Source of the DNA: an uncultured bacterium
GTDB lineage: Bacteria > Bacillota_I > Bacilli_A > RFN20 > CAG-826
Reading direction: 5' to 3'
DNA length: 64,000 nt
Assembly: GCA_949297275.1 (NCBI GenBank)
Contig: CASFQR010000001.1
Location: forward strand, 93-64,092
The notes under the pieces are model-generated. The model made no database searches and had not been told where the DNA came from. It saw only the letters and a list, made by a program, of their open reading frames with translations. The position numbers were made by a program, and so were the translations under genes. Positions 1 through 64,000 of the stretch are shown here, one piece after another. How positions within the stretch are numbered: the first letter of the stretch is position 1; each line of letters opens with the position of its first letter.

Positions 1-214
1 ATTGACATTTAAAAATAGACCTTGAGTAAATTAGACAGTAATCTAGGTAAAGTCTCTTTTCATATTATTACCACAAATTCGCAACATCTTATCGAAATGA
101 TTGTTTCCAAAACAATGTGATTATTAACAAAAGGCTACTAAGCGAAAATAATTAAAAAGATATCTTAAAAAGATATGTTATTGTCAATATATCTTGCTAA
201 AATAATAAAGATTT

Positions 215-1726
215 ATGAAAACCAATATTCATGTAAATGTCTTAATAAATATCATCCGTACGGCAACTTTATTAATTCTTTCTTTTATTACATTTCCTTA
301 TGTTTGCCGGGTGCTAGGGGACACTAATTTGGGGATATATACTTGGGCGAATTCTTTTGTTTATTATTTTTTAATTTTAGCGAGAATCTCTATTCCAAAT
401 ATTGCCACTAGAGAAATAGTAAAGGTTAAAGATAATCCTAAATTGTTATCGCAAAAAACCCAAGAATTTTTTATCATCCAAGCCGTCACTACTTTATTAT
501 CGTTTGCTATTGAATGTTTAATTTTATTTACTGTTCCTTTATTTAAAGAAAACCAAGGAACAGTTTATGATTATCAAGCAATTATTTTAATTTTAAGTAT
601 TAATTTTCTCGCTGGTGTTTTCTCTTTTGAATGGATATATACTGCCTTAGAGAAACATTTATACACAGCGATTCGCTCAATGATTATTTTAAGTATCGTT
701 GATACAATAATCTTTGTCGCAATTCGTTATCCTGAAAGCATCGCGTTATATGCCGCCTGCACCATTTCAGTAACAATTTTAACGGTAGTTTCTAACTTAA
801 TCTATCTACCAAAATTAGTAAAATTTTATAAAGTTGAACGCTATAATTTTAAACAATATTTTCGGCCAATATTTATCTTATTTTTAATTACTTTAATTAT
901 TGCTCTATATGAAAAAAGCGACACCTTCGTCTTAGGATTTTTAGATGAAAGCAAAAGCAGCGTCGGTGATTACGCGGTCGGAATTAAAGGCATTGAAATA
1001 ATTATTGGTATTATAACTGCTTTAAGTGGGGTTTTTATGCCGCGTGCGACTTATTATGTTAGTAAAAAAGACCAGCAAAACTTCATTAATTTAACTAAAT
1101 ACTCCGCAAATATTGCTTTTTTCATTGTTGTGCCTGCGATTGCTTCAATGTGCGGAATGGCAGAGCCAATTACTTCTTTAATTTCTGGATCGTACGCAAG
1201 TGAGGGGTTTTTAGAAGCGAGCAATGTTTTAATTGCTTTAAGTAGCATGATGCTAACTTATTCCTTATCTAATATTTTATACACTCAAGTTTTAATCCCT
1301 CTAAAGAAGGAAAAATATTATTTATATGCCTTAAGCGTGGGAGTCACTTTAGATATTCTCTTATCCGTTTTATTTGGTTTATTGGTCTTTAAAGATTCTC
1401 CGGCGTTAGGTGTTGCCCTAGCAACTGCCATTAGCGATTTCATCGTCTTAATTATCTTATTATTCTTAGTCCAAAAAGAAATTAAATTAACAATTTTGTC
1501 TTGGAATAATTTAAAGATAATTGCTGGCGGAATTATTGTCTTCCTTTTAGCGTATTTCCTTGGACCCTATATTCAAGAAGTCTTATTTATTTATACTGGC
1601 GATGTCCTTTCGCGCGTCTTTGAATTAATTACCATTGTGATTTTAGGTGGCATAATTTATGTTTTATTCTTAATTTTAACTAAAGAAAATTTAATTCGTT
1701 CAATGTTAAAATTAGATCGTCATTAA
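215..1726 (+). CDS. Polytopic membrane protein, MOP/Wzx-type polysaccharide (oligosaccharide) flippase-like
   Basis: 503-aa ORF made almost entirely of hydrophobic helices. The N-terminus and layout resemble 'polysaccharide biosynthesis protein' flippases. No catalytic motif is available to sharpen the call. Confidence 0.5.
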   Translation: MKTNIHVNVLINIIRTATLLILSFITFPYVCRVLGDTNLGIYTWANSFVYYFLILARISIPNIATREIVKVKDNPKLLSQKTQEFFIIQAVTTLLSFAIECLILFTVPLFKENQGTVYDYQAIILILSINFLAGVFSFEWIYTALEKHLYTAIRSMIILSIVDTIIFVAIRYPESIALYAACTISVTILTVVSNLIYLPKLVKFYKVERYNFKQYFRPIFILFLITLIIALYEKSDTFVLGFLDESKSSVGDYAVGIKGIEIIIGIITALSGVFMPRATYYVSKKDQQNFINLTKYSANIAFFIVVPAIASMCGMAEPITSLISGSYASEGFLEASNVLIALSSMMLTYSLSNILYTQVLIPLKKEKYYLYALSVGVTLDILLSVLFGLLVFKDSPALGVALATAISDFIVLIILLFLVQKEIKLTILSWNNLKIIAGGIIVFLLAYFLGPYIQEVLFIYTGDVLSRVFELITIVILGGIIYVLFLILTKENLIRSMLKLDRH

Positions 1727-2385
1727 TCTTTAAATTTATCTAATAATAAGCAAGTTGTTTGATACACTAAGTCGTGAATTGAATAAATTAAATAATGAAC
1801 ATCAGCCAGCTTCATTGCCTCGATTTGTTTTGTAGTCGTATAGCAATATGGATAAATACCAAAAATAAATGGGAAGAAAGAATAAATAAAACTATTGATA
1901 TCCTCTATGGTTGCTGCTGGAAAGAATTTATGAATTAATTGTTCCATTATTAGAAGAGCTTCTTTATAAGCTTTTTTAAAGGCAATAAGATTTTCTAAGC
2001 GACTATTTTCTTCCATATCATAATGGTTCATTGCTAATAACTTTAAAAGTAAAATACGCTTATTTAAACTACTAGCAATTAAATCCGCGAAATGGCATAG
2101 ATCTAAAGTAGAATAACTTTGCAAAATATCATGTAAATCCTTTACCCAATAACGATATTCTCTTTCTAAAAGGGCTAAGAATATTTCTTCTTTGGAATGA
2201 AAATAATTATAAATTGAAGTACGGGTAAAAGAAGTCTCTTTCGCAATATCTAAAAGCGTAATATCTTTAAAAGATTTAGCTTGATATAAAAGCGCGCAGG
2301 CATTAATAATTTCATCTGAACGCGAAGAAATTCTCTCCTTATTTCGTATCTTCATAGCGTTATAAATATAATAATTTTTTGACAC
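1723..2385 (-). CDS. TetR/AcrR-family transcriptional regulator
   Basis: N-terminal HTH 'ITLLDIAKETSFTRTSIYNYFHSKEEIF' is the classic TetR_N signature. The 220-aa size and helical C-terminal ligand domain fit. Confidence 0.8.
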   Translation of the reverse strand: MSKNYYIYNAMKIRNKERISSRSDEIINACALLYQAKSFKDITLLDIAKETSFTRTSIYNYFHSKEEIFLALLEREYRYWVKDLHDILQSYSTLDLCHFADLIASSLNKRILLLKLLAMNHYDMEENSRLENLIAFKKAYKEALLIMEQLIHKFFPAATIEDINSFIYSFFPFIFGIYPYCYTTTKQIEAMKLADVHYLIYSIHDLVYQTTCLLLDKFKD

Positions 2386-2399
2386 AAAGTCAAAGTAAT

Positions 2400-2420
2400 A
2401 AAAAAGGCCAATAAGGCCTT
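2400..2420 (-). terminator. Rho-independent terminator downstream of the LRR protein gene
   Basis: Arms AAGGCC (2404-2409) and GGCCTT (2415-2420) with a 5-nt loop. On the minus strand the hairpin is followed by a U-run (plus-strand A-run 2400-2403 and beyond). Confidence 0.6.
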
Positions 2421-2446
2421 AATTATTTAAAGATAGAATTTTATTT

Positions 2447-4660
2447 TTAGGCAATTGGGAAAATAATTTCACTAAAGGTTGACCAATTAGAGGCACTCTT
2501 ATAACTATCAACTAAGTCGCTAGGGACATAAATGGCCCCACTATTAGAGGTAATAAGCGTTTCGTTAAAGGCATTAACATCGCGTAAAGTTACTACGCGG
2601 TCATTATTTAAGGTCAAACTATTTAAATGCGTCATACCATTAAAAGCATTCGCATTAATTGTTGAGATGCTTTCAGGTAACACTAAGGCGTCAATTAGGG
2701 TGCCATTAAAGGTATTCGCATTAATTGTGGTAAAAGTAATTGGAGCATTCGCACTAAAATTAAAATTACTTAAAGAGGAGCAACCATTAAACGCTCCTTC
2801 ACCTAAAGCACGCACAGTCGCTGGTAAATTAAAAGTCACTAGGGAAGTGCAACTATCAAAAGCACTCGCTCCGATGGTTGTTAAACGCGAATCTTCTGTA
2901 AAATTAACATTAACCAAAGAAGGACAACCCATAAAAGCTTCGCGAGCAATTTCCCCAACATAAGAAGGAATATCGATAGTTGTTAAATTTGAGCAGCCTT
3001 TAAAGGAGGCAATACTAATAATAAAGGTGGAGGAAGTAACTGGTAATTTAACATTAGTGAGATTCAAACAATTTTCAAAGCAATTAGTCCCAATTGAGCG
3101 AACATTATCAGGAATGATAATTTCACTAATGGAAGTGCCACTAAAAGCCGAAGAACCAATCGCGGTAATACTATTTTCCGCATGGAAATTTACTTCAACT
3201 AGAGTTGAAACATTACTAGCAAAACCACCAGGAACAAAGGTCATTAATTGACCAAAATTTACTACTGAAATTGCTGTCCCAACAAACGAGCTCGAATTAC
3301 CACTAGAAGAGCCAAATGATGTCAAAGTTGATGGGAAAGTAACTTCATTTAAATTGCTAATCACTTGATTAGAGCCATCAACTAAAAGAATTTCTTTAAA
3401 TTTGGGTGAATTCATTAAAATTTGGTTACCAGCAGTATATAAGCCATATTTAACGCTATCAAGATTAGCGACATTTGCATCAAGTAAATAAATTGTTTCT
3501 AACAATGGACAATTAGCAAAAGCACTTTGAGCGATATTTCTAACTGCAAAAGGCACATGAAATTCACTAATATTTGTGCCCATAAAACTTGAAGCCCCAA
3601 TTGAAGTTATTTTACTATCAGTGCTATTTTCATTATTAACAAAACTAACTTCCGTTAAAGCAGTGCAACCATTAAATAAATTTGCAGAGATCGCCGTAAG
3701 GTTTTGCGGGAAAACGAAACCTTCTAGATGAGGAGAATCTCTAAACGCTCCTTCGCCAATAAATGTTAAATTATCACCAAAAGTTAAGGTGCCATTTAAA
3801 GCAGTATTTTGGAAGGCATTCGCCCCGATTGAAACTAAAGAAGAAGGGAAACTAACATTACTTAAAGAGGAGCAATTAGCAAAAGCAGATTCACCAATTG
3901 AAGTAACATTATCACCCAAAATAACCGTTTCTAAATTAATACAATTTTGAAAAACATTATTGACTACATTATTAAAAGTATCAGGGTAATCAACATAAAC
4001 TAAACCATCTTGATTAGCAAAGACACCATCGGACATATAAGGTGTTTGATAGAGCGGAATTACTAAGTTATATTCTTCGCTCGCGCTTAAAAATTGATAA
4101 GTCTCTTCACTACCCGCAATCGCTGTATTTTCAGGTAATAAACCTTTATAAGAATATAAGAAATTACCAATGCGAACTTCACCTTCAGGTTGTTCATTTA
4201 ACCACGCAGTACCATAAAAAGCATTTAAGCCAATGTTAGTTAAACTAGAAGGTACATTAAAACTTTTTAAATTTTGACAATTAGAGAAAGCATTTTCCCC
4301 AATAGTTATTAAAGAATTAGGCAATTGCACTGATTCAATTTGATGCAAACCAGCAAAAGCACTCGCAGCAATTTCTTTAACGGGTAAACCATCAATGACA
4401 TTAGGGATGCGGAAATGGGAAGGTAAATCTTCACTATTTTCTACTCGTTCAATCGTAATACCAGCATCAGGATCATCAATATTAGTAGAATATTCTAAAA
4501 ATTCGATATTCATTCTTTCGATAAAAACTCGCGAAATTAGAAAATAAGCACCAGTAGCTAAACCAGCAACTGCCAAGGCTAAAGATGAAAAAACAACACC
4601 ATAAAAAATTCTTTTCTTTTTCTTGTTTTCAACTTTTGGTGCTTGTTCAATATATTCCAT
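2447..4660 (-). CDS. BspA-type leucine-rich-repeat cell-surface protein with N-terminal membrane anchor
   Basis: The N-terminal TM segment is 'IFYGVVFSSLALAVAGLATGAYFLI'. More than 15 degenerate ~23-25-aa repeats follow, of the form 'L..V.IP.S(L/V)T.IG..AF..C..L'. Confidence 0.8.
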   Translation of the reverse strand: MEYIEQAPKVENKKKKRIFYGVVFSSLALAVAGLATGAYFLISRVFIERMNIEFLEYSTNIDDPDAGITIERVENSEDLPSHFRIPNVIDGLPVKEIAASAFAGLHQIESVQLPNSLITIGENAFSNCQNLKSFNVPSSLTNIGLNAFYGTAWLNEQPEGEVRIGNFLYSYKGLLPENTAIAGSEETYQFLSASEEYNLVIPLYQTPYMSDGVFANQDGLVYVDYPDTFNNVVNNVFQNCINLETVILGDNVTSIGESAFANCSSLSNVSFPSSLVSIGANAFQNTALNGTLTFGDNLTFIGEGAFRDSPHLEGFVFPQNLTAISANLFNGCTALTEVSFVNNENSTDSKITSIGASSFMGTNISEFHVPFAVRNIAQSAFANCPLLETIYLLDANVANLDSVKYGLYTAGNQILMNSPKFKEILLVDGSNQVISNLNEVTFPSTLTSFGSSSGNSSSFVGTAISVVNFGQLMTFVPGGFASNVSTLVEVNFHAENSITAIGSSAFSGTSISEIIIPDNVRSIGTNCFENCLNLTNVKLPVTSSTFIISIASFKGCSNLTTIDIPSYVGEIAREAFMGCPSLVNVNFTEDSRLTTIGASAFDSCTSLVTFNLPATVRALGEGAFNGCSSLSNFNFSANAPITFTTINANTFNGTLIDALVLPESISTINANAFNGMTHLNSLTLNNDRVVTLRDVNAFNETLITSNSGAIYVPSDLVDSYKSASNWSTFSEIIFPIA

Positions 4661-5784
4661 TATTTTTTATTTTTCCTTTCTTTAGCGAGTAATTTTTTAT
4701 ATTTTTCTAATTCCGTTTTATTCGCCCGGACATAATGTCCAGGTTCCACTTCATAAAAGGCCGGTAAATCATCATAACGATAATGATGCATTCGTGGATC
4801 ATAGGTAATAATCTTTTTATTTTTTTCTTCCTTCGGATCAGGAATCGGCACCGCTGATAAAAGCGATTTAGTATAAGGATGGAAAGGCATTTCAAATAAA
4901 CGATTAGCCTCCGCTAATTCAACTAAACGGCCATCATAAATAACCCCAATACGATCAGAAATATATTTTACTACCGATAAATCGTGAGCAATAAATAAGA
5001 CCGTCATCTTCTTTTCAATTTGGAATTTTTTAATTAAATTAAGTACTTGCGCTCTAATCGATACATCTAAGGCAGAAATAGGTTCGTCCGCTACCACCAT
5101 TTCAGGATTCATAATCATACAACGCGCGATGCCAATGCGTTGTCTTTGACCACCAGAGAATTCATGGGGATATCGTCTTAAATGTTCTGGGCGTAAGCCA
5201 ACTTCTTGTAATGTCTTTTCCACTTTATCAAGGCGATCTTCTTCACCATCATACATGTGGAAAGCGCGGATTCCTTCGGAAATAATATAGTCAACATTTG
5301 CCCGATCATTTAACGAAGCGCTCGGATCTTGGAAAATCATTTGTATCTTCGTTTTTAATTCGCGTTGAGTTAAACGCGGAATCTTGCCAGAAATCCGGTG
5401 ACCATTAAAAAGAATCTCACCGCTTTTAATTGGAATCATGCGCATAATCGTGCGACCAACAGTCGTTTTACCAGAACCTGATTCACCTACTAAACCAAAG
5501 ATTTCTCCTCTTTTAATATCTAAGGTAAAATCATCGACGACAACACGTTCATCCATCCCGCGTTTATAAGCAATTTTGACATTGCGCATTGAAATAATAT
5601 TATCTTCATAACCAGGAACAATCTTATCTAAAGATTTATCTTCTGGAACATGCAGTTCCCGGCGTTTATTGATAAAATTCGTTAATTTATTAGCGGTTTT
5701 CTTCACTGAAACGCCTAAACTTTTTTTATTGTCATTTTGTTCAGGGAAGTGATTATATTTATCATTCGTCTTCATCATTATCAC
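4660..5784 (-). CDS. oppF: Oligopeptide ABC transporter ATP-binding protein OppF
   Basis: Walker A 'GESGSGKTT', signature 'FSGGQRQRIGIARC', Walker B 'VVADEPISALD'. It is the last gene of the oppABCDF order and has the C-terminal oligopeptide/dipeptide extension. Confidence 0.85.
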   Translation of the reverse strand: MIMMKTNDKYNHFPEQNDNKKSLGVSVKKTANKLTNFINKRRELHVPEDKSLDKIVPGYEDNIISMRNVKIAYKRGMDERVVVDDFTLDIKRGEIFGLVGESGSGKTTVGRTIMRMIPIKSGEILFNGHRISGKIPRLTQRELKTKIQMIFQDPSASLNDRANVDYIISEGIRAFHMYDGEEDRLDKVEKTLQEVGLRPEHLRRYPHEFSGGQRQRIGIARCMIMNPEMVVADEPISALDVSIRAQVLNLIKKFQIEKKMTVLFIAHDLSVVKYISDRIGVIYDGRLVELAEANRLFEMPFHPYTKSLLSAVPIPDPKEEKNKKIITYDPRMHHYRYDDLPAFYEVEPGHYVRANKTELEKYKKLLAKERKNKK

Positions 5785-6886
5785 CTACTTCCCGTTTAAG
5801 TTCTTGGGCTGCAATTTTCATTCTTTGACGTAAATTTTGGATTATTGCAGGTTTTTTGACTTTAGGCGCGCGTTCATCCAGGAGCCAAGTTTTTGCAAAA
5901 TGCGTTTCAGAAACTTGAAACATTGGTGGCTCTTTAACATAATCAATCTTCATCGCATAATCGCTACGAATGGCAAAGGCATCACCAATAATTTCTTCAT
6001 TAAAAGATGGGGGATTGCCTTTAATATATAGTAATGGCTCATCTTTCGATCCTAATTGCGGCAAGCTTGATAAAAGCGCCCAAGTGTAAGGATGACGCGG
6101 ATCATAGAAAATATCTTCCGCGGTCCCATATTCAACAATTTGACCTCCATACATAACCGCAATGCGGTCAGCCACATTAGCAACGACACCTAAGTCATGC
6201 GTAATAAAGATGGTTGTCCATTTATATTCTGCTTGTAATTCTTTAATTAATTGAAGAATCTGCGCTTGCACAGTCACATCTAAAGCGGTTGTTGGTTCAT
6301 CGCAGATTAAGATTTCAGGATGGCACGCTAAAGCGATGGCAATAACAACTCTTTGACGCATCCCACCACTATATTGGAAAGGATAATCTTTCATGCGCTT
6401 TTCTGGATCAGGAATGCGAACTTTTCTTAATAAATTCAAAGCTTCTTGATGAGCGGCTTTCTCGCTCATATGGTGATGAATCTTTAAGACTTCTTTAATT
6501 TGATAACCAATCGTAAATAAAGGATTTAAAGAAGTCATTGGATCTTGGAAAATAGTTGCAATCTTTTTGCCGCGAATCCCAACCCATTCTTTTGGTTTTT
6601 TCTTTAAGGCTAAATCTTCATTATGGAACATGATCGAACCACTAGAAATAAAACCATTCGCATCAAGCATCCCGGTAAATGTTTTGGTAAAAACAGATTT
6701 ACCTGAGCCAGATTCACCAACGATTGCTATGGTTTCACCTTGATAAACATCTAAAGAGATGTTACGAATAACATTCATTCTTTTACCGTGACTAATAAAG
6801 CCAACCGAGAGATTTTTAACTTCAAGAATCTTTTCTTTTTCCGCCATTTTTTCTCTCCTAACGATGGTTTTTCGGATCGGTTGCAT
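5762..6886 (-). CDS. oppD: Oligopeptide ABC transporter ATP-binding protein OppD
   Basis: Walker A 'GESGSGKS', signature '[15 protein letters not shown]', Walker B '[12 protein letters not shown]'. It overlaps its neighbours as expected within an operon. Confidence 0.85.
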
Positions 6887-7847
6887 CCGCTAAAACTAAG
6901 CCAATATAAAAGAATGAAACAGTTAGGGGCACTAAGACAATTAACGGGGCCAGTAGTAAGAAAGGATAAGTAATCCATTCGTCTTCAGTTGCTGCCGTTA
7001 ATAATTGCCCTAAAGTAATATCCCCATTAGCGGGCGAAAAAGATAAGCCAAAGAAGGCTAAACCAACTTCACTAGATATCGCTGCTGGGATCGCTGTTGA
7101 AACAACTGTAACAATAACTGAAATTAAATAAGGCAATAAATTATGTAAAATCATCGTGCCACTACTTGAACCTAACGATTTAGAAGCGATGTTATATTCG
7201 CGGTTACGAATAATAATAATTTGATTACGCATAAAGCCCGCTAAACCGAGCCAACCAAACATACATAATAAGAAAACAATCACACCAAAACTTGGTTCAA
7301 GGAATTGCATTAATAAGAAATAAAGTAATAAGGATGGAACATTAGAAATAAAATTACGAATCTCTAACATGATTGGATCTAAGCGGCGGAAATATCCCCA
7401 TAAAGAACCAATAACGATACCTAAAACAGTATCAATCAAGGCAACAACAGTCCCTAAAAGTAAAGATAATCTTGAACCTACCCAAACGCAGGTCCATAAA
7501 TCTAAACCGCGGAAGAAGCCCATTCTTGATCCACCCGTCCCAAACCAGTTATTCGCATTAGGGGCTAGTTGCGATTCAAAAACAATCGCACTTTCGGTTT
7601 CGGTTGATAAATAAGGATAAGATTTAATGACTGGCCCAAAGATAGTTAAGAAAATAATGATAAATAAAAGGGCTAAACAAACGAAGGTTAAAGGCTTTTT
7701 AAATAATTGTTTAAAAGTCTCTCGCCAATAAGAATAAGGAGCGGTCGATAAGCGTTCAATATTTTCTTCGCTTGCGCCAATAACCGTAAAAAGGTCTTCG
7801 ACATTATGATAGGCAACTGAATCAATATCGCGAATTGAATTTTCCAT
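6858..7847 (-). CDS. oppC: Oligopeptide ABC transporter permease OppC
   Basis: Polytopic BPD-transporter-type permease at the third position of the opp operon. Confidence 0.8.
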   Translation of the reverse strand: MENSIRDIDSVAYHNVEDLFTVIGASEENIERLSTAPYSYWRETFKQLFKKPLTFVCLALLFIIIFLTIFGPVIKSYPYLSTETESAIVFESQLAPNANNWFGTGGSRMGFFRGLDLWTCVWVGSRLSLLLGTVVALIDTVLGIVIGSLWGYFRRLDPIMLEIRNFISNVPSLLLYFLLMQFLEPSFGVIVFLLCMFGWLGLAGFMRNQIIIIRNREYNIASKSLGSSSGTMILHNLLPYLISVIVTVVSTAIPAAISSEVGLAFFGLSFSPANGDITLGQLLTAATEDEWITYPFLLLAPLIVLVPLTVSFFYIGLVLADATDPKNHR

Positions 7848-7862
7848 TTTCTTCCTCCTTCC

Positions 7863-9062
7863 TTATTCACTTTCCGATGATAATTGAATACGCGGATCAA
7901 TGATCGCTGTGACAATATCACCTAATAAATATGAGCAGATCGAAATAAGGGCAGTGACGATGATAATACCTTGTAAAACATAGAAATCATTCGCGGTATT
8001 AGCCTGCACTAAAAGGCCACCGACACCATCGATCGCATAAATCTTTTCAATGTAGAATGAACCGAGTAATGCTCCTAAAACAGCACTAGGAATTGATCTA
8101 ACTAAAGGTACGATAGCGTTACGCAAAATATGGGTATACATAATCCGGTTTTCTGATAAACCCTTAGCCCGCGCGAATTTAACATAATCAGAATTAAATT
8201 CATCTAACATATATCTTCTAACCCATAAAGCAATACCAGCCATCCCCGTAAAGCCCATCGTCAAAGAAGGGGCTAAATAAGATAAGAAATTATCGGGACT
8301 AAAGACGGTTGGTAAAGCAATCGCAGAAAATAACCACATCCATAAATAGTAATAAGCAACGCCAGGAATCGCATCGATTGAGATAATATAAGCTTTACCA
8401 ATCTTATCAAAGACACCATCTTTATATTTGGCCATTAAGATACCAGCGGGATAACCTAACACTAATTGGACAACAACAGCAATAATACCAATTTGGAAAG
8501 AAACACCCATCTTAGAAATAATCACATCAGAAACATATTGATTAGTTGAACCAGGAAGGAAATAAACGCGTCCTAAATTCATAATCATCGTGCGGCAATC
8601 ATAAGTGACAATCTCATAGACAATATCGCCATTTGCAAGAACAGTTTGGGTGTAATCATTTAAACAAACAGTTTTTGGAAAGGGCAATATATTGTAATAA
8701 TAATTCATTAAATCGCTAAACCAGTTTTCCGAGAAACCTAAATCCGCTAATAAACGCGTGCATTGTTGTTCGCGAACTGCTGGATCCATGTGCGCCCAAG
8801 CTTCAATCGCAGTTTGACAAATTTGTTGCGGATTATCATCAACTTTAAATTTAATTAAGAAAAAGGTGGCAGTGACCGCTAAAAGGATGGAAATAAGAGC
8901 GCTACCAACCCGGCGAAGAGAATATCTAAGTAAAGGATGGCCAAAGATTCTTTGGACCGTGGCATTATATTTAAAAATGACGCGGTGGCTAACTAATTCA
9001 ATAAAGATAACAGCTACCACAACAATAAATATAAGTGAATATCCGATGATATAAGTAGCCAT
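7863..9062 (-). CDS. oppB: Oligopeptide ABC transporter permease OppB (with large extracytoplasmic insertion)
   Basis: Polytopic permease whose C-terminal half includes 'FARAKGLSENRIMYTHILRNA' (EAA-like loop). It sits between oppA and oppC. Confidence 0.8.
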   Translation of the reverse strand: MATYIIGYSLIFIVVVAVIFIELVSHRVIFKYNATVQRIFGHPLLRYSLRRVGSALISILLAVTATFFLIKFKVDDNPQQICQTAIEAWAHMDPAVREQQCTRLLADLGFSENWFSDLMNYYYNILPFPKTVCLNDYTQTVLANGDIVYEIVTYDCRTMIMNLGRVYFLPGSTNQYVSDVIISKMGVSFQIGIIAVVVQLVLGYPAGILMAKYKDGVFDKIGKAYIISIDAIPGVAYYYLWMWLFSAIALPTVFSPDNFLSYLAPSLTMGFTGMAGIALWVRRYMLDEFNSDYVKFARAKGLSENRIMYTHILRNAIVPLVRSIPSAVLGALLGSFYIEKIYAIDGVGGLLVQANTANDFYVLQGIIIVTALISICSYLLGDIVTAIIDPRIQLSSESE

Positions 9063-9098
9063 ATTTCCTCCTTTACTTTTTAAAGTCTAATCGGTGAT

Positions 9099-9139
9099 AA
9101 AGTCAGGGTCAAGCCTTAGTGGCAAATAACCCTGACTTT
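9099..9139 (-). promoter_or_regulatory. Intra-operon stem-loop between oppA and oppB (possible attenuator or mRNA stabiliser)
   Basis: Perfect 11-bp arms AAAGTCAGGGT (9099-9109) and ACCCTGACTTT (9129-9139) with a 19-nt loop. No convincing U-run follows on the minus strand. Confidence 0.4.
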
Positions 9140-9163
9140 ATTTAAACTAATTATTAATAATGA

Positions 9164-11632
9164 TTAAGCGACGAAATCGTCGAAAGCTGGACCAATCGTA
9201 TCGCGACCAACGGCTTCAAGCGCTTCTTCTTCAATTTGTTCTTGCAGTTCGCGGCATTGACGACGTTCTTCAGCAGTCGGTGGTTCAACTAATACCCACA
9301 TGCCTTTCATGATTTGACTTGCTAAACCATATGGGGCTGATGGCATTTCATAACCAGCTGAACGACTAACTGAAGCTGACCAACCTTGAGAAGTCATATA
9401 AGAAGGCTTCATAATGTGTAGTTCGTTAATTAAATAATATTCGGCTTCCGCAAACGCTTCATAGCGAAGGACATTTGATTCCGTAATATCATCAGCGGCA
9501 TTAACCATCGCGTTATATTCAGCAAACATTTGTTCAGTTTCTAAATATAAGGTGCCATTATCATCTAAACGATAATTTGGTAAATTGTAATCGGTATTGC
9601 CACACATTTCAGACATTTCACCATTCGTCATATAAACATGCATATATGTTAATGGGTCAGCGTAATCACCAATCCAACCCCAACCAGTCATAATGGTGTA
9701 ATAACCACTTTCAGTCGCGATCGTGTAATTATTTAAATTAGTTGGTGAATTAGCTTGGACATAGAAATAAGGATATTCAGGTTGACCAGAAGCCCCAACT
9801 TCACACATTGGTAAGCTTTGATCGCCTGCTGCCCCAATACGGCAACCATTTAATCTTTGATTCATTGAACGAATGACAACATTATCATCTTCAACGCTTT
9901 CGCTATTTAAGTTAGAAGCTGACATATAAGAAACAGTAATTGGTAAAGTTAATAAATTTTGATCTTCGGCTTGATCAAGCGCGCTTCTAGCGTCATTCAT
10001 GAGTTCATTAAGTTCACTAGAACCATCAACATAGTTGACACCAATTTCGCTACCACTATTAGTTGTTGTAACATTACTAACTTGTTGAGGACCAATCGCT
10101 GCTTTAGCTTCTTCAACTGTGATGCCTTTTTGTTCGGCATATTCTTCATAATAATATTCAACATAATCTTTACCGTTTTCATCTTGGACGAAGCCACGAG
10201 GAGTAAAGGTATTGATTTGATATTGGTCATTATGTTGACCTTCTTCAGTTAAATCATTACGGGTGTTATATAAAGAGACATCGATACTGCCTAAAAGCGC
10301 TTTACGAACTTCTTCAATCTTCATCGCCGCATTGGTGTTAGTGATGATAGCTTCACGTTGTTCGGTGGTTAATTTGTTATCTAAGAATGTATCAACATTG
10401 CTACCATTATCATTTAAATTATCTAAAGGACGATTAATATTTAAAACATAATGATAGGTGTAATCAACAGTATCTAGTTCACGACTATTAACACTACCAT
10501 CGTAGGGGTCTTGTAAAGTACCTGAACCATCTTCACCGGTAATATATTTTTCCCAACCAGCCGCATCTTGAGCGTTTAAGGTAAAGCCGTCGACAATACC
10601 ACTTTCAAAATCTTCACGCATATCCGCGTAGTTGAGGTTTTCATTACCCATAACGGTGTAATTAATTGTTTCGACATGAACTTGATCAGCGTCATGATAA
10701 TACGGGTTCTTCTTATATGTTAAAGAAGTTGCTGAATATTCCGTTAAGAAATAAGGACCAATATAGAGAATGCTACTATTGTTTGATCCGTAAGTGGAAC
10801 GATGTTCACGGTAGAAAGCATTATTAACTGGCATATATGGGGTATAAGTTAAAACGGTTGGGAAATAAGAAGCCGAATGATCAAGACGATAAGTTAAATA
10901 ACCATCATCATCGACATAGACACCAACGCGTTCAAAATTGGAGATAGCTTGGATATCACTACCAGTAATCGTGTCGGTAACAGGTTCCCCACTATAATCT
11001 TCAATTAAGACCATGAGTTGTTGGGCTTGGGCTTCATTATCACCCTTTAATAACGAATAATCGACACCATCAACCTGCGCATTGGTTGAGATATAATTAG
11101 CCATCATGGTGTAGAGATAATATTCCCATGCATTATCAATAAATAAAGTGTACATGTAATAAATCTCAGAATTATTCGTGAAAGTTAAAATTTGTCTAGC
11201 AGCCGTAACAAAGTCTTCTTCGGTTACTTTTTGTTCGGTATATTCACCGGTTGCGTCTCTAGCAGTATAGACTTCACCAGTGTAGGTTCGCCAATAGACA
11301 TCGTCGCGAACTTTAAATTTAAATTCAGTATTATCGTCGTTGCGAATAGCTTCGGATGCAAGTGATTTACGAAGAATGCCGTTTTGATCATTCATAAGTA
11401 AAGTATCAGAGAAGTTTGCAATATGCATAACATCAGTTGCGGATTGAGATGTAATCGAACCTAAAGTCGCAGGAGCGGTACTGATATAGGCATTATAAAC
11501 TGTCTTGGCATCTTTGCCTGTTAAGAATTGACCAGTAACAGTAATTGTATCAATATTAGCGGGGCAAGATGTTAAGGCTAATAGAGCAGTTAAGATAACG
11601 CCAGGTAGAGCCACTTTTTTTGATTGAAACAT
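9164..11632 (-). CDS. oppA: Oligopeptide-binding lipoprotein OppA-like (family 5 SBP, enlarged)
   Basis: Lipobox 'LLALTSC' at the N-terminus. 822 aa, first gene of the opp operon, with SBP-like composition. The assignment rests mostly on context. Confidence 0.7.
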   Translation of the reverse strand: MFQSKKVALPGVILTALLALTSCPANIDTITVTGQFLTGKDAKTVYNAYISTAPATLGSITSQSATDVMHIANFSDTLLMNDQNGILRKSLASEAIRNDDNTEFKFKVRDDVYWRTYTGEVYTARDATGEYTEQKVTEEDFVTAARQILTFTNNSEIYYMYTLFIDNAWEYYLYTMMANYISTNAQVDGVDYSLLKGDNEAQAQQLMVLIEDYSGEPVTDTITGSDIQAISNFERVGVYVDDDGYLTYRLDHSASYFPTVLTYTPYMPVNNAFYREHRSTYGSNNSSILYIGPYFLTEYSATSLTYKKNPYYHDADQVHVETINYTVMGNENLNYADMREDFESGIVDGFTLNAQDAAGWEKYITGEDGSGTLQDPYDGSVNSRELDTVDYTYHYVLNINRPLDNLNDNGSNVDTFLDNKLTTEQREAIITNTNAAMKIEEVRKALLGSIDVSLYNTRNDLTEEGQHNDQYQINTFTPRGFVQDENGKDYVEYYYEEYAEQKGITVEEAKAAIGPQQVSNVTTTNSGSEIGVNYVDGSSELNELMNDARSALDQAEDQNLLTLPITVSYMSASNLNSESVEDDNVVIRSMNQRLNGCRIGAAGDQSLPMCEVGASGQPEYPYFYVQANSPTNLNNYTIATESGYYTIMTGWGWIGDYADPLTYMHVYMTNGEMSEMCGNTDYNLPNYRLDDNGTLYLETEQMFAEYNAMVNAADDITESNVLRYEAFAEAEYYLINELHIMKPSYMTSQGWSASVSRSAGYEMPSAPYGLASQIMKGMWVLVEPPTAEERRQCRELQEQIEEEALEAVGRDTIGPAFDDFVA

Positions 11633-11806
11633 TTGTTTTCCTCCTTTCTCAATCTTAAAAAGATTGTCAAGAATATATCACAATAGATTTTAATTGACAA
11701 TGATTTTTTAATTTCATTCTCTAAAAGATATTTTAATGGTAATTTTAATGATAATATTTATGATTTAATAATCTTTGATTATTATATCCAATAAAGTAAT
11801 TTAGAT

Positions 11807-12190
11807 TTAAAATTGGACAAAAGTGAAAATTATTCCCGCGATAAGCGATAAAATAGCGGCTAATAAAAAAGGTAAAAAGATTTTCCATACTTTAAATAAA
11901 GTTTCATCATCTAATTTTTTATCCCAATTTTTGGTTTTATGACGCACGCGAGCCCTTAAAATATCTTGCCAAACAAAACCAACAAGCGTCAAAATCACCG
12001 CCGAGAATAAGAAGGCATAAGAAGGATAATCAGGATGATAAGTAAGATTAAAATTCCAATAAATAACACCGATTCTTAATCCAATCGCAATTAAGGCTAC
12101 GACGAGGAAGAGGCTAAAGCCAATTAAATATAACCACCAAGTTTTAAGTGCTTTTTTCATCGCCACTATTATATAAAAGATAGCAAGCAA
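11807..12190 (-). CDS. Small integral membrane protein, unknown function
   Basis: 127 aa with about 4 hydrophobic helices and no recognisable motif. Confidence 0.4.
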   Translation of the reverse strand: MLAIFYIIVAMKKALKTWWLYLIGFSLFLVVALIAIGLRIGVIYWNFNLTYHPDYPSYAFLFSAVILTLVGFVWQDILRARVRHKTKNWDKKLDDETLFKVWKIFLPFLLAAILSLIAGIIFTFVQF

Positions 12191-12214
12191 AAATAAATAG
12201 AGTATTATTTAAAT

Positions 12215-13126
12215 ATGAGTAATCCGAATCTCAAAGATAATAAAACTAAACGCTTCTTTGGTGAAATGTTTAGACGGCCAATTAGATTATTATCGCCTAC
12301 CCTTTATGTTAAGATGCAGTATCGCTATATCACCCACCATAAACTTTATTTAAAAAAACCAGTTAGATATACTGAGAAATTGCAATATTTAAGGCTATAT
12401 GTTTATCCAAAAGATCCCTTAGTGATTAAGTGTGCTTCACGCGATGGGGTGAGAGAATATTTAAAAGAGCAAGGTTTAGAAAAGATTTTAATTCCCATCC
12501 AAGGTATCTATCAAAATTTTGATGAGATTGACTTTAATAAGATTCAAATACCTTGTGTTATTAAGTGCACACATGCTTCCTCTTATAATGCAATTATTCG
12601 TCAGAAAGAAGAATTAAATATTGGACTTCTGCGGTCAAAATTCCAAAAATATTTAAAAACTAATTATGGTAAAAAGACCGTCGAACCCCATTATTCCAAG
12701 ATTAAACCACAAATTATTATTGAAGATTATGTTGGGGATATTGCTTCATTACCAGTGGAATATAAAATTCATTGTTTTAATGGTATACCCAAAAGTTTAT
12801 ATGTCGTTTCTAATCGCGGGGTCGATATTCGTTATGATAATTTCTATATCGATTGGACACCTTTTAAGGAAAGTCAATTTAATGGTTGGAAAGCCAGCGA
12901 GACATTACCAAATAGACCCACTAATTTTAATGAGATGATTAAAATAGCTACTATCTTAGCGAAGCCTTTTCCCTTCGTTAGAGTTGATTTATATAATATT
13001 AACGGCCAAATTTATTTTTCAGAATTAACCTTTACCCCGGCGAAAGGAACTTTAATTTTTGATGAGGATCAAGCCGATTTTATCATGGGGGAATGGCTTG
13101 ACATTAATAAATATTTAAAACATTAA
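12215..13126 (+). CDS. TupA-like ATP-grasp family protein (glycan/teichoic-type modification)
   Basis: The run 'KKPVRYTEKLQYLRLY...VREYLKEQGLEKILIPIQGIYQNFDEIDFNKIQIPCVIKCTHASS' closely follows the pattern I recall for the TupA-like ATP-grasp family. Confidence 0.7.
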   Translation: MSNPNLKDNKTKRFFGEMFRRPIRLLSPTLYVKMQYRYITHHKLYLKKPVRYTEKLQYLRLYVYPKDPLVIKCASRDGVREYLKEQGLEKILIPIQGIYQNFDEIDFNKIQIPCVIKCTHASSYNAIIRQKEELNIGLLRSKFQKYLKTNYGKKTVEPHYSKIKPQIIIEDYVGDIASLPVEYKIHCFNGIPKSLYVVSNRGVDIRYDNFYIDWTPFKESQFNGWKASETLPNRPTNFNEMIKIATILAKPFPFVRVDLYNINGQIYFSELTFTPAKGTLIFDEDQADFIMGEWLDINKYLKH

Positions 13127-13935
13127 TTCCAGGTAGAATCAGGAATTAACACTTCATATAACATTAAAGCAAAATGGGCTTTATTTTGATTATTCATATC
13201 AGAAGTTAAATCTTCGTATTCACTACTAACTAGTTGATAAGTTAATTCCATTCCCTTAATGCGCGTTAAGTTTGCTAATTGACTTGGTGAAAGAATTTCA
13301 TCAAAATAAAAACTGATTAATTGCGTATCGCCACCCGCGTTGGTCACTAATTGAAAGTCACCACTATTAAAGACATAGGCATTATATTGATTGAGATTAT
13401 AGTCATAATTATAAAGAGTTAGGGTGAAATTGATGGTTGGCATTTGAGTAAAAGATCGTTCACAATCCGTACCACCTCGCGCGCATAAGGCAAATAAATT
13501 AAAATCGATTAATTCTTTCATAAAGATGGTAGAAAAACCATCTTCATCTAATTGAACGCGACTTTTCGCATAATAACCTTCGCACCACACCCGCCCATCA
13601 TAAAGCTTTGATAAATAACCATTTAAGAAGACGGGATCAATTGTATTTAAAGCATGGGCATAACCAAATTGGGTGGAATTTAAACCTTCATAGGTATAGC
13701 CCTCGCTATCTTCTTTTCTTAAACCACTTAAATCATTTTTTACCATAAGATGACTACTTAAATCATAAGTACCTTGAATCACCGCATCTTCTAAAGAAGA
13801 TTCATGATGAACATAATAATTTTCCATAAAGCTTTTATTAAAAGCACCAACTGGATAAAGTTCTTTAACCGCGCCTAAACAAGAAGATAAAGAAATAGCG
13901 ATTATCGGCAAAGAAATAATTAATTTTTTATTCAT
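13123..13935 (-). CDS. Lipoprotein, unknown function
   Basis: Signal peptide plus lipobox 'ISLSSC'. The start overlaps the upstream membrane-protein gene by 8 nt, which suggests an operon. Confidence 0.5.
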   Translation of the reverse strand: MNKKLIISLPIIAISLSSCLGAVKELYPVGAFNKSFMENYYVHHESSLEDAVIQGTYDLSSHLMVKNDLSGLRKEDSEGYTYEGLNSTQFGYAHALNTIDPVFLNGYLSKLYDGRVWCEGYYAKSRVQLDEDGFSTIFMKELIDFNLFALCARGGTDCERSFTQMPTINFTLTLYNYDYNLNQYNAYVFNSGDFQLVTNAGGDTQLISFYFDEILSPSQLANLTRIKGMELTYQLVSSEYEDLTSDMNNQNKAHFALMLYEVLIPDSTWN

Positions 13936-15373
13936 CTTTTTTATCCTCCTCTAGGGATGGTTCATCAAAATCATAGGTACCTTTTTTATTAGTGTTCTCC
14001 TTTTTCTTTTCAGGAATAAATTGTTTCATATATTCTTCATCTTCAAATGACATAAGAATTTCTTTTTTAGTAAAGACGGGGGTAAAGACATAACCTAAAA
14101 TAAATAAAATTATAAATAATGGTAATGAGCGATAAAACGAATAATAAACATTTGGAGTATGAACATAAGGGAAAGCAGTAAATGAGAAAGTGTTATAGAT
14201 AAAGAACATAAAGACACTTGTTAAAACAATAACCTTAAAATATTCGGGATCTTTACTCTTTAAGAAATATTTTTTAAGCATAAGATAAGTGAAAACAAGG
14301 AATACTAATAAACTAAGGAAAGCAAAGACACCGCCTTCTTTTAAGATTTCAAATTCAAAAGCATTCGTGTCACTAATCACTGCCTGACTAGCGTCACTTA
14401 AACCAAATAATCCACTGCTAGTAAAAGCATACCTAATTACTTCATTGATTGGATAAATAATTTTATTCGTGTTAAATAAGCGATTTAAAAAGGCATTATT
14501 AGTAATAAAAGAAAAGGGATGAAAAATATTAATAACATCAATCGTAAATAAAATTACTGCAATTGCCCCAATAATTATTAAAGTGAGGTCGAGCCACTTA
14601 TCAACCTTTAAGATGCGATAAAATTTATATAAAAGCGCGAACACAAATAAAGGAATTAAATAAAATAAACCTTCAAGGTTAGGCGTCGTAATTAAGAGTA
14701 AGAAACCAACAAAACCAATAAAGGCAGTTAAGGCAAATTTAAGTTTGTCTTTTTTAGGAGAAATGAATAATAAGGCTGGTAAGGCACTTAATAATAAATA
14801 GGCATAAGTGCCGCTATATCGCACATTAAATGTTTCAAAACCCAAACCATTTAACCATCTAATTTCATCAGTGACATTATAGACTAAACCATTCCAATAA
14901 TATTCTGGGGTATCTAGATAAATCAAACCATAAAAAACACCATAATTAATCCAAGTATAAATTAAAGAAATAAAGGCTAAAAGGGCTAAAGCCCCACCGA
15001 TTGATAATAATAAATAATCTTTTTTCAAAGCGTGGTTATGGCGGGCTAAGAAACCGAGCAAATAAAAAGAAATAAAGGCTAAAAAGACTCCAATATTTTC
15101 TAATAAGAAGCCACTAGAAGCATATAATTTGCCAAAGGAGACTAAGGCAGCAAGAATAAATAAAGGTAATGAATAATATAGTAGTTGTTTTAATTCTTCT
15201 TTTTTGGCCACCACTAAAAAAGGCAAAGCAAAAATTAAGACTACTATTGATAAATAATAAAAGATTGCATTAATCCCACCTAAAGCAAAAGAGGTAAAGG
15301 CCAATAATTCTAAAATGATAAAAGAGGTAACTGTATCAAGTTTTTTGATATAGGAAATAAGTTGTTCTTTCAT
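13928..15373 (-). CDS. Polytopic membrane protein, possibly O-antigen ligase/polymerase (Wzy_C)-like
   Basis: 481 aa with at least 10 TM helices and a charged C-terminal tail. The family assignment rests on topology only. Confidence 0.35.
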   Translation of the reverse strand: MKEQLISYIKKLDTVTSFIILELLAFTSFALGGINAIFYYLSIVVLIFALPFLVVAKKEELKQLLYYSLPLFILAALVSFGKLYASSGFLLENIGVFLAFISFYLLGFLARHNHALKKDYLLLSIGGALALLAFISLIYTWINYGVFYGLIYLDTPEYYWNGLVYNVTDEIRWLNGLGFETFNVRYSGTYAYLLLSALPALLFISPKKDKLKFALTAFIGFVGFLLLITTPNLEGLFYLIPLFVFALLYKFYRILKVDKWLDLTLIIIGAIAVILFTIDVINIFHPFSFITNNAFLNRLFNTNKIIYPINEVIRYAFTSSGLFGLSDASQAVISDTNAFEFEILKEGGVFAFLSLLVFLVFTYLMLKKYFLKSKDPEYFKVIVLTSVFMFFIYNTFSFTAFPYVHTPNVYYSFYRSLPLFIILFILGYVFTPVFTKKEILMSFEDEEYMKQFIPEKKKENTNKKGTYDFDEPSLEEDKKDE

Positions 15374-15661
15374 ATATCAATAATTATAAAACAAGAAGGG
15401 GTAAAATAAAGATAAAGATATCAATCTTTAATCGTGTCCTCAATCAATCGATTTTGATGAAGATGGATAAAAGCAATAAAGTAATCTTTAATTTACTATT
15501 TTTAATAATCAATAAAAAATGAAGGGAAAGATATGTTGTCTAAAGACATCAACACTGTTAGCAAGCAAAATATACGAAATTAAAAAGCAAATAAGATCAA
15601 AATAAGTTAATAGTCACATTAATAAATAACTTTTTGTTATTTATATGCTACAATTAACCCG

Positions 15662-16195
15662 ATGCAATATAAAAGAATCTTGATATTAGGTTCCCCTGGT
15701 AGTGGCAAAACTACTCTAGCGATTACCTTAAGTAAAATCTTAAATTATCCCATCATACATTTAGATTATTATTTTCGTGTCGCCTCGAGAAAAAATATGG
15801 ATGTAAATTATGTTCGAGAAAAAATGCTTGAATTAGTAAAACCCGAGACTTGGATTATTGAAGGCAATTATCTTAAAAGTTTAGATATCCGTCTAAAGCG
15901 TGCGGATTATATAATCTTTTTAGATTTACCAACTAAAAAATGTTTAAAGCAAGCTTATCAAAGATTTATCCAAACAAAAGGCAAACAAAGATTTGACGCT
16001 CCTAAGGGGATGATTGATTATCGCTTTGATAATGCTTTTAAAAAATACATTTTAGATTTTAAAAGGATTTATCAACCGCGTTTATTTTTTGAAGCGATTT
16101 TAAAATCTCAAAAGCCGTACACTATCATTAAGAACCGTCAAGATATCAAGCAATTATTAACTAAAACAAAGGAGGAAAACGATGTTAAAAATTAA
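15662..16195 (+). CDS. P-loop NTPase/kinase (topology-modulation / adenylate-kinase-like)
   Basis: Has the N-terminal Walker A 'ILILGSPGSGKTTLA'. The 177-aa size is typical of this small kinase-like family. Confidence 0.6.
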   Translation: MQYKRILILGSPGSGKTTLAITLSKILNYPIIHLDYYFRVASRKNMDVNYVREKMLELVKPETWIIEGNYLKSLDIRLKRADYIIFLDLPTKKCLKQAYQRFIQTKGKQRFDAPKGMIDYRFDNAFKKYILDFKRIYQPRLFFEAILKSQKPYTIIKNRQDIKQLLTKTKEENDVKN

Positions 16196-16886
16196 TGGGG
16201 TGGAAAATTTGTCGGTCGTAGATTATGAAGGTTATTTATCAATGACTTTTTTCACTTCTAATTGCAACATGCGTTGTCCTTTTTGTCATAATTCCGAATT
16301 AGTGTTAAACAAAGTTCCAACAAGCTATTCAAAAGCAGATATTGAATCGCTATTAAAAAAGCGTGAAGGGATGATTGATGCAATTGTGATTTCCGGAGGC
16401 GAGCCAACTTTAGACGAAGATGGTTTAGTTGAATTAATTAATTTAATTAGAAAATATTCTTATAAAATAAAATTAGATACAAACGGAACAAATCCCGAAA
16501 TTCTTCGTTATTTAATCGAGAATCAACTAATTGATTATGTAGCGATGGATATTAAAAATACCTTTGATAAATATCCTCTGACCATCGATATAATTAATCC
16601 ACCATATCTTGATAAGATTAAGGAAAGCATTTCTTATTTAATTAAACAACAACACATTGAATATGAATTTCGCACGACATTAATTGATGAATTTCATTCT
16701 TATGGTGATATTAAATATATAACATCTATCATGCTAAAAGGAGCCAAAAAATATCGTTTACAAAAATTTGTTGATAATGAAAATTGTTTCTATTGTGGCC
16801 TCCATCCAGTACCCTTAGAAATTGCCCAAGAAATGAAAAAGATTGCCACTCAAGCAATCTTAGATAGCGAATTAAGATCTTATTAA
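16182..16886 (+). CDS. nrdG: Anaerobic ribonucleoside-triphosphate reductase activating protein (radical SAM)
   Basis: CX3CX2C cluster 'CNMRCPFCHN', a 'GGEPT' motif, and a position next to nrdD. Confidence 0.85.
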   Translation: MLKINGVENLSVVDYEGYLSMTFFTSNCNMRCPFCHNSELVLNKVPTSYSKADIESLLKKREGMIDAIVISGGEPTLDEDGLVELINLIRKYSYKIKLDTNGTNPEILRYLIENQLIDYVAMDIKNTFDKYPLTIDIINPPYLDKIKESISYLIKQQHIEYEFRTTLIDEFHSYGDIKYITSIMLKGAKKYRLQKFVDNENCFYCGLHPVPLEIAQEMKKIATQAILDSELRSY

Positions 16887-17797
16887 AGATTCATTTTATT
16901 GAGATAATTTAAAGCCTCAATCGAGGCAATCGCCCCATCATTTTCCGCTAGGACAATTTGGCGATGTTTTTTATTTATGCAATCACCACTAGCAAATAAG
17001 CCAGAAGTTTTAGTTGCCATCGCTTCATTAGTAACAATAAAGCCATCTTTTAAATCAACTAAATTTTGATATCGCTCATTATCAGGAATTTGCCCGATTG
17101 CAATAAATAAACCATCAGCTTTAAAAGTAATTAATTCATGGGTCTTAGTGTTTTCAAAAATAACACCTTCAAAAGCCTTATCTCCAAGAATTTCTTTCGC
17201 GCTTAAATTATAAAACAACTTGATATTTGCGGTGTTTTTGACCCGATCTATTAAAATTTGATCAGCAAATAATTTATCAAATAAAGCACAGATTGTAACT
17301 TGATGGGAAGTTTTAGCTAAAGAGAGAGCATATTGCATCGCCGAATTAGCGTCCCCAATTAAAATGACATCTTTATTTTGATAAAATGCTCCGTCACAAA
17401 CAGCGCAATATGAGATACCTTTACCAATTAAAGCTTCTTCTTTAGCTAAACCTAGATGACGATGCTTAACCCCACTAGCGATAATTACGACATAAGATTG
17501 ATAAGTTTTATAATTTGTTTGAACGGTAAAAAGATTTTGATCTTTTTGAATGGCTAAAACTTCTTCTAATTCAAAATCAACTCCTAAGTCGAGGACTTGT
17601 TCAAAAATTTTAAAGGCGTATTCTTCACCACTAATTTCTTTAAAACCAGGAACATTCTCAAGGCGCGGTGAAATAGCAGCTTGACCACCAGCATTTTCTT
17701 TTTCTAAAAGGAGGACATTTCTGCCCCCTCTTTTAAGATTAATGGCTGCCATCATGCCAGAGACACCCGCTCCAACAATTATTGCATCATAAAGCAT
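16883..17797 (-). CDS. trxB: Thioredoxin-disulfide reductase
   Basis: FAD GxGxxG 'IIVGAGVSGMMAA' and redox-active 'CAVCDG'. 304 aa, lying immediately downstream of nrdD with a 3-nt gap. Confidence 0.85.
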   Translation of the reverse strand: MLYDAIIVGAGVSGMMAAINLKRGGRNVLLLEKENAGGQAAISPRLENVPGFKEISGEEYAFKIFEQVLDLGVDFELEEVLAIQKDQNLFTVQTNYKTYQSYVVIIASGVKHRHLGLAKEEALIGKGISYCAVCDGAFYQNKDVILIGDANSAMQYALSLAKTSHQVTICALFDKLFADQILIDRVKNTANIKLFYNLSAKEILGDKAFEGVIFENTKTHELITFKADGLFIAIGQIPDNERYQNLVDLKDGFIVTNEAMATKTSGLFASGDCINKKHRQIVLAENDGAIASIEALNYLNKMNL

Positions 17798-17800
17798 CGT

Positions 17801-20176
17801 TTAATTATTATAATTCTCCACAAATGATTTGATATTAGAAGCGTTTTCATAATAGGCAATATGACCATCTTTATCGGGCACTAATAGGGTTGGGGCTTTT
17901 TGCACACCCAAATTTTTGGTGCGTTCGACTTCTTCTTCAGCGTCGATATAGACATATTTTACTTGTGCCTTATCTAACATCATTTTAGCCATCTTGCAGT
18001 TAGGGCAAGTCTTCGTGCCAAATAATAAGATTTCTTGAATCATTGGAGCACATTCTTGCTTATCTTCTAAAACATTAATTTCTTTACCATTACGACATAA
18101 ATGCGATTTAGCCAAAACATATTCTTTACGATTCTTGAATTCTTCGGTTTTACCAATATTCCAATTTTGGATTGGACGATAATAACCAGTAATACGCGAA
18201 TAGACTTCGGTATTTTGACCACAATGTGGGCATTTATAAACTTCACCAGTAATATAGCCATGATCTTTACAAACGGAATAAGTAGGTGAAATGGTGTAAT
18301 AAGGAATGTGATAATTTTCAGCAATTTTTCTCACTAGATTCATCGTCGATTTCCACGAAGGCATCTTTTGCCCTAAGAAGGTATGGAAGACAGTGCCGGA
18401 GGTATATAAAGTTTGTAAATTATCTTGAATATCAAGAGCTTTGAAAATATCTTCGGTATAACCAACTGGTAAGTGTGAACTATTCGTGTAATAAGGCGCA
18501 TCTAAATTATCAGTCGCGGTAATAATATCGGGATATTTTTTACGATCATGACGGGCTAAGCGATAAGATGTTGATTCGGCTGGTGTTGCTTCTAAGTTAT
18601 ATAAATCGCCATATCTTTCTTGATAATCGGATAATTTATTACGCATGAAATTTAAAACATCAATAGTAAATTTTTGTGATTTTTCATGCGTTAAATCTTC
18701 ACGAATCCAGCGAGCGTTTAAACAAGCTTCGTTCATCCCTACAAGTCCAATAGTTGAGAAGTGATTATTGAAGGTACCTAAATATCTCTTGGTGTAAGGA
18801 TATAACCCAGCGTCTAATAAAGAAGTAATTACATTGCGCTTAATCTTTAATGATCTAGCCGCAATATCCATCATTCTTTCTAAACGGCGATAGAAATCTT
18901 TTTCATCGAGTGATAAATAAGCGATGCGGGGCATATTGATTGTGACAACGCCAACCGAACCAGTGGATTCACCACTCCCAAAATAACCACCAGATTTTTT
19001 ACGAAGTTCGCGCAAATCTAAACGAAGACGGCAGCACATAGAACGCACATCGCTAGGTTCCATATCGCTATTAATATAATTGGAGAAATAAGGGGTACCA
19101 TATTTAGCCGTCATCTCAAATAATAATTTATTATTTTCCGTTTCCGACCAATCAAAATTTTTGGTGATGGAATAGGTAGGAATTGGATATTGGAAGCCAC
19201 GACCATTCGCATCCCCTTCAATCATAATTTCAATGAAGGCTTTATTGACCATGCGCATTTCTTCCACGCAGTCTTTATATTTAAATGGCATTTCTTTGCC
19301 ACCTACAATCGCATTTAATTCCGCCATATCATTTGGCACTGTCCAGTCTAAAGTAATATTAGTAAAGGGTGCTTGCGTTCCCCATCTACTAGGAGTGTTA
19401 ACGCCATAGACAAATGATTGGATGCATTGTTTAACTTCTTTATAAGATAAGTTATCGGCTTTAACAAAAGGGGCTAAATAGGTATCAAAGGAACTAAAGG
19501 CCTGCGCGCCCGCCCATTCATTTTGCATAATCCCTAAGAAATTAGTCATTTGATTGCATAAAGTTGATAAATGACTAGCAGGAGAAGAAGTAATTTTACC
19601 TGGAACACCACCTAAACCTTCTTGGATGAGTTGTTTAAGTGACCAGCCAGCACAATAACCAGTTAACATTGATAAATCATGGATATGAATATCGGCATCG
19701 CGATGCGCTTTTTCAATTTCGGGATCATAAACTTCGCTTAACCAATAATTAGCGGTCACTGCCCCACTATTTGATAAAATTAATCCGCCAACTGAATAAG
19801 TGACAGTAGAATTTTCTTTAACTCGCCAGTCATTAATTTTTAAATAATTATCAACGGTTTGTTTATAATCAAGTTCAGTTGAACGAATTTGGCGAAGTGA
19901 TTCATGTTGTTTACGATAAAGAATATATGATTTAGCAATCTTAATATAACCAGCTTGAATTAAAGCGACTTCCACAGCGTCTTGAATATCTTCAACGTTG
20001 ATAATTCCATCATGGATTTTATCAGAAAAATTACTGGTGGTTTGAAGCGCTAATAAGCTTAAAATGTCGTGGGTATAATCAGTGTGCTCAGCCATGAAGG
20101 CTTTACCGATCGCATTTTCAATTTTAGTAATATCAAAGGCAACAATTTTACCGTCTCTTTTTTTAACTTGAAACAT
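17801..20176 (-). CDS. nrdD: Class III (anaerobic) ribonucleotide reductase NrdD with N-terminal ATP-cone and C-terminal glutaredoxin/NrdH-like domain
   Basis: ATP-cone begins 'VKKRDGKIVAFDITKIENAI'. A Zn-ribbon 'CKDHGY...CPHCG' and a glycyl-radical motif 'YSRITGYYRP' are present. About 77 extra C-terminal residues, 'LFGTKTCPNCKMAKMMLD...APTLLV', carry a CPxC redoxin fold signature. Confidence 0.9.
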   Translation of the reverse strand: MFQVKKRDGKIVAFDITKIENAIGKAFMAEHTDYTHDILSLLALQTTSNFSDKIHDGIINVEDIQDAVEVALIQAGYIKIAKSYILYRKQHESLRQIRSTELDYKQTVDNYLKINDWRVKENSTVTYSVGGLILSNSGAVTANYWLSEVYDPEIEKAHRDADIHIHDLSMLTGYCAGWSLKQLIQEGLGGVPGKITSSPASHLSTLCNQMTNFLGIMQNEWAGAQAFSSFDTYLAPFVKADNLSYKEVKQCIQSFVYGVNTPSRWGTQAPFTNITLDWTVPNDMAELNAIVGGKEMPFKYKDCVEEMRMVNKAFIEIMIEGDANGRGFQYPIPTYSITKNFDWSETENNKLLFEMTAKYGTPYFSNYINSDMEPSDVRSMCCRLRLDLRELRKKSGGYFGSGESTGSVGVVTINMPRIAYLSLDEKDFYRRLERMMDIAARSLKIKRNVITSLLDAGLYPYTKRYLGTFNNHFSTIGLVGMNEACLNARWIREDLTHEKSQKFTIDVLNFMRNKLSDYQERYGDLYNLEATPAESTSYRLARHDRKKYPDIITATDNLDAPYYTNSSHLPVGYTEDIFKALDIQDNLQTLYTSGTVFHTFLGQKMPSWKSTMNLVRKIAENYHIPYYTISPTYSVCKDHGYITGEVYKCPHCGQNTEVYSRITGYYRPIQNWNIGKTEEFKNRKEYVLAKSHLCRNGKEINVLEDKQECAPMIQEILLFGTKTCPNCKMAKMMLDKAQVKYVYIDAEEEVERTKNLGVQKAPTLLVPDKDGHIAYYENASNIKSFVENYNN

Positions 20177-20291
20177 AATTTACTCCTCCAAATTATTAAT
20201 CTAATAAGGTGTTAGAAAAAACAACAATATTAGCAACGAAGTTGGTTATTCCCAACAACTACATGAGTTTCTTTCTAAACTCAGTAAACAT

Positions 20292-20320
20292 ATTGTAATG
20301 ACAATATTTAGTCGTTGCAA
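20292..20320 (-). promoter_or_regulatory. Candidate sigma-A promoter of nrdD
   Basis: On the minus strand: TTGCAA (20320-20315), 17-nt spacer, TACAAT (20297-20292). An inverted repeat ATATTGT/ACAATAT (20290-20307) overlaps the -10 box and spacer. Confidence 0.4.
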
Positions 20321-20484
20321 GATAAACGCATAGAAAAGTTATACAGTGTATATATTGTTGCTAAAAAGTTCGATAAAGTCTATCGTTTTAAGGTTTTTAA
20401 AAATGAATTATCAATGTAAAAATAGAAAAAGTGCGATAAAATCTTGCTTTCTGATTTTCAGTAAAAAAATAGGGATTTTTTCTC

Positions 20485-21303
20485 TTGCTTTTTAAATCGA
20501 AATTAGCAAAAATAATCCTCATGAAAATGATTAAAACTATTATTGATGAATTTACAAAATTAGATGGTGTGGTCGCTATTACTTTAGGTGGTTCTAAATC
20601 AACTAGTAACGATGATAAATTATCGGATTATGATGTCTATATTTATTATGATAAAAAACCGATTGATGTCGCACTTAGGAAAAAGATTTTAACTAATAGA
20701 TGTTCTTATCTTGAACTTGATAATCAATATTGGGAAAACGAAGATAATGGAATTACTATCGATGATGAATATTTTGATTTGCTTTATCGCAATATCAATC
20801 AAATCGATAATGACTTAACAAACACATTAATTAAGGGAAAAGCTCATAATGGTTTTACCACCGCAATCGTCTTTAACATTTTAAATTCCCAAATCTTATA
20901 TGATAAAGACCATCGTTATCAGACATTAAAAGATAAGTATTCTTTCCCCTATCCACAGAAATTAAAAGAAAATATTATTCGACAAAACCGTCAGCTATTA
21001 AGTGGTAAGATTGTTTCTTATGATCAACAAATTGCTAAAGCATTTAAACGCTGTGACCAAGTCAATGTAATTAACCGCGTGAATGAATTCTTAAATAGTT
21101 ATTTTGATATTATCTTTGCCTATAATGAAATTTATCATCCTGGCGAAAAAAGATTAATTAAATACTTAAAAGCAAAAGCAAAAGAGTTGCCACAAGATTT
21201 TGAAGAAAACATCACTTCATTATTAGACAATTTAAACCAAGATAAAATACTTGATATTCTTAAACAAATTGTTGTTAATTTAGATAAATTATTAAATTCT
21301 TAA
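20485..21303 (+). CDS. Nucleotidyltransferase-fold (pol-beta superfamily) protein
   Basis: 'LGGSKSTSNDDKLSDYDVYIYY' fits the G[GS]-x(9-13)-DxD minimal NTase motif. The track start is TTG; ATG at 20521 is a likelier start. Confidence 0.5.
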   Translation: MLFKSKLAKIILMKMIKTIIDEFTKLDGVVAITLGGSKSTSNDDKLSDYDVYIYYDKKPIDVALRKKILTNRCSYLELDNQYWENEDNGITIDDEYFDLLYRNINQIDNDLTNTLIKGKAHNGFTTAIVFNILNSQILYDKDHRYQTLKDKYSFPYPQKLKENIIRQNRQLLSGKIVSYDQQIAKAFKRCDQVNVINRVNEFLNSYFDIIFAYNEIYHPGEKRLIKYLKAKAKELPQDFEENITSLLDNLNQDKILDILKQIVVNLDKLLNS

Positions 21304-21360
21304 GATTAAAAAAGTTGTGTTTTAAAAATAAAAGACCGCAAAAGAGGGATATTTTAATAA

Positions 21361-22710
21361 TTAATTAGCTCGCAGTAATTGAAGAAAATTTTCGCTTAAT
21401 AATAAATCTTTTAATAAAAAAGTTAAGGCGATGGGTAGCGTTAATATTTTATCTTGATAACCAATATTTTGTTTAGATAATTTAATTCCTAACGGTAAAT
21501 TATTAAACTTATTTAAAGCGTTTTTTAACGAGATAGTTCTTCCCTTTTTACTTTTAACTTCAATGGGCAAAATATAATTTTTAAATTCGATGACAAAATC
21601 TAATTCAATCGTCGCATCATCCGAACGATAAAAATAAACATTTTGAATACCTTGTTTAACTAGGTCAGCGTAAACAATATTTTCATATAACGCGCCTTGA
21701 TAAATTGCAAACTCTTCATTAAGGTTAATCTTCGCGTTTTCATATTGATTTAAAAAGCTTATAAAGAGTCCACTATCTAAATAATAACAACGAAAATTTG
21801 TCGCTTCTAGATATAAACCTAATGGGGCTTTAAGTTCTTTTAGATTGTGATTAACTAAAATAATTCCTGCGTCTTTTAACCAATCAAAGCAACCAAAATA
21901 TTGGTTATACCGCGCGCCATGTGGCATTTTTGTAAATTGGAATTTATGATTCTCCTTGCCTAATTGCAAATAAATATTGCGATAGATATTTTCAATTTTT
22001 GCTTTTTCTAATCCAATCGCATATTGCTTAATATCATCTAAATAATCTTTATTTAGTTGTCTTTGTAGTTCATAACTTTTGGTATAAGTTTTCGTTGTTA
22101 AAAAACTATCGATAATTTTAGGCATTCCACCTAGAATTAAATATTCTTCATATCGCTCATTAAGCACCTTGAGTAAAAGATCATCTAGGGGCACTAAATT
22201 AAGAAGATGTTCTCTTAAAACAGCAATTAAATCTTTTGGATAACCATAGGCCCATAAATATTCTTCAAAATCTAAAGGATACATTGTAATTTCTTGACGA
22301 TACCCCACTGATATCGAGGAAATATGATGATAATTAATTCCTAAATTAGAGCCACTAGAGATTACATCAAAGCGCCGATCAAGAGCAAAAAATTTTAAAG
22401 CGGTTGTTACATCTATAAAAGCTTGAATTTCATCGAAAAAGATCAAAGTCTTGTGAGGCACAAAATGAAAGGAAGGATTTAATAAAGATAATTTTAAAAT
22501 AATGGCATCTATATCATAAAGCGCGAAAGCTTCGCAATATTCTGGATTACTAATAAAATTAATTGGAATAACATTTTCATAATGACGATTAGCAAAATCC
22601 ATAATTGAGGTAGTTTTACCTACTTGACGCGCGCCATAAATGATTAAAGGTAAACGATTAGGATCGTCTTTCCAATCTTCTAAAATTTTAGTGATTTTTC
22701 TTTCTAACAT
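21361..22710 (-). CDS. AAA_14 / DUF4143-family ATPase
   Basis: Walker A 'GARQVGKTT' and Walker B-like 'LIFFDEIQ'. The C-terminal region ('LPIEVKS') fits the DUF4143 architecture. It is a paralogue of 62261-63643. Confidence 0.75.
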   Translation of the reverse strand: MLERKITKILEDWKDDPNRLPLIIYGARQVGKTTSIMDFANRHYENVIPINFISNPEYCEAFALYDIDAIILKLSLLNPSFHFVPHKTLIFFDEIQAFIDVTTALKFFALDRRFDVISSGSNLGINYHHISSISVGYRQEITMYPLDFEEYLWAYGYPKDLIAVLREHLLNLVPLDDLLLKVLNERYEEYLILGGMPKIIDSFLTTKTYTKSYELQRQLNKDYLDDIKQYAIGLEKAKIENIYRNIYLQLGKENHKFQFTKMPHGARYNQYFGCFDWLKDAGIILVNHNLKELKAPLGLYLEATNFRCYYLDSGLFISFLNQYENAKINLNEEFAIYQGALYENIVYADLVKQGIQNVYFYRSDDATIELDFVIEFKNYILPIEVKSKKGRTISLKNALNKFNNLPLGIKLSKQNIGYQDKILTLPIALTFLLKDLLLSENFLQLLRAN

Positions 22711-22750
22711 TGATGTTTAATGCTTTATTATCCCTTTCATTATCACCATT

Positions 22751-22868
22751 TTGACAATTTTTAGTGATGATTTCAAGATAATTTTACAATTTTTAGTGGT
22801 ATTTTTGTGTTAGTTTGACAATTTTTAGTGGTATTTTTATGCTAGTTTGACAATTTTTAGTGATTTCT
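22751..22868. repeat. 4 x 32-bp tandem direct repeat with embedded TTGACA hexamers
   Basis: The core TTGACAATTTTTAGTG(A/G)T starts at 22751, 22783 (TTTACA variant), 22815 and 22847, an exact 32-bp period. Confidence 0.85.
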
Positions 22869-22909
22869 AAAGCCCTTTAATTTGAATTTAAAATTATTTT
22901 TGATAGATT

Positions 22910-22933
22910 AAAAGCCGCTCGAAAGCGGCTTTT
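22910..22933. terminator. Bidirectional rho-independent terminator
   Basis: AAAAGCCGCT-cgaa-AGCGGCTTTT is a 10-bp stem flanked by an A-run and a T-run. It lies 24 nt past the stop of the minus-strand galactanase gene. Confidence 0.75.
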
Positions 22934-22956
22934 AATAGAATAAACAAATTAATAAT

Positions 22957-24621
22957 TTATTTTAATTCATTAAGGAAATATAAAGATGGTAAGGCTTTGC
23001 CGTTATAAGAGAATAAGGCTTGATTCGCCCAGGTCGATTTAGTTAAAGAATCAGCCCAGCCTGAACCATTCACCGGAATAAAATCTCCACCCCAGTAAAA
23101 CATTCCATAACCATTTGAAGCGTTATTCATAACATCTAAATAATCTCTCAATAATAAAGCTTGACCACTAGGAGAAACCTCATAACCACTCATTGGTTTT
23201 TCTCCTTCATCATCATAATCAGAAAATAGATTAGTCGCGTTAGAATTGCCTTCTAAAGTAAAGCCATAACTAACTTCGCAAATCATTACTTTCTTGGAAG
23301 GATATTTCCCATTTAAATATGTTAATAAATTACTTAAAGCACTCGGTCGACCTTGATTCCAAATATAACAAGAGACACCAATGATATCGTAATCAACATT
23401 GACTAAAGCATCATAGACATCATCATAAATATTTGTTCCAGTAAACCCGCGAGCAATATGAACGATAGTTTGAGCTTCTGGATAAATCTCTTTAGCCGCA
23501 TCATTACCAGCTTTAACATATTTAGCGAATTGGCCACCATAAAGCGAACCACTAACATTTAAATCGCGATAAGTTGATTTACTCGTTACATAACCCGGAT
23601 TATCACCAGTTAAATGATCCACATCATCACCAGGATAATCATGTAATAAACCGGTCGTAACTTCGTTACCAATTTGGATAAACTTAACATCGATGCCATT
23701 ATCTTTATATAATTGTAGACTTGCTTTTGTATATTCTTCAATTAGGCTAACCATTTCGTCGCTACTAGCGACATCTTTCCAAGCCTTCGGAATAATTTGT
23801 TGACCTGGATGAGCGTAATAATCACTATAATGGAAATCAATCATCACATCTAAACCAAAATGATACGCCCATTTAGCGAGCCATAAATTAGTGGCTGCAT
23901 CGTTCGTGCCACCACCATAACTAACAGGTTCAACCCCAATCTCATGATTATATGGATCGACGAATTGTTTAATTCTTACCGCCGTATAACCAGCGTCTTT
24001 TAAAATCTTAAAGATTGGTTCTTCAACCCCATCTTGGTTAAAATAATGACCACCATTATCATAAATTTGTTTAACATAGCTAACATCAACCCCAATCGGC
24101 ATTTCGCTATCTAAAGTATTAGTTAGAGGAGTTAGGCCACTTAAAGGTTCAAACCAATTTTGCTTATCTTGACTCGCTTTATCTAAGTAATTGGCTTCAG
24201 TCGAACGCACACGCAAGATGGCTGTTTCACCACTAAGGCCACTAAGAGTGATTCTTTCATCAGTATCAGCGGCTAAACAAGTGACAGTTAGACTATAATT
24301 CTCATCATTATTTTGTTCAACTAAAACCTTGGAGGTATCATATTCACCAATCGTTAAAGCGGCAGGGACCGCCCCATCTAGAAAAGATGGGGTAATCACT
24401 ACACTTTCTAAAATATCTAACCGTGGAGCGGCATTTGATAAATTAATCGTTCCCGGATTAGTAATTGATGAAGAATCGCTTGAACCATCTTCTTGACTAG
24501 TTGAGGAAATAGATTCGCTACTTTCGTTACTAGAAGTTGAACTACTATTCGTGTCAACACACGCGACTAGCCCAAAGACAGTTAATAATGTTAACAAATT
24601 AATTACGCGATATTTTTTCAT
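22957..24621 (-). CDS. Secreted lipoprotein arabinogalactan endo-beta-1,4-galactanase (GH53) with N-terminal Ser-rich linker/Ig-like region
   Basis: Lipobox 'GLVAC'. GH53 blocks: 'GVDVSYVKQIYDNGGHYF', 'DFHYSDYYAHPGQQIIPKAW', acid/base 'IQIGNEV', nucleophile region 'VMICEVSYG'. Confidence 0.85.
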   Translation of the reverse strand: MKKYRVINLLTLLTVFGLVACVDTNSSSTSSNESSESISSTSQEDGSSDSSSITNPGTINLSNAAPRLDILESVVITPSFLDGAVPAALTIGEYDTSKVLVEQNNDENYSLTVTCLAADTDERITLSGLSGETAILRVRSTEANYLDKASQDKQNWFEPLSGLTPLTNTLDSEMPIGVDVSYVKQIYDNGGHYFNQDGVEEPIFKILKDAGYTAVRIKQFVDPYNHEIGVEPVSYGGGTNDAATNLWLAKWAYHFGLDVMIDFHYSDYYAHPGQQIIPKAWKDVASSDEMVSLIEEYTKASLQLYKDNGIDVKFIQIGNEVTTGLLHDYPGDDVDHLTGDNPGYVTSKSTYRDLNVSGSLYGGQFAKYVKAGNDAAKEIYPEAQTIVHIARGFTGTNIYDDVYDALVNVDYDIIGVSCYIWNQGRPSALSNLLTYLNGKYPSKKVMICEVSYGFTLEGNSNATNLFSDYDDEGEKPMSGYEVSPSGQALLLRDYLDVMNNASNGYGMFYWGGDFIPVNGSGWADSLTKSTWANQALFSYNGKALPSLYFLNELK

Positions 24622-24624
24622 TTT

Positions 24625-26994
24625 CTATTTTAAAGTAATGTCGTCTAAAGTTGCCCACGCACCCGCAGCAATATTAGTGAAAACAAATTGGAAGGTATAT
24701 GCTTCACCAGCCATTAAATTAACCGTCGTGTTTTGATAGCGATCAGCAGCAGTTTCTGTCCATGCTGACATAGTGTTTATTGAACCAACGACAGTTCCAT
24801 CACTATCAATAATTTGACCAGTAACTGTAAAGCCTGAACCCATCGCACTATAACTTAAAGTGAATTCCTTGGTTTGACTAACCGTAAAGGTATTAGTTTG
24901 TTTTAAAACATGTTGACCACTGATAGCGCCTGCATAATAAAGATTAAATGAATGACTACCTTCAGAAGGATCGCTGTTCCATTGCAAAACTGGGTATTCT
25001 CCTTCTGGGCACACAAATGTCCAATAATCACCAACTAGAGCTTGATTTTCACCACTTTGTTCAAAAGAAGCGTCTTTAATTAAATTATCGTCTTGCACTG
25101 GTACATAAGGTTCTTCAACAATAATTTGATGAGTGAAGGTTGAGTTTTGATAGGTGGCAGTAACGATGACGTCATCGCTAACATTAACACCAGTAACTGT
25201 TAAGGATTTACCATCTTCACTAGGAGTGATAGCAACATTATCGTTATTAACTGACCATTCTGTTTCTTCATAATTACTATCTAAAATAATTTGAGCATTT
25301 TGTTCGACATGGTGTAAACCATCGATTGTGACTTGCACAAATTCGCTTTGTGGATATAAACCAATTGAATCAATCGCCGCGTAAGGATATTGCTCAGCGG
25401 TCGCACTACTTTGAGCATAGAAGCCTACACGATAAGTACCAGCAACTAATTCAACATTTTCACTTTGTAATTCTGGCGAGGTTTTTAATTTGTCTTTGCC
25501 AATAACTAAGACATTATCACCATCAGCGTTAGTGATTCGCCATTCAAGAGTGCTAAATAAGCCACCATCCCAACCAGGATCACCACTGCCACAAGTCATG
25601 GAATATTCAAAGGTATAAGCGCCTGCATGGGTAATTTCGACATCTTGATAATAACTAACTAAATCAGATGGACCTTGATGATTGAAATATAAGGCACGAC
25701 CAGAGATTGCACCCCAATCCGATTCATAACTTAAAATGCCATCTGCATTATTGGCTGTCCAAGTTAATGAATCACCATAACCAGTATCATCATCATAATA
25801 TTCAAAGCCACCATCGCGAACATAATTGGTTCTAGCAACTTCTACTGGAGTAATGTCGCCTTCATCAATTCGTAATTGGCCTAAGTGACCCCAAGGAGTT
25901 TCACCAGTTCCTAAACCAGTTTCGGGGAATGGTAAAGTATAAGCAATTAGTAATTCAAAATTAACACCGTTAGAAACATCATCACCAGTAACAAAGGTGT
26001 GATAGTGTTTGGTTGAATAGTTAATATATTCATCATCAGTGTTAAGTTTTTCACCATCAATTTTAAAGTCGATTGTGTTATAAATACCAATATCTAAATT
26101 ATAAGAAAGCGTATAAGTAGTATTAGCCTTAACGCCATTAGATAAATTAGCTTTTAATGATAAAGATGGTAATTCATCTTCACTGGTGATATTATCAGAC
26201 ACCCATAAATTAATATAGGCACCATCTCTTTCACCACCGCGGCCAATCGCCATTTCTGAAAAACGATTAGAACCGGTAGTATCAAAGAAAGCCGTCACAC
26301 CATCCGCGCTTTCAAAGGCCCCCGCGTTATTAAAGAGATCAATGTCGGTCGTGTCCCTAGTAATAATAACATTGATGGTTAAAGAATTTTCATCAGTAGC
26401 TTCACCATCATTTGCCGGATAAACTTTGACATTAGAAACTCTTCCTGCACCTAATGGTACAATCTTTTCGCCATCAAATTCAAAGATATCATTTTCTTCA
26501 TATTCCATATCTAAGGAATAAGGAGTAACGCCTTCATTAAATTCGACAAAGTCGCTTAATGGACGACCTTCGGGATAAGCGTCCATGCTAAAGGAAATCG
26601 TATTGCCGCGAATCGCAAAATCAAATGCCGCTTCAACACTAGCAAAGACAATATTAATAACATTTTCGCCTTCGGTCACAACATGTTCCCAAGTTGTTTT
26701 AGAATCAACTACCCCATTGACGCTTTCAACTACATAACCACTATTAGGAGTAATGGTAATGGTTAAAGTTTCACCAACTACTAGTTCGGTTGTAGTCGTA
26801 ACATTTGATCCATCTTCACGAGTAATGACAACGCTGCCTTCGTCGGTATTAAAATTTAACACTAAGGTCGCGCTTGCGGTGTGTTCACTACTACTAGGAG
26901 TAGTGTCCACCGATGAACCTTCACCTTGTGGGCAACTTGTTAACATCAAGGTAAAAGCCAAAAGTGGTAAAAAGGTTAATGCACTTTTTTTCAT
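24625..26994 (-). CDS. Large surface lipoprotein with repeated CBM-like beta-sandwich modules (glycan binding?)
   Basis: Lipobox 'LMLTSC'. It contains 'VRDGGFEYYDD' and 'NLIKDASFEQ' module starts that resemble CBM4/9/22-type openings. No catalytic motif was seen. Confidence 0.45.
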   Translation of the reverse strand: MKKSALTFLPLLAFTLMLTSCPQGEGSSVDTTPSSSEHTASATLVLNFNTDEGSVVITREDGSNVTTTTELVVGETLTITITPNSGYVVESVNGVVDSKTTWEHVVTEGENVINIVFASVEAAFDFAIRGNTISFSMDAYPEGRPLSDFVEFNEGVTPYSLDMEYEENDIFEFDGEKIVPLGAGRVSNVKVYPANDGEATDENSLTINVIITRDTTDIDLFNNAGAFESADGVTAFFDTTGSNRFSEMAIGRGGERDGAYINLWVSDNITSEDELPSLSLKANLSNGVKANTTYTLSYNLDIGIYNTIDFKIDGEKLNTDDEYINYSTKHYHTFVTGDDVSNGVNFELLIAYTLPFPETGLGTGETPWGHLGQLRIDEGDITPVEVARTNYVRDGGFEYYDDDTGYGDSLTWTANNADGILSYESDWGAISGRALYFNHQGPSDLVSYYQDVEITHAGAYTFEYSMTCGSGDPGWDGGLFSTLEWRITNADGDNVLVIGKDKLKTSPELQSENVELVAGTYRVGFYAQSSATAEQYPYAAIDSIGLYPQSEFVQVTIDGLHHVEQNAQIILDSNYEETEWSVNNDNVAITPSEDGKSLTVTGVNVSDDVIVTATYQNSTFTHQIIVEEPYVPVQDDNLIKDASFEQSGENQALVGDYWTFVCPEGEYPVLQWNSDPSEGSHSFNLYYAGAISGQHVLKQTNTFTVSQTKEFTLSYSAMGSGFTVTGQIIDSDGTVVGSINTMSAWTETAADRYQNTTVNLMAGEAYTFQFVFTNIAAGAWATLDDITLK

Positions 26995-27016
26995 TTCTTT
27001 TTTTCCTTTCTAATTT

Positions 27017-27940
27017 TTATCCTTTAACTGCCCCAGCTGAGATACCAGCAACCATGAATTTTTGTAAGGCAATATAAAGAATGACTACTGGCACAGCCTC
27101 AATTAAGCATCCAGCAACGAAGATGGTGAAATATTCATTGACCGTTGCAGGATTAGATAACATCTGATATAAACCAAAAGCAATCGTGTAATTTTCTACC
27201 GGCACATTCCCGCGGAGAATAACGCTAGAAAGTACGAAGTCGCTCCAAGGTGTCATAAAAGCAGTTAAGGCTGTATAAATAATAATGGGTTTAGCCATTG
27301 GTAAGAAGATTTTAAAGAAGACGGTAAACATATTCGCCCCTTCTACCAAGGCAGCTTCTTCAATCGCGTTAGGAATGGTGTCAAAATAACCTTTACTAAC
27401 AAAGAAGCCCATCCCCGCTCCACAAACCCAGATGAGGAGCAAGGCATAAATTTCGCCTGTTAAATAATAGCCTACCATCGCTGAAAGCATATCTAAGATG
27501 ATATAGACCGCGGTCATAGACATAAACCCTGGGAACATTCCTAAAATTAATGAAATATTCATTAATGGTTTGCGGCTTTTAAAGCGGAAACGCGATAAGG
27601 CAAAGGCAGTCACAAGCGTAAATGTCGTCGTTAAGATGCAGTTAAGCACTGCTAAAAACAAAGTATTTAATAACCAACGACCATAAGGTCGATCTGGATC
27701 GGTAAATAATGCTTTATAATTGTCTAAAGTCCATTCTTGGGGAATGATGTGGGAAACTTCAAGACCGGTATTTGCATCAAAACTACGGAAAATGATGTAA
27801 ATAATTGGTAGAACCCAAATGATTGCTAAAACGGCTATTGCCACATTAGCCCATATTGTTCCGAAGAATCTTCTTCTTTTCATCGAGGCGAATTTTTTAA
27901 CTTTTTTGTCGTCAATATCGTAAACAATATCGTTTTCCAT
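27017..27940 (-). CDS. Sugar ABC transporter permease (MalG/GanQ-like)
   Basis: Six-TM BPD permease with EAA loop 'IEEAALVEGANMFTVFFKIFLP'. Confidence 0.85.
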   Translation of the reverse strand: MENDIVYDIDDKKVKKFASMKRRRFFGTIWANVAIAVLAIIWVLPIIYIIFRSFDANTGLEVSHIIPQEWTLDNYKALFTDPDRPYGRWLLNTLFLAVLNCILTTTFTLVTAFALSRFRFKSRKPLMNISLILGMFPGFMSMTAVYIILDMLSAMVGYYLTGEIYALLLIWVCGAGMGFFVSKGYFDTIPNAIEEAALVEGANMFTVFFKIFLPMAKPIIIYTALTAFMTPWSDFVLSSVILRGNVPVENYTIAFGLYQMLSNPATVNEYFTIFVAGCLIEAVPVVILYIALQKFMVAGISAGAVKG

Positions 27941-29667
27941 TATCTAAATTCCTCCTCTGATTTATAAGCGCTGGAATTTCTAAAGATCACTAAAGAAATC
28001 GTCGCCGAAATAATAAACATGATGATGCCAATTGCACTACCGATGTTATATTCACTTGACATAATTGTTAGTTTATATAACCAGGTAATCATGATATCGG
28101 TACTAGCAATTTGACCACCGCCATCACCAACAAGGAAGAAAATAACATTAAAGTTATTAATATTATTGACAAAAGAGGTGATTAATAAAGGCGTTGTCAT
28201 AAAGAAAATATAAGGGAAGGTAATTTTAAAGAATTGTTGGGTCTTACTCGCCCCTTCAATTTCCGCTGCTTCATAATTATCTTTAGGAATATTTAATAAT
28301 AAACCAGAAATTAAAAGCATATTATAAGGAATACCAACCCACATATTGATAATAATAATTAAGAAGTGCGATAAACCAGGGGTGGTCCAAAAGGAAATCG
28401 GACTCCCGCCTAACTGCGTAATCCACTCATTAATCGGACCAGCATCACTAAATAAAGAATTCATCACGCGCAAACTGACGAATTGGGGAACCGCCATAAT
28501 AATGACGAACATCGATCGCCATAAAGGTTTAATTTTAACGAGTTTATTGTTTAATAAAACTGCTAAGAAGAAGCCACCAAAATAGCAAGTAAAGGTCGCA
28601 AAGAAGGACCAGATCATCGTCCAAGTAAAGACCGAGGCTAAGTCGCTAAGATGCGCGCCCATATCAAAGAGGGATAAGAAAGAATTAATGCCATCCCAAG
28701 AAAATGTTTCATTACCAATACGGTTCATCCCATTCCAATCAGTAAAGGCAATTAAAATCATGAAAATAATTGGGATAACCGTAAAGGCTATCGCCCCTAA
28801 AATCGGTAAAATTAAATAAATGAAGTAAGCTTGTTTGCCGCTTAAATCTTTCAATTCACCTTTAAAGGTGGCTTGTTTATCATTAACTCTTAAGATTTCA
28901 TAATTGAGAGTTACTCTTTGAGCAGTAAAATAAACAAACGCAAAGAAGAGGATGAGTAAAGCTGTTAAAACAAAATAGACAACTACTTGACGGCGATCAC
29001 CATCATAAGTTCCTAAATTGATAATATTAGTAATTGAACTCGCCCCCATCAAAACCATATAAGCAATAAAGCCAGCTTCAATTAAGAGATAACAAATCCC
29101 TTTAATAAATTGCTTTTCCATTAATTGTGGTAAACCAATTAAAAAATAAGAAGCAATTAAATTAAATTTAGTAATCCCTTTGCCATAGCGGTAAACGGCC
29201 GCTAATTCTTTAAAATAACGGCGAATCTTTAAGAAGAATTTCTTCCCGCCAGTAATAAGGCTAGAAACATTAATATCAATATTATTATTGATGCGATGAA
29301 GTCTAACTAAAGCTTTTCTAAAGCATTGGTAATAACAAACGATATATAAAACAATAAAGAGATAACTGACTGGTGTTAGCCAGATAAAATCTGCGCTGAC
29401 CTGTCCGATAAAAAAACCAGGGAAGAAACCTATATATAAACATAAGGCAACTTCTGCAATCAAAAATAAAAGACCACGGCCAAATAATTTTGTTTTAATA
29501 TCAAAAATGCCATTAAAGATAAAATTCAAAATGATAAAGACTTTATTACTAAGACTAGATTCGCGATAAACGTCTTTAAATTTGGTAAATGGTAAAGTGA
29601 AATTTCGCCAGGCACCGACAATCTTTTCAACAAAAGGATTAACTTTTTTGATTTCTTGATTTTCCAT
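27940..29667 (-). CDS. Sugar ABC transporter permease (MalF/GanP-like) with long N-terminal membrane extension
   Basis: Has the EAA loop 'YEAAEIEGASKTQQFFKITFP'. At 575 aa, it carries extra N-terminal TM helices. Confidence 0.8.
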   Translation of the reverse strand: MENQEIKKVNPFVEKIVGAWRNFTLPFTKFKDVYRESSLSNKVFIILNFIFNGIFDIKTKLFGRGLLFLIAEVALCLYIGFFPGFFIGQVSADFIWLTPVSYLFIVLYIVCYYQCFRKALVRLHRINNNIDINVSSLITGGKKFFLKIRRYFKELAAVYRYGKGITKFNLIASYFLIGLPQLMEKQFIKGICYLLIEAGFIAYMVLMGASSITNIINLGTYDGDRRQVVVYFVLTALLILFFAFVYFTAQRVTLNYEILRVNDKQATFKGELKDLSGKQAYFIYLILPILGAIAFTVIPIIFMILIAFTDWNGMNRIGNETFSWDGINSFLSLFDMGAHLSDLASVFTWTMIWSFFATFTCYFGGFFLAVLLNNKLVKIKPLWRSMFVIIMAVPQFVSLRVMNSLFSDAGPINEWITQLGGSPISFWTTPGLSHFLIIIINMWVGIPYNMLLISGLLLNIPKDNYEAAEIEGASKTQQFFKITFPYIFFMTTPLLITSFVNNINNFNVIFFLVGDGGGQIASTDIMITWLYKLTIMSSEYNIGSAIGIIMFIISATISLVIFRNSSAYKSEEEFR

Positions 29668-29669
29668 TT

Positions 29670-30977
29670 TTATTGATAAGCGAGCATGCTAGCTTCTGCT
29701 TCCTCTAAAACTGCATTAATTGTCTCAGTGGTATAAGACGATAAATTCCATAAATCTTGGCACATCCCATTTACAACACTCCAATAACGCGCGAAATTAG
29801 GCACGCTTGGCATAATGATGCCGTCATCGATATGTTGATCAACAATTGCAGTACATTCATTGCGAGCAACCATCAAAGCTAGTTCAGCAGTCGATGTCGG
29901 ATTCGCAGCCATATATTCATCACTAAGGACTGGGTTTACCCCAATATTAGCACGCGCCATTAAGCATTGAAGATTAGTGGATAAATAATATGCTAATTCG
30001 TGAGCTAAAGATGGATTACGAGAATATCTATTCACGCCATAAGCTTTATAGCCATTGAATGGTTCAGGGATTATATTACCATCTAAAGTAGGTAAAGGAG
30101 CAATCTTAAGATGGTCGGCCAAAGATTCGTTTCTAAGCAAAACATTATAGTTATATGGTGTTGTAATAACAGCATTAACATGAAATTCTGGATTTGTACT
30201 TGTTAAACGGTTGACGGCATTACCAACGATGGCTGGAACAATTAAATCTTTGTAATTAGTGTAAAAATTTAAAAGATTATTAACGTTTTCTTCTGTGGAA
30301 ATTACAAAATCAGTCATGCTATTAGAATAATTGCCTTCGCTATCAATAAAGATGCGAGAATCAGTTAAAAATTGTTTCACATAATAGCCGCTATTCGTGT
30401 TGCTAACAGTTCCATCAATATCCATTAAAACGCGAGCCTTACCACTAGCTTTTAAAGAAGCCCAACTCGTGACATCGCTTGCGCTAAGTTCATTATCTAA
30501 ATAAATAAGAACATTGGTTTCTTGCGCGTAAGGATAGGCGTATAGTTGAGAAATGCCATTCTCATCTTCTACCGATAAGGCATCAAAGGCTTCTGGAGTA
30601 ATAATTTCTTCCATCGCTGGCTCAAATTGGTTTAATGGATCAAATAAATTGTTATCGACAGCAGTTAAAAGCGTGTCATTAACAAAAGCCACTACATCGC
30701 CACCTACGCCACTACTAGCAATTTCCGATAAATTATTAACTGCCGAGCCTTCCTCTTGAGCGTGAAATTCAATCGTTAAAGTACCTTCCATACTCGGATA
30801 ACGTTCCTCGTATTGCCGGATGAACGAAGCACAAAGCTCTTCAATCATGTCTTTGTTTTCTTGGCTATCCCAAACAGTCAAAGTGAAACTACCACCTTGA
30901 TTATAAGGCCGGCAGCCGCTTAACACGACAAGTGGTAGAGCTAGCAAAGCGACATTAAAACATTTTTTTAAAGTCAT
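29670..30977 (-). CDS. Extracellular sugar-binding lipoprotein (family 1 SBP, GanS/CycB-like)
   Basis: Lipobox 'VLSGC'. 435 aa, placed just upstream of the two permease genes. Confidence 0.75.
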   Translation of the reverse strand: MTLKKCFNVALLALPLVVLSGCRPYNQGGSFTLTVWDSQENKDMIEELCASFIRQYEERYPSMEGTLTIEFHAQEEGSAVNNLSEIASSGVGGDVVAFVNDTLLTAVDNNLFDPLNQFEPAMEEIITPEAFDALSVEDENGISQLYAYPYAQETNVLIYLDNELSASDVTSWASLKASGKARVLMDIDGTVSNTNSGYYVKQFLTDSRIFIDSEGNYSNSMTDFVISTEENVNNLLNFYTNYKDLIVPAIVGNAVNRLTSTNPEFHVNAVITTPYNYNVLLRNESLADHLKIAPLPTLDGNIIPEPFNGYKAYGVNRYSRNPSLAHELAYYLSTNLQCLMARANIGVNPVLSDEYMAANPTSTAELALMVARNECTAIVDQHIDDGIIMPSVPNFARYWSVVNGMCQDLWNLSSYTTETINAVLEEAEASMLAYQ

Positions 30978-32128
30978 TTTTCGTTTCCTCCTTTAATAAA
31001 TGTTTGAAATATTTTTAATGAGTCTAAAGCAAGGCCCCCTTCACTAAATAAGCCTTGGTTAGCCCATTCATTTCCAAAATCTTTATATTCATGGATATAA
31101 TCCATCGCCTCTAGCGATGACCAGCTTGTACCCGCGACATTTATCCATGCGGGTTCCCAATAATAAAAACCACGAACATCATATTTTCTTAATAAGTGAT
31201 ATAAATCACTAATAAATTGTTGTTGACCAGTTAAATCGTAAGAATAAGGCACAACATTTGTTTCTTTATGTTTACCTTCAACGATAATTAATGGTAGTTC
31301 TTTTAGTTCTTGATCATAAATTTTATGTGAAGAAGAAGCAAAAGAATATTCTACTAACATCGCTTCTTTATGATATTTATTCTTAATTAAGGCGATGGTT
31401 TTTTCTAAATTTGCTAAGGTCGAATGCCAATAAGGATAATAAGAGAAACCTAAAATATCATAGGGCACATGATATTTTTCTAAGCGACTTAAAAATTCAT
31501 CATATAAAGGGGTGTTACCACTATTTTCTAAATGAACGATGGTTTTGATAGTAGGATAAATTTCTTTGCTTGCAAGTATACCTTGATTTAAAATCGCCGC
31601 TAAAGCAGCAAAATTATCCAGCAAATCGCCATTATTTTTAGTTAATTTACCAAATGGCCAAAGCATTCCGTTAGTGACCTCATTACCAATTTGAATATAT
31701 TCTAAATTTAGATAATGCTTTTTAAATTCTAATAAAGTAGCTTGCGTGTATTCTTTTACTTTAATTAATAATTCATCTAGCGATTGCACATTTTGCCAAG
31801 CTTTTGGTAAAGTCTGTTTACCTGGATCAACCCAAAAATCACTATAATGAATATCTAACATTATTGATAAGCCTAATTCCTGCGCGCGTTTCGCCAATAA
31901 GAGGGCTTTATTTAAATCAACCGTCCCTCCTAAATAAGGTTCTCCCTCCTCAGTGTAGGGATTAAGCCATAAGCGAATGCGCGTCGCATTAAAGCCGTGT
32001 TCTTTTAAAAGCGTAAATAATTCTTTTTTCTGACCATCAAAATCATAAAAAGATGCACCTAAAGATTCTAATTCAATTAGACTAGAAGCATCAAAACCAA
32101 TTTTAAATTCTTTATCGGACATAGACAT
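30974..32128 (-). CDS. GH53 endo-beta-1,4-galactanase homologue without a signal peptide (cytoplasmic)
   Basis: GH53 blocks 'GFDASSLIELESLGASFYD', 'DIHYSDFWVDPGKQTLPKAW', 'IQIGNEV' and 'MLVEYSFA'. The N-terminus 'MSMSDKEF' has no signal or lipobox. Confidence 0.85.
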   Translation of the reverse strand: MSMSDKEFKIGFDASSLIELESLGASFYDFDGQKKELFTLLKEHGFNATRIRLWLNPYTEEGEPYLGGTVDLNKALLLAKRAQELGLSIMLDIHYSDFWVDPGKQTLPKAWQNVQSLDELLIKVKEYTQATLLEFKKHYLNLEYIQIGNEVTNGMLWPFGKLTKNNGDLLDNFAALAAILNQGILASKEIYPTIKTIVHLENSGNTPLYDEFLSRLEKYHVPYDILGFSYYPYWHSTLANLEKTIALIKNKYHKEAMLVEYSFASSSHKIYDQELKELPLIIVEGKHKETNVVPYSYDLTGQQQFISDLYHLLRKYDVRGFYYWEPAWINVAGTSWSSLEAMDYIHEYKDFGNEWANQGLFSEGGLALDSLKIFQTFIKGGNEK

Positions 32129-32876
32129 CTAAACAAATCTCCAATATTTCTTTTAATAATTTTTCATTGCTTGCGACAACAAAACTCGAATTTAATGATT
32201 CTAAAGAAAGGGGGTAACCTAAATAAGTCGCGCTGACTAGACCAAGATTTTTTAAGATGAAGGCTCCGCCTAAATAATCCCATAACGAGAGATGATATTC
32301 TAAAAAGGCATCTAATTTCCCTAAGGCGACATTTAAGATGTTGATCGCGGTGGAACCGCTTCTTCTAAGATCGAGACATTTCATAAATAATCTCTCGACC
32401 ATCATCCCTAATCTTTTAGAATCTTTTTGATATGGTGAAGTTCCTAAATCAATTAAAGCATGTCGCAAATCTCTTTTTTCTCCTTGATAAAGATATTCTT
32501 GACCATTTAAATAAACTTTATTCCCGTAACTAGAAAGCAATAAATCATTCGTAAAATCGTATATTGCCCCATAGACGACTTCTTGATCCTTAACATAGGC
32601 TAAAGTGAGGCCATAAGGATAAATACCTCTTAAAAAATTAGTCGTTCCATCAAGCGGATCAATGACAAAATAATTTGAGGAGAAACTCTTTTCTTTTTCT
32701 TCTAAAACAAAAGTCGCGTCTTTAAATAATTTAGATAATTCTAAAACGAGAAAATCTTCAATTTGAACATCGATGGAAGTGACAAAATTGGCAAAACCTT
32801 TTTCTTCGACTAGAAAATCTTTCTTAAGAAAATCTTTTGTCTTATAAATAATCGCATCAATTGAAGAATAGTCCAT
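32112..32876 (-). CDS. Inositol-monophosphatase-family sugar phosphatase
   Basis: Motifs 'VIDPLDGTTNFLRG' and 'WDYLGGAFIL' (the WD..GG block). Confidence 0.8.
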   Translation of the reverse strand: MDYSSIDAIIYKTKDFLKKDFLVEEKGFANFVTSIDVQIEDFLVLELSKLFKDATFVLEEKEKSFSSNYFVIDPLDGTTNFLRGIYPYGLTLAYVKDQEVVYGAIYDFTNDLLLSSYGNKVYLNGQEYLYQGEKRDLRHALIDLGTSPYQKDSKRLGMMVERLFMKCLDLRRSGSTAINILNVALGKLDAFLEYHLSLWDYLGGAFILKNLGLVSATYLGYPLSLESLNSSFVVASNEKLLKEILEICLDVYVR

Positions 32877-32878
32877 TT

Positions 32879-33094
32879 TTAATCCTCAAATTTAGTTAGG
32901 CGTGTATGCATTAATTTATATTTACTTTTATGTTCTTCATAACGCCTTAAAATATCTTCTTCGTTTCCTCTATAGTTACAGCGAAGGCAATAATATTCGC
33001 GCTTATTTTCATCATAAAATAAGTCAATATCGATATCGCGATTAAAGCAACAGGGACAACGATAATTTAATGGGCCTTTTTTACCTTGAGACAT
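32879..33094 (-). CDS. Small zinc-ribbon protein
   Basis: 71 aa with two CxxC pairs, 'YRCPCCFN' and 'YYCLRCNY'. The start overlaps the upstream gene, and a 2-nt gap separates it from the downstream gene. Confidence 0.4.
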   Translation of the reverse strand: MSQGKKGPLNYRCPCCFNRDIDIDLFYDENKREYYCLRCNYRGNEEDILRRYEEHKSKYKLMHTRLTKFED

Positions 33095-34890
33095 GTGCTA
33101 AAAGCCTCCTTATTCTTTAAAATTTTCTTTACTCCTAAAGTAAACATTGGGGAGAAAGCATAGCCTTCATTGACATAGGCTAAATAATTATTTGAATCGC
33201 TATTCATCTCTAAAAGAGTGTCAATCTGCGGGATTTTTACTTTAGCAACCGCATCCTTTTCTTCTAAGTGACGGCATTTATATTCATAGAAAAGAGTTTG
33301 ATTATTCACGCTTAAAGTAATGCCATGCATATCTAAAGAATATTCTGTCGTGCCATAAGCCCCCACAAGATATTCATTTAGTTCAATCTCCGCGTCTATG
33401 TTTGTGTCACTAATTTCGCGAATAGTTTGAATGACCCCGCTATTTTCTTCGATAATAAATTTGGAAACGATAGTGACATGGACATCATCGTGGAAATCAA
33501 TTGTCACCGGATCTAAAGTTAAAATCTTTTTGTGAGGTAAAGATTCTAAATGTCCTTTCGTGCGGCAAAGGGCTAAATCAACTGTTTCGCCATCATAAGT
33601 CACTTTACAAGATTTTAAAGTTCCTTCCCCTTTATAATGGGTAAAATAACCCGCGCGATAATTCGCCTGAATAATATAAGGGAAAGAGGCATCATAAATG
33701 TGATCTGTGCCAATGCCAGTTGGCCAATATAGTTTTGAAGCATATGGTCTAAAATCAATCATCGCACCCGATTGATTCATATCTAAACAAAATCTAAATG
33801 ATGGATCATAATACCAAAATAATTGCTTATCACCGCCATAAAGAATATCGTTCCATAAGGCAACTTCTGGTTCGCCGTAATATTTATTTTGGCGATAAAA
33901 ATCTGCGAATTCCGCCATCGTCATATCGACGAGTTGACCAGCCTTTTTTAATTGACCATAATAAGCCATTCCATCTTCATAAGATTTAAGTAATAACTCA
34001 TAAGGGGCTTCCCAGCGACCCATTTTATTCATCCAGCCAGGTCCAACAAACATCATGTTATAAGATAGTCCATTATTAAATTTGCCTAAGTGGCGATATT
34101 GATCAACTAAATTATAGAAATAAGGGAATTCCCAAGTATCTTTATCATAAATTAAGCCGCGAAGAACATTTTGGGGATGAGTGCCAAAATTCGACCCATT
34201 ACCGTCAAAACACGCTAAGATGTCTCTTGATAAATGCGGAATAGCGACAATACCACTATCGTCATCTTTATTCATCGCTGGGATATGCGAATTAATTTTG
34301 GAAGGAATCCAAGGAGCCCAAGGACCACCATCCATAAAGGTATACCAAGAATTATTACAAGTATGATAAGCCTTAGGACCTTCTTCCCAACAAGTTGCGA
34401 CCGCAGCTTTTATTGAAGGATATTTTGCTTTAATGTAGTTGATTAAATCCGCGTCCATAAAATAAGAACCAGTTGACATCGGATAAAAGCCAAACTTTTC
34501 TTTAAAAAGCCCAAAAACATCATCAACGATTCTTTCTTTATCTTCTTTTGAAAACATCCAAATGCAGAAATCTTTAGTGTGATATTTCTTTTCAAATTGT
34601 TCACAGGGTAAACCTAGCAAAGTTAAAGCAATTTCATCACCATATTTTTCATGATCGGCTTTCGCTAAGCGAACAGCTTCATCATTAAATAAAGAGGCAT
34701 AAGTCATTTGGATGGTTGTTTTAATGCCATTTTGATGAGCGATTCTTTGTTGGGTAATAAAGATATCAAGACTTTCTTTTAATAAGCTTTGATTCGTTAA
34801 ATTATCTTTATCACTGCTGAGAGCTTTTTCAGCATATTCAGGGACCATTTCTGGTCGATGAATCACATTTAAAACAAAAGTATCCTTCAT
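33067..34890 (-). CDS. Conserved-looking cytoplasmic protein of unknown function (candidate novel glycan-processing enzyme)
   Basis: 607-aa uninterrupted ORF with no signal peptide, embedded between GH53 genes. It is rich in aromatic residues (W, Y, F), but I recognise no family motif. Confidence 0.5.
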   Translation of the reverse strand: MKDTFVLNVIHRPEMVPEYAEKALSSDKDNLTNQSLLKESLDIFITQQRIAHQNGIKTTIQMTYASLFNDEAVRLAKADHEKYGDEIALTLLGLPCEQFEKKYHTKDFCIWMFSKEDKERIVDDVFGLFKEKFGFYPMSTGSYFMDADLINYIKAKYPSIKAAVATCWEEGPKAYHTCNNSWYTFMDGGPWAPWIPSKINSHIPAMNKDDDSGIVAIPHLSRDILACFDGNGSNFGTHPQNVLRGLIYDKDTWEFPYFYNLVDQYRHLGKFNNGLSYNMMFVGPGWMNKMGRWEAPYELLLKSYEDGMAYYGQLKKAGQLVDMTMAEFADFYRQNKYYGEPEVALWNDILYGGDKQLFWYYDPSFRFCLDMNQSGAMIDFRPYASKLYWPTGIGTDHIYDASFPYIIQANYRAGYFTHYKGEGTLKSCKVTYDGETVDLALCRTKGHLESLPHKKILTLDPVTIDFHDDVHVTIVSKFIIEENSGVIQTIREISDTNIDAEIELNEYLVGAYGTTEYSLDMHGITLSVNNQTLFYEYKCRHLEEKDAVAKVKIPQIDTLLEMNSDSNNYLAYVNEGYAFSPMFTLGVKKILKNKEAFSTCLKVKKAH

Positions 34891-34909
34891 AATTTTAATT
34901 CTTTCTAAT

Positions 34910-37126
34910 TTAATTCACTTTGACTAATTCAAAGTCGTCAATATGTCCCCAGCTTTCAGCCGCGAAATTCTCCGCGCGCATCCCAATGCGAACAGTTGTC
35001 TCTTCAGCTAAAGTGAAAGTTAAAGTCAAGGCACGATAACCATTAGCCCAGCCAGTCATATTACTTGTTGCATCTACGCTTGCTAAATCACTATCACTCG
35101 CACTCGCATACATTTCAAATTTATCGACAGTATATTGTGTATCTAACAAAATACCCATTACATAGGTAGTTAATTTATAATTACCGGCTTCTAAAGCAAT
35201 TTCTTGTCCAAAATTGAAACTAAAGCTCGCGCTTGGATAATAGAAATTAACATCAGTTGTGCCAGTGCGTACATCGACTGGTTTACGATTTAATTTGACT
35301 ACTTTTTCTCCTATCGGCGAAGAAGAATAAATCGTCCAAGCGCCACCTAAATTGTCACTAGTAGAAGTATTGATTTGATCTTCAAAACCGCCGTCGATAA
35401 TAAAGTTTTGAATAACAGTTAAAGCTAAATTGATTGTCGAGCGACCATCGGTTGGATTATTTGTGCCCCAATCAATAAAGCCCGAAAGAGTATAAACGCC
35501 ATCTTGATCGCGGAATTCATCAACATCGCGATCCCAAATAATTTCATAATTACGAATCGCGTCTAAATTAGTTTCGACTTTGACAGTAGATGGTAAATCA
35601 TCATTTTCATCCGCGCGATTTAAAGTATAAGAAAGTGAAGCATCACGATATTTTAAAGGAATTTCTTCAGTTGGATTTTTACCTTCTAATAAATATGAAT
35701 AAGTATATAAACTAGCGAGCGCTTGCCCATTATAATCAAAGAAACCTTGATTAGCCCATGTCGAGCGATATAAGTTGTTTTCTTCGTTGCCTTTAATTGC
35801 ATCTAAACGACTTTGATCGTTATTGTAATTTTTATAACATAAGCCATATTCAGTAGCCCAACCACCAGTCGTTTCAACAATGCTAGTTCCAGCCACTTCA
35901 ATAAATTTCGTATTTGTTGGAATCCAACAAGGTTCCCAATAGAAGACACCTAAACCCATGTTATTAGGTACTTTAACAACTGTATCAACAACATCGCGTA
36001 AGCAAGTCATTTGACCTTGAACAGAAGTTAAGAAACCACCATCATCTTCAAAGGAAGAATTGAAGGTGTTACCAATATTAGGATTATCATCATCGGTGGT
36101 ATTACCATAACTAACTTCCATTACCATGACTGGTTTATTAAATTTAGCCGCGCATTGATTTAAATTGTTTTGAAGTAAATCTAATGAGCCATGATAGAAA
36201 GGATAATAAGAAGCCCCGATAATATCATAAGGAACTTCTCTTGCTTCTAAATAACTAAAATAGGCTTCAAATTCATCCCACGATCCACCATTTGCAAGAT
36301 GAATAATAGTATAAATATCATCGTTAACACTACGGACACCTTTAATGCCGGCAGTTAAAATTGATGCGACATTATCAAATGATTCTTCCGCGTTTGCCCA
36401 ATCAATATCGCCAAAGCCATCAATTAAGCCGTTATTAATTTCATTGCCAATTTGGACAGCGTTAACAGTGACACCTGCATCAGCAAAGGCTTGAATGGCG
36501 TTACGTGAAAATTCTTCTACTTGGACAAGTAATTCATCCATGCTTAAAGACTGCCAAGCTTTAGGGGCAACTTGATAATCAGGATCAGCCCAGAAATCAC
36601 TATAATGGAAGTCAACTAAAATATTCATCCCAACTTCCTGCGCGCGTTTAGCCATCTCGATATCATTTTCTAAATTATTCGTGCCACCACCATAAGAAAT
36701 AGCTGCAGCCGTGCCGGTGGTCGGATCATTCCATAAACGCATACGGAAATAATTCGCTCCGCCTTCTTTTAAGAGGGTGAAGATATCGGTTTGATAACCA
36801 TCTTCGTCATACCAAACGCCACCAGTTTCTTCAAGATCATGAATCATCGAAGCATCAACGCCAAAAGCAAAATCATCACGAGTAGCTAAACCATTAACAG
36901 GATTAACAACTACTTGAGCAAATTGTTCGCTGCGATCGAGAGGATTTTCCATTCTGGTCGTGGTATGAGGTTTTAAATTTTCTTCGTTTTCATACTCGAA
37001 ATGAATGTTTGTGTGAGGCGTTAATTTTTCATTGCCGCTCGGAGCAGTCGAAGTTGAATCTTCGTCGCAACTAGCCAAGGCAAAAAGTAAAGCCACACTA
37101 CTTAACACCAAAAGACTTTTTTTCAT
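34910..37126 (-). CDS. Secreted lipoprotein GH53 endo-beta-1,4-galactanase with C-terminal CBM-like modules
   Basis: Lipobox 'LFALASC'. GH53 blocks 'FGVDASMIHDLEETGGVWYD', 'DFHYSDFWADPDYQVAPKAW', 'VQIGNEI' and 'VMVMEVSYG'. The C-terminal module starts 'NFIIDGGFEDQ'. Confidence 0.9.
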   Translation of the reverse strand: MKKSLLVLSSVALLFALASCDEDSTSTAPSGNEKLTPHTNIHFEYENEENLKPHTTTRMENPLDRSEQFAQVVVNPVNGLATRDDFAFGVDASMIHDLEETGGVWYDEDGYQTDIFTLLKEGGANYFRMRLWNDPTTGTAAAISYGGGTNNLENDIEMAKRAQEVGMNILVDFHYSDFWADPDYQVAPKAWQSLSMDELLVQVEEFSRNAIQAFADAGVTVNAVQIGNEINNGLIDGFGDIDWANAEESFDNVASILTAGIKGVRSVNDDIYTIIHLANGGSWDEFEAYFSYLEAREVPYDIIGASYYPFYHGSLDLLQNNLNQCAAKFNKPVMVMEVSYGNTTDDDNPNIGNTFNSSFEDDGGFLTSVQGQMTCLRDVVDTVVKVPNNMGLGVFYWEPCWIPTNTKFIEVAGTSIVETTGGWATEYGLCYKNYNNDQSRLDAIKGNEENNLYRSTWANQGFFDYNGQALASLYTYSYLLEGKNPTEEIPLKYRDASLSYTLNRADENDDLPSTVKVETNLDAIRNYEIIWDRDVDEFRDQDGVYTLSGFIDWGTNNPTDGRSTINLALTVIQNFIIDGGFEDQINTSTSDNLGGAWTIYSSSPIGEKVVKLNRKPVDVRTGTTDVNFYYPSASFSFNFGQEIALEAGNYKLTTYVMGILLDTQYTVDKFEMYASASDSDLASVDATSNMTGWANGYRALTLTFTLAEETTVRIGMRAENFAAESWGHIDDFELVKVN

Positions 37127-37980
37127 TGATTTTTTCTCCTTTCGTTTTTGATGTATTCGGTTGGATTAACACCATAATATTTTTTAAAATCATTTGAAAA
37201 ATATAATGATGATTGATAACCACATTTCGCGGATATATCTTTTATCTTTAAATGCGTGCCATGCATTAAAGAAATCGCGACTGACATGCGAACTTTCTTT
37301 AAATAAGTAATGGTTGAAATACCTTCAACTGATTTAAAAATCGCTGATAAATATTCAGGAGTAACCGCGACATCATTTGCAATATCTTTAACTGAAATAT
37401 CGTGTTCATAATTATTTGAAATAAAATCTTTCGCCCGATTAATAATCGCAATTTTACTCGAGGCTTTTTCGTGCGTTAAACGATTATTACTTAAACTTAA
37501 TAAATAGAAAAATTTAAACATGATCGATAATAAAAACAAATCGCGATAAATAGTGGTATCGTTATAGCATTGGAATAAATCAGATAAATTTCTTAAAAAG
37601 ACGGGTTCATTTGATTTAAAGACAGGGTGTTCGAGTGATAAACCACTATCGCGGAGAAATTCCTCTGCTCTTAAACCATTAAAACCAACCCAAATATATT
37701 CCCAAGGATCTTGACTATTAGGATAATAATTTGCATTGGAATTAGGCGGAATAAAGAATAAACCGCCTCTTTCTAAACAGTATTTACGTTGATTAATTTC
37801 AAAATAGCCTTCACCTGATAGTACAAAGTGGATTAAATAGTAATCTTTGGTCGAATAAACAAATCTCTTAGTCGAGATACATTTTTCATAACCGAATTCT
37901 TGGATAACGAAGTCAAGAGAATTTTTCATATTATCTGTAAGCGCTTTCATTATAAAATATTTAATTTTACACAAGGGCAA
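37123..37980 (-). CDS. AraC-family transcriptional regulator (cupin sensor + HTH_18)
   Basis: The C-terminus 'ISVKDIANDVAVTPEYLSAIFK...IKDISAKCGYQSSLYFSNDFKKYYGVNPTEY' is the AraC double HTH. The true start is probably the internal Met of 'MKALTDNMK'. Confidence 0.85.
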   Translation of the reverse strand: MPLCKIKYFIMKALTDNMKNSLDFVIQEFGYEKCISTKRFVYSTKDYYLIHFVLSGEGYFEINQRKYCLERGGLFFIPPNSNANYYPNSQDPWEYIWVGFNGLRAEEFLRDSGLSLEHPVFKSNEPVFLRNLSDLFQCYNDTTIYRDLFLLSIMFKFFYLLSLSNNRLTHEKASSKIAIINRAKDFISNNYEHDISVKDIANDVAVTPEYLSAIFKSVEGISTITYLKKVRMSVAISLMHGTHLKIKDISAKCGYQSSLYFSNDFKKYYGVNPTEYIKNERRKNQ

Positions 37981-38132
37981 AAAGATAATATTTTTTAATA
38001 TTTTTTATATATCGCGCATTTGTTTTTTATATATTTTATCTATAAAAAAGTTAATATTAATCGCGCTTTTCAAAATATTATATTATTTTTTTATATACAT
38101 GAATTTTTATTTAACTTAGATTTTTATATAAG

Positions 38133-38176
38133 AAAATCCCGGCATTTTATTACTTTTGAAGAATTGCCGGGATTTT
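38133..38176. terminator. Terminator hairpin downstream of the MsmK-like ATPase gene
   Basis: 12-bp arms AAAATCCCGGCA (38133-38144) and TGCCGGGATTTT (38165-38176). T-rich sequence follows on both strands. Confidence 0.6.
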
Positions 38177-38189
38177 TGCTTAGTAAATT

Positions 38190-39572
38190 TTAATTAATTT
38201 TGATTGCTTTGGTTGTATCATCATCAAAAAGATGATATTTATCTAAGTCAAAAGTGACACCGATATTGCCACCATGACCATATTTAACTTCCGCTGGAGC
38301 TTTTGCAATTAATTCATCTTCACCAAAAATGGTATGAAGATGATATTCGTTGCCGAGCAATTCAGAAACTTCCAGTTTAACATTAACTGCTGAAGACCTA
38401 TTTTTCGGTAAAGCTTCTTCACTTGTTAAATGCACATCTTCTGGTCGAATACCAAAAGTGAGCGGATGTTCTTTAGTTTGAACATAGATTTGAAATTTAC
38501 GAATTGCTTCTTCTTTCCAAGCCTTTTCTTTCATAATTTCATCAACATATGTTTCGATTTCACTCTTAAAGCGAATCCCTTGGGCTTGCTCTAAAGCGAC
38601 ATATTCTTCGCGCGTTTTATATTTTTTTACTTCTTCTTCTAAACGCACGATTTCATGTTGATAATAATCATCATGATTCTTAATTTGCTCTGGAGTAAGT
38701 TTAAATTTTAAATCGTGAACAGTAATGACACCATTATTATATGAACCTTTTAAAAGATTCATCGCCGGCGCACCAATAAAGGTGGCAACGAATTTATTAT
38801 TTGGGTGATTGTAAATTTCTTCAGGTGCGCCAATCTGTTGAACATGACCTTTACTCATAACAACAATGCGTGTCGCCATCGTCATTGCTTCGGTTTGGTC
38901 GTGTGTAACATAGATAGTAGTAGCTTCTAGGCGTTCATGTAATTTAATAATTTCACTACGCATCGAAACGCGTAACTTCGCGTCCAAGTTCGATAATGGT
39001 TCATCCATTAAGAAAACTTTGGCTTTTTTAACAATCGCACGACCTAAGGCCACCCGTTGTCTTTGACCACCACTAAGGGCTTTGGGTTTACGTTCAAGCA
39101 ATTCTTCAATTTGTAAAATCTTCGCGGCTTCATGGACGCGGCGATCAATTTCAGCTTTGGGGAAATGTCGAATTTTTAAACCAAAAGCAATATTGTCATA
39201 AACTGACATATGTGGGAACAAAGCATAACTTTGGAAGACCATTGCAATATCACGATCTTTCGGTGTTAAATCATTTGAATAAATGCCATCAATAAATAAA
39301 TCACCACTGGTGATATCTTCTAAGCCAGCAATCATTCTTAAAGTAGTTGATTTACCACAGCCACTTGGGCCAACAAAGACAATAAATTCATATTTTTTAA
39401 TATCTAAATTAAAATCATAGACCGCTTGATTATGATTATCATAGATCTTGTTGATGTTTCTTAAAACGATATATTTATCATCGCTTTTTTCAATAGTTGG
39501 ATCTTTTTTAAGCAAAGATTTAGTTGCTTCATCCATTACTTTTTCTTTTTTCTTCTTGTTAAATAATCCCAT
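38190..39572 (-). CDS. Multiple-sugar ABC transporter ATPase (MsmK/MalK/UgpC-type) with N-terminal extension and a charged insertion
   Basis: Walker A 'GPSGCGKST', signature '[14 protein letters not shown]', Walker B '[12 protein letters not shown]'. It is 460 aa, against the roughly 370 aa I expect for this family. Confidence 0.85.
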
Positions 39573-39659
39573 AGTTTTTCTCCTTTAATTTCATTTAACA
39601 ATAAAACAAAATTAAAAGTGAATTAGGCACAGTGCACAAAGATAAATATAAAAATCTAA

Positions 39660-40232
39660 TCAAAAAATTAAATACTTCAAATTATAGTAAAGGAGAAAAT
39701 AGGAAGCGTTAAAATAATCTCTAACATCACAAGATGTTATATCGATAAATTTATTGAGGCGATAGATGAAAGTATTGCGATGAATAAAGAGATTAAGCGA
39801 TGTAATAATCGCATTTAAATCATTGTTAATATAATTATAAATCGTGATGACTAATTCTTGATCAATATCATTAAATTCATCTTGAATTAAAGTAATAATT
39901 TGTTGATCGCGACGAACAATAAGATATAAAGAGGCTTGATATAAAGAAATTGCTTGGTTTTTAAAATTAGGAAATAATTTATGTAAGGCATATAAAGAAG
40001 ATTTATTTAAAGCGTGGGTAAATAAAAAGAAAATATTTAAGCCTAATTCTATATTAAACATTGCAATATTGGATTGGAGTTTAGAATAAAAACTTTTATC
40101 TTCAATCACATAACCTTCTTTTTCGTCTAAAAAAATAATTTTCTTTTTTGACACCCCAAAAGATTCAAATAATTCTATAAAATCATTTTCTTTTATTTTT
40201 TTATCGGTTTTAAACAAGAAATATTTTTGCAT
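39660..40232 (-). CDS. PucR/CdaR-type C-terminal HTH protein
   Basis: The C-terminus 'LFIHRNTFIYRLNKFIDITSCDVRDYFNASYF' matches the PucR_C HTH pattern (HRNT..YRL..I...G.D..D). Confidence 0.5.
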   Translation of the reverse strand: MQKYFLFKTDKKIKENDFIELFESFGVSKKKIIFLDEKEGYVIEDKSFYSKLQSNIAMFNIELGLNIFFLFTHALNKSSLYALHKLFPNFKNQAISLYQASLYLIVRRDQQIITLIQDEFNDIDQELVITIYNYINNDLNAIITSLNLFIHRNTFIYRLNKFIDITSCDVRDYFNASYFLLYYNLKYLIF

Positions 40233-40307
40233 AATTTGATGAAATGTCTTGGTTTTGCGGTTAATTTAAAGTAAAACTCCGCTATTTTTTAAGATAAGAT
40301 TCATCGC

Positions 40308-40610
40308 TTAAAGGAATAGCTTCTTCAGAAGGATAGCGATGGACTTCCTCGTAAGATTGTATTTATTTCTTAAAGCAATAATCTTTTCCATCACCTTAGA
40401 TTGATAGTGTCTATTAAGTGCTTCTTGGTTAACCCACTGGTCCACTAAAAGAACTGTTTCTTCATCATTTAAAGATAAATAATATTCGTATTTAAGATTA
40501 CCTTCTATGTTTCTTATTTCTTCCACTAAGCCACTATCAATCATTTCTTTAGCGAACAAAATAGCGTTACCATTTTTTCCATGATAATAAATATTAATTG
40601 TTAAAGCCAT
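40308..40610 (-). CDS. ABM-domain (antibiotic biosynthesis monooxygenase-like) small protein
   Basis: 100 aa. The '...EGNLKYEYYLSLNDEETVLLVDQWVNQEALNRHYQS' pattern is typical of ABM ferredoxin-like domains. Confidence 0.5.
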   Translation of the reverse strand: MALTINIYYHGKNGNAILFAKEMIDSGLVEEIRNIEGNLKYEYYLSLNDEETVLLVDQWVNQEALNRHYQSKVMEKIIALRNKYNLTRKSIAILLKKLFL

Positions 40611-40722
40611 CAGCGATTCCCCTTTATTATTTTAATATAAAATAGCCCTCGCGTTAAAAAGAAAAGTCAAAGACTATTTTGCCTAAAGTTTTTAGATAAT
40701 TAATGATAAAAATTAAATGAGA

Positions 40723-41817
40723 TTATTTAATGTCACTAATGGAGGTAATTTCTCGATCACATAAATCCAAATCCTCGTTTATACCTTCAATCGTGAAAAA
40801 ATCTCGCGGAGGTAAAAGGGCGTTATCAACACTAAGTCGCGTTCCAAATTCATCAATAGCGAATGCTTCAATGATGGACGCTGCCTCTTCACCAGGTGAC
40901 CACGCTAGGGTGGTAAAAACGCTATGATAGCCCTGCTCTTTAACTAATTGTAAGGCTAATTCACGCGCGCGAAAAGCACCACAAACATCAATCTTATGAG
41001 GATCTTTCCCATAGATTGCCCCACCACCAATTGGAATCGCTGGACCATAAAAATCAAGGCATAATTTCTTCCCCGATAACCCATTATCGCCAATCGGCCC
41101 ACCTTGGATAAAATCACCCGCCCCATTAAGATAAAAATATTCATTATCAATCGTCGCTAAGGATTGCAAGATAGTGCCACTAAATAAATCATCTAGGCAA
41201 TCATCAACGGACTTTTTAACTAACTCAAATAAAGACTCAAACGATCTTGCTCTTTTATGTTGAACACTGATGGTAAGTCGCTGCCACTGATAGATGCCAT
41301 TATTACTATTAATCTGCGTTAAGATTTTAAAATCTGGACCAACTGTTAACCAACCGCTTAGTTTTATTTTTAATTTTTCCCCTAATTTAAGTGCAACAAA
41401 ATGTTCAATTGGTAGATAATCAGTTTCAGGGGAATTTAAAGCATAACCATGAACGACATTTTGATCATCACTATATTTTCTTATTTCTCTTTCGTCATCA
41501 GATAATTTTTCAATACAAACATCTAAATAAATTTCTAATTCTTCGGGATAAGGATGAAAATCTAAAGTAGAACCATATCCTGCTTCTAAATAGACTATTT
41601 TAACGATATCTTTGATTTTTTCTTCGTCAATGACTTCTTTATCTTTTCCTGCCGCGATTCTCCCATCAATAAAGACCTTATTCGTATGAATCGCACATTC
41701 TAAACCACATAAAGCGTCTTGATCATAATAAACAACATAATCAACTATTTGATCAACAATCGCATCGCATAAGCGATCGGGATGACCAGGTGAAACATAT
41801 TCAGCTACTAATATCAT
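40723..41817 (-). CDS. Divergent MetK-family methionine adenosyltransferase (SAM synthetase)-like protein
   Basis: Aligned by eye to E. coli MetK as I recall it. 'SPGHPDRLCDAIVDQIVD' matches SEGHPDKIADQISDAVLD, and 'DDQNVVHGYA' matches GDQGLMFGYA. 'GGPIGDNGLSGKK' matches GGPMGDCGLTGRK, and 'IGGGAIYGKDPHKID' matches HGGGAFSGKDPSKVD. It is shorter (364 aa) and has several substitutions in conserved blocks. Confidence 0.75.
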   Translation of the reverse strand: MILVAEYVSPGHPDRLCDAIVDQIVDYVVYYDQDALCGLECAIHTNKVFIDGRIAAGKDKEVIDEEKIKDIVKIVYLEAGYGSTLDFHPYPEELEIYLDVCIEKLSDDEREIRKYSDDQNVVHGYALNSPETDYLPIEHFVALKLGEKLKIKLSGWLTVGPDFKILTQINSNNGIYQWQRLTISVQHKRARSFESLFELVKKSVDDCLDDLFSGTILQSLATIDNEYFYLNGAGDFIQGGPIGDNGLSGKKLCLDFYGPAIPIGGGAIYGKDPHKIDVCGAFRARELALQLVKEQGYHSVFTTLAWSPGEEAASIIEAFAIDEFGTRLSVDNALLPPRDFFTIEGINEDLDLCDREITSISDIK

Positions 41818-41819
41818 GT

Positions 41820-43139
41820 TTAAAACTCCTCAAAATATTTGGTAATATTTAATAAATAATATTTGGTATAATTCCCGAATAAACCGCAATAAATTTCCAC
41901 TTGTGAGGCTTTAATCTTTTGATAATATGTTGATGAAACTTGACCAGTATCGCCATCAGTTAGAATTAATATTTTCTTTGTTTGCTTATGTTTTGGTAAA
42001 GAAAAATAATGATTAAAGATACAATCTAAAGAAGTACCACCAGTAGATTTAAATTTACCGTCGCGGAAATCTTGATAAGAAATCGATGTAACGGTTGTTG
42101 AAAAGGTAAAGAGCAAACATTCTTTATTTTGATATGGTTTTAATAAAAGCGGGGCAAAATGTCTTATCTCATCGACAACCGAACCAGAGACATCGAGATA
42201 GACCATCGAACAAACATTACTCTCCCTGACTCTTTGACGATTGATTAAAGTGGAATGATATAAAAGGGGCTTTTGGTACACGAGTGATTTAGCTAATAAG
42301 GTTCGATCTTTATAATCGGGCACTAAGGAGATGGCATCTTCTTTTAAATATTGGGTGGAGTTTTGTCTTTTGGAAATATTATCTAGTAATACACCTGATT
42401 TTCTTAATAATCTTTTCATTTTATTTTTAGCGATGCGATCTGCTTTTGCTAATTGAATAACTTTATTCTCTAATTCACCACCTAAATCACGACCATTAAA
42501 AGTCATTTCTTTTGGCCATTTAGTAATTACTTCATCAAACATTCTTTTTAATAAGGGATTATTCATGTCGTCATTCTGTCTAGAATGATTGCCTAAAAGA
42601 AGATATTGACCGTTTTGTAACAGATCTTTTAATTCTTTTAAGATGCATTCATAGACCTCAAAATAAGTGCCAGTGTTAGTGAGATATAAATTTTTTAAAA
42701 TAGGAATAAATTTTGCAGGTGTATTTTTTCCTAGTGGCCGTAAAATGCAGCTTGGAAATGTTTCTTCGCTATTCGCATTTTGAAAGAAAGAAACATATTC
42801 TTCACCAGGAAACATCCGGCATAACATCGCGTTAATCACCGCATCAAAAGCGATATTATCAATTTTACTATGTCTTTTAAATAGATGCGTGTGTCCTAAA
42901 ATAATGTGATAAAGCTCGTGCATCACTAACATAAAGAGATGTTCGTTGCTTTGACAATAAGTATCAACAAATGCTTTATTTAGGATTAATTCTGGTCGAG
43001 CACTACAAGTAATTGCTGCTGAAGATGTCTCGTCTTCGCTAAAACGAATATCCATCAATTTTAAAAACTCCATCATGTGTAAAGAACTTGTAGGAATCAC
43101 CGCGAATAATCTTTTTTTAATATCGTTAATCTCGCTCAT
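41820..43139 (-). CDS. HExxH metallopeptidase-like (DUF2201_N-type) + von Willebrand A domain protein
   Basis: N-terminal half has 'FMLVMHELYHIILGH' (HExxH). C-terminal half has the MIDAS motif 'VYLDVSGSV' (DxSxS) and a downstream 'LILTDGDTG'. The start overlaps the upstream stop (ATGA). Confidence 0.75.
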   Translation of the reverse strand: MSEINDIKKRLFAVIPTSSLHMMEFLKLMDIRFSEDETSSAAITCSARPELILNKAFVDTYCQSNEHLFMLVMHELYHIILGHTHLFKRHSKIDNIAFDAVINAMLCRMFPGEEYVSFFQNANSEETFPSCILRPLGKNTPAKFIPILKNLYLTNTGTYFEVYECILKELKDLLQNGQYLLLGNHSRQNDDMNNPLLKRMFDEVITKWPKEMTFNGRDLGGELENKVIQLAKADRIAKNKMKRLLRKSGVLLDNISKRQNSTQYLKEDAISLVPDYKDRTLLAKSLVYQKPLLYHSTLINRQRVRESNVCSMVYLDVSGSVVDEIRHFAPLLLKPYQNKECLLFTFSTTVTSISYQDFRDGKFKSTGGTSLDCIFNHYFSLPKHKQTKKILILTDGDTGQVSSTYYQKIKASQVEIYCGLFGNYTKYYLLNITKYFEEF

Positions 43140-43594
43140 GAATTTACCTCCCTAGCAGGAAAAAGCAAAATGCGTTTAAATTTATTTTCTACAAAACTAA
43201 GTGGACGATTAGGAATATATAAATCACCTACTGTCGAAGCAAAGACTAAGATGAGTAAAGGAATATTTCTACATGTTTTATGATGATATTGTTTCATCAA
43301 GCATTTTGATTCAAAAAGACTAATATTTTCATTCTTTAGTTCAATCGCTTCGGCTATCATATAGCCGGTTGGTTTTTCAATCATTCGACCAAGATCTGGA
43401 TGCTTTTTATAGTAATGTTTAACCTTTTTCTCTAATTTTGCTAAATTAAATTTATGAATTCCAAGTAAAAATGCGAGCATCACAGGATTAAAAGAAATAT
43501 ATTCTTCTAATTGTTCTTGACGAAATTTCACCTCACTGCGAGAAGGAGCGGACATGTTATGCAATAATCCACTCATAAATTGAGTTCCTCCCAA
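43136..43594 (-). CDS. Hypothetical protein (about 146-152 aa) between the MoxR and vWA genes
   Basis: No recognisable motif. The likely start is ATG at 43576, which overlaps the upstream TGA (ATGA) and has GGGAGG 9 nt upstream. Its stop overlaps the vWA start. Confidence 0.45.
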   Translation of the reverse strand: MGGTQFMSGLLHNMSAPSRSEVKFRQEQLEEYISFNPVMLAFLLGIHKFNLAKLEKKVKHYYKKHPDLGRMIEKPTGYMIAEAIELKNENISLFESKCLMKQYHHKTCRNIPLLILVFASTVGDLYIPNRPLSFVENKFKRILLFPAREVNS

Positions 43595-44973
43595 GTATCA
43601 ACAAAGAAAGCAAACAAACCTTTCGGCTCGTCTTCTGATACATATTGATCGGGTAAATAAGAACATAAATAATTATTTAAATATTTCTTATATTTAGCGT
43701 TATCAGGAACAGTATGCAGTAACACTACCACCATATCCGCGCATTTCTTCTTACTTAATGCTTCTAAAGAGATGTGTTTCTTCGTTTCTAAAATCGGTCT
43801 AATTTCATTCGCTAAAGTTTCCATAATAGCCGCGTGAATCTCGCTATTATCGCGAAAAGTTAAATAAGTAAATAAGGCCATCGCGCGACGAACTTTATCG
43901 TATTGAATTTGATTAAGCGAGGATAAAATCGCATCATTAATCATCTCAGTTTTGACCGTCTTCTTATTCTTAATTAATAGTTTTAATCGTTCGATTGGAT
44001 CATTAGTCAATAAAAGATCTTTTTCAATTGATTCATCTAGGCTTGCTAATTGCAAGGCTTGTTGACAAATATTCATGAGTAAGGTTTTATCAATCTCCTC
44101 ATTCGCTACATTAGGCAAAGTATTTTGAATATGTAAATAAGCGGCCTGATGAAACGATGCTCCTTGATTAAAATGACTATTAATTACTTTCATAGCTGCG
44201 TAGATATAAATAAAAGAATCTTCTAACATCGTCGCGCGACGAGCCGAAAAATAACCAAAAGAGTTTTTTAATAACCCCATCAAAGTAATGATATATTTAA
44301 CAATCGTTTCGAGGTTTGTCTTTAAAATATCTTGATAACATTCTTGAGTCTCTTTAATTAATGTATAGATATCAACGGGAAATTCATGTTTACCTAAATG
44401 ATTATCAATGAGCATGTTTCTTTTATCTTCATCATTTAAATTATCCCAAGTAGGTACTTCGATAATATAGGGAAAGCGATCTGCTAAAGCTGGATCGAGG
44501 GGCAAGGCCCCAATGTAAGATAAATCATCTTCCTCATCATCATCTTTACTTGGTGGATTCATGGCCGCCCAACGATATTTTAATTTGGTTAAATTTGTCC
44601 CTTGCACTCTTTTATCATAGATAATTGGGAACAATTTATTTTGTAATTCTGGTTTGGTGCGATTAAGTTCATCGATAAAAACAACTTCCGCATCCCAAAT
44701 CGCATTCGGGCTAGAAATATAACTTAAGGCCGTGTTGTTATTAACTGGAACAGGGATCCCCACTAAGTCGTCATAATTAATTAAAGAAGCATTATAACAT
44801 CTAAATGTTAAACCTAGGGATTCCGCTAGACGCTCTAAAATAAATGATTTCGCACTACCATGTTTCCCAATGAGAAGCAAAGGAGATTCGCTAGCTAAAG
44901 CCGCTAAAATAACTGGTTCTAAATGTGGCCAACCAAATAAGCCTAGTGGTTCGGTAATTAATGAATTATGCAT
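43573..44973 (-). CDS. MoxR-class AAA+ ATPase with long helical C-terminal extension
   Basis: Walker A 'LLIGKHGSAKS', Walker B 'VVFIDELNRTKPELQNKLFPI' (DE(I/L)NR hallmark), sensor-1 'AAMNP' and 'ALADRF'. AGGAGG lies 5 nt upstream of the ATG. Confidence 0.8.
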   Translation of the reverse strand: MHNSLITEPLGLFGWPHLEPVILAALASESPLLLIGKHGSAKSFILERLAESLGLTFRCYNASLINYDDLVGIPVPVNNNTALSYISSPNAIWDAEVVFIDELNRTKPELQNKLFPIIYDKRVQGTNLTKLKYRWAAMNPPSKDDDEEDDLSYIGALPLDPALADRFPYIIEVPTWDNLNDEDKRNMLIDNHLGKHEFPVDIYTLIKETQECYQDILKTNLETIVKYIITLMGLLKNSFGYFSARRATMLEDSFIYIYAAMKVINSHFNQGASFHQAAYLHIQNTLPNVANEEIDKTLLMNICQQALQLASLDESIEKDLLLTNDPIERLKLLIKNKKTVKTEMINDAILSSLNQIQYDKVRRAMALFTYLTFRDNSEIHAAIMETLANEIRPILETKKHISLEALSKKKCADMVVVLLHTVPDNAKYKKYLNNYLCSYLPDQYVSEDEPKGLFAFFVDTWEELNL

Positions 44974-45006
44974 ATATCCTCCTGACTAAATAGCCATAAA
45001 GAGGAT

Positions 45007-45140
45007 TAAAAACTCCCATCGCCATGATGGGAGTAATAAGTGTTAATAATTGTCCCCATCATGCAAGCTTTGGCACCCAACTTAACTTGGGTTGCCGGTG
45101 GATCATTGGGCTTGTCCCTAACCACACTCTTTATGGATAT
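45007..45140 (-). promoter_or_regulatory. SAM-I (S-box)-like riboswitch with terminator/antiterminator expression platform
   Basis: Minus strand: UAUCCAU-AAAGAG-UGUGG-UUAGGGACAAGCCC-AAUGA-UCCAC-CGGCAACC-CAAGUUAAGUUG-GGUGCCAAAGCUUGC-AUGAUGGGGA. It carries the S-box blocks AAGAG, (G/U)AGGGA..GCCC, AUGA, GGCAACC and GGUGCCAA. P1 pairs UAUCCAU (45139-45133) with AUGGGGA (45059-45053). The terminator is ACUCCCAUC-AUGGC-GAUGGGAGU-UUUU (45034-45008). The antiterminator pairs CAUGAUGGG with CCCAUCAUG. P4 is unusually short. Confidence 0.7.
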
Positions 45141-45176
45141 GTTTATATTATTGAACTTTTTTGCGAGTTTTAGCAA

Positions 45177-46043
45177 CTATTTTTTATTTATTTCGCCATT
45201 AAATTTGCTACTACCGATTGTTTGATGGAATTGTTTGATGATTGCCTCTATTTCAGGATCAATCATTAGATAAAGATATTTATCTTCAAAAGCTGACAAG
45301 GTTTTTGGTGAATAATATGCTTCACTGATTGCACCTGCCATCGCCCCCAGTGTATCGCAATCGCCTCCGAACGCGACACAATTTCTAATTGCATCTTCTA
45401 AACTATTAGAAATTAAGAAACAATAGATAGCCTGCGGCACAGATTTTTGACATATTCCAAAAAAGCGATAATCTTTTACTAATTGATCAAAATCTAATGT
45501 TGCTATTTCTGGATAATAATCAGCAATCATTCTTTCTCTTATTTCGTCTTTAGAGGCACCTTTTAAAGCAAGATAGATGCACATACTAACGGCTTCCGCG
45601 CCTTTTAAGCCTTCGATGTGATTATGAGTAATTTCAGTCACTGTTTTCACTAATAATTTTAAATGCTCTTCAGAATCGGCCACCCAACTAACAGGCGAAA
45701 TACGCATTGCACTGCCATTACCGTATGAATTATATGGAGGTGCAGGATATCCTAATGTTTTTGATTGGCGACACCATTTATAAAATAATGCCCCATAACC
45801 TGCTCGAGGATAACATTCATAAGCGTGAATAAATTCTTTGGCTAAATCAGCTTGGAGAACTTTAAGCGCTGACGCTGAATAATCAATCGGATAGTGTTTA
45901 ATAATGGTTTTAGCAACGGCAATTGTTAAATAAGAATCGTCGGTCATGCGCATTCTCTTATTATAAATATTAAATTGTTTAGTTTTAGAAGGATGAAATT
46001 CATAGATTGAACCCACCATATCTCCAATAATTGCGCCTAACAC
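45177..46043 (-). CDS. ADP-ribosylglycohydrolase (ARH/DraG family)
   Basis: N-terminus 'LGAIIGDMVGSIYEF', then 'MTDDSYLTIAVA', 'GNGSAMRISPV' and 'GGDCDTLGAMAGAISEAYY' are the characteristic ARH blocks. GTG start with AGGAG 8 nt upstream. Confidence 0.85.
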   Translation of the reverse strand: MLGAIIGDMVGSIYEFHPSKTKQFNIYNKRMRMTDDSYLTIAVAKTIIKHYPIDYSASALKVLQADLAKEFIHAYECYPRAGYGALFYKWCRQSKTLGYPAPPYNSYGNGSAMRISPVSWVADSEEHLKLLVKTVTEITHNHIEGLKGAEAVSMCIYLALKGASKDEIRERMIADYYPEIATLDFDQLVKDYRFFGICQKSVPQAIYCFLISNSLEDAIRNCVAFGGDCDTLGAMAGAISEAYYSPKTLSAFEDKYLYLMIDPEIEAIIKQFHQTIGSSKFNGEINKK

Positions 46044-46063
46044 CTTATCAACTCCTTTCTATT

Positions 46064-46092
46064 AGCATAGGAAACCTTTTATCTATCGTCAA
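46064..46092 (-). promoter_or_regulatory. Candidate promoter of the ADP-ribosylglycohydrolase gene
   Basis: On the minus strand: TTGACG (46092-46087), 17-nt spacer, TATGCT (46069-46064). Confidence 0.4.
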
Positions 46093-46105
46093 TTTTGATA
46101 GTCCT

Positions 46106-46813
46106 TTAATCCTGTAATTTTTCTAAAGCTTTCTTCACATGTTTTCTTGTTAAGCCTTTTTGATAATAGCTAGTTTGAATCAGATTTTTCGTTAATTTGG
46201 TTGCTTGATAATCAAACATTTCGCCGTCTAAAATAATGAATTTATCGATTTTAAAGCCTTTTTTCTTTTTTAAGCGTAAATATTCTAAAATGCCTTCGCC
46301 GCGATTAAGACAATAGTCATCATCTATTTTATCAATAATAGCCAAGCCCTGATCAGTGAATTTTTTATCTAAATAATTAGCGAGTTCATCTTGCAAAAAT
46401 TTTAGTTTTGATTCTTTTTGCCAATGTTCTTTCCACGAAGAAATTAAGACAATCAAAGCGTCTGTCGCTATCACTATTTCTTTTAATAAGGCAATTTTCT
46501 GATCCTCAATGCCTCGAAATAAATTGCAGCGTTCTTTAGTGGTAGAACAATTAAGTACACCATCAATATCAAGAAAAATAATCTTCATTCCTGGTCGATA
46601 TTCTTCTTTAAGTTCTAAATAAATCTTTTCTTTATTTATCTTCCCGTTCTCATTAATCATGCCTTTATCCATCAATTCATTAAATGTTCTTGAGGCTTGA
46701 TTAAAACCAAGCGACATTTCGCGTTGAAGAAAAGAGATTGATATTTTCTTTTCATCTAAGATCTTTTTTAATGTTTCTTTAAGATTGTTTTCCATTATAT
46801 TTATCTGATGCAA
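46106..46813 (-). CDS. FtsK-gamma-like winged-helix domain fused to HAD-superfamily phosphatase-like domain
   Basis: The N-terminal 'ISISFLQREMSLGFNQASRTFNELMDKGMI' resembles the FtsK gamma block (SISLLQRRLRIGYNRAARLI..ME..GIV). The C-terminal part has HAD motif I 'IIFLDIDGVLN' (DxDx[TV]). The likely true start is ATG at 46795, 5 nt after the upstream stop. Confidence 0.6.
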   Translation of the reverse strand: MHQINIMENNLKETLKKILDEKKISISFLQREMSLGFNQASRTFNELMDKGMINENGKINKEKIYLELKEEYRPGMKIIFLDIDGVLNCSTTKERCNLFRGIEDQKIALLKEIVIATDALIVLISSWKEHWQKESKLKFLQDELANYLDKKFTDQGLAIIDKIDDDYCLNRGEGILEYLRLKKKKGFKIDKFIILDGEMFDYQATKLTKNLIQTSYYQKGLTRKHVKKALEKLQD

Positions 46814-48231
46814 GCTAAAATTTCTGATGATTTCAGGTGCTTCTTCTCATAGAGCAATTGACCTAAGGCGAGGATTTCTAAGCGATGAGCTTTAATGTAT
46901 TTAGTTGTCTCTTTTTCACACTTTCTTAAGAATGCTTCAATCTTCTTTTCCATTTTTCTTCTTTTAATCGCAGTATCAGTTCTTGCCCCTGGTTCGATGA
47001 CTGGTAAGGTTTCCCAGCACGAAGAAAAACCACAAATATTAAACATGTTATAAGCGTAATTTCGTGCGCGTTGTAAATCACTATCGCAACCGCGCGAACC
47101 GCGACCACAAATAATCTTTTGAGCAATTAGACCCGCTAGAGAAATTTTAATGTCGGCAATAACCTTATCATAAGGCCAAAAATCTTTTTCAACCTCTTTA
47201 GCGATAAATTCCCCACTGGCACCCGAAATATTAATTCTACTCGTAATAAAGAATTCGGGAAAAGCTCTAGCCATGACAGCATGACCCGCTTCATGAATCG
47301 CAACTTCTAAATTATCTTCTTCTGGTCGACTTTTGACCCGATCAGCAATTTCATAGATTGAGTTATCGATCATTTCAGAAGTAAGATTATCAAAGCCATT
47401 TTTTAACACTAAATTATTTACTACCGCTTTAATGCCCGCGCAACTAATCCCCACGAGTGATAAAGCTACTTCTTCATCATCAAAATCAGCGGGGAATTTG
47501 AGATTAAATTCTTTAAAGTGTCTTTTAAGAAGTTCTAAAGCTTCTGCGCCAGTAGGATAAGAAATTTTAATTAGTTTTTCTAATCGACCGTGGCGAAGTA
47601 AGGAATCAGGTATTTCGTTAATAAAATTCGTGGCCGTGAGCACTAAGATATCATCTGATGATTCCACACCATCTAAATTTTCTTGCAAAGCGCGAATAAC
47701 TCTATTTTCCCTATTGATGAGTAAATCTAATTCATCAAAGACAATAATTGCATGACCAGCTTCGCGAGCTTTTTTAAATGTTTCAATAATGCCCCCAACA
47801 ATATTCTTTTGCGCCCCTTGGAAGACAAATACTGGTGCTTCCGCGCATCTAATAATTTCTTTAATTAATAAAGATTTGCCATTGCCGGGTTCACCATAAA
47901 GAATAACGCCTTTAGGTATCGATAAGCCTTTGGCCTTTAGTTCTTGCGAATGTTTAAACCAATCAATAACATAAAGAAGTTCTTTCTTTTGATTTTGATG
48001 GCCCACTACTCTCACTAAAGGTTCTTCGCCTTCCGCTAATTTTGAAGCATTAATAAATTCATAAGTGCTAAAGCCATCATTTGCTATTGATGAATCAAGT
48101 GTTTTATTTATATATCTATTTCCAATTTGAGTATCAGAAATATCTTCCTCGAATTCTTCAAAATAATCATCGTCATCATAATTTACATCAAATTGCTCTT
48201 TATCAAACATTTCTTTTGCTAATCCTTTCAT
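46801..48231 (-). CDS. Soluble (TM-less) FtsH-like AAA+ ATPase / M41 zinc metalloprotease
   Basis: Walker A 'GEPGNGKS', Walker B 'IIVFDELD', SRH 'LTATNFINEIPDSLLRHGRLE', M41 zinc site 'AIHEAGHAVMA', and an FtsH-like 'GCDSDLQRARNYAYNMFNICGFS' block. The N-terminal ~100 aa are acidic with no hydrophobic helix. Confidence 0.8.
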   Translation of the reverse strand: MKGLAKEMFDKEQFDVNYDDDDYFEEFEEDISDTQIGNRYINKTLDSSIANDGFSTYEFINASKLAEGEEPLVRVVGHQNQKKELLYVIDWFKHSQELKAKGLSIPKGVILYGEPGNGKSLLIKEIIRCAEAPVFVFQGAQKNIVGGIIETFKKAREAGHAIIVFDELDLLINRENRVIRALQENLDGVESSDDILVLTATNFINEIPDSLLRHGRLEKLIKISYPTGAEALELLKRHFKEFNLKFPADFDDEEVALSLVGISCAGIKAVVNNLVLKNGFDNLTSEMIDNSIYEIADRVKSRPEEDNLEVAIHEAGHAVMARAFPEFFITSRINISGASGEFIAKEVEKDFWPYDKVIADIKISLAGLIAQKIICGRGSRGCDSDLQRARNYAYNMFNICGFSSCWETLPVIEPGARTDTAIKRRKMEKKIEAFLRKCEKETTKYIKAHRLEILALGQLLYEKKHLKSSEILACIR

Positions 48232-48254
48232 TTGCTAACCTCTTTTCGCCCTCA

Positions 48255-48283
48255 ATTATAAGGTCCTAGTTTTTAATGTTTAA
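48255..48283 (-). promoter_or_regulatory. Candidate promoter of the FtsH-like / HAD gene pair
   Basis: On the minus strand: TTAAAC (48283-48278), 17-nt spacer, TATAAT (48260-48255). RBS AGAGGT lies 7 nt before the ATG at 48231. Confidence 0.4.
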
Positions 48284-48398
48284 AAATGGATATTTTTGTC
48301 CGGTTATCTGTACATTATTTAAGTAATGATCAAACTAGTTTGTTATAAATAAAAAATTAGACGGATTTATTGCCAATATTTTTACTATATATTTGATA

Positions 48399-49799
48399 TT
48401 AATCATTAATTTTTTTATTTTTATCGCTAACTAATTTAGCGTTATTAATAAGTGGCTGATATCTATTATGTTTATAGCGATAATATCTACCTGTTTCCAT
48501 CGCCTTGATGATAGTTTCTTTTCCAATATCATCTTGATATTTTAAGAGTATTCCTAAGAAGCGATTTCCTAAAAACGAGTTGATGGAAATCGGTGCAACA
48601 ACATCAATAACATCAGCAATACTCGGATTATTAAATAACCAGGAGACTAAAGCATTACGATTAATAGTAATATTAACGACACCAAATTTCGGATTACCAT
48701 CACCCTCATATTTTTCACATTTAATCGCGTATTCATCAACTTTTCTAGGAATTTCAATTGCCTTACCATGAGAAATGAATCTTTTATCAATTTTAAACTT
48801 ATTGCATTTAATAATTGGCATTTCTTTTCCAAAATATTCTTCAAATGACTTCTTCACCCTCATAGCGAAGCGATATTCAAAATAGAAAGATGATTTAAAC
48901 GCTAAACCATCTTCTGGCACGATTTGCTCAGCAACATATTCATCTAAAGATTCATAATATTTTGCTAAAAATTTATTATTAATTTTAAATAATTCATTAA
49001 GCCTATTATCGCTAGTCTCATCTTCCATTAATACTTCTCTTTTCGGGAGATGAGGAATATTAAGATTCTCAATTGCATCAAAAACCACACCGTGACGATT
49101 AAGTGGGATTAAGATTGCATAAGGTTTATTATTATGTTCTTCAATTTGATAGACGCGATAATATATTTTTTCCTCAATATTTCCAAAGCGCAATTTTGGC
49201 TTAATAGTAGAGTTATTATTTTCTTTAGGAAGTTGACCAAAATGAGTTTGAATAATTAAGATACTTTTCTTCTCTTTAAATGCTTCATTAACTAATCGCA
49301 ATTTTCGATTCATTAAAGTGTTATATTTCTTAACGCATTTATTCTCTTTTTCTAGTTCTTGTAGATAAAATTCTCGATTATGTTTATTGCTTAAAAAATC
49401 TAATAATTTGTTAATTAATAGATTGGTGTCATGGTCTTTCGTGTATTTATCATTTTGGATAGCCGCTAAAATTTTAATGATTTGTTCTTCATTTAAATGA
49501 TTCCTTTCTTCGATGTAGAATTTACCAGAATCCGTTGAATTTATCATAAATGGTATTTTATCGGTATTTGCAAATTTAAAACAAATCGCTTGCAACCATT
49601 GCAAGCAATCACCAATTCGTTGCCTTCTAACATCATCACCAGGCTTACCACCTTCATATTTCAATCCAAAAGTGCGCGCATAACGGCAGATTTCTTGTTG
49701 CGTAGCAGGATGATTAACATCTGTATATTTTAATAAATAATCTAAAGTTAATAATAATTCGATTCGATGAAGAACAGTATCACTAAATTTACTCATCAC
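48399..49799 (-). CDS. wHTH-domain protein, possibly WYL-type regulator (uncertain)
   Basis: The N-terminus 'LLTLDYLLKYTDVNHPATQQEICRYARTFG' looks like a DeoR/HTH_11-type wHTH. The central 'YYRVYQIEEHNNKPYAILIPLNRHGVVFDAIENL' only loosely resembles a WYL core. The track start is GTG; ATG one codon later is the likely start. Confidence 0.4.
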   Translation of the reverse strand: MMSKFSDTVLHRIELLLTLDYLLKYTDVNHPATQQEICRYARTFGLKYEGGKPGDDVRRQRIGDCLQWLQAICFKFANTDKIPFMINSTDSGKFYIEERNHLNEEQIIKILAAIQNDKYTKDHDTNLLINKLLDFLSNKHNREFYLQELEKENKCVKKYNTLMNRKLRLVNEAFKEKKSILIIQTHFGQLPKENNNSTIKPKLRFGNIEEKIYYRVYQIEEHNNKPYAILIPLNRHGVVFDAIENLNIPHLPKREVLMEDETSDNRLNELFKINNKFLAKYYESLDEYVAEQIVPEDGLAFKSSFYFEYRFAMRVKKSFEEYFGKEMPIIKCNKFKIDKRFISHGKAIEIPRKVDEYAIKCEKYEGDGNPKFGVVNITINRNALVSWLFNNPSIADVIDVVAPISINSFLGNRFLGILLKYQDDIGKETIIKAMETGRYYRYKHNRYQPLINNAKLVSDKNKKIND

Positions 49800-49887
49800 C
49801 TTACCCCCATAGCAACATGTTAATGGTATATAAAAAGTATATCATGATATGCAGTATTATGTACTTATATATGTACAATAAAATAAA

Positions 49888-52351
49888 GAGGATAACATCA
49901 CTCCTAAACTAATAGGAAAAACATCACTATTAGAAAAGTGTTTAAGAGCACTCGAGGATAACATCACTCCTAAACTTAAAGTAGAATATTTCGCGAATGC
50001 TATAAGTTTAAGAGCACTCGAGGATAACATCACTCCTAAACATATGGATTATGGACGCAATATATTGCTGCGTTTAAGAGCACTCGAGGATAACATCACT
50101 CCTAAACATTTTGTCCAGAGATGCAAGATTGCAAATCGTTTAAGAGCACTCGAGGATAACATCACTCCTAAACCAAGAATTAACAATTAAGAAGTCTCAA
50201 TGCGTTTAAGAGCACTCGAGGATAACATCACTCCTAAACCTTATTACGGTTATAGTGTAGCACTTTTTAGTTTAAGAGCACTCGAGGATAACATCACTCC
50301 TAAACTTTAAAATTTGTCATTCTTTTTCCTTTGATGTTTAAGAGCACTCGAGGATAACATCACTCCTAAACCTTGTCTTTTGGCGATTTTTGATTACTAC
50401 TGTTTAAGAGCACTCGAGGATAACATCACTCCTAAACCTACGATCAAAAGAACGCCGTTCTGAAGCTGTTTAAGAGCACTCGAGGATAACATCACTCCTA
50501 AACAATAAATAATCGTAAATAAGATCAAACATAGTTTAAGAGCACTCGAGGATAACATCACTCCTAAACTAAACCACCATTAATAGATTGAGCATAAAAG
50601 TTTAAGAGCACTTGAGGATAACATCACTCCTAAACTATATTTTCTTTTTTTACTCTTTTTTTTCTGTTTAAGAGCACTTGAGGATAACATCACTCCTAAA
50701 CATAGATTTAAAAGAAGAAGATAAAGAAGATGTTTAAGAGCACTTGAGGATAACATCACTCCTAAACGATATAAAACTCTCTTTATATAATAATATAGTT
50801 TAAGAGCACTTGAGGATAACATCACTCCTAAACATCAAGACTTAACATTTGATTAAAAGAAACGTTTAAGAGCACTTGAGGATAACATCACTCCTAAACA
50901 ATTATAATTAATTATCTTTTCTTTTCTTTGTTTAAGAGCACTTGAGGATAACATCACTCCTAAACACCGGCTAATTCGATATATTTATAAAACGCGTTTA
51001 AGAGCACTTGAGGATAACATCACTCCTAAACATAATTAATATCAATATCAAGTTTACAAATGTTTAAGAGCACTTGAGGATAACATCACTCCTAAACCTA
51101 AGAGATATACTAGTTAATGGTAAAACTGTTTAAGAGCACTTGAGGATAACATCACTCCTAAACTCCAATGCGTATTATTTGGAATCATTGGAAGTTTAAG
51201 AGCACTTGAGGATAACATCACTCCTAAACAGTAGCAAACATTAAAGAAACTTCTTCCACGTTTAAGAGCACTTGAGGATAACATCACTCCTAAACAGTTG
51301 CTTGCCTGCTCCTCAAAAAGGTGATGTTTAAGAGCACTTGAGGATAACATCACTCCTAAACCAAAGAGTAGAGTTGATAAGCGACTTCGCTGTTTAAGAG
51401 CACTTGAGGATAACATCACTCCTAAACTAATATAGTAAATTAATAGAAAGTGAAAAAGTTTAAGAGCACTCGAGGATAACATCACTCCTAAACTTCATTT
51501 GTGTGGAACAATGCACGAATGAGGTTTAAGAGCACTTGAGGATAACATCACTCCTAAACTATATTTGTACCGGTTTATTGATTATAATAGTTTAAGAGCA
51601 CTTGAGGATAACATCACTCCTAAACACCTTTATTAGTGTTAACAATAACTTCATCGTTTAAGAGCACTTGAGGATAACATCACTCCTAAACCAGATGGCT
51701 TAAACATAACTATAGACTTGGGTTTAAGAGCACTTGAGGATAACATCACTCCTAAACCATAGTCGTAAGAGTACAAGTGTCCATTGTGTTTAAGAGCACT
51801 TGAGGATAACATCACTCCTAAACTCTTCTAAAATATCTAAATTAGGAACATAAGTTTAAGAGCACTTGAGGATAACATCACTCCTAAACACCTCGATTAA
51901 ATCTTTTTTAATGCAATTTGTTTAAGAGCACTTGAGGATAACATCACTCCTAAACAATTAATACTGAATTAGGTGCTAATGTATCGTTTAAGAGCACTTG
52001 AGGATAACATCACTCCTAAACTACAGTTAAATAATTTCCTTTAATTTTATAGTTTAAGAGCACTTGAGGATAACATCACTCCTAAACGATAAGTATGGAT
52101 CCTACCATTTAACTGTAGTTTAAGAGCACTTGAGGATAACATCACTCCTAAACTTAACAACAACAGCGGGTTCTATAGACATAGTTTAAGAGCACTTGAG
52201 GATAACATCACTCCTAAACCGTAATTTTATATTTTTTAAAGGGCTATCGGTTTAAGAGCACTTGAGGATAACATCACTCCTAAACAAAGGTAAAAGGTTT
52301 TTTTCAGCACTTTCGGTTTAAGAGCACTTGAGGATAACATCACTCCTAAAC
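49888..52351 (-). CRISPR. Type II-A CRISPR array: 37 full 36-bp repeats, one 22-bp decayed terminal repeat, 37 spacers of exactly 30 bp
   Basis: The plus-strand repeat GTTTAAGAGCACT(C/T)GAGGATAACATCACTCCTAAAC starts at 49940 + 66n for n = 0-36, each position checked by eye. The decayed copy GAGGATAACATCACTCCTAAAC is at 49888-49909. Transcription is inferred on the minus strand, where the crRNA repeat reads GTTTAGGAGTGATGTTATCCTC(A/G)AGTGCTCTTAAAC. Confidence 0.97.
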
Positions 52352-52404
52352 CTCAAATAAAATAAGGCCTATAGGATGTCTCCTAATAAAAATACTATTG
52401 TATT
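52352..52404 (-). promoter_or_regulatory. CRISPR leader (short) with ATTTGAG leader-repeat junction
   Basis: The minus strand reads ...TTATTTGAG|GTTTAGGAG. As I recall, ATTTGAG is the leader-end motif reported for a subgroup of type II-A loci. A possible -10 box TACAAT lies at 52402-52397. The decayed repeat sits at the opposite end of the array. Confidence 0.6.
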
Positions 52405-53076
52405 TTACTCCAAAAAACAACAATCTTTATCTATGATGAATGTCTTTTCGGACGCGAATTTCTTATTAAGTTGATTGGTTTCAATGTTAATTAAGATTAT
52501 TTCTTTATATGAAAGTTCTTTAATAAGCAATTCGATGTCTTCTTCCTCTAAATATTCTAGTAAATGAACCGTAATAAAAACATTTTTCTTTTGTAGTTCA
52601 TTAATGACAAAAATATAGTTAATTAGCTGTTCTAAATAAGTTTCTTTTTCATCATTAAATCTGATATCCATTATTTTAAATAAATCGTCAGTTTTAATAT
52701 CATCACTGGCAATTAAATTTATATCTAATTCTAAAGCAATTGTTTTGACAATATTTATGATTTTTTCTTTTAGGTTCGTAATATCGTCTTTTAATGAATC
52801 ATAGTATGTTTTCTTCAATAGTTTTGTTAAAGCGTTTAAGTTTTTCTTTGTATTTAAATCTAAATCAAGAACATTCATCATCGGATAACATATATCTTCT
52901 GCATCAATACTTGTCGCATCATTAAAAAAGGATATCGGACCATCTGTATTAAATTCTAAAAATAAAAATAATGCTGTTCTGCGGTATATTTCTTTATTTT
53001 CGATGATAATATTATAAAAAGTTCCTGGCTCGAGATTATATAAATTATCACTTAATTGAAATTTTATTTTAATCAT
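52405..53076 (-). CDS. csn2: Csn2 (type II-A adaptation protein, short form)
   Basis: 223 aa, directly after cas2 (4-nt overlap) and before the leader. Its acidic, Ile/Leu-rich composition and size resemble the ~220-aa streptococcal Csn2. Confidence 0.75.
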   Translation of the reverse strand: MIKIKFQLSDNLYNLEPGTFYNIIIENKEIYRRTALFLFLEFNTDGPISFFNDATSIDAEDICYPMMNVLDLDLNTKKNLNALTKLLKKTYYDSLKDDITNLKEKIINIVKTIALELDINLIASDDIKTDDLFKIMDIRFNDEKETYLEQLINYIFVINELQKKNVFITVHLLEYLEEEDIELLIKELSYKEIILINIETNQLNKKFASEKTFIIDKDCCFLE

Positions 53077-53393
53077 AATTTGATTATTTTCTCATCTGTC
53101 ATAATGACATCTGTGTTTAAATCACCTAACAAACATTGAATGGAGGAAAATTGTTTTTCGGTTAAGGTTAAGCAAGATACAAAACCTTCAGCCGGCAACA
53201 ATGATTTAATGCTTTTCATTGTTGCTTCAACCGCGGTTTCATTTAAACATAATTTGGTATAAACACTTTCTTGAAACATTGAGAAACCTTCTTTTTTAAT
53301 GTGCTTAACAAACTTGGAATATTCTTTGTGATCTTTTTTGGTCACAGCTGGTAAATCAAAAAACAAAACAATTCTCATAAATCTATATATCAT
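53073..53393 (-). CDS. cas2: Cas2
   Basis: 'MRIVLFFDLPAVTKKDHKEYSKFVKHIKKEGFSMFQESVY' shows the Cas2 ferredoxin-fold pattern (..YD(I/L)......Y..F.K.L...G....Q.SV(F/Y)). It overlaps cas1. Confidence 0.85.
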   Translation of the reverse strand: MIYRFMRIVLFFDLPAVTKKDHKEYSKFVKHIKKEGFSMFQESVYTKLCLNETAVEATMKSIKSLLPAEGFVSCLTLTEKQFSSIQCLLGDLNTDVIMTDEKIIKL

Positions 53394-54261
53394 AACTTTC
53401 CGGAAACTTAATTAGATTAGCATCGCCTTTATTTAAAGCATCAAATACCGAATTGCAATAAATGTTTATTGCATTTATAAATGTATGTGTTTGACCATTG
53501 ATAGGTATCTCTTCATTTAAGATTTCCTTTATTTTATCTTTGATATTTTCTGTTTCGTTTTCTAGTCTTTTGGCATATATATCAACATATGGTCTAAATG
53601 GTTCCATCAAATCACAAGCAAAATTAAATTCATTAAAATCATTTTTATGGTGAATTCCTAATTGTGTTAAATAACCGGCCGCTACAATCGCGCGACTTAC
53701 AAGCGATAAAATAAGCGAATAGCCGTAATTCAATATAAGATTTATATTGCAATCTTCAGTTCGTGAAAAACCTTCATGATAGAGAAAATTAAAATAGATT
53801 TTTGCTGCATGTCCTTCGCGATTAGTAATATCGTTAAAATCTACTTCTTTAAAATAATTTTCCAAAAGTATAGTTTTAGTAATATCCCTACCAAATTTAG
53901 TTAAAACCTTATATTGTCCGCGAATTTTATTTCTAACAATTTCTTGCCACACTACTCCTTTATTAGTTTCTGTCCATGAAATTTGCTCTTTAATTCTTTT
54001 TGGAGAATTATGCGCGCCATAAAGGGACACTAATTGACCAAAGGGATTATGCTTTTCATCGCAAAAAATAATATTGATTTTTCGCTTAAGCATTTCGACA
54101 AGCGCGCTAGAAGTTATCGAGATATTAGTTGTTTCAAAAATAACAGTTGATATTTCATCTAGATGTATGCGTTTAACACCATCGATCGTTCTAAAAACGA
54201 AATAATTTAAAGAATATTCAATTTTAGAATGTGAGGATATTACAACTGTTCGAAATGCCAT
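53383..54261 (-). CDS. cas1: Cas1
   Basis: 'NLILNYGYSLILS', 'LGIHHKNDFNEFNFACDLMEPFRPYVD' (the Cas1 GxxH...DLxEPFRP block). 292 aa; the start abuts the cas9 stop. Confidence 0.9.
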   Translation of the reverse strand: MAFRTVVISSHSKIEYSLNYFVFRTIDGVKRIHLDEISTVIFETTNISITSSALVEMLKRKINIIFCDEKHNPFGQLVSLYGAHNSPKRIKEQISWTETNKGVVWQEIVRNKIRGQYKVLTKFGRDITKTILLENYFKEVDFNDITNREGHAAKIYFNFLYHEGFSRTEDCNINLILNYGYSLILSLVSRAIVAAGYLTQLGIHHKNDFNEFNFACDLMEPFRPYVDIYAKRLENETENIKDKIKEILNEEIPINGQTHTFINAINIYCNSVFDALNKGDANLIKFPESYDI

Positions 54262-57200
54262 TATAATTTAATTTTCTTTTCAAATAAGCCTGTAGCTGAC
54301 TGTTTTAATAAATATACTTCTGGTTGATTTAAAATGTTGTTTTTACTTTTGGTATATTTACAATGAACCCTGTTCAAAGCATTTATAGTTTCAACTATAG
54401 CATGCGCTTGTTCATATAAAGAAAAATTTGAATAATTTTCATCTAGCAAATTTTTAAAGAATTTTGCAATCATTTTCTTTCTTGCGATTCTGAAAAATTT
54501 AGGACTATTCATTGTTGAAATTAAATTATCTCTAAGCAACTTGTTGTCTTTTTTAGAAATGACTATTTTGTTTTTATGTTCTTTGTCAGTAAAGTAATAA
54601 TACTCTTCAAGAGTCGAATCTAATTTACTTAAAACATCAATGTTTTTGAGAATTATTTTTAAATAGGAAAGGCAGTTGGAATTTAAAAATACTTGTTCAA
54701 AACTCGTTAAAGTCACGACGTCGGCGTTGAAATTAGTTAATAAATATCTATATCCACCGATTTCAATTGTAGATTTACTATTTATTGCTAACTCGTTATT
54801 TAATTTTGCGCCTTTTTCGTTTATATACTCTTTTAAAAGTTCTATATAATGATTATGCTTTTTATATTTTGAATCAAACATAATCGGAACATCAATCAAT
54901 TCCTTATCACCTTCGCTATTAGTGCCAATTACAAAATAGGCTGGTGCAAGATTAGAATAGCCACCATATTTATCCGTCCTAGCATATACCTTACTCTTGG
55001 TGTGCACAGGAATTAACGCTGCCGTTCCGCTTTTACTTGGATTTGCAACTATGTTTTGATTATAGAACGCGCCATCATTATATTGCTCGCGCATAGTGAT
55101 GAGCATATCTTGCCCTTCACATATTGTTTTAATCTTATCAATTGGCCTCTTAGAGTTATCTTTCTTATCGGATGGCCAATATTTTAATTTGTTTTCTAAT
55201 ACTGTTTCTGGGTTATATGTTTCTTTTTCGCCATTATTATTAGAAACGCTTTTTTTCGAGCGTAAATAAAATTTCTTTGTATAATATTGATTTAAAATAT
55301 TCCCCACTACAATATTTAAATATGCATCTACTGCATGATGTGTATCATTAAGTTCTCGCACTTTTACAATACCAAATCTATTTCTAACAAAAGAGACGTT
55401 TTCTGCTTTGTTAAAAATAATTTCAGCGTTTGGATAAGCAATTTTTAAAACGTTCGCTAAAAGAATGTTCGAGTGATTGACAACATTAACTTGACGATTA
55501 ATAAAGACATTCAGTTCGTCTTCGGTTAATTCCGTTTTTCTAATAAGGCGACTATATTTTTCTTCACTAATGGCGTTGATACTTCTCAGCCGTTTCCACA
55601 ATTGATATTGCTTTATTTGAATGTCTTGAGGCAATGGATAAATGTCTTTTTTGACTTTTTGATTTTCATATCTTTCTACTAAGACCAAGTTATCCAAGGA
55701 ATCATCCTTAATCTTGCTTTGAGGAATAATATGATCAATATCGTAGGTTTCTCCACTAATCACTTTATCGATGTCGATTTTTTTACCAGTATATAAATCA
55801 TAAGATAGTTGTTTAAAGTAAAGGTAAATGGCTTTGCCTTTTACATCTAATTTATGATTAACAAGTTCATCGTTTAATTCCTTCAATTCACTTAACGGAA
55901 AACCGCTCTTTTTATTACTCTTAAGACCATTAATAAATTTTTTCAATTCCTCATAACGCGGATCGCTCTTTTTACCCTTCTTTTCCTTTTTAGGATTTTC
56001 TCTAGTAGTTTCAATCGAAATTGTCTTAGGAGTAGATTTAGTAATTTTATTAATTTCAGAGATTATTTTAAGTGCCTGGATGGCTGGCCTACGCATCATA
56101 GGCGGTGCTTCTTGAATCAATTCATCGATGCGTTGATGCTTAGTTGCTTCACCATAAGATTTTTCATTTTCTTCCCGAATAATATCTAAGAAATTAAAAT
56201 GTTTGTCATTTAATATTTCTTGAAAATTTAAAGTTGTTTCATATAGTAAATCGATAATTGATTGCTTAACTTCGCCGGTGTTATCATTAAACCATTTTTC
56301 CGTTAATAATTTTTTGGATAAAGTTCCCCATTTTGAAGTATTTATTCTTTTAATAGCTTTAATTTGTTCATCGTTTAAATCATATTTGCTGGTGACTATT
56401 TCAACACCTTCTAATTTGTTATCAGCAAAAATAGTCAAAATTTTAATAATATCTTCAACTTTTTCTAATTGCTTCTTATCCTTTAAATTAAAGGTTCTGC
56501 CTAGTGTAGCGCGCGTTGAACAATCAAATTTATAGCTTGCATCAACACCGGATATTTCAATTTTATCATTTTTATATACTTCGTTTTTATTTAAATATCT
56601 CTTGATGGCCGAAATTGTTATAGAAGGATTGACACTGATTAAATTTTCAAATAAATCTTTTTTACATTCTTGTAAAATGCGATCACCATTTATTTTAATT
56701 GTATTAAGTATGTTTAACGCTACAAAGTCGCTATATAAAATCGAACTTTTTGGTAAAACAGTCTCATCTCTAAGATAAGTGCAATAATTCGTTAAACTGT
56801 CCATGAATTTGGCTTTAGTTTTAGAAGCATCGATAATTTTGTCTTTGTTCCAAGGCAATATTTTTTCGTCTTCAAATCCTTCATTTCTTACAACGTTGGT
56901 ATATTTTGAATCTTTCCATAATGGTCCTTCATAAAATTTTAATTTATAAAAGAATATGCTTAATATTTTGTCTTTTTCTTGTTGAATAAACGGAAAATAT
57001 TTACTTGCGTTATTCAAGATTTTTTCGAGCTCGATTTGATGGAATTGATGAGGAAACTCACTACCTTTTACATCAGCGATACGGGCTAAAAAATTACCTT
57101 TTTCGCATCTATGAATAATGTCTTGACCTAATTTATCGCTTTCATCGGGTTTGCCAATAAATTTAATAATGTTTTTGTTTAGGTCTTCTAATTTATTCTT

Positions 57201-58307
57201 GCTTGGATAATGAATAAATAGTTTATATGACGGTAAATCCTCCTTATTGTCGCTAGAATCTTTTTTAGTAGAAAAAATCTCGTTGTAGCTCTCCGGTTTA
57301 TTTGTTTTGATCCAGGTTTGATAATCTAATAAATCTTTTTTATGTTTATCATAAACATCAATCATCGCATCCGATAGATATTTCTTATCGCCCATGATTG
57401 TTTTAATGAAATCACGATCATAAATTGTTTTAGCTAAATCGACGATTGCAATATAATCGCCAAAAATGGTTTGGTAATTAGGATACTTCTCATCATATGC
57501 ACTATCGGAAACTTTAATTTTTTCATTACCTACATCGTCACCAAAGATTTTTTTAAGCGCAAACTCACCACCACTCACTAATGCAGCAAATAAATCACGA
57601 TAATTTGAAAATTCTTCATTATCGAACTCTTTAAATTTTGATTTGATTTGATTTTGCTTTACTTTTTTATATTCGTCTTGTTCTAAAATATTAAATATAT
57701 CTTTAATAAGTTCCTTATCGATTATATTTATTTCATCTTCGGTTTCTAAAATATCATTAAATGCTCTATTTGCGTCTTCAATTAAAGCATCATCAATATT
57801 ATGAAATTCAAATCGTCCTTCATGTAAAAAATTACCACGTTTTTTAATAATATGATGAATGGTTAAATATAAATATCTAATATCTTTAAAGGCACCGGGT
57901 TCATCGTTAATTTGAGCTCTCCTTAAATGGTAAATTGTCGGATATTTTTTATAAAATTCGGATTCTTCTTTTTCATTAGGAAATAAAGGATATTTAATAT
58001 TGGTGGATTTATCGTCTAAATGATAATTCGATTCGCTTAGACGAATAAAAAAGGATGGATCAGTTTTTAGAATCTCTTTTTCAAAGATATATTTATTCAA
58101 TAGATATATGCGGTATCTTTTTCTAGCATTTCTTCTTCTAGCAGATCTAAAAGCGCGCCTTTCTTTCGCGGATGAAGCTTTATCAAATAAACGCGCGCCC
58201 CAAGCGGTTTTGCCATTTAATTCTAAAAGATTAAAATCGTCATCACTAACAGCCCAACCAACAGAATCTGAACCTACATCTAAACCAATATGATAATTTT
58301 TATCCAT
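54261..58307 (-). CDS. cas9: Cas9 (type II-A, 1348 aa)
   Basis: RuvC-I 'YHIGLDVGSDSVGWAV', HNH 'YDIDHIIPQSKIKDDSLDNLVLVERYENQ', RuvC-III 'NDTHHAVDAYLNIVVGN'. All catalytic residues look intact. Confidence 0.95.
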   Translation of the reverse strand: MDKNYHIGLDVGSDSVGWAVSDDDFNLLELNGKTAWGARLFDKASSAKERRAFRSARRRNARKRYRIYLLNKYIFEKEILKTDPSFFIRLSESNYHLDDKSTNIKYPLFPNEKEESEFYKKYPTIYHLRRAQINDEPGAFKDIRYLYLTIHHIIKKRGNFLHEGRFEFHNIDDALIEDANRAFNDILETEDEINIIDKELIKDIFNILEQDEYKKVKQNQIKSKFKEFDNEEFSNYRDLFAALVSGGEFALKKIFGDDVGNEKIKVSDSAYDEKYPNYQTIFGDYIAIVDLAKTIYDRDFIKTIMGDKKYLSDAMIDVYDKHKKDLLDYQTWIKTNKPESYNEIFSTKKDSSDNKEDLPSYKLFIHYPSKNKLEDLNKNIIKFIGKPDESDKLGQDIIHRCEKGNFLARIADVKGSEFPHQFHQIELEKILNNASKYFPFIQQEKDKILSIFFYKLKFYEGPLWKDSKYTNVVRNEGFEDEKILPWNKDKIIDASKTKAKFMDSLTNYCTYLRDETVLPKSSILYSDFVALNILNTIKINGDRILQECKKDLFENLISVNPSITISAIKRYLNKNEVYKNDKIEISGVDASYKFDCSTRATLGRTFNLKDKKQLEKVEDIIKILTIFADNKLEGVEIVTSKYDLNDEQIKAIKRINTSKWGTLSKKLLTEKWFNDNTGEVKQSIIDLLYETTLNFQEILNDKHFNFLDIIREENEKSYGEATKHQRIDELIQEAPPMMRRPAIQALKIISEINKITKSTPKTISIETTRENPKKEKKGKKSDPRYEELKKFINGLKSNKKSGFPLSELKELNDELVNHKLDVKGKAIYLYFKQLSYDLYTGKKIDIDKVISGETYDIDHIIPQSKIKDDSLDNLVLVERYENQKVKKDIYPLPQDIQIKQYQLWKRLRSINAISEEKYSRLIRKTELTEDELNVFINRQVNVVNHSNILLANVLKIAYPNAEIIFNKAENVSFVRNRFGIVKVRELNDTHHAVDAYLNIVVGNILNQYYTKKFYLRSKKSVSNNNGEKETYNPETVLENKLKYWPSDKKDNSKRPIDKIKTICEGQDMLITMREQYNDGAFYNQNIVANPSKSGTAALIPVHTKSKVYARTDKYGGYSNLAPAYFVIGTNSEGDKELIDVPIMFDSKYKKHNHYIELLKEYINEKGAKLNNELAINSKSTIEIGGYRYLLTNFNADVVTLTSFEQVFLNSNCLSYLKIILKNIDVLSKLDSTLEEYYYFTDKEHKNKIVISKKDNKLLRDNLISTMNSPKFFRIARKKMIAKFFKNLLDENYSNFSLYEQAHAIVETINALNRVHCKYTKSKNNILNQPEVYLLKQSATGLFEKKIKL

Positions 58308-58340
58308 ACAAATTTCTCCTTTAATAATGTCAATATAATT

Positions 58341-58440
58341 AAAACAAAAAAACTCTCATAAATCGAGAGTATTTTTACCTATCAAAGAGGTCTTGAAGCT
58401 CAATGCTTATTTAGACTGTGATGTTATCCTCAAATAATTA
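58341..58440 (-). ncRNA. tracrRNA
   Basis: Minus strand: UUGAGGAUAACAUCAC (58433-58418) is a perfect complement of crRNA repeat nt 9-24. AGUCUAAAUAAGC follows and pairs with repeat nt 1-6 across a bulge, as in SpCas9 sgRNA. Three 3' hairpins follow: AAGC-AUUGA-GCUU, ACCU-CUUUGAU-AGGU, and the terminator ACUCUC-GAUUUAU-GAGAGU plus a U7 run (58370-58345). A possible extended -10 box TGTGATAAT lies at 58445-58437. The 5' end is uncertain. Confidence 0.8.
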
Positions 58441-58707
58441 TCACATTGTTATTTTTTCACATTTTCAAAAAACAATCAATAGCACTTTGTTAATAATAAA
58501 ATATCATCCAGCTTTATTTTTACATTAAAGATAGCGACTCAGCGTTTTCACTAACATTTTAGCAAAAGAAGATAAAGATAATAAAAGTATCGATTTTTCA
58601 AATAGTCTTTGCTTTGATTTTTCTGTTCGATGTTAAACGCTTGAAGCCTTTACTCATCAACTAAAACTTCTTAAATTATAAAAAGTCCATCTTGCAAAAG
58701 ACAATAG

Positions 58708-61170
58708 ATGTGCTTAACTATATTTAATATGATTAAAGGATATTTGAGTCCTTCAGTAACTAAACTTGAAAAGGACAACCGCCAACTTGCCCTTAAGGCG
58801 GCTATTGAGGGTATTGTTTTACTAGAAAATAAGAGTGATTGTTTACCAATCAAAGAGAAAAAAATAGCTCTTTTTGGAGCGGGCGCAAAACACGCTACTA
58901 AGGGAGGTACTGGATCAGGTGAAGTAAATAATCGCAATAACATTTCTATTTATGATGCCTTTCTTTCTCTTGGCTATCAAATTACCTCAACTAGATGGTT
59001 GAATGATTATGAACAGTATCGAAAAAAGGCGCGAAAAGAATTTATCAATCGATGTAAAGAAGCGATAAAAAAAGAACCTCTTCATGATGAAAATGCTTGC
59101 TATTGGGCTCTTGATCCTATCAAAGAAAGCTTCCCAGTTGGAAGAAAAATTACTGAACAAGATTTTGAAGAATCCCAAACTAATACGGCAATTTATGTCG
59201 TGACTAGACAAGCTGGTGAAGGACATGATCGCCTCTATGAAGAGGGTGATTATTTCTTGACGAAAGTGGAAAAAGAAAATATCGCCTTTATTGCTAACCA
59301 CTACCAAAATAGCATTCTTGTCATCAACTCTGGGTCCTCTTGCGATCTTTCTTTCCTCTCTTCATTATCGCTTAAAGCGGTCGTTTTTATGGCTCAGGCG
59401 GGAGAAGAAGGTGGAACGGCGCTTGCCCTTTTATTAACGGGCAAAAGAAATTTTTCCGGTAAATTATCCGCCACATGGTATGAAGACTTAAAGGCTCATC
59501 CTTTGAGTACTTCTTTCTCTTCTTTAGATGGTCAAATCGATTATGAAGAATACAAAGAAGGGATATATGTAGGATACCGCTACATCGATGCCTTTAAAGT
59601 TCAAGCTCGTTATCCTTTTGGTTATGGTCTTTCATATACTAATTTTAGTTTTATAGGAAAGGCAGTTTTAAAAGATAGCGTTATTGAAATCCAAGCAAAA
59701 GTGAAAAACATTGGGGAAAAAGATGGTGCGGAAATCTTGCAAGCTTATCTCCATTTTCCTAGTGGAAAAGTAAAAAGAGAAGTAAAAGCCTTAACAAGTT
59801 TTGCGCGAACAAAAGAACTTGCCCCAGGTGAAGAAACAATTCTTACTCTAACTTTTGATTTACAAGATTGGGGTTTTTATGATGAAAAAACTTCTTCTTA
59901 CATTTTAGGAAGTGGTCTATATCTCGTTTCGCTTGGCGATTCTAGTCTATCACCCACTCCGCTTTTGGGCGTTAAAATTGTAAAAGATATCGTAACAGAA
60001 ATTTCTACTCCAATTTGTCCTCTAAAAAAAGATTTTATAGAATTAGAGCCTTCTAAGTGTGACCCCATCACTTATGAAGGGGAAATCGTTACCCTTAATC
60101 TAGAAAGCATCAAAACTATTAAACATCACTACACCAAGAAAGAAAAAATTCATCCGCTTGCATCAAAAATGAATGAAGATGAACTCGCTCATTTAGTCAA
60201 CGGTTTAGAAGGCTTTAATGATAACGAAGCCCCTTATGTTCCGCCAGGATGCGCGGGTAAAACAAATCCCTATCCTTCAACAAAATATAATATTCCCACC
60301 TTGGCGATGGCTGATGGGCCGGCCGGGTTAAGACTAATACCGGAGTTCCGAAGCGATGGAAAAAGTAAAGCCAAAGGGTTCATTACTAGTGATAAATTAG
60401 CTTTAGCAAGTCGTTACTATGCTTTAAAACTCAATCTCCGACAAATTTCGCTTAAGAAAAAACATTACCAATACGCGACTGCTTTCCCAGTAGGCATTCT
60501 CCTTGCTCAAACCTTCGATCAAGACTTACTTGAAGATATTGGACGAGCAGTCAGCGATGAAATGGATGCTTTTGCTATCGATATATGGTTAGCGCCTGGT
60601 ATGAACATTATGCGTTTTCCTCTATGTGGACGAAATTTCGAATATTTCTCAGAAGATCCTTTGTTGAGTGGTAAAATGGCTGCCGCTATAAGTCGAGGAG
60701 TAGCAATGAATAACCGCCACACTGTAACTTTCAAACATTTCGCGTGTAATAATCAAGAAGACAATCGAATGAAAAACGATTCTTTAGTCAAAGAAAGAGC
60801 GCTTCGAGAAATTTACTTAAAAGGTTTTAAAATCGCCATCAAAGAAGGTAAAGGCGATTGCGTGATGACATCATACAACAAAATTAATGGGGTTTACACG
60901 AATAGTTCTTATGATTTAGTAACAAAAGTTCTCCGTGATGAATGGGGTTTTGATGGCTTTGTGATGACTGACTGGGGAAGTGTTGCTCCTAGTCAAGCTA
61001 TCGGATATGAAAGCATTAAAGCTGGAAATGATATCATTATGACGGGCAAAGATAAAGAGGCGACAAATCTATTAATTGCTTTAAAGGAAAAGAACCTAAC
61101 TAAAGAAGATCTTGTTTATTCTGCTTCTAGGATTATTAAAGTTGCTCTTAAACTTCATAATAAGGAATAA
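58708..61170 (+). CDS. GH3 beta-glucosidase/beta-xylosidase-family glycosidase with permuted domain order
   Basis: C-terminal part: 'KHFACNNQEDNR', 'VMTSYNKINGVY', 'GFVMTDWG' (catalytic (beta/alpha)8 domain). N-terminal part: 'IALFGAGA...GTGSGEV', 'RQAGEGHDR', 'AGEEGGTALALLLTGKRNFSGKLSATW' (alpha/beta sandwich). 'ARYPFGYGLSYTNFSF' and an FnIII-like domain follow. The likely start is ATG at 58729. Confidence 0.85.
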   Translation: MCLTIFNMIKGYLSPSVTKLEKDNRQLALKAAIEGIVLLENKSDCLPIKEKKIALFGAGAKHATKGGTGSGEVNNRNNISIYDAFLSLGYQITSTRWLNDYEQYRKKARKEFINRCKEAIKKEPLHDENACYWALDPIKESFPVGRKITEQDFEESQTNTAIYVVTRQAGEGHDRLYEEGDYFLTKVEKENIAFIANHYQNSILVINSGSSCDLSFLSSLSLKAVVFMAQAGEEGGTALALLLTGKRNFSGKLSATWYEDLKAHPLSTSFSSLDGQIDYEEYKEGIYVGYRYIDAFKVQARYPFGYGLSYTNFSFIGKAVLKDSVIEIQAKVKNIGEKDGAEILQAYLHFPSGKVKREVKALTSFARTKELAPGEETILTLTFDLQDWGFYDEKTSSYILGSGLYLVSLGDSSLSPTPLLGVKIVKDIVTEISTPICPLKKDFIELEPSKCDPITYEGEIVTLNLESIKTIKHHYTKKEKIHPLASKMNEDELAHLVNGLEGFNDNEAPYVPPGCAGKTNPYPSTKYNIPTLAMADGPAGLRLIPEFRSDGKSKAKGFITSDKLALASRYYALKLNLRQISLKKKHYQYATAFPVGILLAQTFDQDLLEDIGRAVSDEMDAFAIDIWLAPGMNIMRFPLCGRNFEYFSEDPLLSGKMAAAISRGVAMNNRHTVTFKHFACNNQEDNRMKNDSLVKERALREIYLKGFKIAIKEGKGDCVMTSYNKINGVYTNSSYDLVTKVLRDEWGFDGFVMTDWGSVAPSQAIGYESIKAGNDIIMTGKDKEATNLLIALKEKNLTKEDLVYSASRIIKVALKLHNKE

Positions 61171-61201
61171 AAACAAGAATTTTATCTGCGTTATATAGTT
61201 T

Positions 61202-62010
61202 TTGTTCATTAAAATTTATCTACCACTTTTGCTGATTGTAAAACAAAGAGGGTTTGATAAACAAATTTATTGTGCTTCTGGTTATTATGATAAGAATCAA
61301 ATTCATATCTACGAATTTAATGAAACTAAAATAGTTAATCCTAAATCTAGTTATCTAAAAGATTATGATGGTTACAGCGTCTATGACGATTATGCTGGAT
61401 ATGATAAATTAAGAAAAGAAAAACCTAATATATCTTTATAGAGGTGCTTGGCACATGTGAGAAGAAAATACATGGATATTCTTAAAACAATGCCTAGTAA
61501 GAATCGTTTATCATCTCTTTCTTATAAAATTGTCGATAAAATTAATAAGTTATTCGTATTAGAAGATAAGGCACACAAAAATAAATTATTCGGTAATGAA
61601 CTTATCTCTTTTAGACAAGAAGAAGAAGAAGAATTGCCTCTAATTAATGATATTCATGATTTAGTTTTTAATAACACACCTAAAAAGGAAGTGCTTTGGA
61701 AAATGCACTTAATTATACAAAGAAAGTACGGAATGATTTACTCCCTTATTTAGATGAACCATATCTAGAACTAACAAATAATTTAGCTGAAAGATGTGTT
61801 AAACCATTCGTCATAAATAGAAAAGTATTTCATCCTTCAGGAAGTGAAATAGGAGCAATTTACACTGTTAAATTATTTTCTCTTATTAGAACTGCAATTA
61901 GTAATGGTCTAGATCCATATCGATACTTAAAATATGTTCTTACAAATATAAAAACTAAACCAATAGATGAATTATTACCTTATTCGAAAGATATTGGAAA
62001 ATTAATTTAA
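61202..62010 (+). pseudogene. Degraded IS66-family transposase (5'-truncated, in-frame stop plus frameshift)
   Basis: Three consecutive ORF fragments carry IS66 blocks: 'YLKDYDGYSVYDDYAGYDKL', then TAG, then 'CLAHVRRKYMD'. A frame change leads to 'LTNNLAERCVKPFVINRKVF..GSEIGAIYTVKLFSLIRTAISNGLDPYRYLKYVL'. Only about the C-terminal half of a full transposase is present, and no inverted repeats were recognised. Confidence 0.8.
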
Positions 62011-62022
62011 ACTTCGTGATTT

Positions 62023-62047
62023 TCCGTGATGGGAGATTTGAACTCGC
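62023..62047 (-). other. tRNA 3'-end fragment (T-arm + acceptor 3' strand), possible att-site remnant
   Basis: The minus strand reads GCGAG-TTCAAAT-CTCCC-ATCACGG-A, which gives a canonical T-loop TTCAAAT, a T-stem with 4 of 5 pairs, a 7-nt acceptor strand and a discriminator. No D-arm or anticodon arm lies upstream and no CCA follows. Confidence 0.35.
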
Positions 62048-62260
62048 AATATAAGATTAAGGTTTTTAATATTGATTTTTTATCATCAAGTATAATTTGA
62101 TTTTTAATAGGTGTTAATTAACGACGTTACTATTTTAAAGCAAAAGACAAATTACCAACATAGAAGAAAAAACGTCTAAGACTTTATTGCTCGCACACTA
62201 CGCTTTTGATACATTGCCCACTATAAAAACAGAAACAATTTTTTATCATGGATGCAGCCT

Positions 62261-63643
62261 TTAAAGATTCTCAATTAATGTTGGAGACAAATAAATTGGC
62301 TTTATTTCAATCATTTTGTCATTGGCAATATCTTTTTGAGAAAATAAAATTCTCCTTGAGATTATATGAGAGTATTTTTCAATAAATAAATTTAATGATT
62401 TATGATTCTTAATGTTTCCTGATTTTACCTCAATAGGAACGATTTTATTTTTGCTACTTATTAAAAAGTCGATTTCGTAAGGATGTTTATCATTTTTTTC
62501 ATACCAATAATGATAAAATAAATCCCTTCCATTAGATTTTATTATTTGCGCTAAAGCGTTTTCATATAAATACCCTAAATTAGCTTCTAATTTATCGCTT
62601 AACAATTTATTATAAATATTGCCGTCGATAAAAGTTTTATCATTGAAAAGCATCGTGGTAAATAATCCTATATCGCTTAAATACAATTTAAAATGACTTA
62701 AATCTTTGGTTAAATTAAGTGCGACGCTTGGATCAGTTACGTTATAACAAATTAATACTGTTTTTGAATCAATTAAATCAAAAAGCAATTCTAAATCTTT
62801 ATTAGTGGGTCTTTTATTTACTGCTCTGCTTAATAAAAATTTTGTATTTTTTAAAGCTAATTGACTCGGAATTGATTTGTAAATCATCGATATTCTTCCG
62901 CTATTATCAATCTTTCTAAAATCAGCTTCATATAATTGAATAATTTCTCTTTTAACGGCATCAATTTCGATAAATGTTTTTTTGTTTAAAAACGCTTCTA
63001 TCGACTGCGGCATCCCTCCAACAGCCATATAAAGTCTAAAATCTCTCATAAGTTTTCTATTAACTGCATTTCCTAATGGCTTATTGGACTTTAAAATTTT
63101 TTCAAATATCGAATAGTCTATATTACAAGCCCAGCAAAATTCTTCATAATCTAATGGATAAACATCAATCTTCATTTCCTCCGAGGGGATTAAAATATCT
63201 TTGACATTTTTCTTTATACTTATTAATGATCCAGTTTCAATATAGTCATAACGCCCATCTTTAACCAAATACTTTATCGCTTGTCTAGCTTTTGGGCAAA
63301 ATTGTATTTCATCAAAAATAATTGCAGATTCTCTTTTGTATAGTTTTATCGAAGTTAATGACTGCAACCTTAAAAAGAAAAAATCTAAATCAGACAAATC
63401 ATCGAATAAATCAATAATGCTTTTAGAGGTATTAGAAAAATCTATCAAAATATAGGATTTATAATTTTCTTTTGCAAAATTTGTGGCAAGAGTTGTCTTT
63501 CCAACACGACGAGCCCCTTCTAATAAAATTGCATATTTTCCGTCATAAGTTTCTTTCCATTTTTTCAGTTTGTCAGCAACTTTTCTTTTAAACATATAGC
63601 ATTTCCTCACAAATATTATAAGGAATAAATGTCGTTTCCTCAA
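62261..63643 (-). CDS. AAA_14 / DUF4143-family ATPase (second paralogue)
   Basis: Has 'LLEGARRVGKTTLA' (Walker A), 'IIFDEIQ' (Walker B) and 'VPIEVKSG' near the C-terminus. The likely true start is the Met of 'MFKRKVADKL' at 63595. Confidence 0.75.
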   Translation of the reverse strand: MRKRHLFLIIFVRKCYMFKRKVADKLKKWKETYDGKYAILLEGARRVGKTTLATNFAKENYKSYILIDFSNTSKSIIDLFDDLSDLDFFFLRLQSLTSIKLYKRESAIIFDEIQFCPKARQAIKYLVKDGRYDYIETGSLISIKKNVKDILIPSEEMKIDVYPLDYEEFCWACNIDYSIFEKILKSNKPLGNAVNRKLMRDFRLYMAVGGMPQSIEAFLNKKTFIEIDAVKREIIQLYEADFRKIDNSGRISMIYKSIPSQLALKNTKFLLSRAVNKRPTNKDLELLFDLIDSKTVLICYNVTDPSVALNLTKDLSHFKLYLSDIGLFTTMLFNDKTFIDGNIYNKLLSDKLEANLGYLYENALAQIIKSNGRDLFYHYWYEKNDKHPYEIDFLISSKNKIVPIEVKSGNIKNHKSLNLFIEKYSHIISRRILFSQKDIANDKMIEIKPIYLSPTLIENL

Positions 63644-63681
63644 CTATTATTTTCTTTAAAATTGCAACTTCCTCAAAATTT

Positions 63682-63921
63682 TTAATATAATTGTTCACAA
63701 AGATTCCTGCTCTTTGGTTTTTCGATTATGACGCTTTTAACGGAATCCCCAGAAACAATGCTGGCTACCTTACTTGCATCACCTATTACATCTTTTACTT
63801 TTGTTTCTGGTGATACTTTCTTATCATCTTTTACTTTTGTTTCTGGTGATACTTTCTTATAGGTAACTACTCTACTCTTAGGAGACGTGTTAGAAACACC
63901 GATGGTTAATTTGTGTTTCAT
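63682..63921 (-). CDS. Small hypothetical protein containing a duplicated 12-aa unit
   Basis: 79 aa, with AGGAGG 8 nt upstream of the ATG. It contains 'KKVSPETKVKDD KKVSPETKVKDV'. No family was recognised. Confidence 0.3.
   Translation of the reverse strand: MKHKLTIGVSNTSPKSRVVTYKKVSPETKVKDDKKVSPETKVKDVIGDASKVASIVSGDSVKSVIIEKPKSRNLCEQLY
63789..63860. repeat. Perfect 36-bp tandem duplication inside the small ORF
   Basis: CATCTTTTACTTTTGTTTCTGGTGATACTTTCTTAT occurs at 63789-63824 and again at 63825-63860. Confidence 0.9.
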
Positions 63922-64000
63922 AACTTTTTCCTCCTGCGTTTTCTAAAGAAGAGCGAACACTACCCTTCTCACCATATGGAGATTTGGAGGCCGTTTTGAT

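What the first reader, a model, noticed from the sequence alone, without database searches (positions are those of the whole stretch)
40723..45140. SAM-riboswitch-gated operon: MoxR AAA+ ATPase, 152-aa unknown, metallopeptidase-vWA protein, divergent MetK-family enzyme
What the sequence shows:
- Four minus-strand genes are translationally coupled. Two junctions are ATGA start/stop overlaps, at 43576/43573 and 43139/43136, and a 2-nt gap lies at 41820/41817.
- At each junction a GGGAGG or GAGGAG Shine-Dalgarno sits inside the upstream gene's 3' end.
- Gene 1 has MoxR hallmarks (GKHGSAKS, DELNR, AAMNP, ALADRF).
- Gene 3 combines an HExxH domain with a vWA MIDAS site (DVSGS ... TDGD).
- Gene 4 keeps most MetK active-site blocks but is shorter and substituted in several of them (for example HGGGAFSGKD becomes IGGGAIYGKD).
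- An S-box-like riboswitch with an intrinsic terminator immediately precedes the set.

Established knowledge:
- MoxR/vWA pairs act as dedicated remodelers or activases of one client enzyme: CbbQ/CbbO with Rubisco, NorQ/NorD with NO reductase, CoxD/CoxE with CO dehydrogenase.
- vWA-MoxR modules have also been predicted computationally to form NTP-dependent conflict systems.
- S-boxes normally sit directly upstream of metK or Met/Cys genes.

Inference: the pair either matures, activates or proteolytically controls the MetK-like enzyme, or the unit is a stress or defence module induced when SAM falls. Phage SAM lyases that deplete SAM would be one such trigger, which fits the CRISPR and accessory genes next door. 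I do not recall a described MoxR-vWA system linked to a methionine adenosyltransferase or placed under SAM riboswitch control.
Basis: partly seen in the sequence, partly recalled or inferred. Interest (0 to 1): 0.8.

Follow-up and report, generated by a model that had tools for sequence, protein, structure and literature searches.

The report
SAM-riboswitch operon: AAA+ remodeler plus divergent SAM synthetase
A SAM-sensing RNA switch controls a four-gene cassette, conserved in many bacterial phyla, that pairs a chaperone-like ATPase machine with an unusual relative of the enzyme that makes the cell's main methyl donor; I found no description of this pairing.

Summary
An S-box (SAM-I) riboswitch passes Rfam's threshold, and it has a terminator and antiterminator. 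It precedes four tightly coupled minus-strand genes:
- a MoxR AAA+ ATPase;
- a 146-aa protein of unknown fold;
- a zincin-like HExxH + vWA/MIDAS protein;
- a divergent MetK-like enzyme (MetKL).

The linkage is conserved well beyond this genome. Starting from MetKL, over 571 loci were found in species-representative genomes. In the best 80, spanning roughly 12 phylum-level groups by record title:
- The vWA gene lies directly upstream of MetKL in 70 of 70 testable loci.
- MoxR lies upstream in 58 of 60.
- The small gene is homologous across phyla.
- A SAM-I or SAM-I/IV aptamer lies upstream of MoxR in 45 of 58.

A bona fide metK is adjacent in six loci, so MetKL is a paralogue, not the housekeeping enzyme there.

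MetKL keeps all ATP, triphosphate and metal catalytic residues. It invariably changes the methionine head-group ligands (E55R, S99E).

Best reading: a module induced by SAM starvation, in which MoxR, vWA and the small protein remodel or activate a second adenosyltransferase. The mechanism is inferred, not shown. The defence idea gains no support. I found no prior description.

The parts
45147..45176 (-). Promoter-like site (TTGCTA-18-AATAAT) just upstream of the aptamer. Weak evidence.
   Evidence: Consensus scan. Such sites were not enriched over shuffles, so only its position supports it.
45053..45139 (-). SAM-I (S-box) riboswitch aptamer with a very short P4.
   Evidence: Rfam RF00162: 46.9 bits against gathering score 44.4, E = 1.4e-7. 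Orthologous aptamers occupy the same position in related loci.
45005..45064 (-). Expression platform. The intrinsic terminator hairpin is at 45034-45012, followed by a T-run. Its 5' half can instead pair with the 3' strand of P1 (about 45064-45053) to form an antiterminator.
43573..44973 (-). MoxR-class AAA+ ATPase (466 aa) with about 300 aa of helical C-terminal extension.
   Evidence: Pfam AAA_5 at 49 bits. Walker A, Walker B, sensor 1 (AAMNP) and ALADRF are conserved in 54 orthologues. No hit to PDB sequences.
43136..43576 (-). Small protein (146 aa from the ATG at 43576) with a disordered N-terminal motif LHNMSxPPR(T/S). Its fold matches nothing known.
   Evidence: pLDDT 77. One search found no PDB fold match. 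Homologues occupy the same position across phyla by jackhmmer.
41820..43139 (-). Two-domain protein. The N-terminal domain is zincin-like (HExxHxxxGHT, then FDAVIN). The C-terminal domain is vWA with a complete MIDAS (DxSxS...GT...TDG).
   Evidence: vWA matches: MDN1 MIDAS, NorD, CMG2; weak DUF2201_N hits in 24 of 27 members and VWA_CoxE in 18 of 27; motifs conserved in 66 orthologues.
40723..41817 (-). Divergent MetK-like adenosyltransferase (MetKL, 364 aa).
   Evidence: E = 1e-43 to PDB MATs; catalytic residues invariant, with E55R and S99E; the clade scores 132-173 bits against TIGR01034, cut-off 309.

Best explanation
This is one transcription unit that is switched on when SAM is scarce.

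**Switch.** When SAM is bound, the S-box aptamer closes P1 and the intrinsic terminator forms. When SAM is low, the 3' strand of P1 pairs with the terminator's 5' half, and RNA polymerase reads into four translationally coupled genes.

**Enzyme.** The last gene (MetKL) is a catalytically competent paralogue of SAM synthetase. It most likely makes SAM from ATP and methionine, using a rebuilt methionine head-group pocket and gating loop.

**Remodeler.** The first three genes form a dedicated MoxR-type remodeling machine for MetKL.
- The vWA/MIDAS domain would act as the adaptor that grips an acidic residue of the client.
- The MoxR hexamer would supply ATP-driven pulling.
- The small protein and the zincin-like domain would be an accessory adaptor or processing step.
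- Together they would assemble, open or reactivate MetKL. For example, they might open a latched gating loop or strip a tightly bound product. This resembles CbbQ/CbbO on Rubisco, NorQ/NorD on NO reductase and RavA on LdcI.

**Shown:** the riboswitch, the operon architecture, the conservation of the four-gene cassette and its SAM aptamer across phyla, the intact catalytic and ATPase/MIDAS/HExxH motifs, and paralogy with true metK.

**Inferred:** that the product is SAM, that MetKL is the client, and what the remodeling achieves.
For: 1. **Riboswitch and platform.**
2. **Coupled junctions.**. Across related loci the median gaps are -4, -4 and +2 nt.
3. **Gene association.** A MetKL-seeded scan of 185,579 species genomes gave over 571 loci. 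In the best 80:
   - the vWA gene lies directly upstream in 70 of 70 testable loci;
   - MoxR lies upstream in 58 of 60;
   - a homologous small gene lies between them;
   - no other gene recurs.
4. **SAM control is ancient and recurrent.**
   - Rfam SAM-I or SAM-I/IV hits at gathering score lie upstream of MoxR in 19 of 40 scanned loci from Firmicutes, Lentisphaerae-like, Verrucomicrobia, Planctomycetes, Myxococcota, Alpha- and Betaproteobacteria, Actinomycetes and Marinimicrobia.
   - Family-specific CMs find an aptamer on the coding strand within 1.3 kb upstream of MoxR in 45 of 58 loci, 34 of them at E < 1e-3.
5. **MetKL looks active.** In 74 of 74 orthologues H14, D16, E42, D118, D163, K165, F230, D238, K245, K265, K269 and D271 (E. 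coli numbering) are kept. R244 is replaced conservatively by K.
6. **The remodeler looks active.** The Walker A/B, sensor-1 and Arg-finger motifs, the MIDAS and the HExxH..H motif are conserved across phyla.
7. **MetKL is a paralogue.** A true metK (TIGR01034 at 390-592 bits) lies next to the cassette in L023, L063, L064, L068 and L077, and 6 kb away in L044. In L064 and L068 it follows MetKL directly, on the same strand, downstream of the only detected SAM aptamer.
8. **Precedent.** Established knowledge: MoxR/vWA pairs serve one client enzyme. NorQD is described in PMC9976466 and PMC13036017, listed.
Against: - No biochemical or expression data exist for any member.
- No protein-protein prediction could be run, so the client of MoxR/vWA is inferred only from gene order.
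- MetKL invariably replaces the glutamate that binds the methionine alpha-amino group (E55R). It also changes the gating-loop residues Q98 and S99 (residue roles from PMC6850014). The substrate or product may therefore not be methionine or SAM.
- Why a SAM synthetase would need an AAA+ machine is unexplained.
- The roles of the zincin-like domain and of the small protein are unknown.
- I could not check whether the window organism has a canonical metK elsewhere in its genome.
- Two related loci (L063, L073) lack a detectable MoxR.
- Thirteen of 58 loci lack a detectable aptamer.
Confidence: 0.5

Rival explanations
1. MetKL is an adenosyltransferase for a substrate other than free L-methionine, or it makes a sulfonium product other than SAM. 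Candidates include a methionine analogue, a keto- or N-blocked thioether, or a peptidyl methionine. The MoxR/vWA/zincin/small-protein set would deliver or process that substrate. The riboswitch would tie the pathway to SAM status.
For: - E55, the alpha-amino ligand, becomes Arg in 73 of 74 orthologues.
- S99 becomes Glu in 73 of 74, Q98 is variable, and the gating loop is shorter.
- Residue roles come from the MAT2A structures in PMC6850014.
- The clade scores far below the metK equivalog cut-off.
- It coexists with a true metK.
- A zincin-like domain together with a small, fast-diverging protein carrying a conserved N-terminal peptide motif recalls peptide-processing pairs (PMC7159879).
Against: - SAM-repressed genes normally raise the SAM or methionine supply.
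- D238, the second alpha-amino ligand, and K269 are invariant.
- The E55R/S99E pair could simply swap which side of the pocket holds the ammonium and the carboxylate of methionine.
- The Met in the small protein's motif is not invariant: NMS, NVG, NLM and NLS all occur.
Confidence: 0.17
2. The real client of the MoxR/vWA machine is the housekeeping MetK, or mixed MetK/MetKL oligomers. MetKL would act as an adaptor or partner subunit that recruits the remodeler to MetK. The aim would be to reactivate or re-tune MetK during SAM starvation.
For: - A canonical metK abuts the cassette in 5 of 80 loci and lies within 8 kb in a sixth. By my own estimate, chance would give roughly 0.4% per locus in a 4-Mb genome.
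- In L064 and L068 it lies just downstream of MetKL, behind the same SAM aptamer. In L023 the aptamer precedes metK, which precedes MoxR.
- Established knowledge: MAT active sites lie at dimer interfaces, so hetero-oligomers are conceivable.
Against: - MetKL keeps every catalytic residue across phyla. That is not expected of a mere adaptor.
- Most loci have no metK nearby.
- There is no direct evidence of an interaction.
Confidence: 0.15
3. The cassette is an anti-phage or stress module. Phage SAM lyases or MetK inhibitors lower SAM, the riboswitch opens, and the cassette then either restores SAM with an inhibitor-resistant synthetase or acts as an NTP-dependent conflict system.
For: - In the window it lies about 5 kb from a type II-A CRISPR-Cas locus and next to an FtsH-like AAA+ gene, a HAD_SAK_2 gene and an ADP-ribosylglycohydrolase gene.
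- vWA-MoxR conflict systems have been predicted (PMC7159879).
- An extra, divergent synthetase could in principle evade phage proteins that target MetK.
Against: - No defence gene recurs next to the cassette in 80 loci.
- PADLOC gives no real hit for the four proteins.
- The Pfam bpMoxR score is below cut-off (20.6 against 27).
- There is no VMAP or effector component.
- The cassette is absent from the viral contig scan and from the plasmid collection.
- Control by a SAM riboswitch is typical of housekeeping SAM homeostasis.
Confidence: 0.07
4. Nothing special is here. MetKL is just this lineage's housekeeping metK behind its usual S-box, and the three upstream genes are unrelated passengers.
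For: S-boxes commonly precede metK (established knowledge; PMC2864571). The window holds no other metK.
Against: - The four-gene order, with overlapping junctions, is kept across many phyla.
- MetKL never appears without the vWA gene (70 of 70).
- True metK coexists with it in six loci.
- The aptamer sits upstream of MoxR, not directly before MetKL.
Confidence: 0.03

Closest known systems
Client-specific MoxR AAA+/vWA remodelers: CbbQ/CbbO (Rubisco activase), NorQ/NorD (Fe insertion into cNOR), CoxD/CoxE, RavA/ViaA with LdcI
   Same: It has a MoxR-class AAA+ ATPase with intact Walker A/B, sensor-1 and Arg-finger motifs. A vWA protein with a complete MIDAS is encoded next to it. Both are genetically locked to one enzyme gene. 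The vWA model matches NorD and MDN1 MIDAS domains.
   Different: The associated enzyme is a SAM-synthetase paralogue, a client class I found no report of. The vWA protein carries an N-terminal HExxH zincin-like domain. A fourth, small protein of unknown fold is an obligatory member. The whole unit is under a SAM riboswitch. The MoxR has no detectable similarity to any PDB sequence.
Canonical bacterial SAM synthetase MetK (TIGR01034) under S-box control
   Same: It has the three-domain MAT fold at sequence level (E = 1e-43 to PDB MATs). All ATP, triphosphate and metal catalytic residues are kept. A SAM-I OFF switch lies upstream.
   Different: - It scores 132-173 bits against the 309-bit equivalog cut-off.
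- It is about 25-30% identical to true MetK.
- It carries E55R, S99E, R244K and H257I, and a shorter gating loop.
- In this window's copy the conserved C-terminal YGHFGR motif is missing.
- It coexists with true metK.
- It is never found without the MoxR/small-gene/vWA genes.
DUF2201_N + DUF2201/VWA_CoxE proteins paired with AAA_5 MoxR ATPases (uncharacterised Pfam architecture)
   Same: It has the same two-domain layout, with HExxH at the N-terminus and vWA at the C-terminus, and the same MoxR partner. Weak Pfam hits to both domains occur across the family.
   Different: It falls below Pfam thresholds, so it is at best a distant branch. That architecture itself has no known function: only four incidental mentions were found in the literature.
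vWA-MoxR ternary conflict systems (Kaur, Burroughs, Iyer and Aravind 2020, PMC7159879)
   Same: It has a MoxR and vWA core, and a metallopeptidase plus a small, fast-evolving protein. This is reminiscent of their peptide-processing modules.
   Different: There is no VMAP component and no effector domain. The bpMoxR score is below cut-off. There is no defence context, and the cassette is tied to a metabolic enzyme and a metabolite riboswitch.

Membership tests
SAM-I riboswitch (Rfam RF00162) | Covariance-model score at or above the curated gathering score | tested here: met
   46.9 bits against 44.4, E = 1.4e-7, full model 1-108.
SAM-I riboswitch (Rfam RF00162) | Four-helix junction (P1-P4) with conserved core nucleotides | tested here: inconclusive
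   P1, P2, P3 and the core are aligned with high posterior probability. The P4 region is reduced to a few nucleotides (18 model positions replaced by 1). The same short form recurs in L001, L002, L005, L006, L016 and L021.
SAM-I riboswitch (Rfam RF00162) | Expression platform in which P1 formation competes with an antiterminator of an intrinsic terminator | tested here: met
   The terminator lies at 45034-45012 and is followed by a T-run. The MFE fold pairs the P1 3' strand with the terminator's 5' half.
SAM-I riboswitch (Rfam RF00162) | Binds SAM and represses downstream genes | not testable with these tools
   Needs in-line probing or a reporter assay.
MoxR-class AAA+ ATPase | AAA+ core with Walker A, Walker B, sensor 1 and an arginine finger | tested here: met
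   GKHGSAKS, DELNR, AAMNP and ALADRF are present and conserved in 54 orthologues.
MoxR-class AAA+ ATPase | Match to MoxR-type Pfam models above threshold | tested here: met
   AAA_5 scores 49.1 bits against a cut-off of 22. AAA_3 (23.8 against 27) and bpMoxR (20.6 against 27) fall below cut-off.
MoxR-class AAA+ ATPase | Adjacent gene for a vWA/MIDAS partner | tested here: met
vWA domain with MIDAS | DxSxS...T...D metal-ion-dependent adhesion site | tested here: met
   D316, S318, S320, T369 and D395 are invariant or nearly so.
vWA domain with MIDAS | Rossmann-like vWA fold | tested here: met
   AF2 model with pLDDT of about 85-93 over residues 310-439. Foldseek hits to MDN1 MIDAS, NorD VWA and CMG2 at probability 1.00.
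DUF2201_N putative metallopeptidase (PF13203) | Pfam score above the gathering threshold | tested here: not met
   12.7 bits against 23.2 for the window protein. The best family member reaches E = 0.0013, and 24 of 27 members give weak hits.
DUF2201_N putative metallopeptidase (PF13203) | HExxH zinc-binding motif | tested here: met
   H74, E75, H78 and H83 are invariant and conserved in 66 orthologues. Peptidase activity was not tested.
MetK / methionine adenosyltransferase (TIGR01034 equivalog) | Score above the equivalog cut-off | tested here: not met
   132.3 bits against 309.4. Orthologues score 138-173, whereas neighbouring true metK genes score 390-592.
MetK / methionine adenosyltransferase (TIGR01034 equivalog) | Catalytic residues for ATP, triphosphate, Mg and K (H14, D16, E42, D118, D163, K165, F230, D238, R244, K245, K265, K269, D271) | tested here: met
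   All are invariant in 74 orthologues, except for the conservative R244K change.
MetK / methionine adenosyltransferase (TIGR01034 equivalog) | Methionine head-group ligands E55 and Q98 (human E70 and Q113) | tested here: not met
   E55 becomes R in 73 of 74. Q98 becomes D, G or E. S99 becomes E in 73 of 74. Residue roles are from PMC6850014.
MetK / methionine adenosyltransferase (TIGR01034 equivalog) | Makes SAM from ATP and L-methionine | not testable with these tools
   Needs an enzyme assay.
vWA-MoxR ternary conflict system (PMC7159879) | Third VMAP component, effector domains and a defence-island context | tested here: not met
   No such domains were found. PADLOC gave no hit. No defence neighbour recurs.
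Client-specific MoxR/vWA remodeler (CbbQO / NorQD type) | Conserved genetic linkage of the pair to one enzyme gene | tested here: met
   vWA upstream in 70 of 70 loci and MoxR in 58 of 60.
Client-specific MoxR/vWA remodeler (CbbQO / NorQD type) | Physical engagement and ATP-dependent activation of the client | not testable with these tools

The most novel reading that the evidence does not exclude
A SAM synthetase paralogue that cannot work on its own. It would be gated or reactivated by its own AAA+ 'activase' (MoxR, a vWA-zincin protein and a small adaptor) and deployed only under SAM starvation. That would make it the SAM-metabolism counterpart of Rubisco activase. Alternatively, the rebuilt methionine pocket (E55R, S99E) may mean that the enzyme makes a different adenosyl-sulfonium compound. 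In either case this would be an unrecognised, pan-bacterial member of the SAM riboswitch regulon.
Probability: 0.4. Interest if true: 0.85.

Novelty: new variant of a known kind. Interest (0 to 1): 0.72.

Why it matters
- **A new client class.** SAM synthetase is one of the most conserved and best-studied enzymes, and it is regarded as self-sufficient. A widespread paralogue that is genetically inseparable from a MoxR/vWA machine would give that chaperone class a new kind of client.
- **A functional handle on two unknowns.** The DUF2201-type zincin-vWA proteins and a new small-protein family have no known function. This linkage gives both a concrete, testable partner.
- **A larger SAM regulon.** The cassette would add four genes to the SAM riboswitch regulon in many phyla, including gut Bacilli and Clostridia, Verrucomicrobia, Planctomycetes and Proteobacteria.
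- **A better MoxR model system.** The unit has four genes, a defined effector (SAM) and an easy enzymatic read-out. The mechanisms of most MoxR systems remain obscure.
- **Possible new chemistry.** If the altered methionine pocket reflects a new substrate, the cassette would reveal new sulfonium biochemistry.

Tried and rejected
1. **Defence reading.** PADLOC on the four proteins and their neighbours gave only a 15.6-bit PtuA hit for MoxR, plus IetA-like hits for the unrelated FtsH-like gene. The viral-contig scan with the MetKL profile found nothing. A tblastn search of 72,556 plasmids with the vWA protein found nothing.
2. **Sequence annotation of the unknowns.** Pfam, NCBIfam and PDB sequence searches for the vWA protein and the small protein found nothing significant. 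The MoxR has no PDB sequence hit.
3. **Fold search for the small protein.** No match in the PDB.
4. **Other conserved neighbours.** All-against-all clustering of the ORFs of the 80 loci gave only shadow ORFs and one small Arm/AP2-like ORF in loci whose record titles place them in Verrucomicrobia and Planctomycetota (PVC-group). ORFs between the aptamer and MoxR in L015, L017, L049, L054 and L057 are lineage-specific.
5. **Literature.** Seven full-text searches found no description (reading). They combined MoxR, vWA, DUF2201, SAM riboswitch, SAM-I/IV, metK and methionine adenosyltransferase.
6. **Sole housekeeping metK.** Rejected for at least six genomes.
7. **Pseudoenzyme or adaptor MetKL.** Rejected, because the catalytic residues are invariant.
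8. **Peptidyl-Met substrate.** I considered whether the small protein's N-terminal Met might be the substrate. That Met is not invariant.
9. **Exception locus L073.** It has no MoxR, and Pfam on its upstream ORFs gave nothing.
10. **A culturable host.** The cluster-member look-up gave no organism or strain names.

Full report
**1. What is in the window**

Four minus-strand ORFs lie between 44973 and 40723.

| Gene | Coordinates | Length |
|---|---|---|
| MoxR | 43573-44973 | 466 aa |
| small protein | 43136-43594 | 152 aa from TTG; 146 aa from the ATG at 43576 |
| vWA protein | 41820-43139 | 439 aa |
| MetK-like (MetKL) | 40723-41817 | 364 aa |

- All homologues and the public gene calls use the 146-aa form of the small protein.
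GGGAGG precedes an ATGA overlap at 43576/43573. GGGAGG precedes an ATGA overlap at 43139/43136. GAGGAG precedes TAA-AC-ATG at 41820/41817.
- Rfam's SAM-I model matches 45053-45139(-) at 46.9 bits, above the gathering score of 44.4, with E = 1.4e-7.
- The aptamer is followed by a 9-bp, G+C-rich hairpin at 45034-45012, a T-run, a Shine-Dalgarno sequence and the MoxR start codon.
- Folded without ligand, the leader pairs the 3' strand of P1 with the 5' half of the terminator. This is the classical S-box antiterminator, so the leader is a SAM-OFF transcriptional switch.

**2. What the four proteins are**

*Gene 1 (MoxR).*
- It matches Pfam AAA_5 at 49 bits against a cut-off of 22.
- It carries Walker A (GKHGSAKS), Walker B (DELNR), sensor 1 (AAMNP) and ALADRF.
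- All of these are conserved in 54 orthologues from many phyla.
- It has no detectable relative among PDB sequences.

*Gene 2 (small protein).*
- It has no Pfam, NCBIfam or PADLOC hit.
- Its AF2 model (pLDDT 77) matches no PDB fold.
- Its disordered N-terminus carries a motif, LHNMSxPPR(T/S), that is conserved across phyla.

*Gene 3 (vWA protein).*
- It has an invariant HExxHxxxGHT motif followed by FDAVIN at the N-terminus.
- It has a complete MIDAS (DxSxS...GT...TDG) at the C-terminus.
- The C-terminal domain of its AF2 model (mean pLDDT 80) matches the MDN1 MIDAS domain, the NorD VWA domain and CMG2.
- On Pfam the window protein is sub-threshold. Across the family, 24 of 27 members hit DUF2201_N weakly and 18 of 27 hit VWA_CoxE. 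It is therefore a distant branch of the uncharacterised zincin-like + vWA architecture.

*Gene 4 (MetKL).*
- It is clearly MAT-like: E = 1e-43 to solved MATs, with the Pfam N and C domains above cut-off.
- It scores only 132 bits against the metK equivalog model, whose cut-off is 309.

**3. The linkage is conserved across bacteria**

- A profile of MetKL homologues was used to scan one genome per species (185,579 species). More than 571 loci were confirmed, and the best 80 were fetched.
- By record title, the 80 loci come from:
  - Bacilli and Clostridia;
  - Lentisphaerae, Kiritimatiellae, Verrucomicrobia and Planctomycetes;
  - Alpha- and Betaproteobacteria, Acidiferrobacteraceae and Myxococcota;
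  - Acidobacteria and Actinobacteria;
  - Marinimicrobia, Cloacimonetes, Latescibacterota and Nitrospinota;
  - a CPR Uhrbacterium.
- Wherever enough upstream DNA exists, the vWA gene lies directly upstream of MetKL (70 of 70) and MoxR lies upstream of that (58 of 60; the exceptions are L063 and L073).
- An ORF of 120-245 aa always fills the space between MoxR and the vWA gene. These ORFs are homologous to the window's small protein by iterated profile search.
- Median intergenic distances are -4, -4 and +2 nt.
- All-against-all clustering of every ORF in the 80 loci found no other recurrent neighbour.
- The unit is therefore a self-contained four-gene cassette.
- The vWA family has about 472 clusters at 50% identity with E <= 1e-30 among 1.84 billion representatives.
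- The cassette was not found in the viral contig scan or in the plasmid collection.

**4. SAM control is conserved too**

- Rfam at gathering score finds a SAM-I or SAM-I/IV aptamer upstream of MoxR in 19 of 40 loci scanned, from at least eight phylum-level groups.
- The closest genome, L001, has one at 41.2 bits, just under threshold.
- Two covariance models built from these hits were searched over all loci.
- They find an aptamer on the coding strand within 1.3 kb upstream of MoxR in 45 of 58 loci with enough flank, 34 of them at E < 1e-3.
- L058 has two aptamers in tandem.
- Different aptamer classes recur in different phyla in front of the same cassette. This argues that the cassette's job is tied to the SAM level itself.

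**5. MetKL is a paralogue of metK, not a replacement**

- In L063, L064 and L068 (Planctomycetes) a second MAT gene follows MetKL directly.
- In L023 (Opitutaceae) and L077 (Cloacimonetes) one directly precedes MoxR. In L044 one lies 6 kb away.
- These neighbours score 390-592 bits against TIGR01034. MetKL orthologues from five phyla score 132-173. The two families are cleanly separated.
- In L064 and L068 the only detected SAM aptamer lies upstream of MoxR, and metK follows MetKL on the same strand. In L023 the aptamer precedes metK, which precedes MoxR.
- Metabolic linkage to SAM synthesis is therefore very likely.
- I could not test whether the window organism has another metK.

**6. The active site**

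I aligned 74 MetKL orthologues with E. coli MetK. My recalled E. coli sequence is identical to PDB 7ll3_A.
- *Kept in 74 of 74:* H14, D16, E42, D118, D163, K165, F230, D238, K245, K265, K269, D271 and the GGG loop.
- *Conservative changes:* R244 is K in 73 of 74. K17 is R or K.
- *Changed:* E55 is Arg in 73 of 74. S99 is Glu in 73 of 74. Q98 is D, G or E. H257 is Ile. The gating loop is about six residues shorter.

In human MAT2A, Glu70 (E. coli E55) and Asp258 (D238) hold the methionine alpha-amino group. Gln113 (Q98) holds a carboxylate oxygen (PMC6850014).

So the adenosyl-transfer and triphosphatase machinery is intact, but the methionine head-group pocket and gating loop have been rebuilt in a fixed way. 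I infer three possible meanings:
- The charges may be swapped, with Arg holding the carboxylate and Glu99 the ammonium, so that the substrate is still methionine.
- An Arg55-Glu99 latch may hold the gating loop shut, so that the enzyme needs external opening.
- The substrate may differ.

**7. Most likely mechanism**

- MoxR/vWA pairs are dedicated remodelers of one client enzyme (established knowledge). CbbQO acts on Rubisco, NorQD on cNOR, CoxDE on CO dehydrogenase, and RavA on LdcI (see PMC9976466 and PMC13036017, listed).
- Here the conserved client candidate is MetKL.
- I therefore read the unit as a module induced by SAM starvation. Low SAM opens the riboswitch and the four proteins are made in fixed proportion by translational coupling.
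- The vWA/MIDAS protein would dock on MetKL and MoxR would supply force. The zincin-like domain and the small protein would be an adaptor or processing step. An active second adenosyltransferase would result and raise SAM.
- Only the first step (the RNA switch architecture) and the gene association are shown. The rest is inference, at a confidence of about 0.5.

Rival readings:
- a different substrate or product (0.17);
- the true client is MetK or MetK/MetKL hetero-oligomers (0.15);
- a defence module (0.07);
- an ordinary metK with unrelated passenger genes (0.03, contradicted by the data).

**8. Comparison with known systems, and novelty**

- By anatomy, the cassette works like a CbbQO- or NorQD-type client-specific MoxR/vWA system.
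- It differs in four ways:
  - the client is a MAT paralogue;
  - the vWA protein carries a zincin-like domain;
  - a fourth, small protein is obligatory;
  - the unit is controlled by a riboswitch.
- It is not a member of the vWA-MoxR ternary conflict systems. There is no VMAP and no effector, bpMoxR is below threshold, PADLOC is negative, and no defence context recurs.
- MetKL fails the metK equivalog test and one substrate-ligand test, so I do not file it as MetK, although it probably works like one.
- Seven full-text searches found no description of a MoxR/vWA system linked to MAT or to a SAM riboswitch.
- I rate it a new variant of a known kind. Interest is 0.72. The association is robust, widespread and unexpected for so well-studied an enzyme, and it is directly testable. 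Its mechanism is still unknown.

Noticed in passing
window 49940-58307: A complete type II-A CRISPR-Cas locus on the minus strand. It comprises Cas9 (54261-58307), Cas1 (53383-54261), Cas2 (53073-53393), Csn2 (52405-53076) and an array of about 36 repeats with a 66-bp period (49940-52351).
   Followed up: partly
window 45177-49799: A four-gene minus-strand block lies between the CRISPR array and the riboswitch.
- A 466-aa protein with no Pfam hit.
- An FtsH-like AAA+ + peptidase M41 protein (476 aa) that gives PADLOC IetA-like hits.
- An FtsK-gamma + HAD_SAK_2 ('Swiss Army Knife RNA repair' HAD) protein.
- An ADP-ribosylglycohydrolase.

The same block is kept in the near-identical contigs L082 and L083, and partly in L001. 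It is not kept next to the cassette in other phyla. It may be an uncharacterised defence or repair island.
   Followed up: partly
L023 3118-3474; L025 4184-4432; L027 3048-3305; L029, L031, L032, L036, L037, L041: In nine loci whose record titles place them in Verrucomicrobia and Planctomycetota (PVC-group), a small conserved ORF of about 80-120 aa sits just upstream of MoxR, after the aptamer where one was detected. In L023 it overlaps the aptamer call and precedes the canonical metK. Its motif is NPNHHLWNNNGTWWxHYTxH...SLxT...A...RD. It gives weak, sub-threshold hits to Arm-DNA-bind_3, DUF6538 and AP2. It may be an added DNA-binding regulator or a fifth operon member in these lineages.
   Followed up: partly
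L058 1469-1571 and 1658-1763: Two SAM-I/IV aptamers lie in tandem in front of the cassette in a Xanthobacteraceae MAG (73.9 and 64.5 bits). Tandem aptamers usually give a sharper, more digital response.
   Followed up: no
L020 10532-10638: A second SAM-I/IV-like aptamer (57.6 bits with model R2) lies about 1.4 kb downstream of MetKL on the same strand, in front of an unidentified gene near the end of the locus.
   Followed up: no
L015 823-4602; L017 691-1670; L054 1437-4269: In three loci, lineage-specific genes sit between the SAM aptamer and MoxR. L015 has DnaJ-like, HIRAN and Sel1-repeat genes. L017 has an ECF sigma factor. L054 has a histone-deacetylase-family gene. These are either insertions into the leader or extra genes placed under SAM control.
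   Followed up: partly
L049 (OZ248540.1, Burkholderiaceae isolate MiE-M12, chromosome of 804,601 bp): The full cassette with a strong SAM-I/IV aptamer (71 bits) is kept in what looks like a strongly reduced genome. That would hint at an important, perhaps essential, role there. The rest of that genome could not be searched for metK.
   Followed up: no
L081 6001-7638: One vWA-protein homologue (P0222) is 545 aa long. Only its first ~300 residues match the vWA-protein profile, and a GGDEF Pfam hit is on record for the protein. It sits in an otherwise normal cassette whose MoxR gene is split.
   Followed up: no
L047 and L050 (uncultured Firmicutes), about 5800-8500: Long ORFs in other frames overlap the cassette genes (for example L047 5855-6703 and 7394-8503). 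These two loci also lack a detectable SAM aptamer. The cause of the overlapping ORFs was not examined; codon usage or genetic code are candidates.
   Followed up: no
window 39660-40610: Downstream of MetKL, after a 112-nt spacer with no obvious terminator, lie an ABM (antibiotic biosynthesis monooxygenase-like) gene and a PucR-type HTH gene. They are kept only in near-identical contigs, not in other loci.
   Followed up: partly

Follow-up and report, generated by a model that had tools for sequence, protein, structure and literature searches.

A P4-less SAM-I riboswitch in the 5′ leader of an AAA5-ATPase/MetK-like operon, with a proposed two-lock SAM-OFF scheme

The operon downstream of the riboswitch

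In the window, by which we mean the whole 64 kb stretch of DNA that was analysed, four genes of the minus strand follow one another behind a structured RNA leader:

43573-44973, minus strand: gene 1, MoxR-type AAA+ ATPase (AAA_5), 466 aa (Pfam AAA_5, 7.8e-13)
43136-43594, minus strand: gene 2, 152 aa, without recognised domain
41820-43139, minus strand: gene 3, 439 aa, with a HExxH motif (HELYHIILGH) and a C-terminal VWA-like domain (DVSGS)
40723-41817, minus strand: gene 4, divergent MetK-like methionine adenosyltransferase, 364 aa

Consecutive genes are joined by a 22-nt overlap, a 4-nt overlap and a 2-nt gap, and the synteny observed over 80 loci also speaks for an operon. The ATPase start codon lies 80 nt past the riboswitch aptamer, and the start of the metK-like gene (41817) lies 3.2 kb downstream of it, with three genes between. 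The first-pass annotation had placed the riboswitch more than 4 kb upstream of the metK-like gene that it presumably served; the distance is shorter, and the RNA is the leader of an operon whose first gene is close at hand. The riboswitch thus serves the adjacent four-gene operon, in which the ATPase gene comes first and the metK-like gene fourth.

Gene 1 has more than 2500 relatives, some of them labelled MoxR family ATPase by their source. For gene 2, Pfam, NCBIfam, PADLOC and PHROG give no significant match; the gene is syntenic among Firmicute and Tenericute relatives. Gene 3, syntenic in nearly all 80 loci, has sub-threshold matches to DUF2201_N and VWA_CoxE, and the same pair recurs in its orthologues, one of which (L058) is above the VWA_CoxE cut-off. 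By its sequence, it resembles the DUF2201-type partners of MoxR ATPases. Gene 4 matches the three S-AdoMet synthetase domains, the central one at 22.0 bits, under the Pfam cut-off of 29, and reaches 132 bits against TIGR01034 (cut-off 309). Its matches to solved MetK structures reach about 100 bits, and the GHPD and GGPxGDxGLxGxK...GGGAxxGKDPxKxD motifs are retained. Among solved structures, relatives of the ATPase or of the VWA-like protein were not found.

We also considered whether cultured phages carry this cassette, and rejected the idea: the VWA-like protein is unmatched in 50,697 phage records, and the MetK-like protein is only about 27% identical to a streptococcal prophage MetK. Compared with PADLOC, the operon yields a marginal PtuA-like match only (E = 0.0018). 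Our literature searches found no work linking MoxR with a SAM riboswitch, the S-box, a methionine adenosyltransferase or vWA.

A SAM-I aptamer without P4

The aptamer and its parts are positioned as follows:

45053-45139, minus strand: SAM-I (S-box) aptamer without P4 (RF00162 match and pair counts)
45133-45139 with 45053-45059, minus strand: P1, UAUCCAU/AUGGGGA, 6 of 7 pairs, one of them G.U
45097-45127, minus strand: P2, a helix split by an internal loop
45111-45114, minus strand: P2 loop CAAG, 5′ strand of the pseudoknot, complementary to CUUG at 45064-45067
45072-45096, minus strand: P3
45064-45071, minus strand: J3/4, AAAGCUUG, with G45068 as counterpart of the long-range J3/4-J4/1 pair
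45061-45063, minus strand: 3-nt linker CAU replacing P4 and J4/1

The covariance-model search scores 45053-45139 at 46.9 bits with RF00162 (SAM), for which the gathering score is 44.4 (E over the whole window, 1.4e-7), and aligns it over the full length of the model (positions 1-108). This is the sole Rfam match at gathering threshold across the window. While the margin above the cut-off is just 2.5 bits, RF00162 beats the other clan member in clan competition. This significant SAM-class match bears out the S-box/SAM-I call of the first-pass annotation; the S-box blocks that it named are all found in place on the minus strand, and its P1 pairing is as it described. The non-paired position of P1 is an A/G mismatch, and UUA stands at the K-turn position, where GA is usual.

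In the Rfam alignment, 18 model positions are replaced by 1 nt, and the window RNA has no four-way junction with P4 stacked on P1. A reduced or minimal P4 had been proposed at first. The P4 region is indeed abnormal, but the helix is absent altogether, and the roughly 9 nt taken to stand in its place, CAAAGCUUG, correspond to J3/4 and the 3′ strand of the pseudoknot. As a mini-P4, this stretch was rejected because GC-UU-GC is unable to close a hairpin. With only a 3-nt linker in place of P4 and J4/1, the core is a three-way junction and not a four-way one. The missing P4 does not exclude membership of RF00162, since Rfam accepts such sequences and natural P4-less members are on record (PMC12714719).

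We examined conservation on 123 distinct P4-less aptamers. Since RNAalifold, applied to their alignment, missed P1 and mis-paired the base of P3, pairs were counted on an explicit structure instead. Of the cells, 91% are paired; shuffles give 82.9%, and none of 500 came as high. The covariation score of 0.262 compares with 0.127 in shuffles and with no more than 0.079 in slid registers; both sides change at 14 pairs. P2a is 92% paired with both sides changed at 5/5 pairs, P2b is 99.5% paired with a middle pair that is AU in 72 aptamers and GC in 50, and P3 is 93% paired, with covariation at five pairs. In P1, each of the four core pairs forms in at least 120 of the 123 aptamers, one position being C-G in 84 and U.G in 36, and the outer pairs are variable. 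The paired blocks of the first-pass annotation are thus conserved in relatives, with compensatory changes in P2 and P3.

Nucleotides A6, U7, G11, C46, A47, U65, G66, A81 and U82 (window-aptamer numbering) are invariant or nearly so. In solved SAM-I structures, the U-A and A-U pairs of P1 face the SAM sulfonium; these pairs are present in 120/123 aptamers, and an A.C mismatch lies beside the binding site in 13/123. The near-invariant set comprises the P1 A-U and U-A pairs, the G of AAGAG, and the C-G and A.U pairs of GCAAC...GGUGC, positions which we take to be the SAM contacts of the solved SAM-I structures (Montange and Batey 2006).

In the P2 loop, CAA is invariant and G is found in 122/123 aptamers; this strand was left free in the search pattern, where only the 3′ strand of the pseudoknot was set. 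CAAG/CUUG is paired in 99.8% of cells and never varies, its 3′ strand being pattern-fixed, so that the pseudoknot is deduced from complementarity and conservation and not from covariation. The linker is 3 nt long in 118/123 aptamers. Its last base is a pyrimidine in 117/123 (C 67, U 50) and can pair with the G of GCUUG, which was held fixed by the search pattern in this count. The resulting G-Y pair is the analogue of U114-A138, a pair that is essential in yitJ (PMC5602112).

Altogether, the window RNA shares with classical SAM-I aptamers (RF00162; B. subtilis yitJ and metI, T. tengcongensis metF) the AAGAG core, the split P2 with GGGA..CCC, the GCAACC..GGUGC of P3 and the complementarity for a P2-loop/J3-4 pseudoknot. 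It differs from them by the lack of P4 and of the purine-rich J4/1, the 3-nt linker leading directly from the pseudoknot strand to P1, and by its long-range pair, which is G-Y in the class and U-A in the classical RNAs. On these grounds of sequence and pairing, we consider it a genuine SAM-I/S-box riboswitch of a naturally occurring P4-less type. P4 deletion is, according to PMC12714719, the main axis of variation in the Rfam RF00162 alignment; RBM-designed P4-less aptamers respond to SAM in SHAPE probing there, and Trausch 2014 is cited for SAM aptamers functioning without P4. These aptamers have the same SAM-I core without P4. The group singled out in that paper is from Actinomycetota, whereas the class described here is low-GC Firmicute/Tenericute-like and shows a CAAG/CUUG pseudoknot complementarity that never varies. 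In B. subtilis yitJ, SAM affinity depends on P1-P4 stacking and on the length of P4 (PMC5602112; Heppell 2011, as cited in PMC12714719), so that, by analogy, a P4-less RNA may bind SAM more weakly.

The SAM-I/IV-like character suggested by the first-pass annotation did not hold. SAM-I/IV (RF01725) and SAM-IV (RF00634) belong to the same clan and have the same P1-P3 binding-site architecture with no junction helix at P4. They differ by a hairpin 3′ of P1 and by PK-2, which joins the P3 loop to the 3′ tail; as described in PMC6890682, SAM-I/IV has an unsplit P2 and no PK-1. The window RNA has a split P2 and PK-1 complementarity, and RF00162 wins the clan competition for it. Its P1 is followed only by the terminator and Shine-Dalgarno hairpins, which argues against SAM-IV. 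Neither family is favoured by PK-2: complementarity of this type in the class is equal to the reversed control, and the GUUAA/UUAAC match of the window RNA is not conserved among homologues.

Expression platform: promoter, terminator and Shine-Dalgarno

The elements surrounding the aptamer are, from upstream to downstream:

45147-45176, minus strand: promoter-like site, -35 TTGCTA, 18-nt spacer, -10 AATAAT (9/12 in a consensus scan)
45023-45063, minus strand: antiterminator, CAUGAUGGG (45055-45063) with CCCAUCAUG (45023-45031), nine Watson-Crick pairs
45008-45034, minus strand: intrinsic terminator, whose 9-bp stem ACUCCCAUC/GAUGGGAGU closes the loop AUGGC and is followed by a U-run
44994-45006, minus strand: element E, AUCCUCUUUAUGG, complementary to the aptamer 5′ end CCAUAAAGAG (45127-45136) and to the Shine-Dalgarno (SD) region
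44971-44983, minus strand: SD AGGAGGAU (44976-44983) and AUG (44971-44973) of gene 1

The promoter-like site begins directly past the stop codon of the upstream ARH gene. It has been overlooked before, the first-pass annotation having found no convincing promoter and having proposed that the riboswitch is an internal gate on the ARH transcript. A match of 9/12 in AT-rich DNA is weak by itself; its position is that of the class. Indeed, TATAAT is matched at at least 5 of 6 positions in 91/125 class leaders, with an extended TG in 38 of the leaders having a -10 box, and 66 of these 91 boxes end 8-10 nt short of P1; in the window, the -10 hexamer ends 10 nt upstream of the P1 core. Transcription probably starts from this promoter, about 7-10 nt upstream of P1, and ARH read-through is not needed.

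The competing possibility is that, for want of a local promoter, the riboswitch attenuates a long ARH transcript, ARH being constitutive and the operon expressed only at low SAM. ARH and the operon are on the same strand, 37 nt apart (ARH stop 45177, aptamer from 45139), no terminator-like site was found between them in the scan, and in three other loci (L003, L004, L005) the operon is likewise preceded by ARH or its neighbours; the modest quality of the promoter match points the same way. Nonetheless, a -35/-10 pair fits within the 37-nt gap at the class-typical distance from P1, and the leaders of L002, L008, L009 and L010 have good -10 boxes behind unrelated upstream genes. Attenuation of ARH read-through as the sole source of the transcript is thus unlikely in our view; a local promoter and ARH read-through are also mutually compatible.

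A scan of 44700-46300 returned 45034-45008 as the single terminator-like site. In 14 related leaders, the terminator stem is 98.4% paired with four compensatory pairs, and the antiterminator is 90% paired. CAUGAUGGG overlaps the 3′ strand of P1, and the nascent 118-nt RNA has the antiterminator helix as its minimum-free-energy fold. Across the class, antiterminator complementarity of at least 7 is found in 62/109 leaders, against 11/109 in the control. The platform is therefore the one that had been recognised at the outset, with a 9-bp terminator, a U-run and a P1-overlapping antiterminator, all of them complementary as described, and the sequence points to SAM-OFF control by antiterminator/terminator exchange, as in classical SAM-I leaders, in which the P1 3′ strand is likewise part of an antiterminator competing with an intrinsic terminator.

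The window leader adds to this classical design a conserved post-terminator element, CCUCUUUAUGG, which couples the aptamer 5′ end to the SD, these two being its alternative partners. Element E is complementary to P1-5′/J1-2 over 10 nt. A downstream complement run of at least 10 nt is found in 37/122 class members, against 9/122 in the reversed control and 1/113 in the upstream control. Furthermore, E covaries with the 5′ strand of P1 (CCAU with ..AUGG 26:0, CUAU with ..AUAG 9:2; Fisher p = 4e-7), in counts that ignore relatedness and are drawn from the wider class; the helix between the aptamer 5′ end and E (A:E) is invariant within the close family. On the other side, the E:SD hairpin is predicted at -12.6 kcal/mol, and the local minimum-free-energy folds of 35/36 E-carrying class leaders pair E with the SD (mean z = -3.9). 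These pairings suggest a translational lock. In the model, CUCUUUAUGG of E would be the pairing partner of CCAUAAAGAG or of the SD flank.

The state with P1, terminator and SD hairpin is computed at -53.6 kcal/mol (165-nt RNA), and the state with the A:E helix and the antiterminator, enforced on the 180-nt RNA, at -52.6 kcal/mol; the 147-nt prefix also folds into the latter. At full length, the two states are thus nearly isoenergetic, and in folding of growing prefixes the switches follow the order needed by the model. Folded without constraints, the 180-nt leader has a mixed structure at its free-energy minimum, so that the two-state picture is a simplification.

We propose the following scheme. 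At high SAM, the ligand would lock P1 and make its 3′ strand unavailable to the antiterminator; the 9-bp terminator would form and transcription would end at about 45008. In transcripts that read through, E would find the aptamer 5′ end occupied and pair with the SD region instead, and translation would be blocked. At low SAM, the P1 3′ strand would pair with the 5′ arm of the terminator to form the antiterminator, and the freed aptamer 5′ end, a mimic of the SD context, would capture newly made E; the SD would stay open, and the operon would be both transcribed and translated. The operon seems to be shut off twice, by a transcription stop and by a hidden ribosome-binding site.

Control at two levels has precedents: in the E. 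coli lysC, thiM/thiC and ribB riboswitches, translation is coupled to RNase E or Rho, and leaders are known in which a terminator overlaps the SD. In these systems as in the window leader, one aptamer governs both transcript completion and translation initiation. The window leader differs by having an intrinsic terminator and a separate SD-sequestering hairpin in series, and an element that chooses between the aptamer 5′ end and an SD context mimicking that end. Among the literature matches listed for terminator/SD control, the design joining a terminator and an E switch is not described for SAM-I.

We put the probability that a P4-less SAM-I riboswitch is the 5′ leader of the AAA5-ATPase/152-aa/VWA-metallopeptidase-like/MetK-like operon, with this two-lock SAM-OFF scheme, at about 0.85. 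Here we showed, from sequence comparison, its family membership, its helices and its alternative pairings, with their conservation and covariation; SAM would be the ligand.

Orthologous leaders, regulon and ligand

A P4-less aptamer precedes the orthologous operon in 13/13 Firmicute/Tenericute loci, whose proteins are 52-77% identical. Ten of the 13 exceed the Rfam cut-off, with orthologous leaders scoring 47-60 bits on RF00162, and L003, L004 and L005 were found by pattern. The P4 that seemed present in two Acholeplasma leaders (L008, L009) was discarded, the Rfam model running into downstream sequence and the true P1 3′ strand being GAUGG. In other lineages, orthologous operons are preceded by SAM-I/IV aptamers (PVC-type MAGs of Lentisphaerae/Kiritimatiellae/Verrucomicrobia type) or by P4-containing SAM-I aptamers (Hydrogenedentota). 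In Acholeplasma (L008, L009) and Hydrogenedentota (L048, L054, L071), a SAM riboswitch precedes the ATPase gene and a metK-like match is absent from the downstream DNA examined, which indicates that the riboswitch tracks the ATPase rather than the metK-like gene.

More than 120 further P4-less copies were found in metagenomes and viral contigs. The P4-less form is not specific to the ATPase operon, as 0/120 metagenome pattern matches lie upstream of an ATPase homologue. Among the first genes downstream of 96 class members, most are not methionine genes: 13 are FGase-like, only 4 encode MetK, and the majority of the rest have no Pfam family. An ECF-type S component is also among the regulated genes. 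We asked whether these 96 first genes are known defence genes, and discarded this, PADLOC matching one cytosine methylase only. Among the literature matches listed in a search on this point, neither FGase nor ARH is mentioned. The regulon is very unlike a normal methionine/SAM regulon, as is the window operon itself, which is not a known methionine/cysteine operon; this leaves some room for another ligand or another physiological logic.

The class might thus respond to SAH or a different adenosyl-sulfur compound in place of SAM, or bind SAM so weakly that it reports very high SAM only. The contribution of P4 and P1-P4 stacking to SAM binding in yitJ (PMC5602112), the mostly non-methionine first genes and the A.C mismatch next to the binding site in some aptamers are compatible with this. 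However, all nucleotides known to contact SAM are conserved in the class, including the sulfonium-facing pairs of P1; MetK and the ECF-type S component are among the regulated genes, and orthologous operons elsewhere have standard SAM-I and SAM-I/IV aptamers. The natural and SAM-responsive designed P4-less RNAs of PMC12714719 also argue for SAM, and we regard a different or barely bound ligand as very unlikely. It is hardly credible that the window sequence is a decayed S-box relic that lost P4 and then regulation: its RF00162 score barely over the cut-off, its imperfect P1 and its unusual K-turn could be read as decay, but the 52-77%-identical loci and more than 120 independent leaders keep the architecture, UUA variant included, and show compensatory changes, and the terminator, antiterminator, E and SD complementarities are all kept.

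With SAM as the preferred ligand, the riboswitch is a well-supported extra example of a known P4-less SAM-I subtype. P4-less SAM-I RNAs being already known, it is the operon and the wider regulon that call for explanation. In several phyla, the cassette lies behind SAM-clan aptamers, of three architectures in all; this is strong comparative evidence that the MoxR/VWA-metallopeptidase-like cassette, often accompanied by a divergent SAM synthetase, is part of SAM physiology, and it offers a way into a MoxR system without known role. The class also precedes many uncharacterised small genes and is found in mobile elements and viral contigs, which suggests that SAM-dependent control extends beyond methionine metabolism. 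As for the platform, the terminator-then-SD-hairpin design, with an anti-SD element that alternatively pairs with the aptamer 5′ end, recurs in the class and offers a compact means for one aptamer to govern transcription and translation, which could be reused in engineered switches.

A more speculative view, which we hold to be quite unlikely, is that the class acts as a "low-SAM alarm" of gut and rumen Firmicutes and of mobile elements, controlling accessory or conflict genes, and that the ATPase cassette is a new SAM-homeostasis/defence module. The trigger would be a collapse of SAM, caused for instance by a phage SAM-degrading enzyme or by heavy methylation demand, and the terminator and SD double lock would keep the genes fully silent otherwise. 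Its targets would include the MoxR/VWA-metallopeptidase/backup-MetK cassette, which adjoins a CRISPR-Cas locus, orphan proteins of about 100 aa beside orphan DNA methylases, and FGase-like and ARH-like enzymes; the ATPase cassette would then have been placed under three SAM aptamer architectures in different phyla. The P4-less class itself occurs in mobile elements and in Firmicute/Tenericute-like genomes of low GC content from gut, rumen and digesters.

Identity and anatomy of the aptamer

The elements of the leader are given here in the order in which they would be transcribed.

Features of the riboswitch leader (minus strand)
45176-45147: TTGCTA-18-AATAAT, candidate promoter, between the ARH stop (45177) and the aptamer
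45139-45053: aptamer, UAUCCAUAAAGAGUGUGGUUAGGGACAAGCCCAAUGAUCCACCGGCAACCCAAGUUAAGUUGGGUGCCAAAGCUUGCAUGAUGGGGA
45034-45008: terminator, ACUCCCAUC-AUGGC-GAUGGGAGU, with U-run
45006-44994: element E, AUCCUCUUUAUGG
44973-44971: start codon of the ATPase gene, 80 nt past the aptamer and 35 nt past the U-run, preceded by an AGGAGG Shine-Dalgarno (SD)

Scanning the whole 64-kb window with Rfam 15 at gathering thresholds gave a sole match, RF00162 (SAM riboswitch, S-box leader), at 45053-45139 (-), which scored 46.9 bits, the gathering score being 44.4 (E = 1.4e-7; model positions 1-108). A permissive rescan of 44900-45250 returned nothing further credible; it suppressed a single, lower-scoring match to a different family of the clan. 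Each of the sequence blocks listed in the first-pass annotation was found at this site, its P1 pairing is as claimed, and the RF00162 comparison that it suggested came out above the gathering score. The riboswitch is thus real and, in agreement with the class first proposed, is a SAM-I riboswitch with a termination platform.

The P4 helix was rightly recognised as abnormal, but it is absent rather than minimal or reduced: in the Rfam alignment a single nucleotide replaces all 18 P4 model positions, and CAAAGCUUG, rejected here as a residual P4, is J3/4 with the pseudoknot strand CUUG. This CUUG (45064-45067) is complementary to CAAG of the P2 loop (45111-45114), and by this pairing potential we identify it with the pseudoknot that defines SAM-I. 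Since the linker between CUUG and the P1 3′ strand is only 3 nt long (CAU), the core is a three-way junction (P1, P2, P3) plus the putative pseudoknot. In B. subtilis yitJ, the long-range pair U114-A138 between J3/4 and J4/1 matters for SAM binding, as does the stacking of P1 on P4 (PMC5602112). Here, the equivalent of U114 is the G of GCUUG, whereas that of A138 is the final linker base. Of 123 related aptamers, 117 have a pyrimidine at this base (C in 67, U in 50), so that G-C or G.U could substitute for U-A; our search pattern fixed the G of GCUUG and left the linker pyrimidine free. We also noted that the 5′ side of the P2 internal loop is UUA in the window (45119-45121, minus strand) and in about a dozen related aptamers, a variant kept within the ATPase-operon subgroup, whereas the K-turn G.A position is xGA in most SAM-I RNAs and in most of the P4-less class.

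The window RNA combines an RF00162 score above threshold, a split P2, complementarity for PK-1, conserved nucleotides in the junction and an S-box expression platform, and the four-way junction is the only SAM-I feature that it fails. This failure does not exclude SAM-I because natural P4-less members are on record: in the Rfam SAM alignment the first principal component corresponds to P4 deletion, some natural sequences have no P4, and RBM-designed P4-less aptamers respond to SAM (PMC12714719). For function in the absence of P4 the same paper refers to Trausch 2014, and for a lower affinity with a shorter P4 to Heppell 2011. The P4-less subtype is therefore already on record, and the window RNA is a further member. 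The first-pass annotation had also entertained a SAM-I/IV affinity. SAM-I/IV and SAM-IV have in common a second pseudoknot, PK-2; SAM-IV carries an additional P5 hairpin 3′ of P1, and in SAM-I/IV P2 is unsplit and PK-1 absent (PMC6890682). In the window RNA P2 is split and complementarity for PK-1 is present, and the pairing potential of the P3 loop with the 40 nt 3′ of P1, where PK-2 would form, equals that of the reversed control; this rules out both identities and leaves the suggested affinity unsupported.

The 466-aa AAA_5/MoxR-type ATPase encoded downstream has thousands of relatives, and a scan with an alignment of 16 of them, one genome per species, yielded 80 loci. RF00162 lies directly upstream of the ATPase gene, on the correct strand and at 47-60 bits, in L001, L002, L006-L012 and L014, and P4 is absent in all these matches. 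The “P4” drawn for two Acholeplasma loci is an artefact of the Rfam model extending into downstream sequence, their P1 3′ strand being GAUGG as elsewhere. Loci L003, L004 and L005 also have this aptamer, but a G-to-A substitution at the base of P3 places them below the Rfam cut-off. This A.C for G-C at the second P3 pair (CGACAACC...GGUGCC), adjoining the ligand pocket, occurs in 13 of 123 aptamers (L003:5835-5922, L004:5274-5361, L005:2781-2866 and 10 others in the aptamer alignment A3); the three scanned (L003, L004, L005) have no Rfam match at the gathering threshold. The P4-less junction pattern (GGTGCYAAWGCTTG, 1-6 nt, GATGG) was found in at least 120 metagenome stretches, with 106 complete aptamers among the matches listed, and in 40 stretches of viral contigs, 17 of them complete aptamers.

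When an explicit structure was counted on 123 distinct aptamers, 91.0% of cells were paired; shuffles gave 82.9%, and none of 500 was as high. Cells changed on both sides numbered 332 against 131 in shuffles, and the covariation score was 0.262, compared with 0.127 in shuffles and at most 0.079 in slid registers. Compensatory changes affect all five P2a pairs and five P3 pairs; the paired blocks are indeed kept in related genomes. The pseudoknot is invariant across the 123 aptamers, so that complementarity, and not covariation, is what supports it.

Terminator, element E and candidate promoter

The terminator is as claimed in the first-pass annotation, and there are no further terminator-like sites in 44700-46300. 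When the RNA is 118 nt long, its minimum-free-energy fold is the antiterminator, in which CAUGAUGGG pairs with CCCAUCAUG; at 128 nt, P1 plus terminator is preferred. Across 14 related leaders, pairing amounts to 98.4% in the terminator, where four pairs are compensatory, and to 90% in the antiterminator, C/U changes being compatible with both partners. More widely, 109 of 122 class leaders, that is, leaders of P4-less SAM-I aptamers from orthologous loci, metagenomes and viral contigs, have a terminator-like hairpin and U-run; in 62 of these 109 the P1 3′ strand shows a complementarity of at least 7 to the terminator 5′ arm (control, 11/109).

Directly 3′ of the U-run lies the conserved element E, which has two alternative partners. 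The ten nucleotides at its 3′ end are perfectly complementary to CCAUAAAGAG (P1 5′ strand and J1/2), with which they could form the helix A:E, and its 5′ part forms a hairpin with the SD region (-12.6 kcal/mol). A downstream complement of at least 10 nt to the aptamer 5′ end is found in 37 of 122 leaders, against 9/122 (reversed) and 1/113 (upstream) in controls, and begins 8-14 nt past the start of the U-run in 27 of the 37. E follows the sequence of P1: leaders with CCAU in P1 have ..UAUGG in E in 26 cases and ..UAUAG in 0, while those with CUAU have ..UAUAG in 9 and ..UAUGG in 2 (Fisher p = 4e-7, ignoring relatedness; the downstream genes differ). The SD is sequestered by E in the local fold of 35/36 leaders (mean z = -3.9), with covarying flanks.

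In the window, P1, terminator and SD hairpin together reach -53.6 kcal/mol on a 165-nt RNA, and A:E plus antiterminator, enforced on a 180-nt RNA, -52.6 kcal/mol; the A:E state is the best fold at 147 nt, when E is made and the SD is still to come. These energies and this order of pairing fit a double lock, which we infer as the regulatory consequence. With SAM bound, transcription would stop and the SD of any read-through RNA would be sequestered; with SAM absent, the free aptamer 5′ end would take E first and leave the SD open. The recurrence of such a combined terminator and SD lock is of interest in itself. The orthologous leader L005:2781-2915 has the aptamer, element E and SD without the terminator hairpin, and may thus regulate translation only.

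The first-pass annotation saw no promoter, and the operon may be transcribed by read-through from ARH, the ADP-ribosylglycohydrolase gene upstream. By itself, TTGCTA-18-AATAAT is a weak match. Across the class, a TATAAT box matching at 5/6 or better occurs within 30 nt upstream of P1 in 91 of 125 leaders, against 37 in a control window farther upstream; it ends 8-10 nt ahead of the P1 core in 66 of the 91, and 38 of these boxes carry an extended TG. The window -10 hexamer ends 10 nt ahead of P1. A riboswitch with its own promoter is therefore the better reading of these sequences, and the absence of a promoter is unsupported.

The operon under control

Genes of the operon (minus strand)
43573-44973: ATPase (AAA_5), first gene
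43136-43594: 152-aa protein, overlapping the ATPase gene by 22 nt
41820-43139: 439-aa protein, overlapping the 152-aa gene by 4 nt
40723-41817: MetK-like protein, after a 2-nt gap

The metK-like gene had been taken as a target more than 4 kb away. This is wrong both in distance and in logic, as its start is 3.2 kb off and it is fourth in the regulated operon. The MetK-like protein matches all three S-AdoMet synthetase domains, the central one under the Pfam cut-off, and keeps the main catalytic motifs in an alignment with solved MetKs; on TIGR01034 it scores 132 bits against a cut-off of 309. It matches PHROG 1569, a phage family of unassigned function, at 1.2e-44, better than the bacterial metK equivalog, and shares ~27% identity with the short MetK found in streptococcal prophages (Javan phages). 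In the 439-aa protein there is an HExxH motif, and the C-terminus is VWA-like; its sub-threshold DUF2201_N and VWA_CoxE matches recur in orthologues.

In Firmicute, Tenericute, PVC-type and Planctomycete MAGs the cassette reads, in syntenic order, ATPase/(small protein)/VWA-like/MetK-like; the Chloroflexi cassette is ATPase/x/VWA-like only. A SAM riboswitch precedes the ATPase gene in Acholeplasma (L008, L009) and Hydrogenedentota (L048, L054, L071), five loci in whose examined DNA no metK-like match lies downstream of the ATPase. In gene order, the riboswitch tracks the ATPase gene rather than the metK-like gene. In Acholeplasma L008, a DndE (DNA phosphorothioation) gene (6547-6927) occupies the usual MetK-like slot 3′ of the ATPase/VWA cassette. 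In other phyla, different aptamers stand before this operon: RF01725 (SAM-I/IV) in L013, L016, L017, L019, L023, L029, L030, L034, L036 and L045, SAM-I with P4 in L048, L054 and L071, and P4-less SAM-I in L037 (labelled Spirochaetales). Five Chloroflexi-type loci were scanned (L056, L065, L075, L076, L078; L075 is labelled Pleurocapsa), and in none did a SAM aptamer reach the gathering threshold. A SAM-controlled MoxR/VWA/MetK-like cassette of unassigned function across phyla is one source of the finding's moderate interest.

Genes behind the wider class and around the operon

Among the matches listed, no metagenome P4-less copy has an ATPase homologue downstream. The set of genes behind this aptamer class is atypical, which makes it of interest.

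First downstream genes of 96 leaders, by Pfam match
FGase-like amidohydrolases: 13 of 96
MetK: 4 of 96
PriA: 3 of 96
BspA-type LRR proteins: 3 of 96
ARH: 2 of 96
IS1595 transposases: 2 of 96
HlyD: 2 of 96
ECF S component: 1 of 96
C5 DNA methylase: 1 of 96
MoxR-like AAA_3: 1 of 96

Most of the remaining first genes have no Pfam family, and PADLOC recognised only the methylase among the 96. Clustering of the first genes without Pfam match revealed a ~100-aa protein family (motif ..EGFTFGDG.KPT..) with 17 metagenome members, also present behind 10 of 17 viral-contig copies; its representative has no match in Pfam or PHROG. It is the commonest gene behind P4-less SAM-I riboswitches in the metagenome stretches (L082-L201) and viral contigs (L205-L238), as in L111:1245-1544, L212:5364-5666 and L231:5018-5338, and in L212 and L231 it stands alone on the opposite strand between its neighbours. 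Among the neighbours sampled around such orphan genes are, in L212, an N6/N4 methylase with a ParB domain, a large C5 methylase and DUF4314, in L113 GmrSD, and in L111 a transposase.

Metagenome contig L113 carries two P4-less SAM-I riboswitches 3.4 kb apart (3816-3900 and 7208-7294). One stands before an orphan gene of 134 aa, after which comes a gene for a GmrSD-type restriction endonuclease, and the other before ARH. ARH-family genes lie downstream of the riboswitch in L105:1151-2241 and L113:2664-3900, and ARH thus seems to belong to the SAM regulon of some relatives. Measured from the aptamer, the distance to the start codon is ~360 nt in L113; in L105 an ORF opens at ~280 nt, and the ARH match within it begins at ~500 nt. 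Unlike in these contigs, the window ARH is placed just upstream of the riboswitch.

There, at 45177-48231 (-), ARH is accompanied on the same strand by genes for an FtsK-gamma/HAD_SAK_2 protein and for an AAA + M41 protease that is FtsH-like and weakly similar to IetA. In L003, L004 and L005 some of this trio likewise precede the operon, and some Kiritimatiellia-type loci (L022, L026) have ARH-like genes upstream. A type II-A CRISPR-Cas locus lies about 5 kb from the operon, with an array (49940-52351; ~36 repeats of 36 nt, period 66 nt) followed by Csn2, Cas1 and Cas9 (52405-58307); a 466-aa ORF without Pfam match (48399-49799) lies in between. A conflict- or mobile-element-related use of SAM sensing is compatible with these neighbours without being shown by them, and we consider it improbable. 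On the opposite strand, a 61-aa ORF (45040-45225, plus) spans the whole riboswitch; the public ENA contig annotates it as a gene (L001 899-1084), most likely in error.
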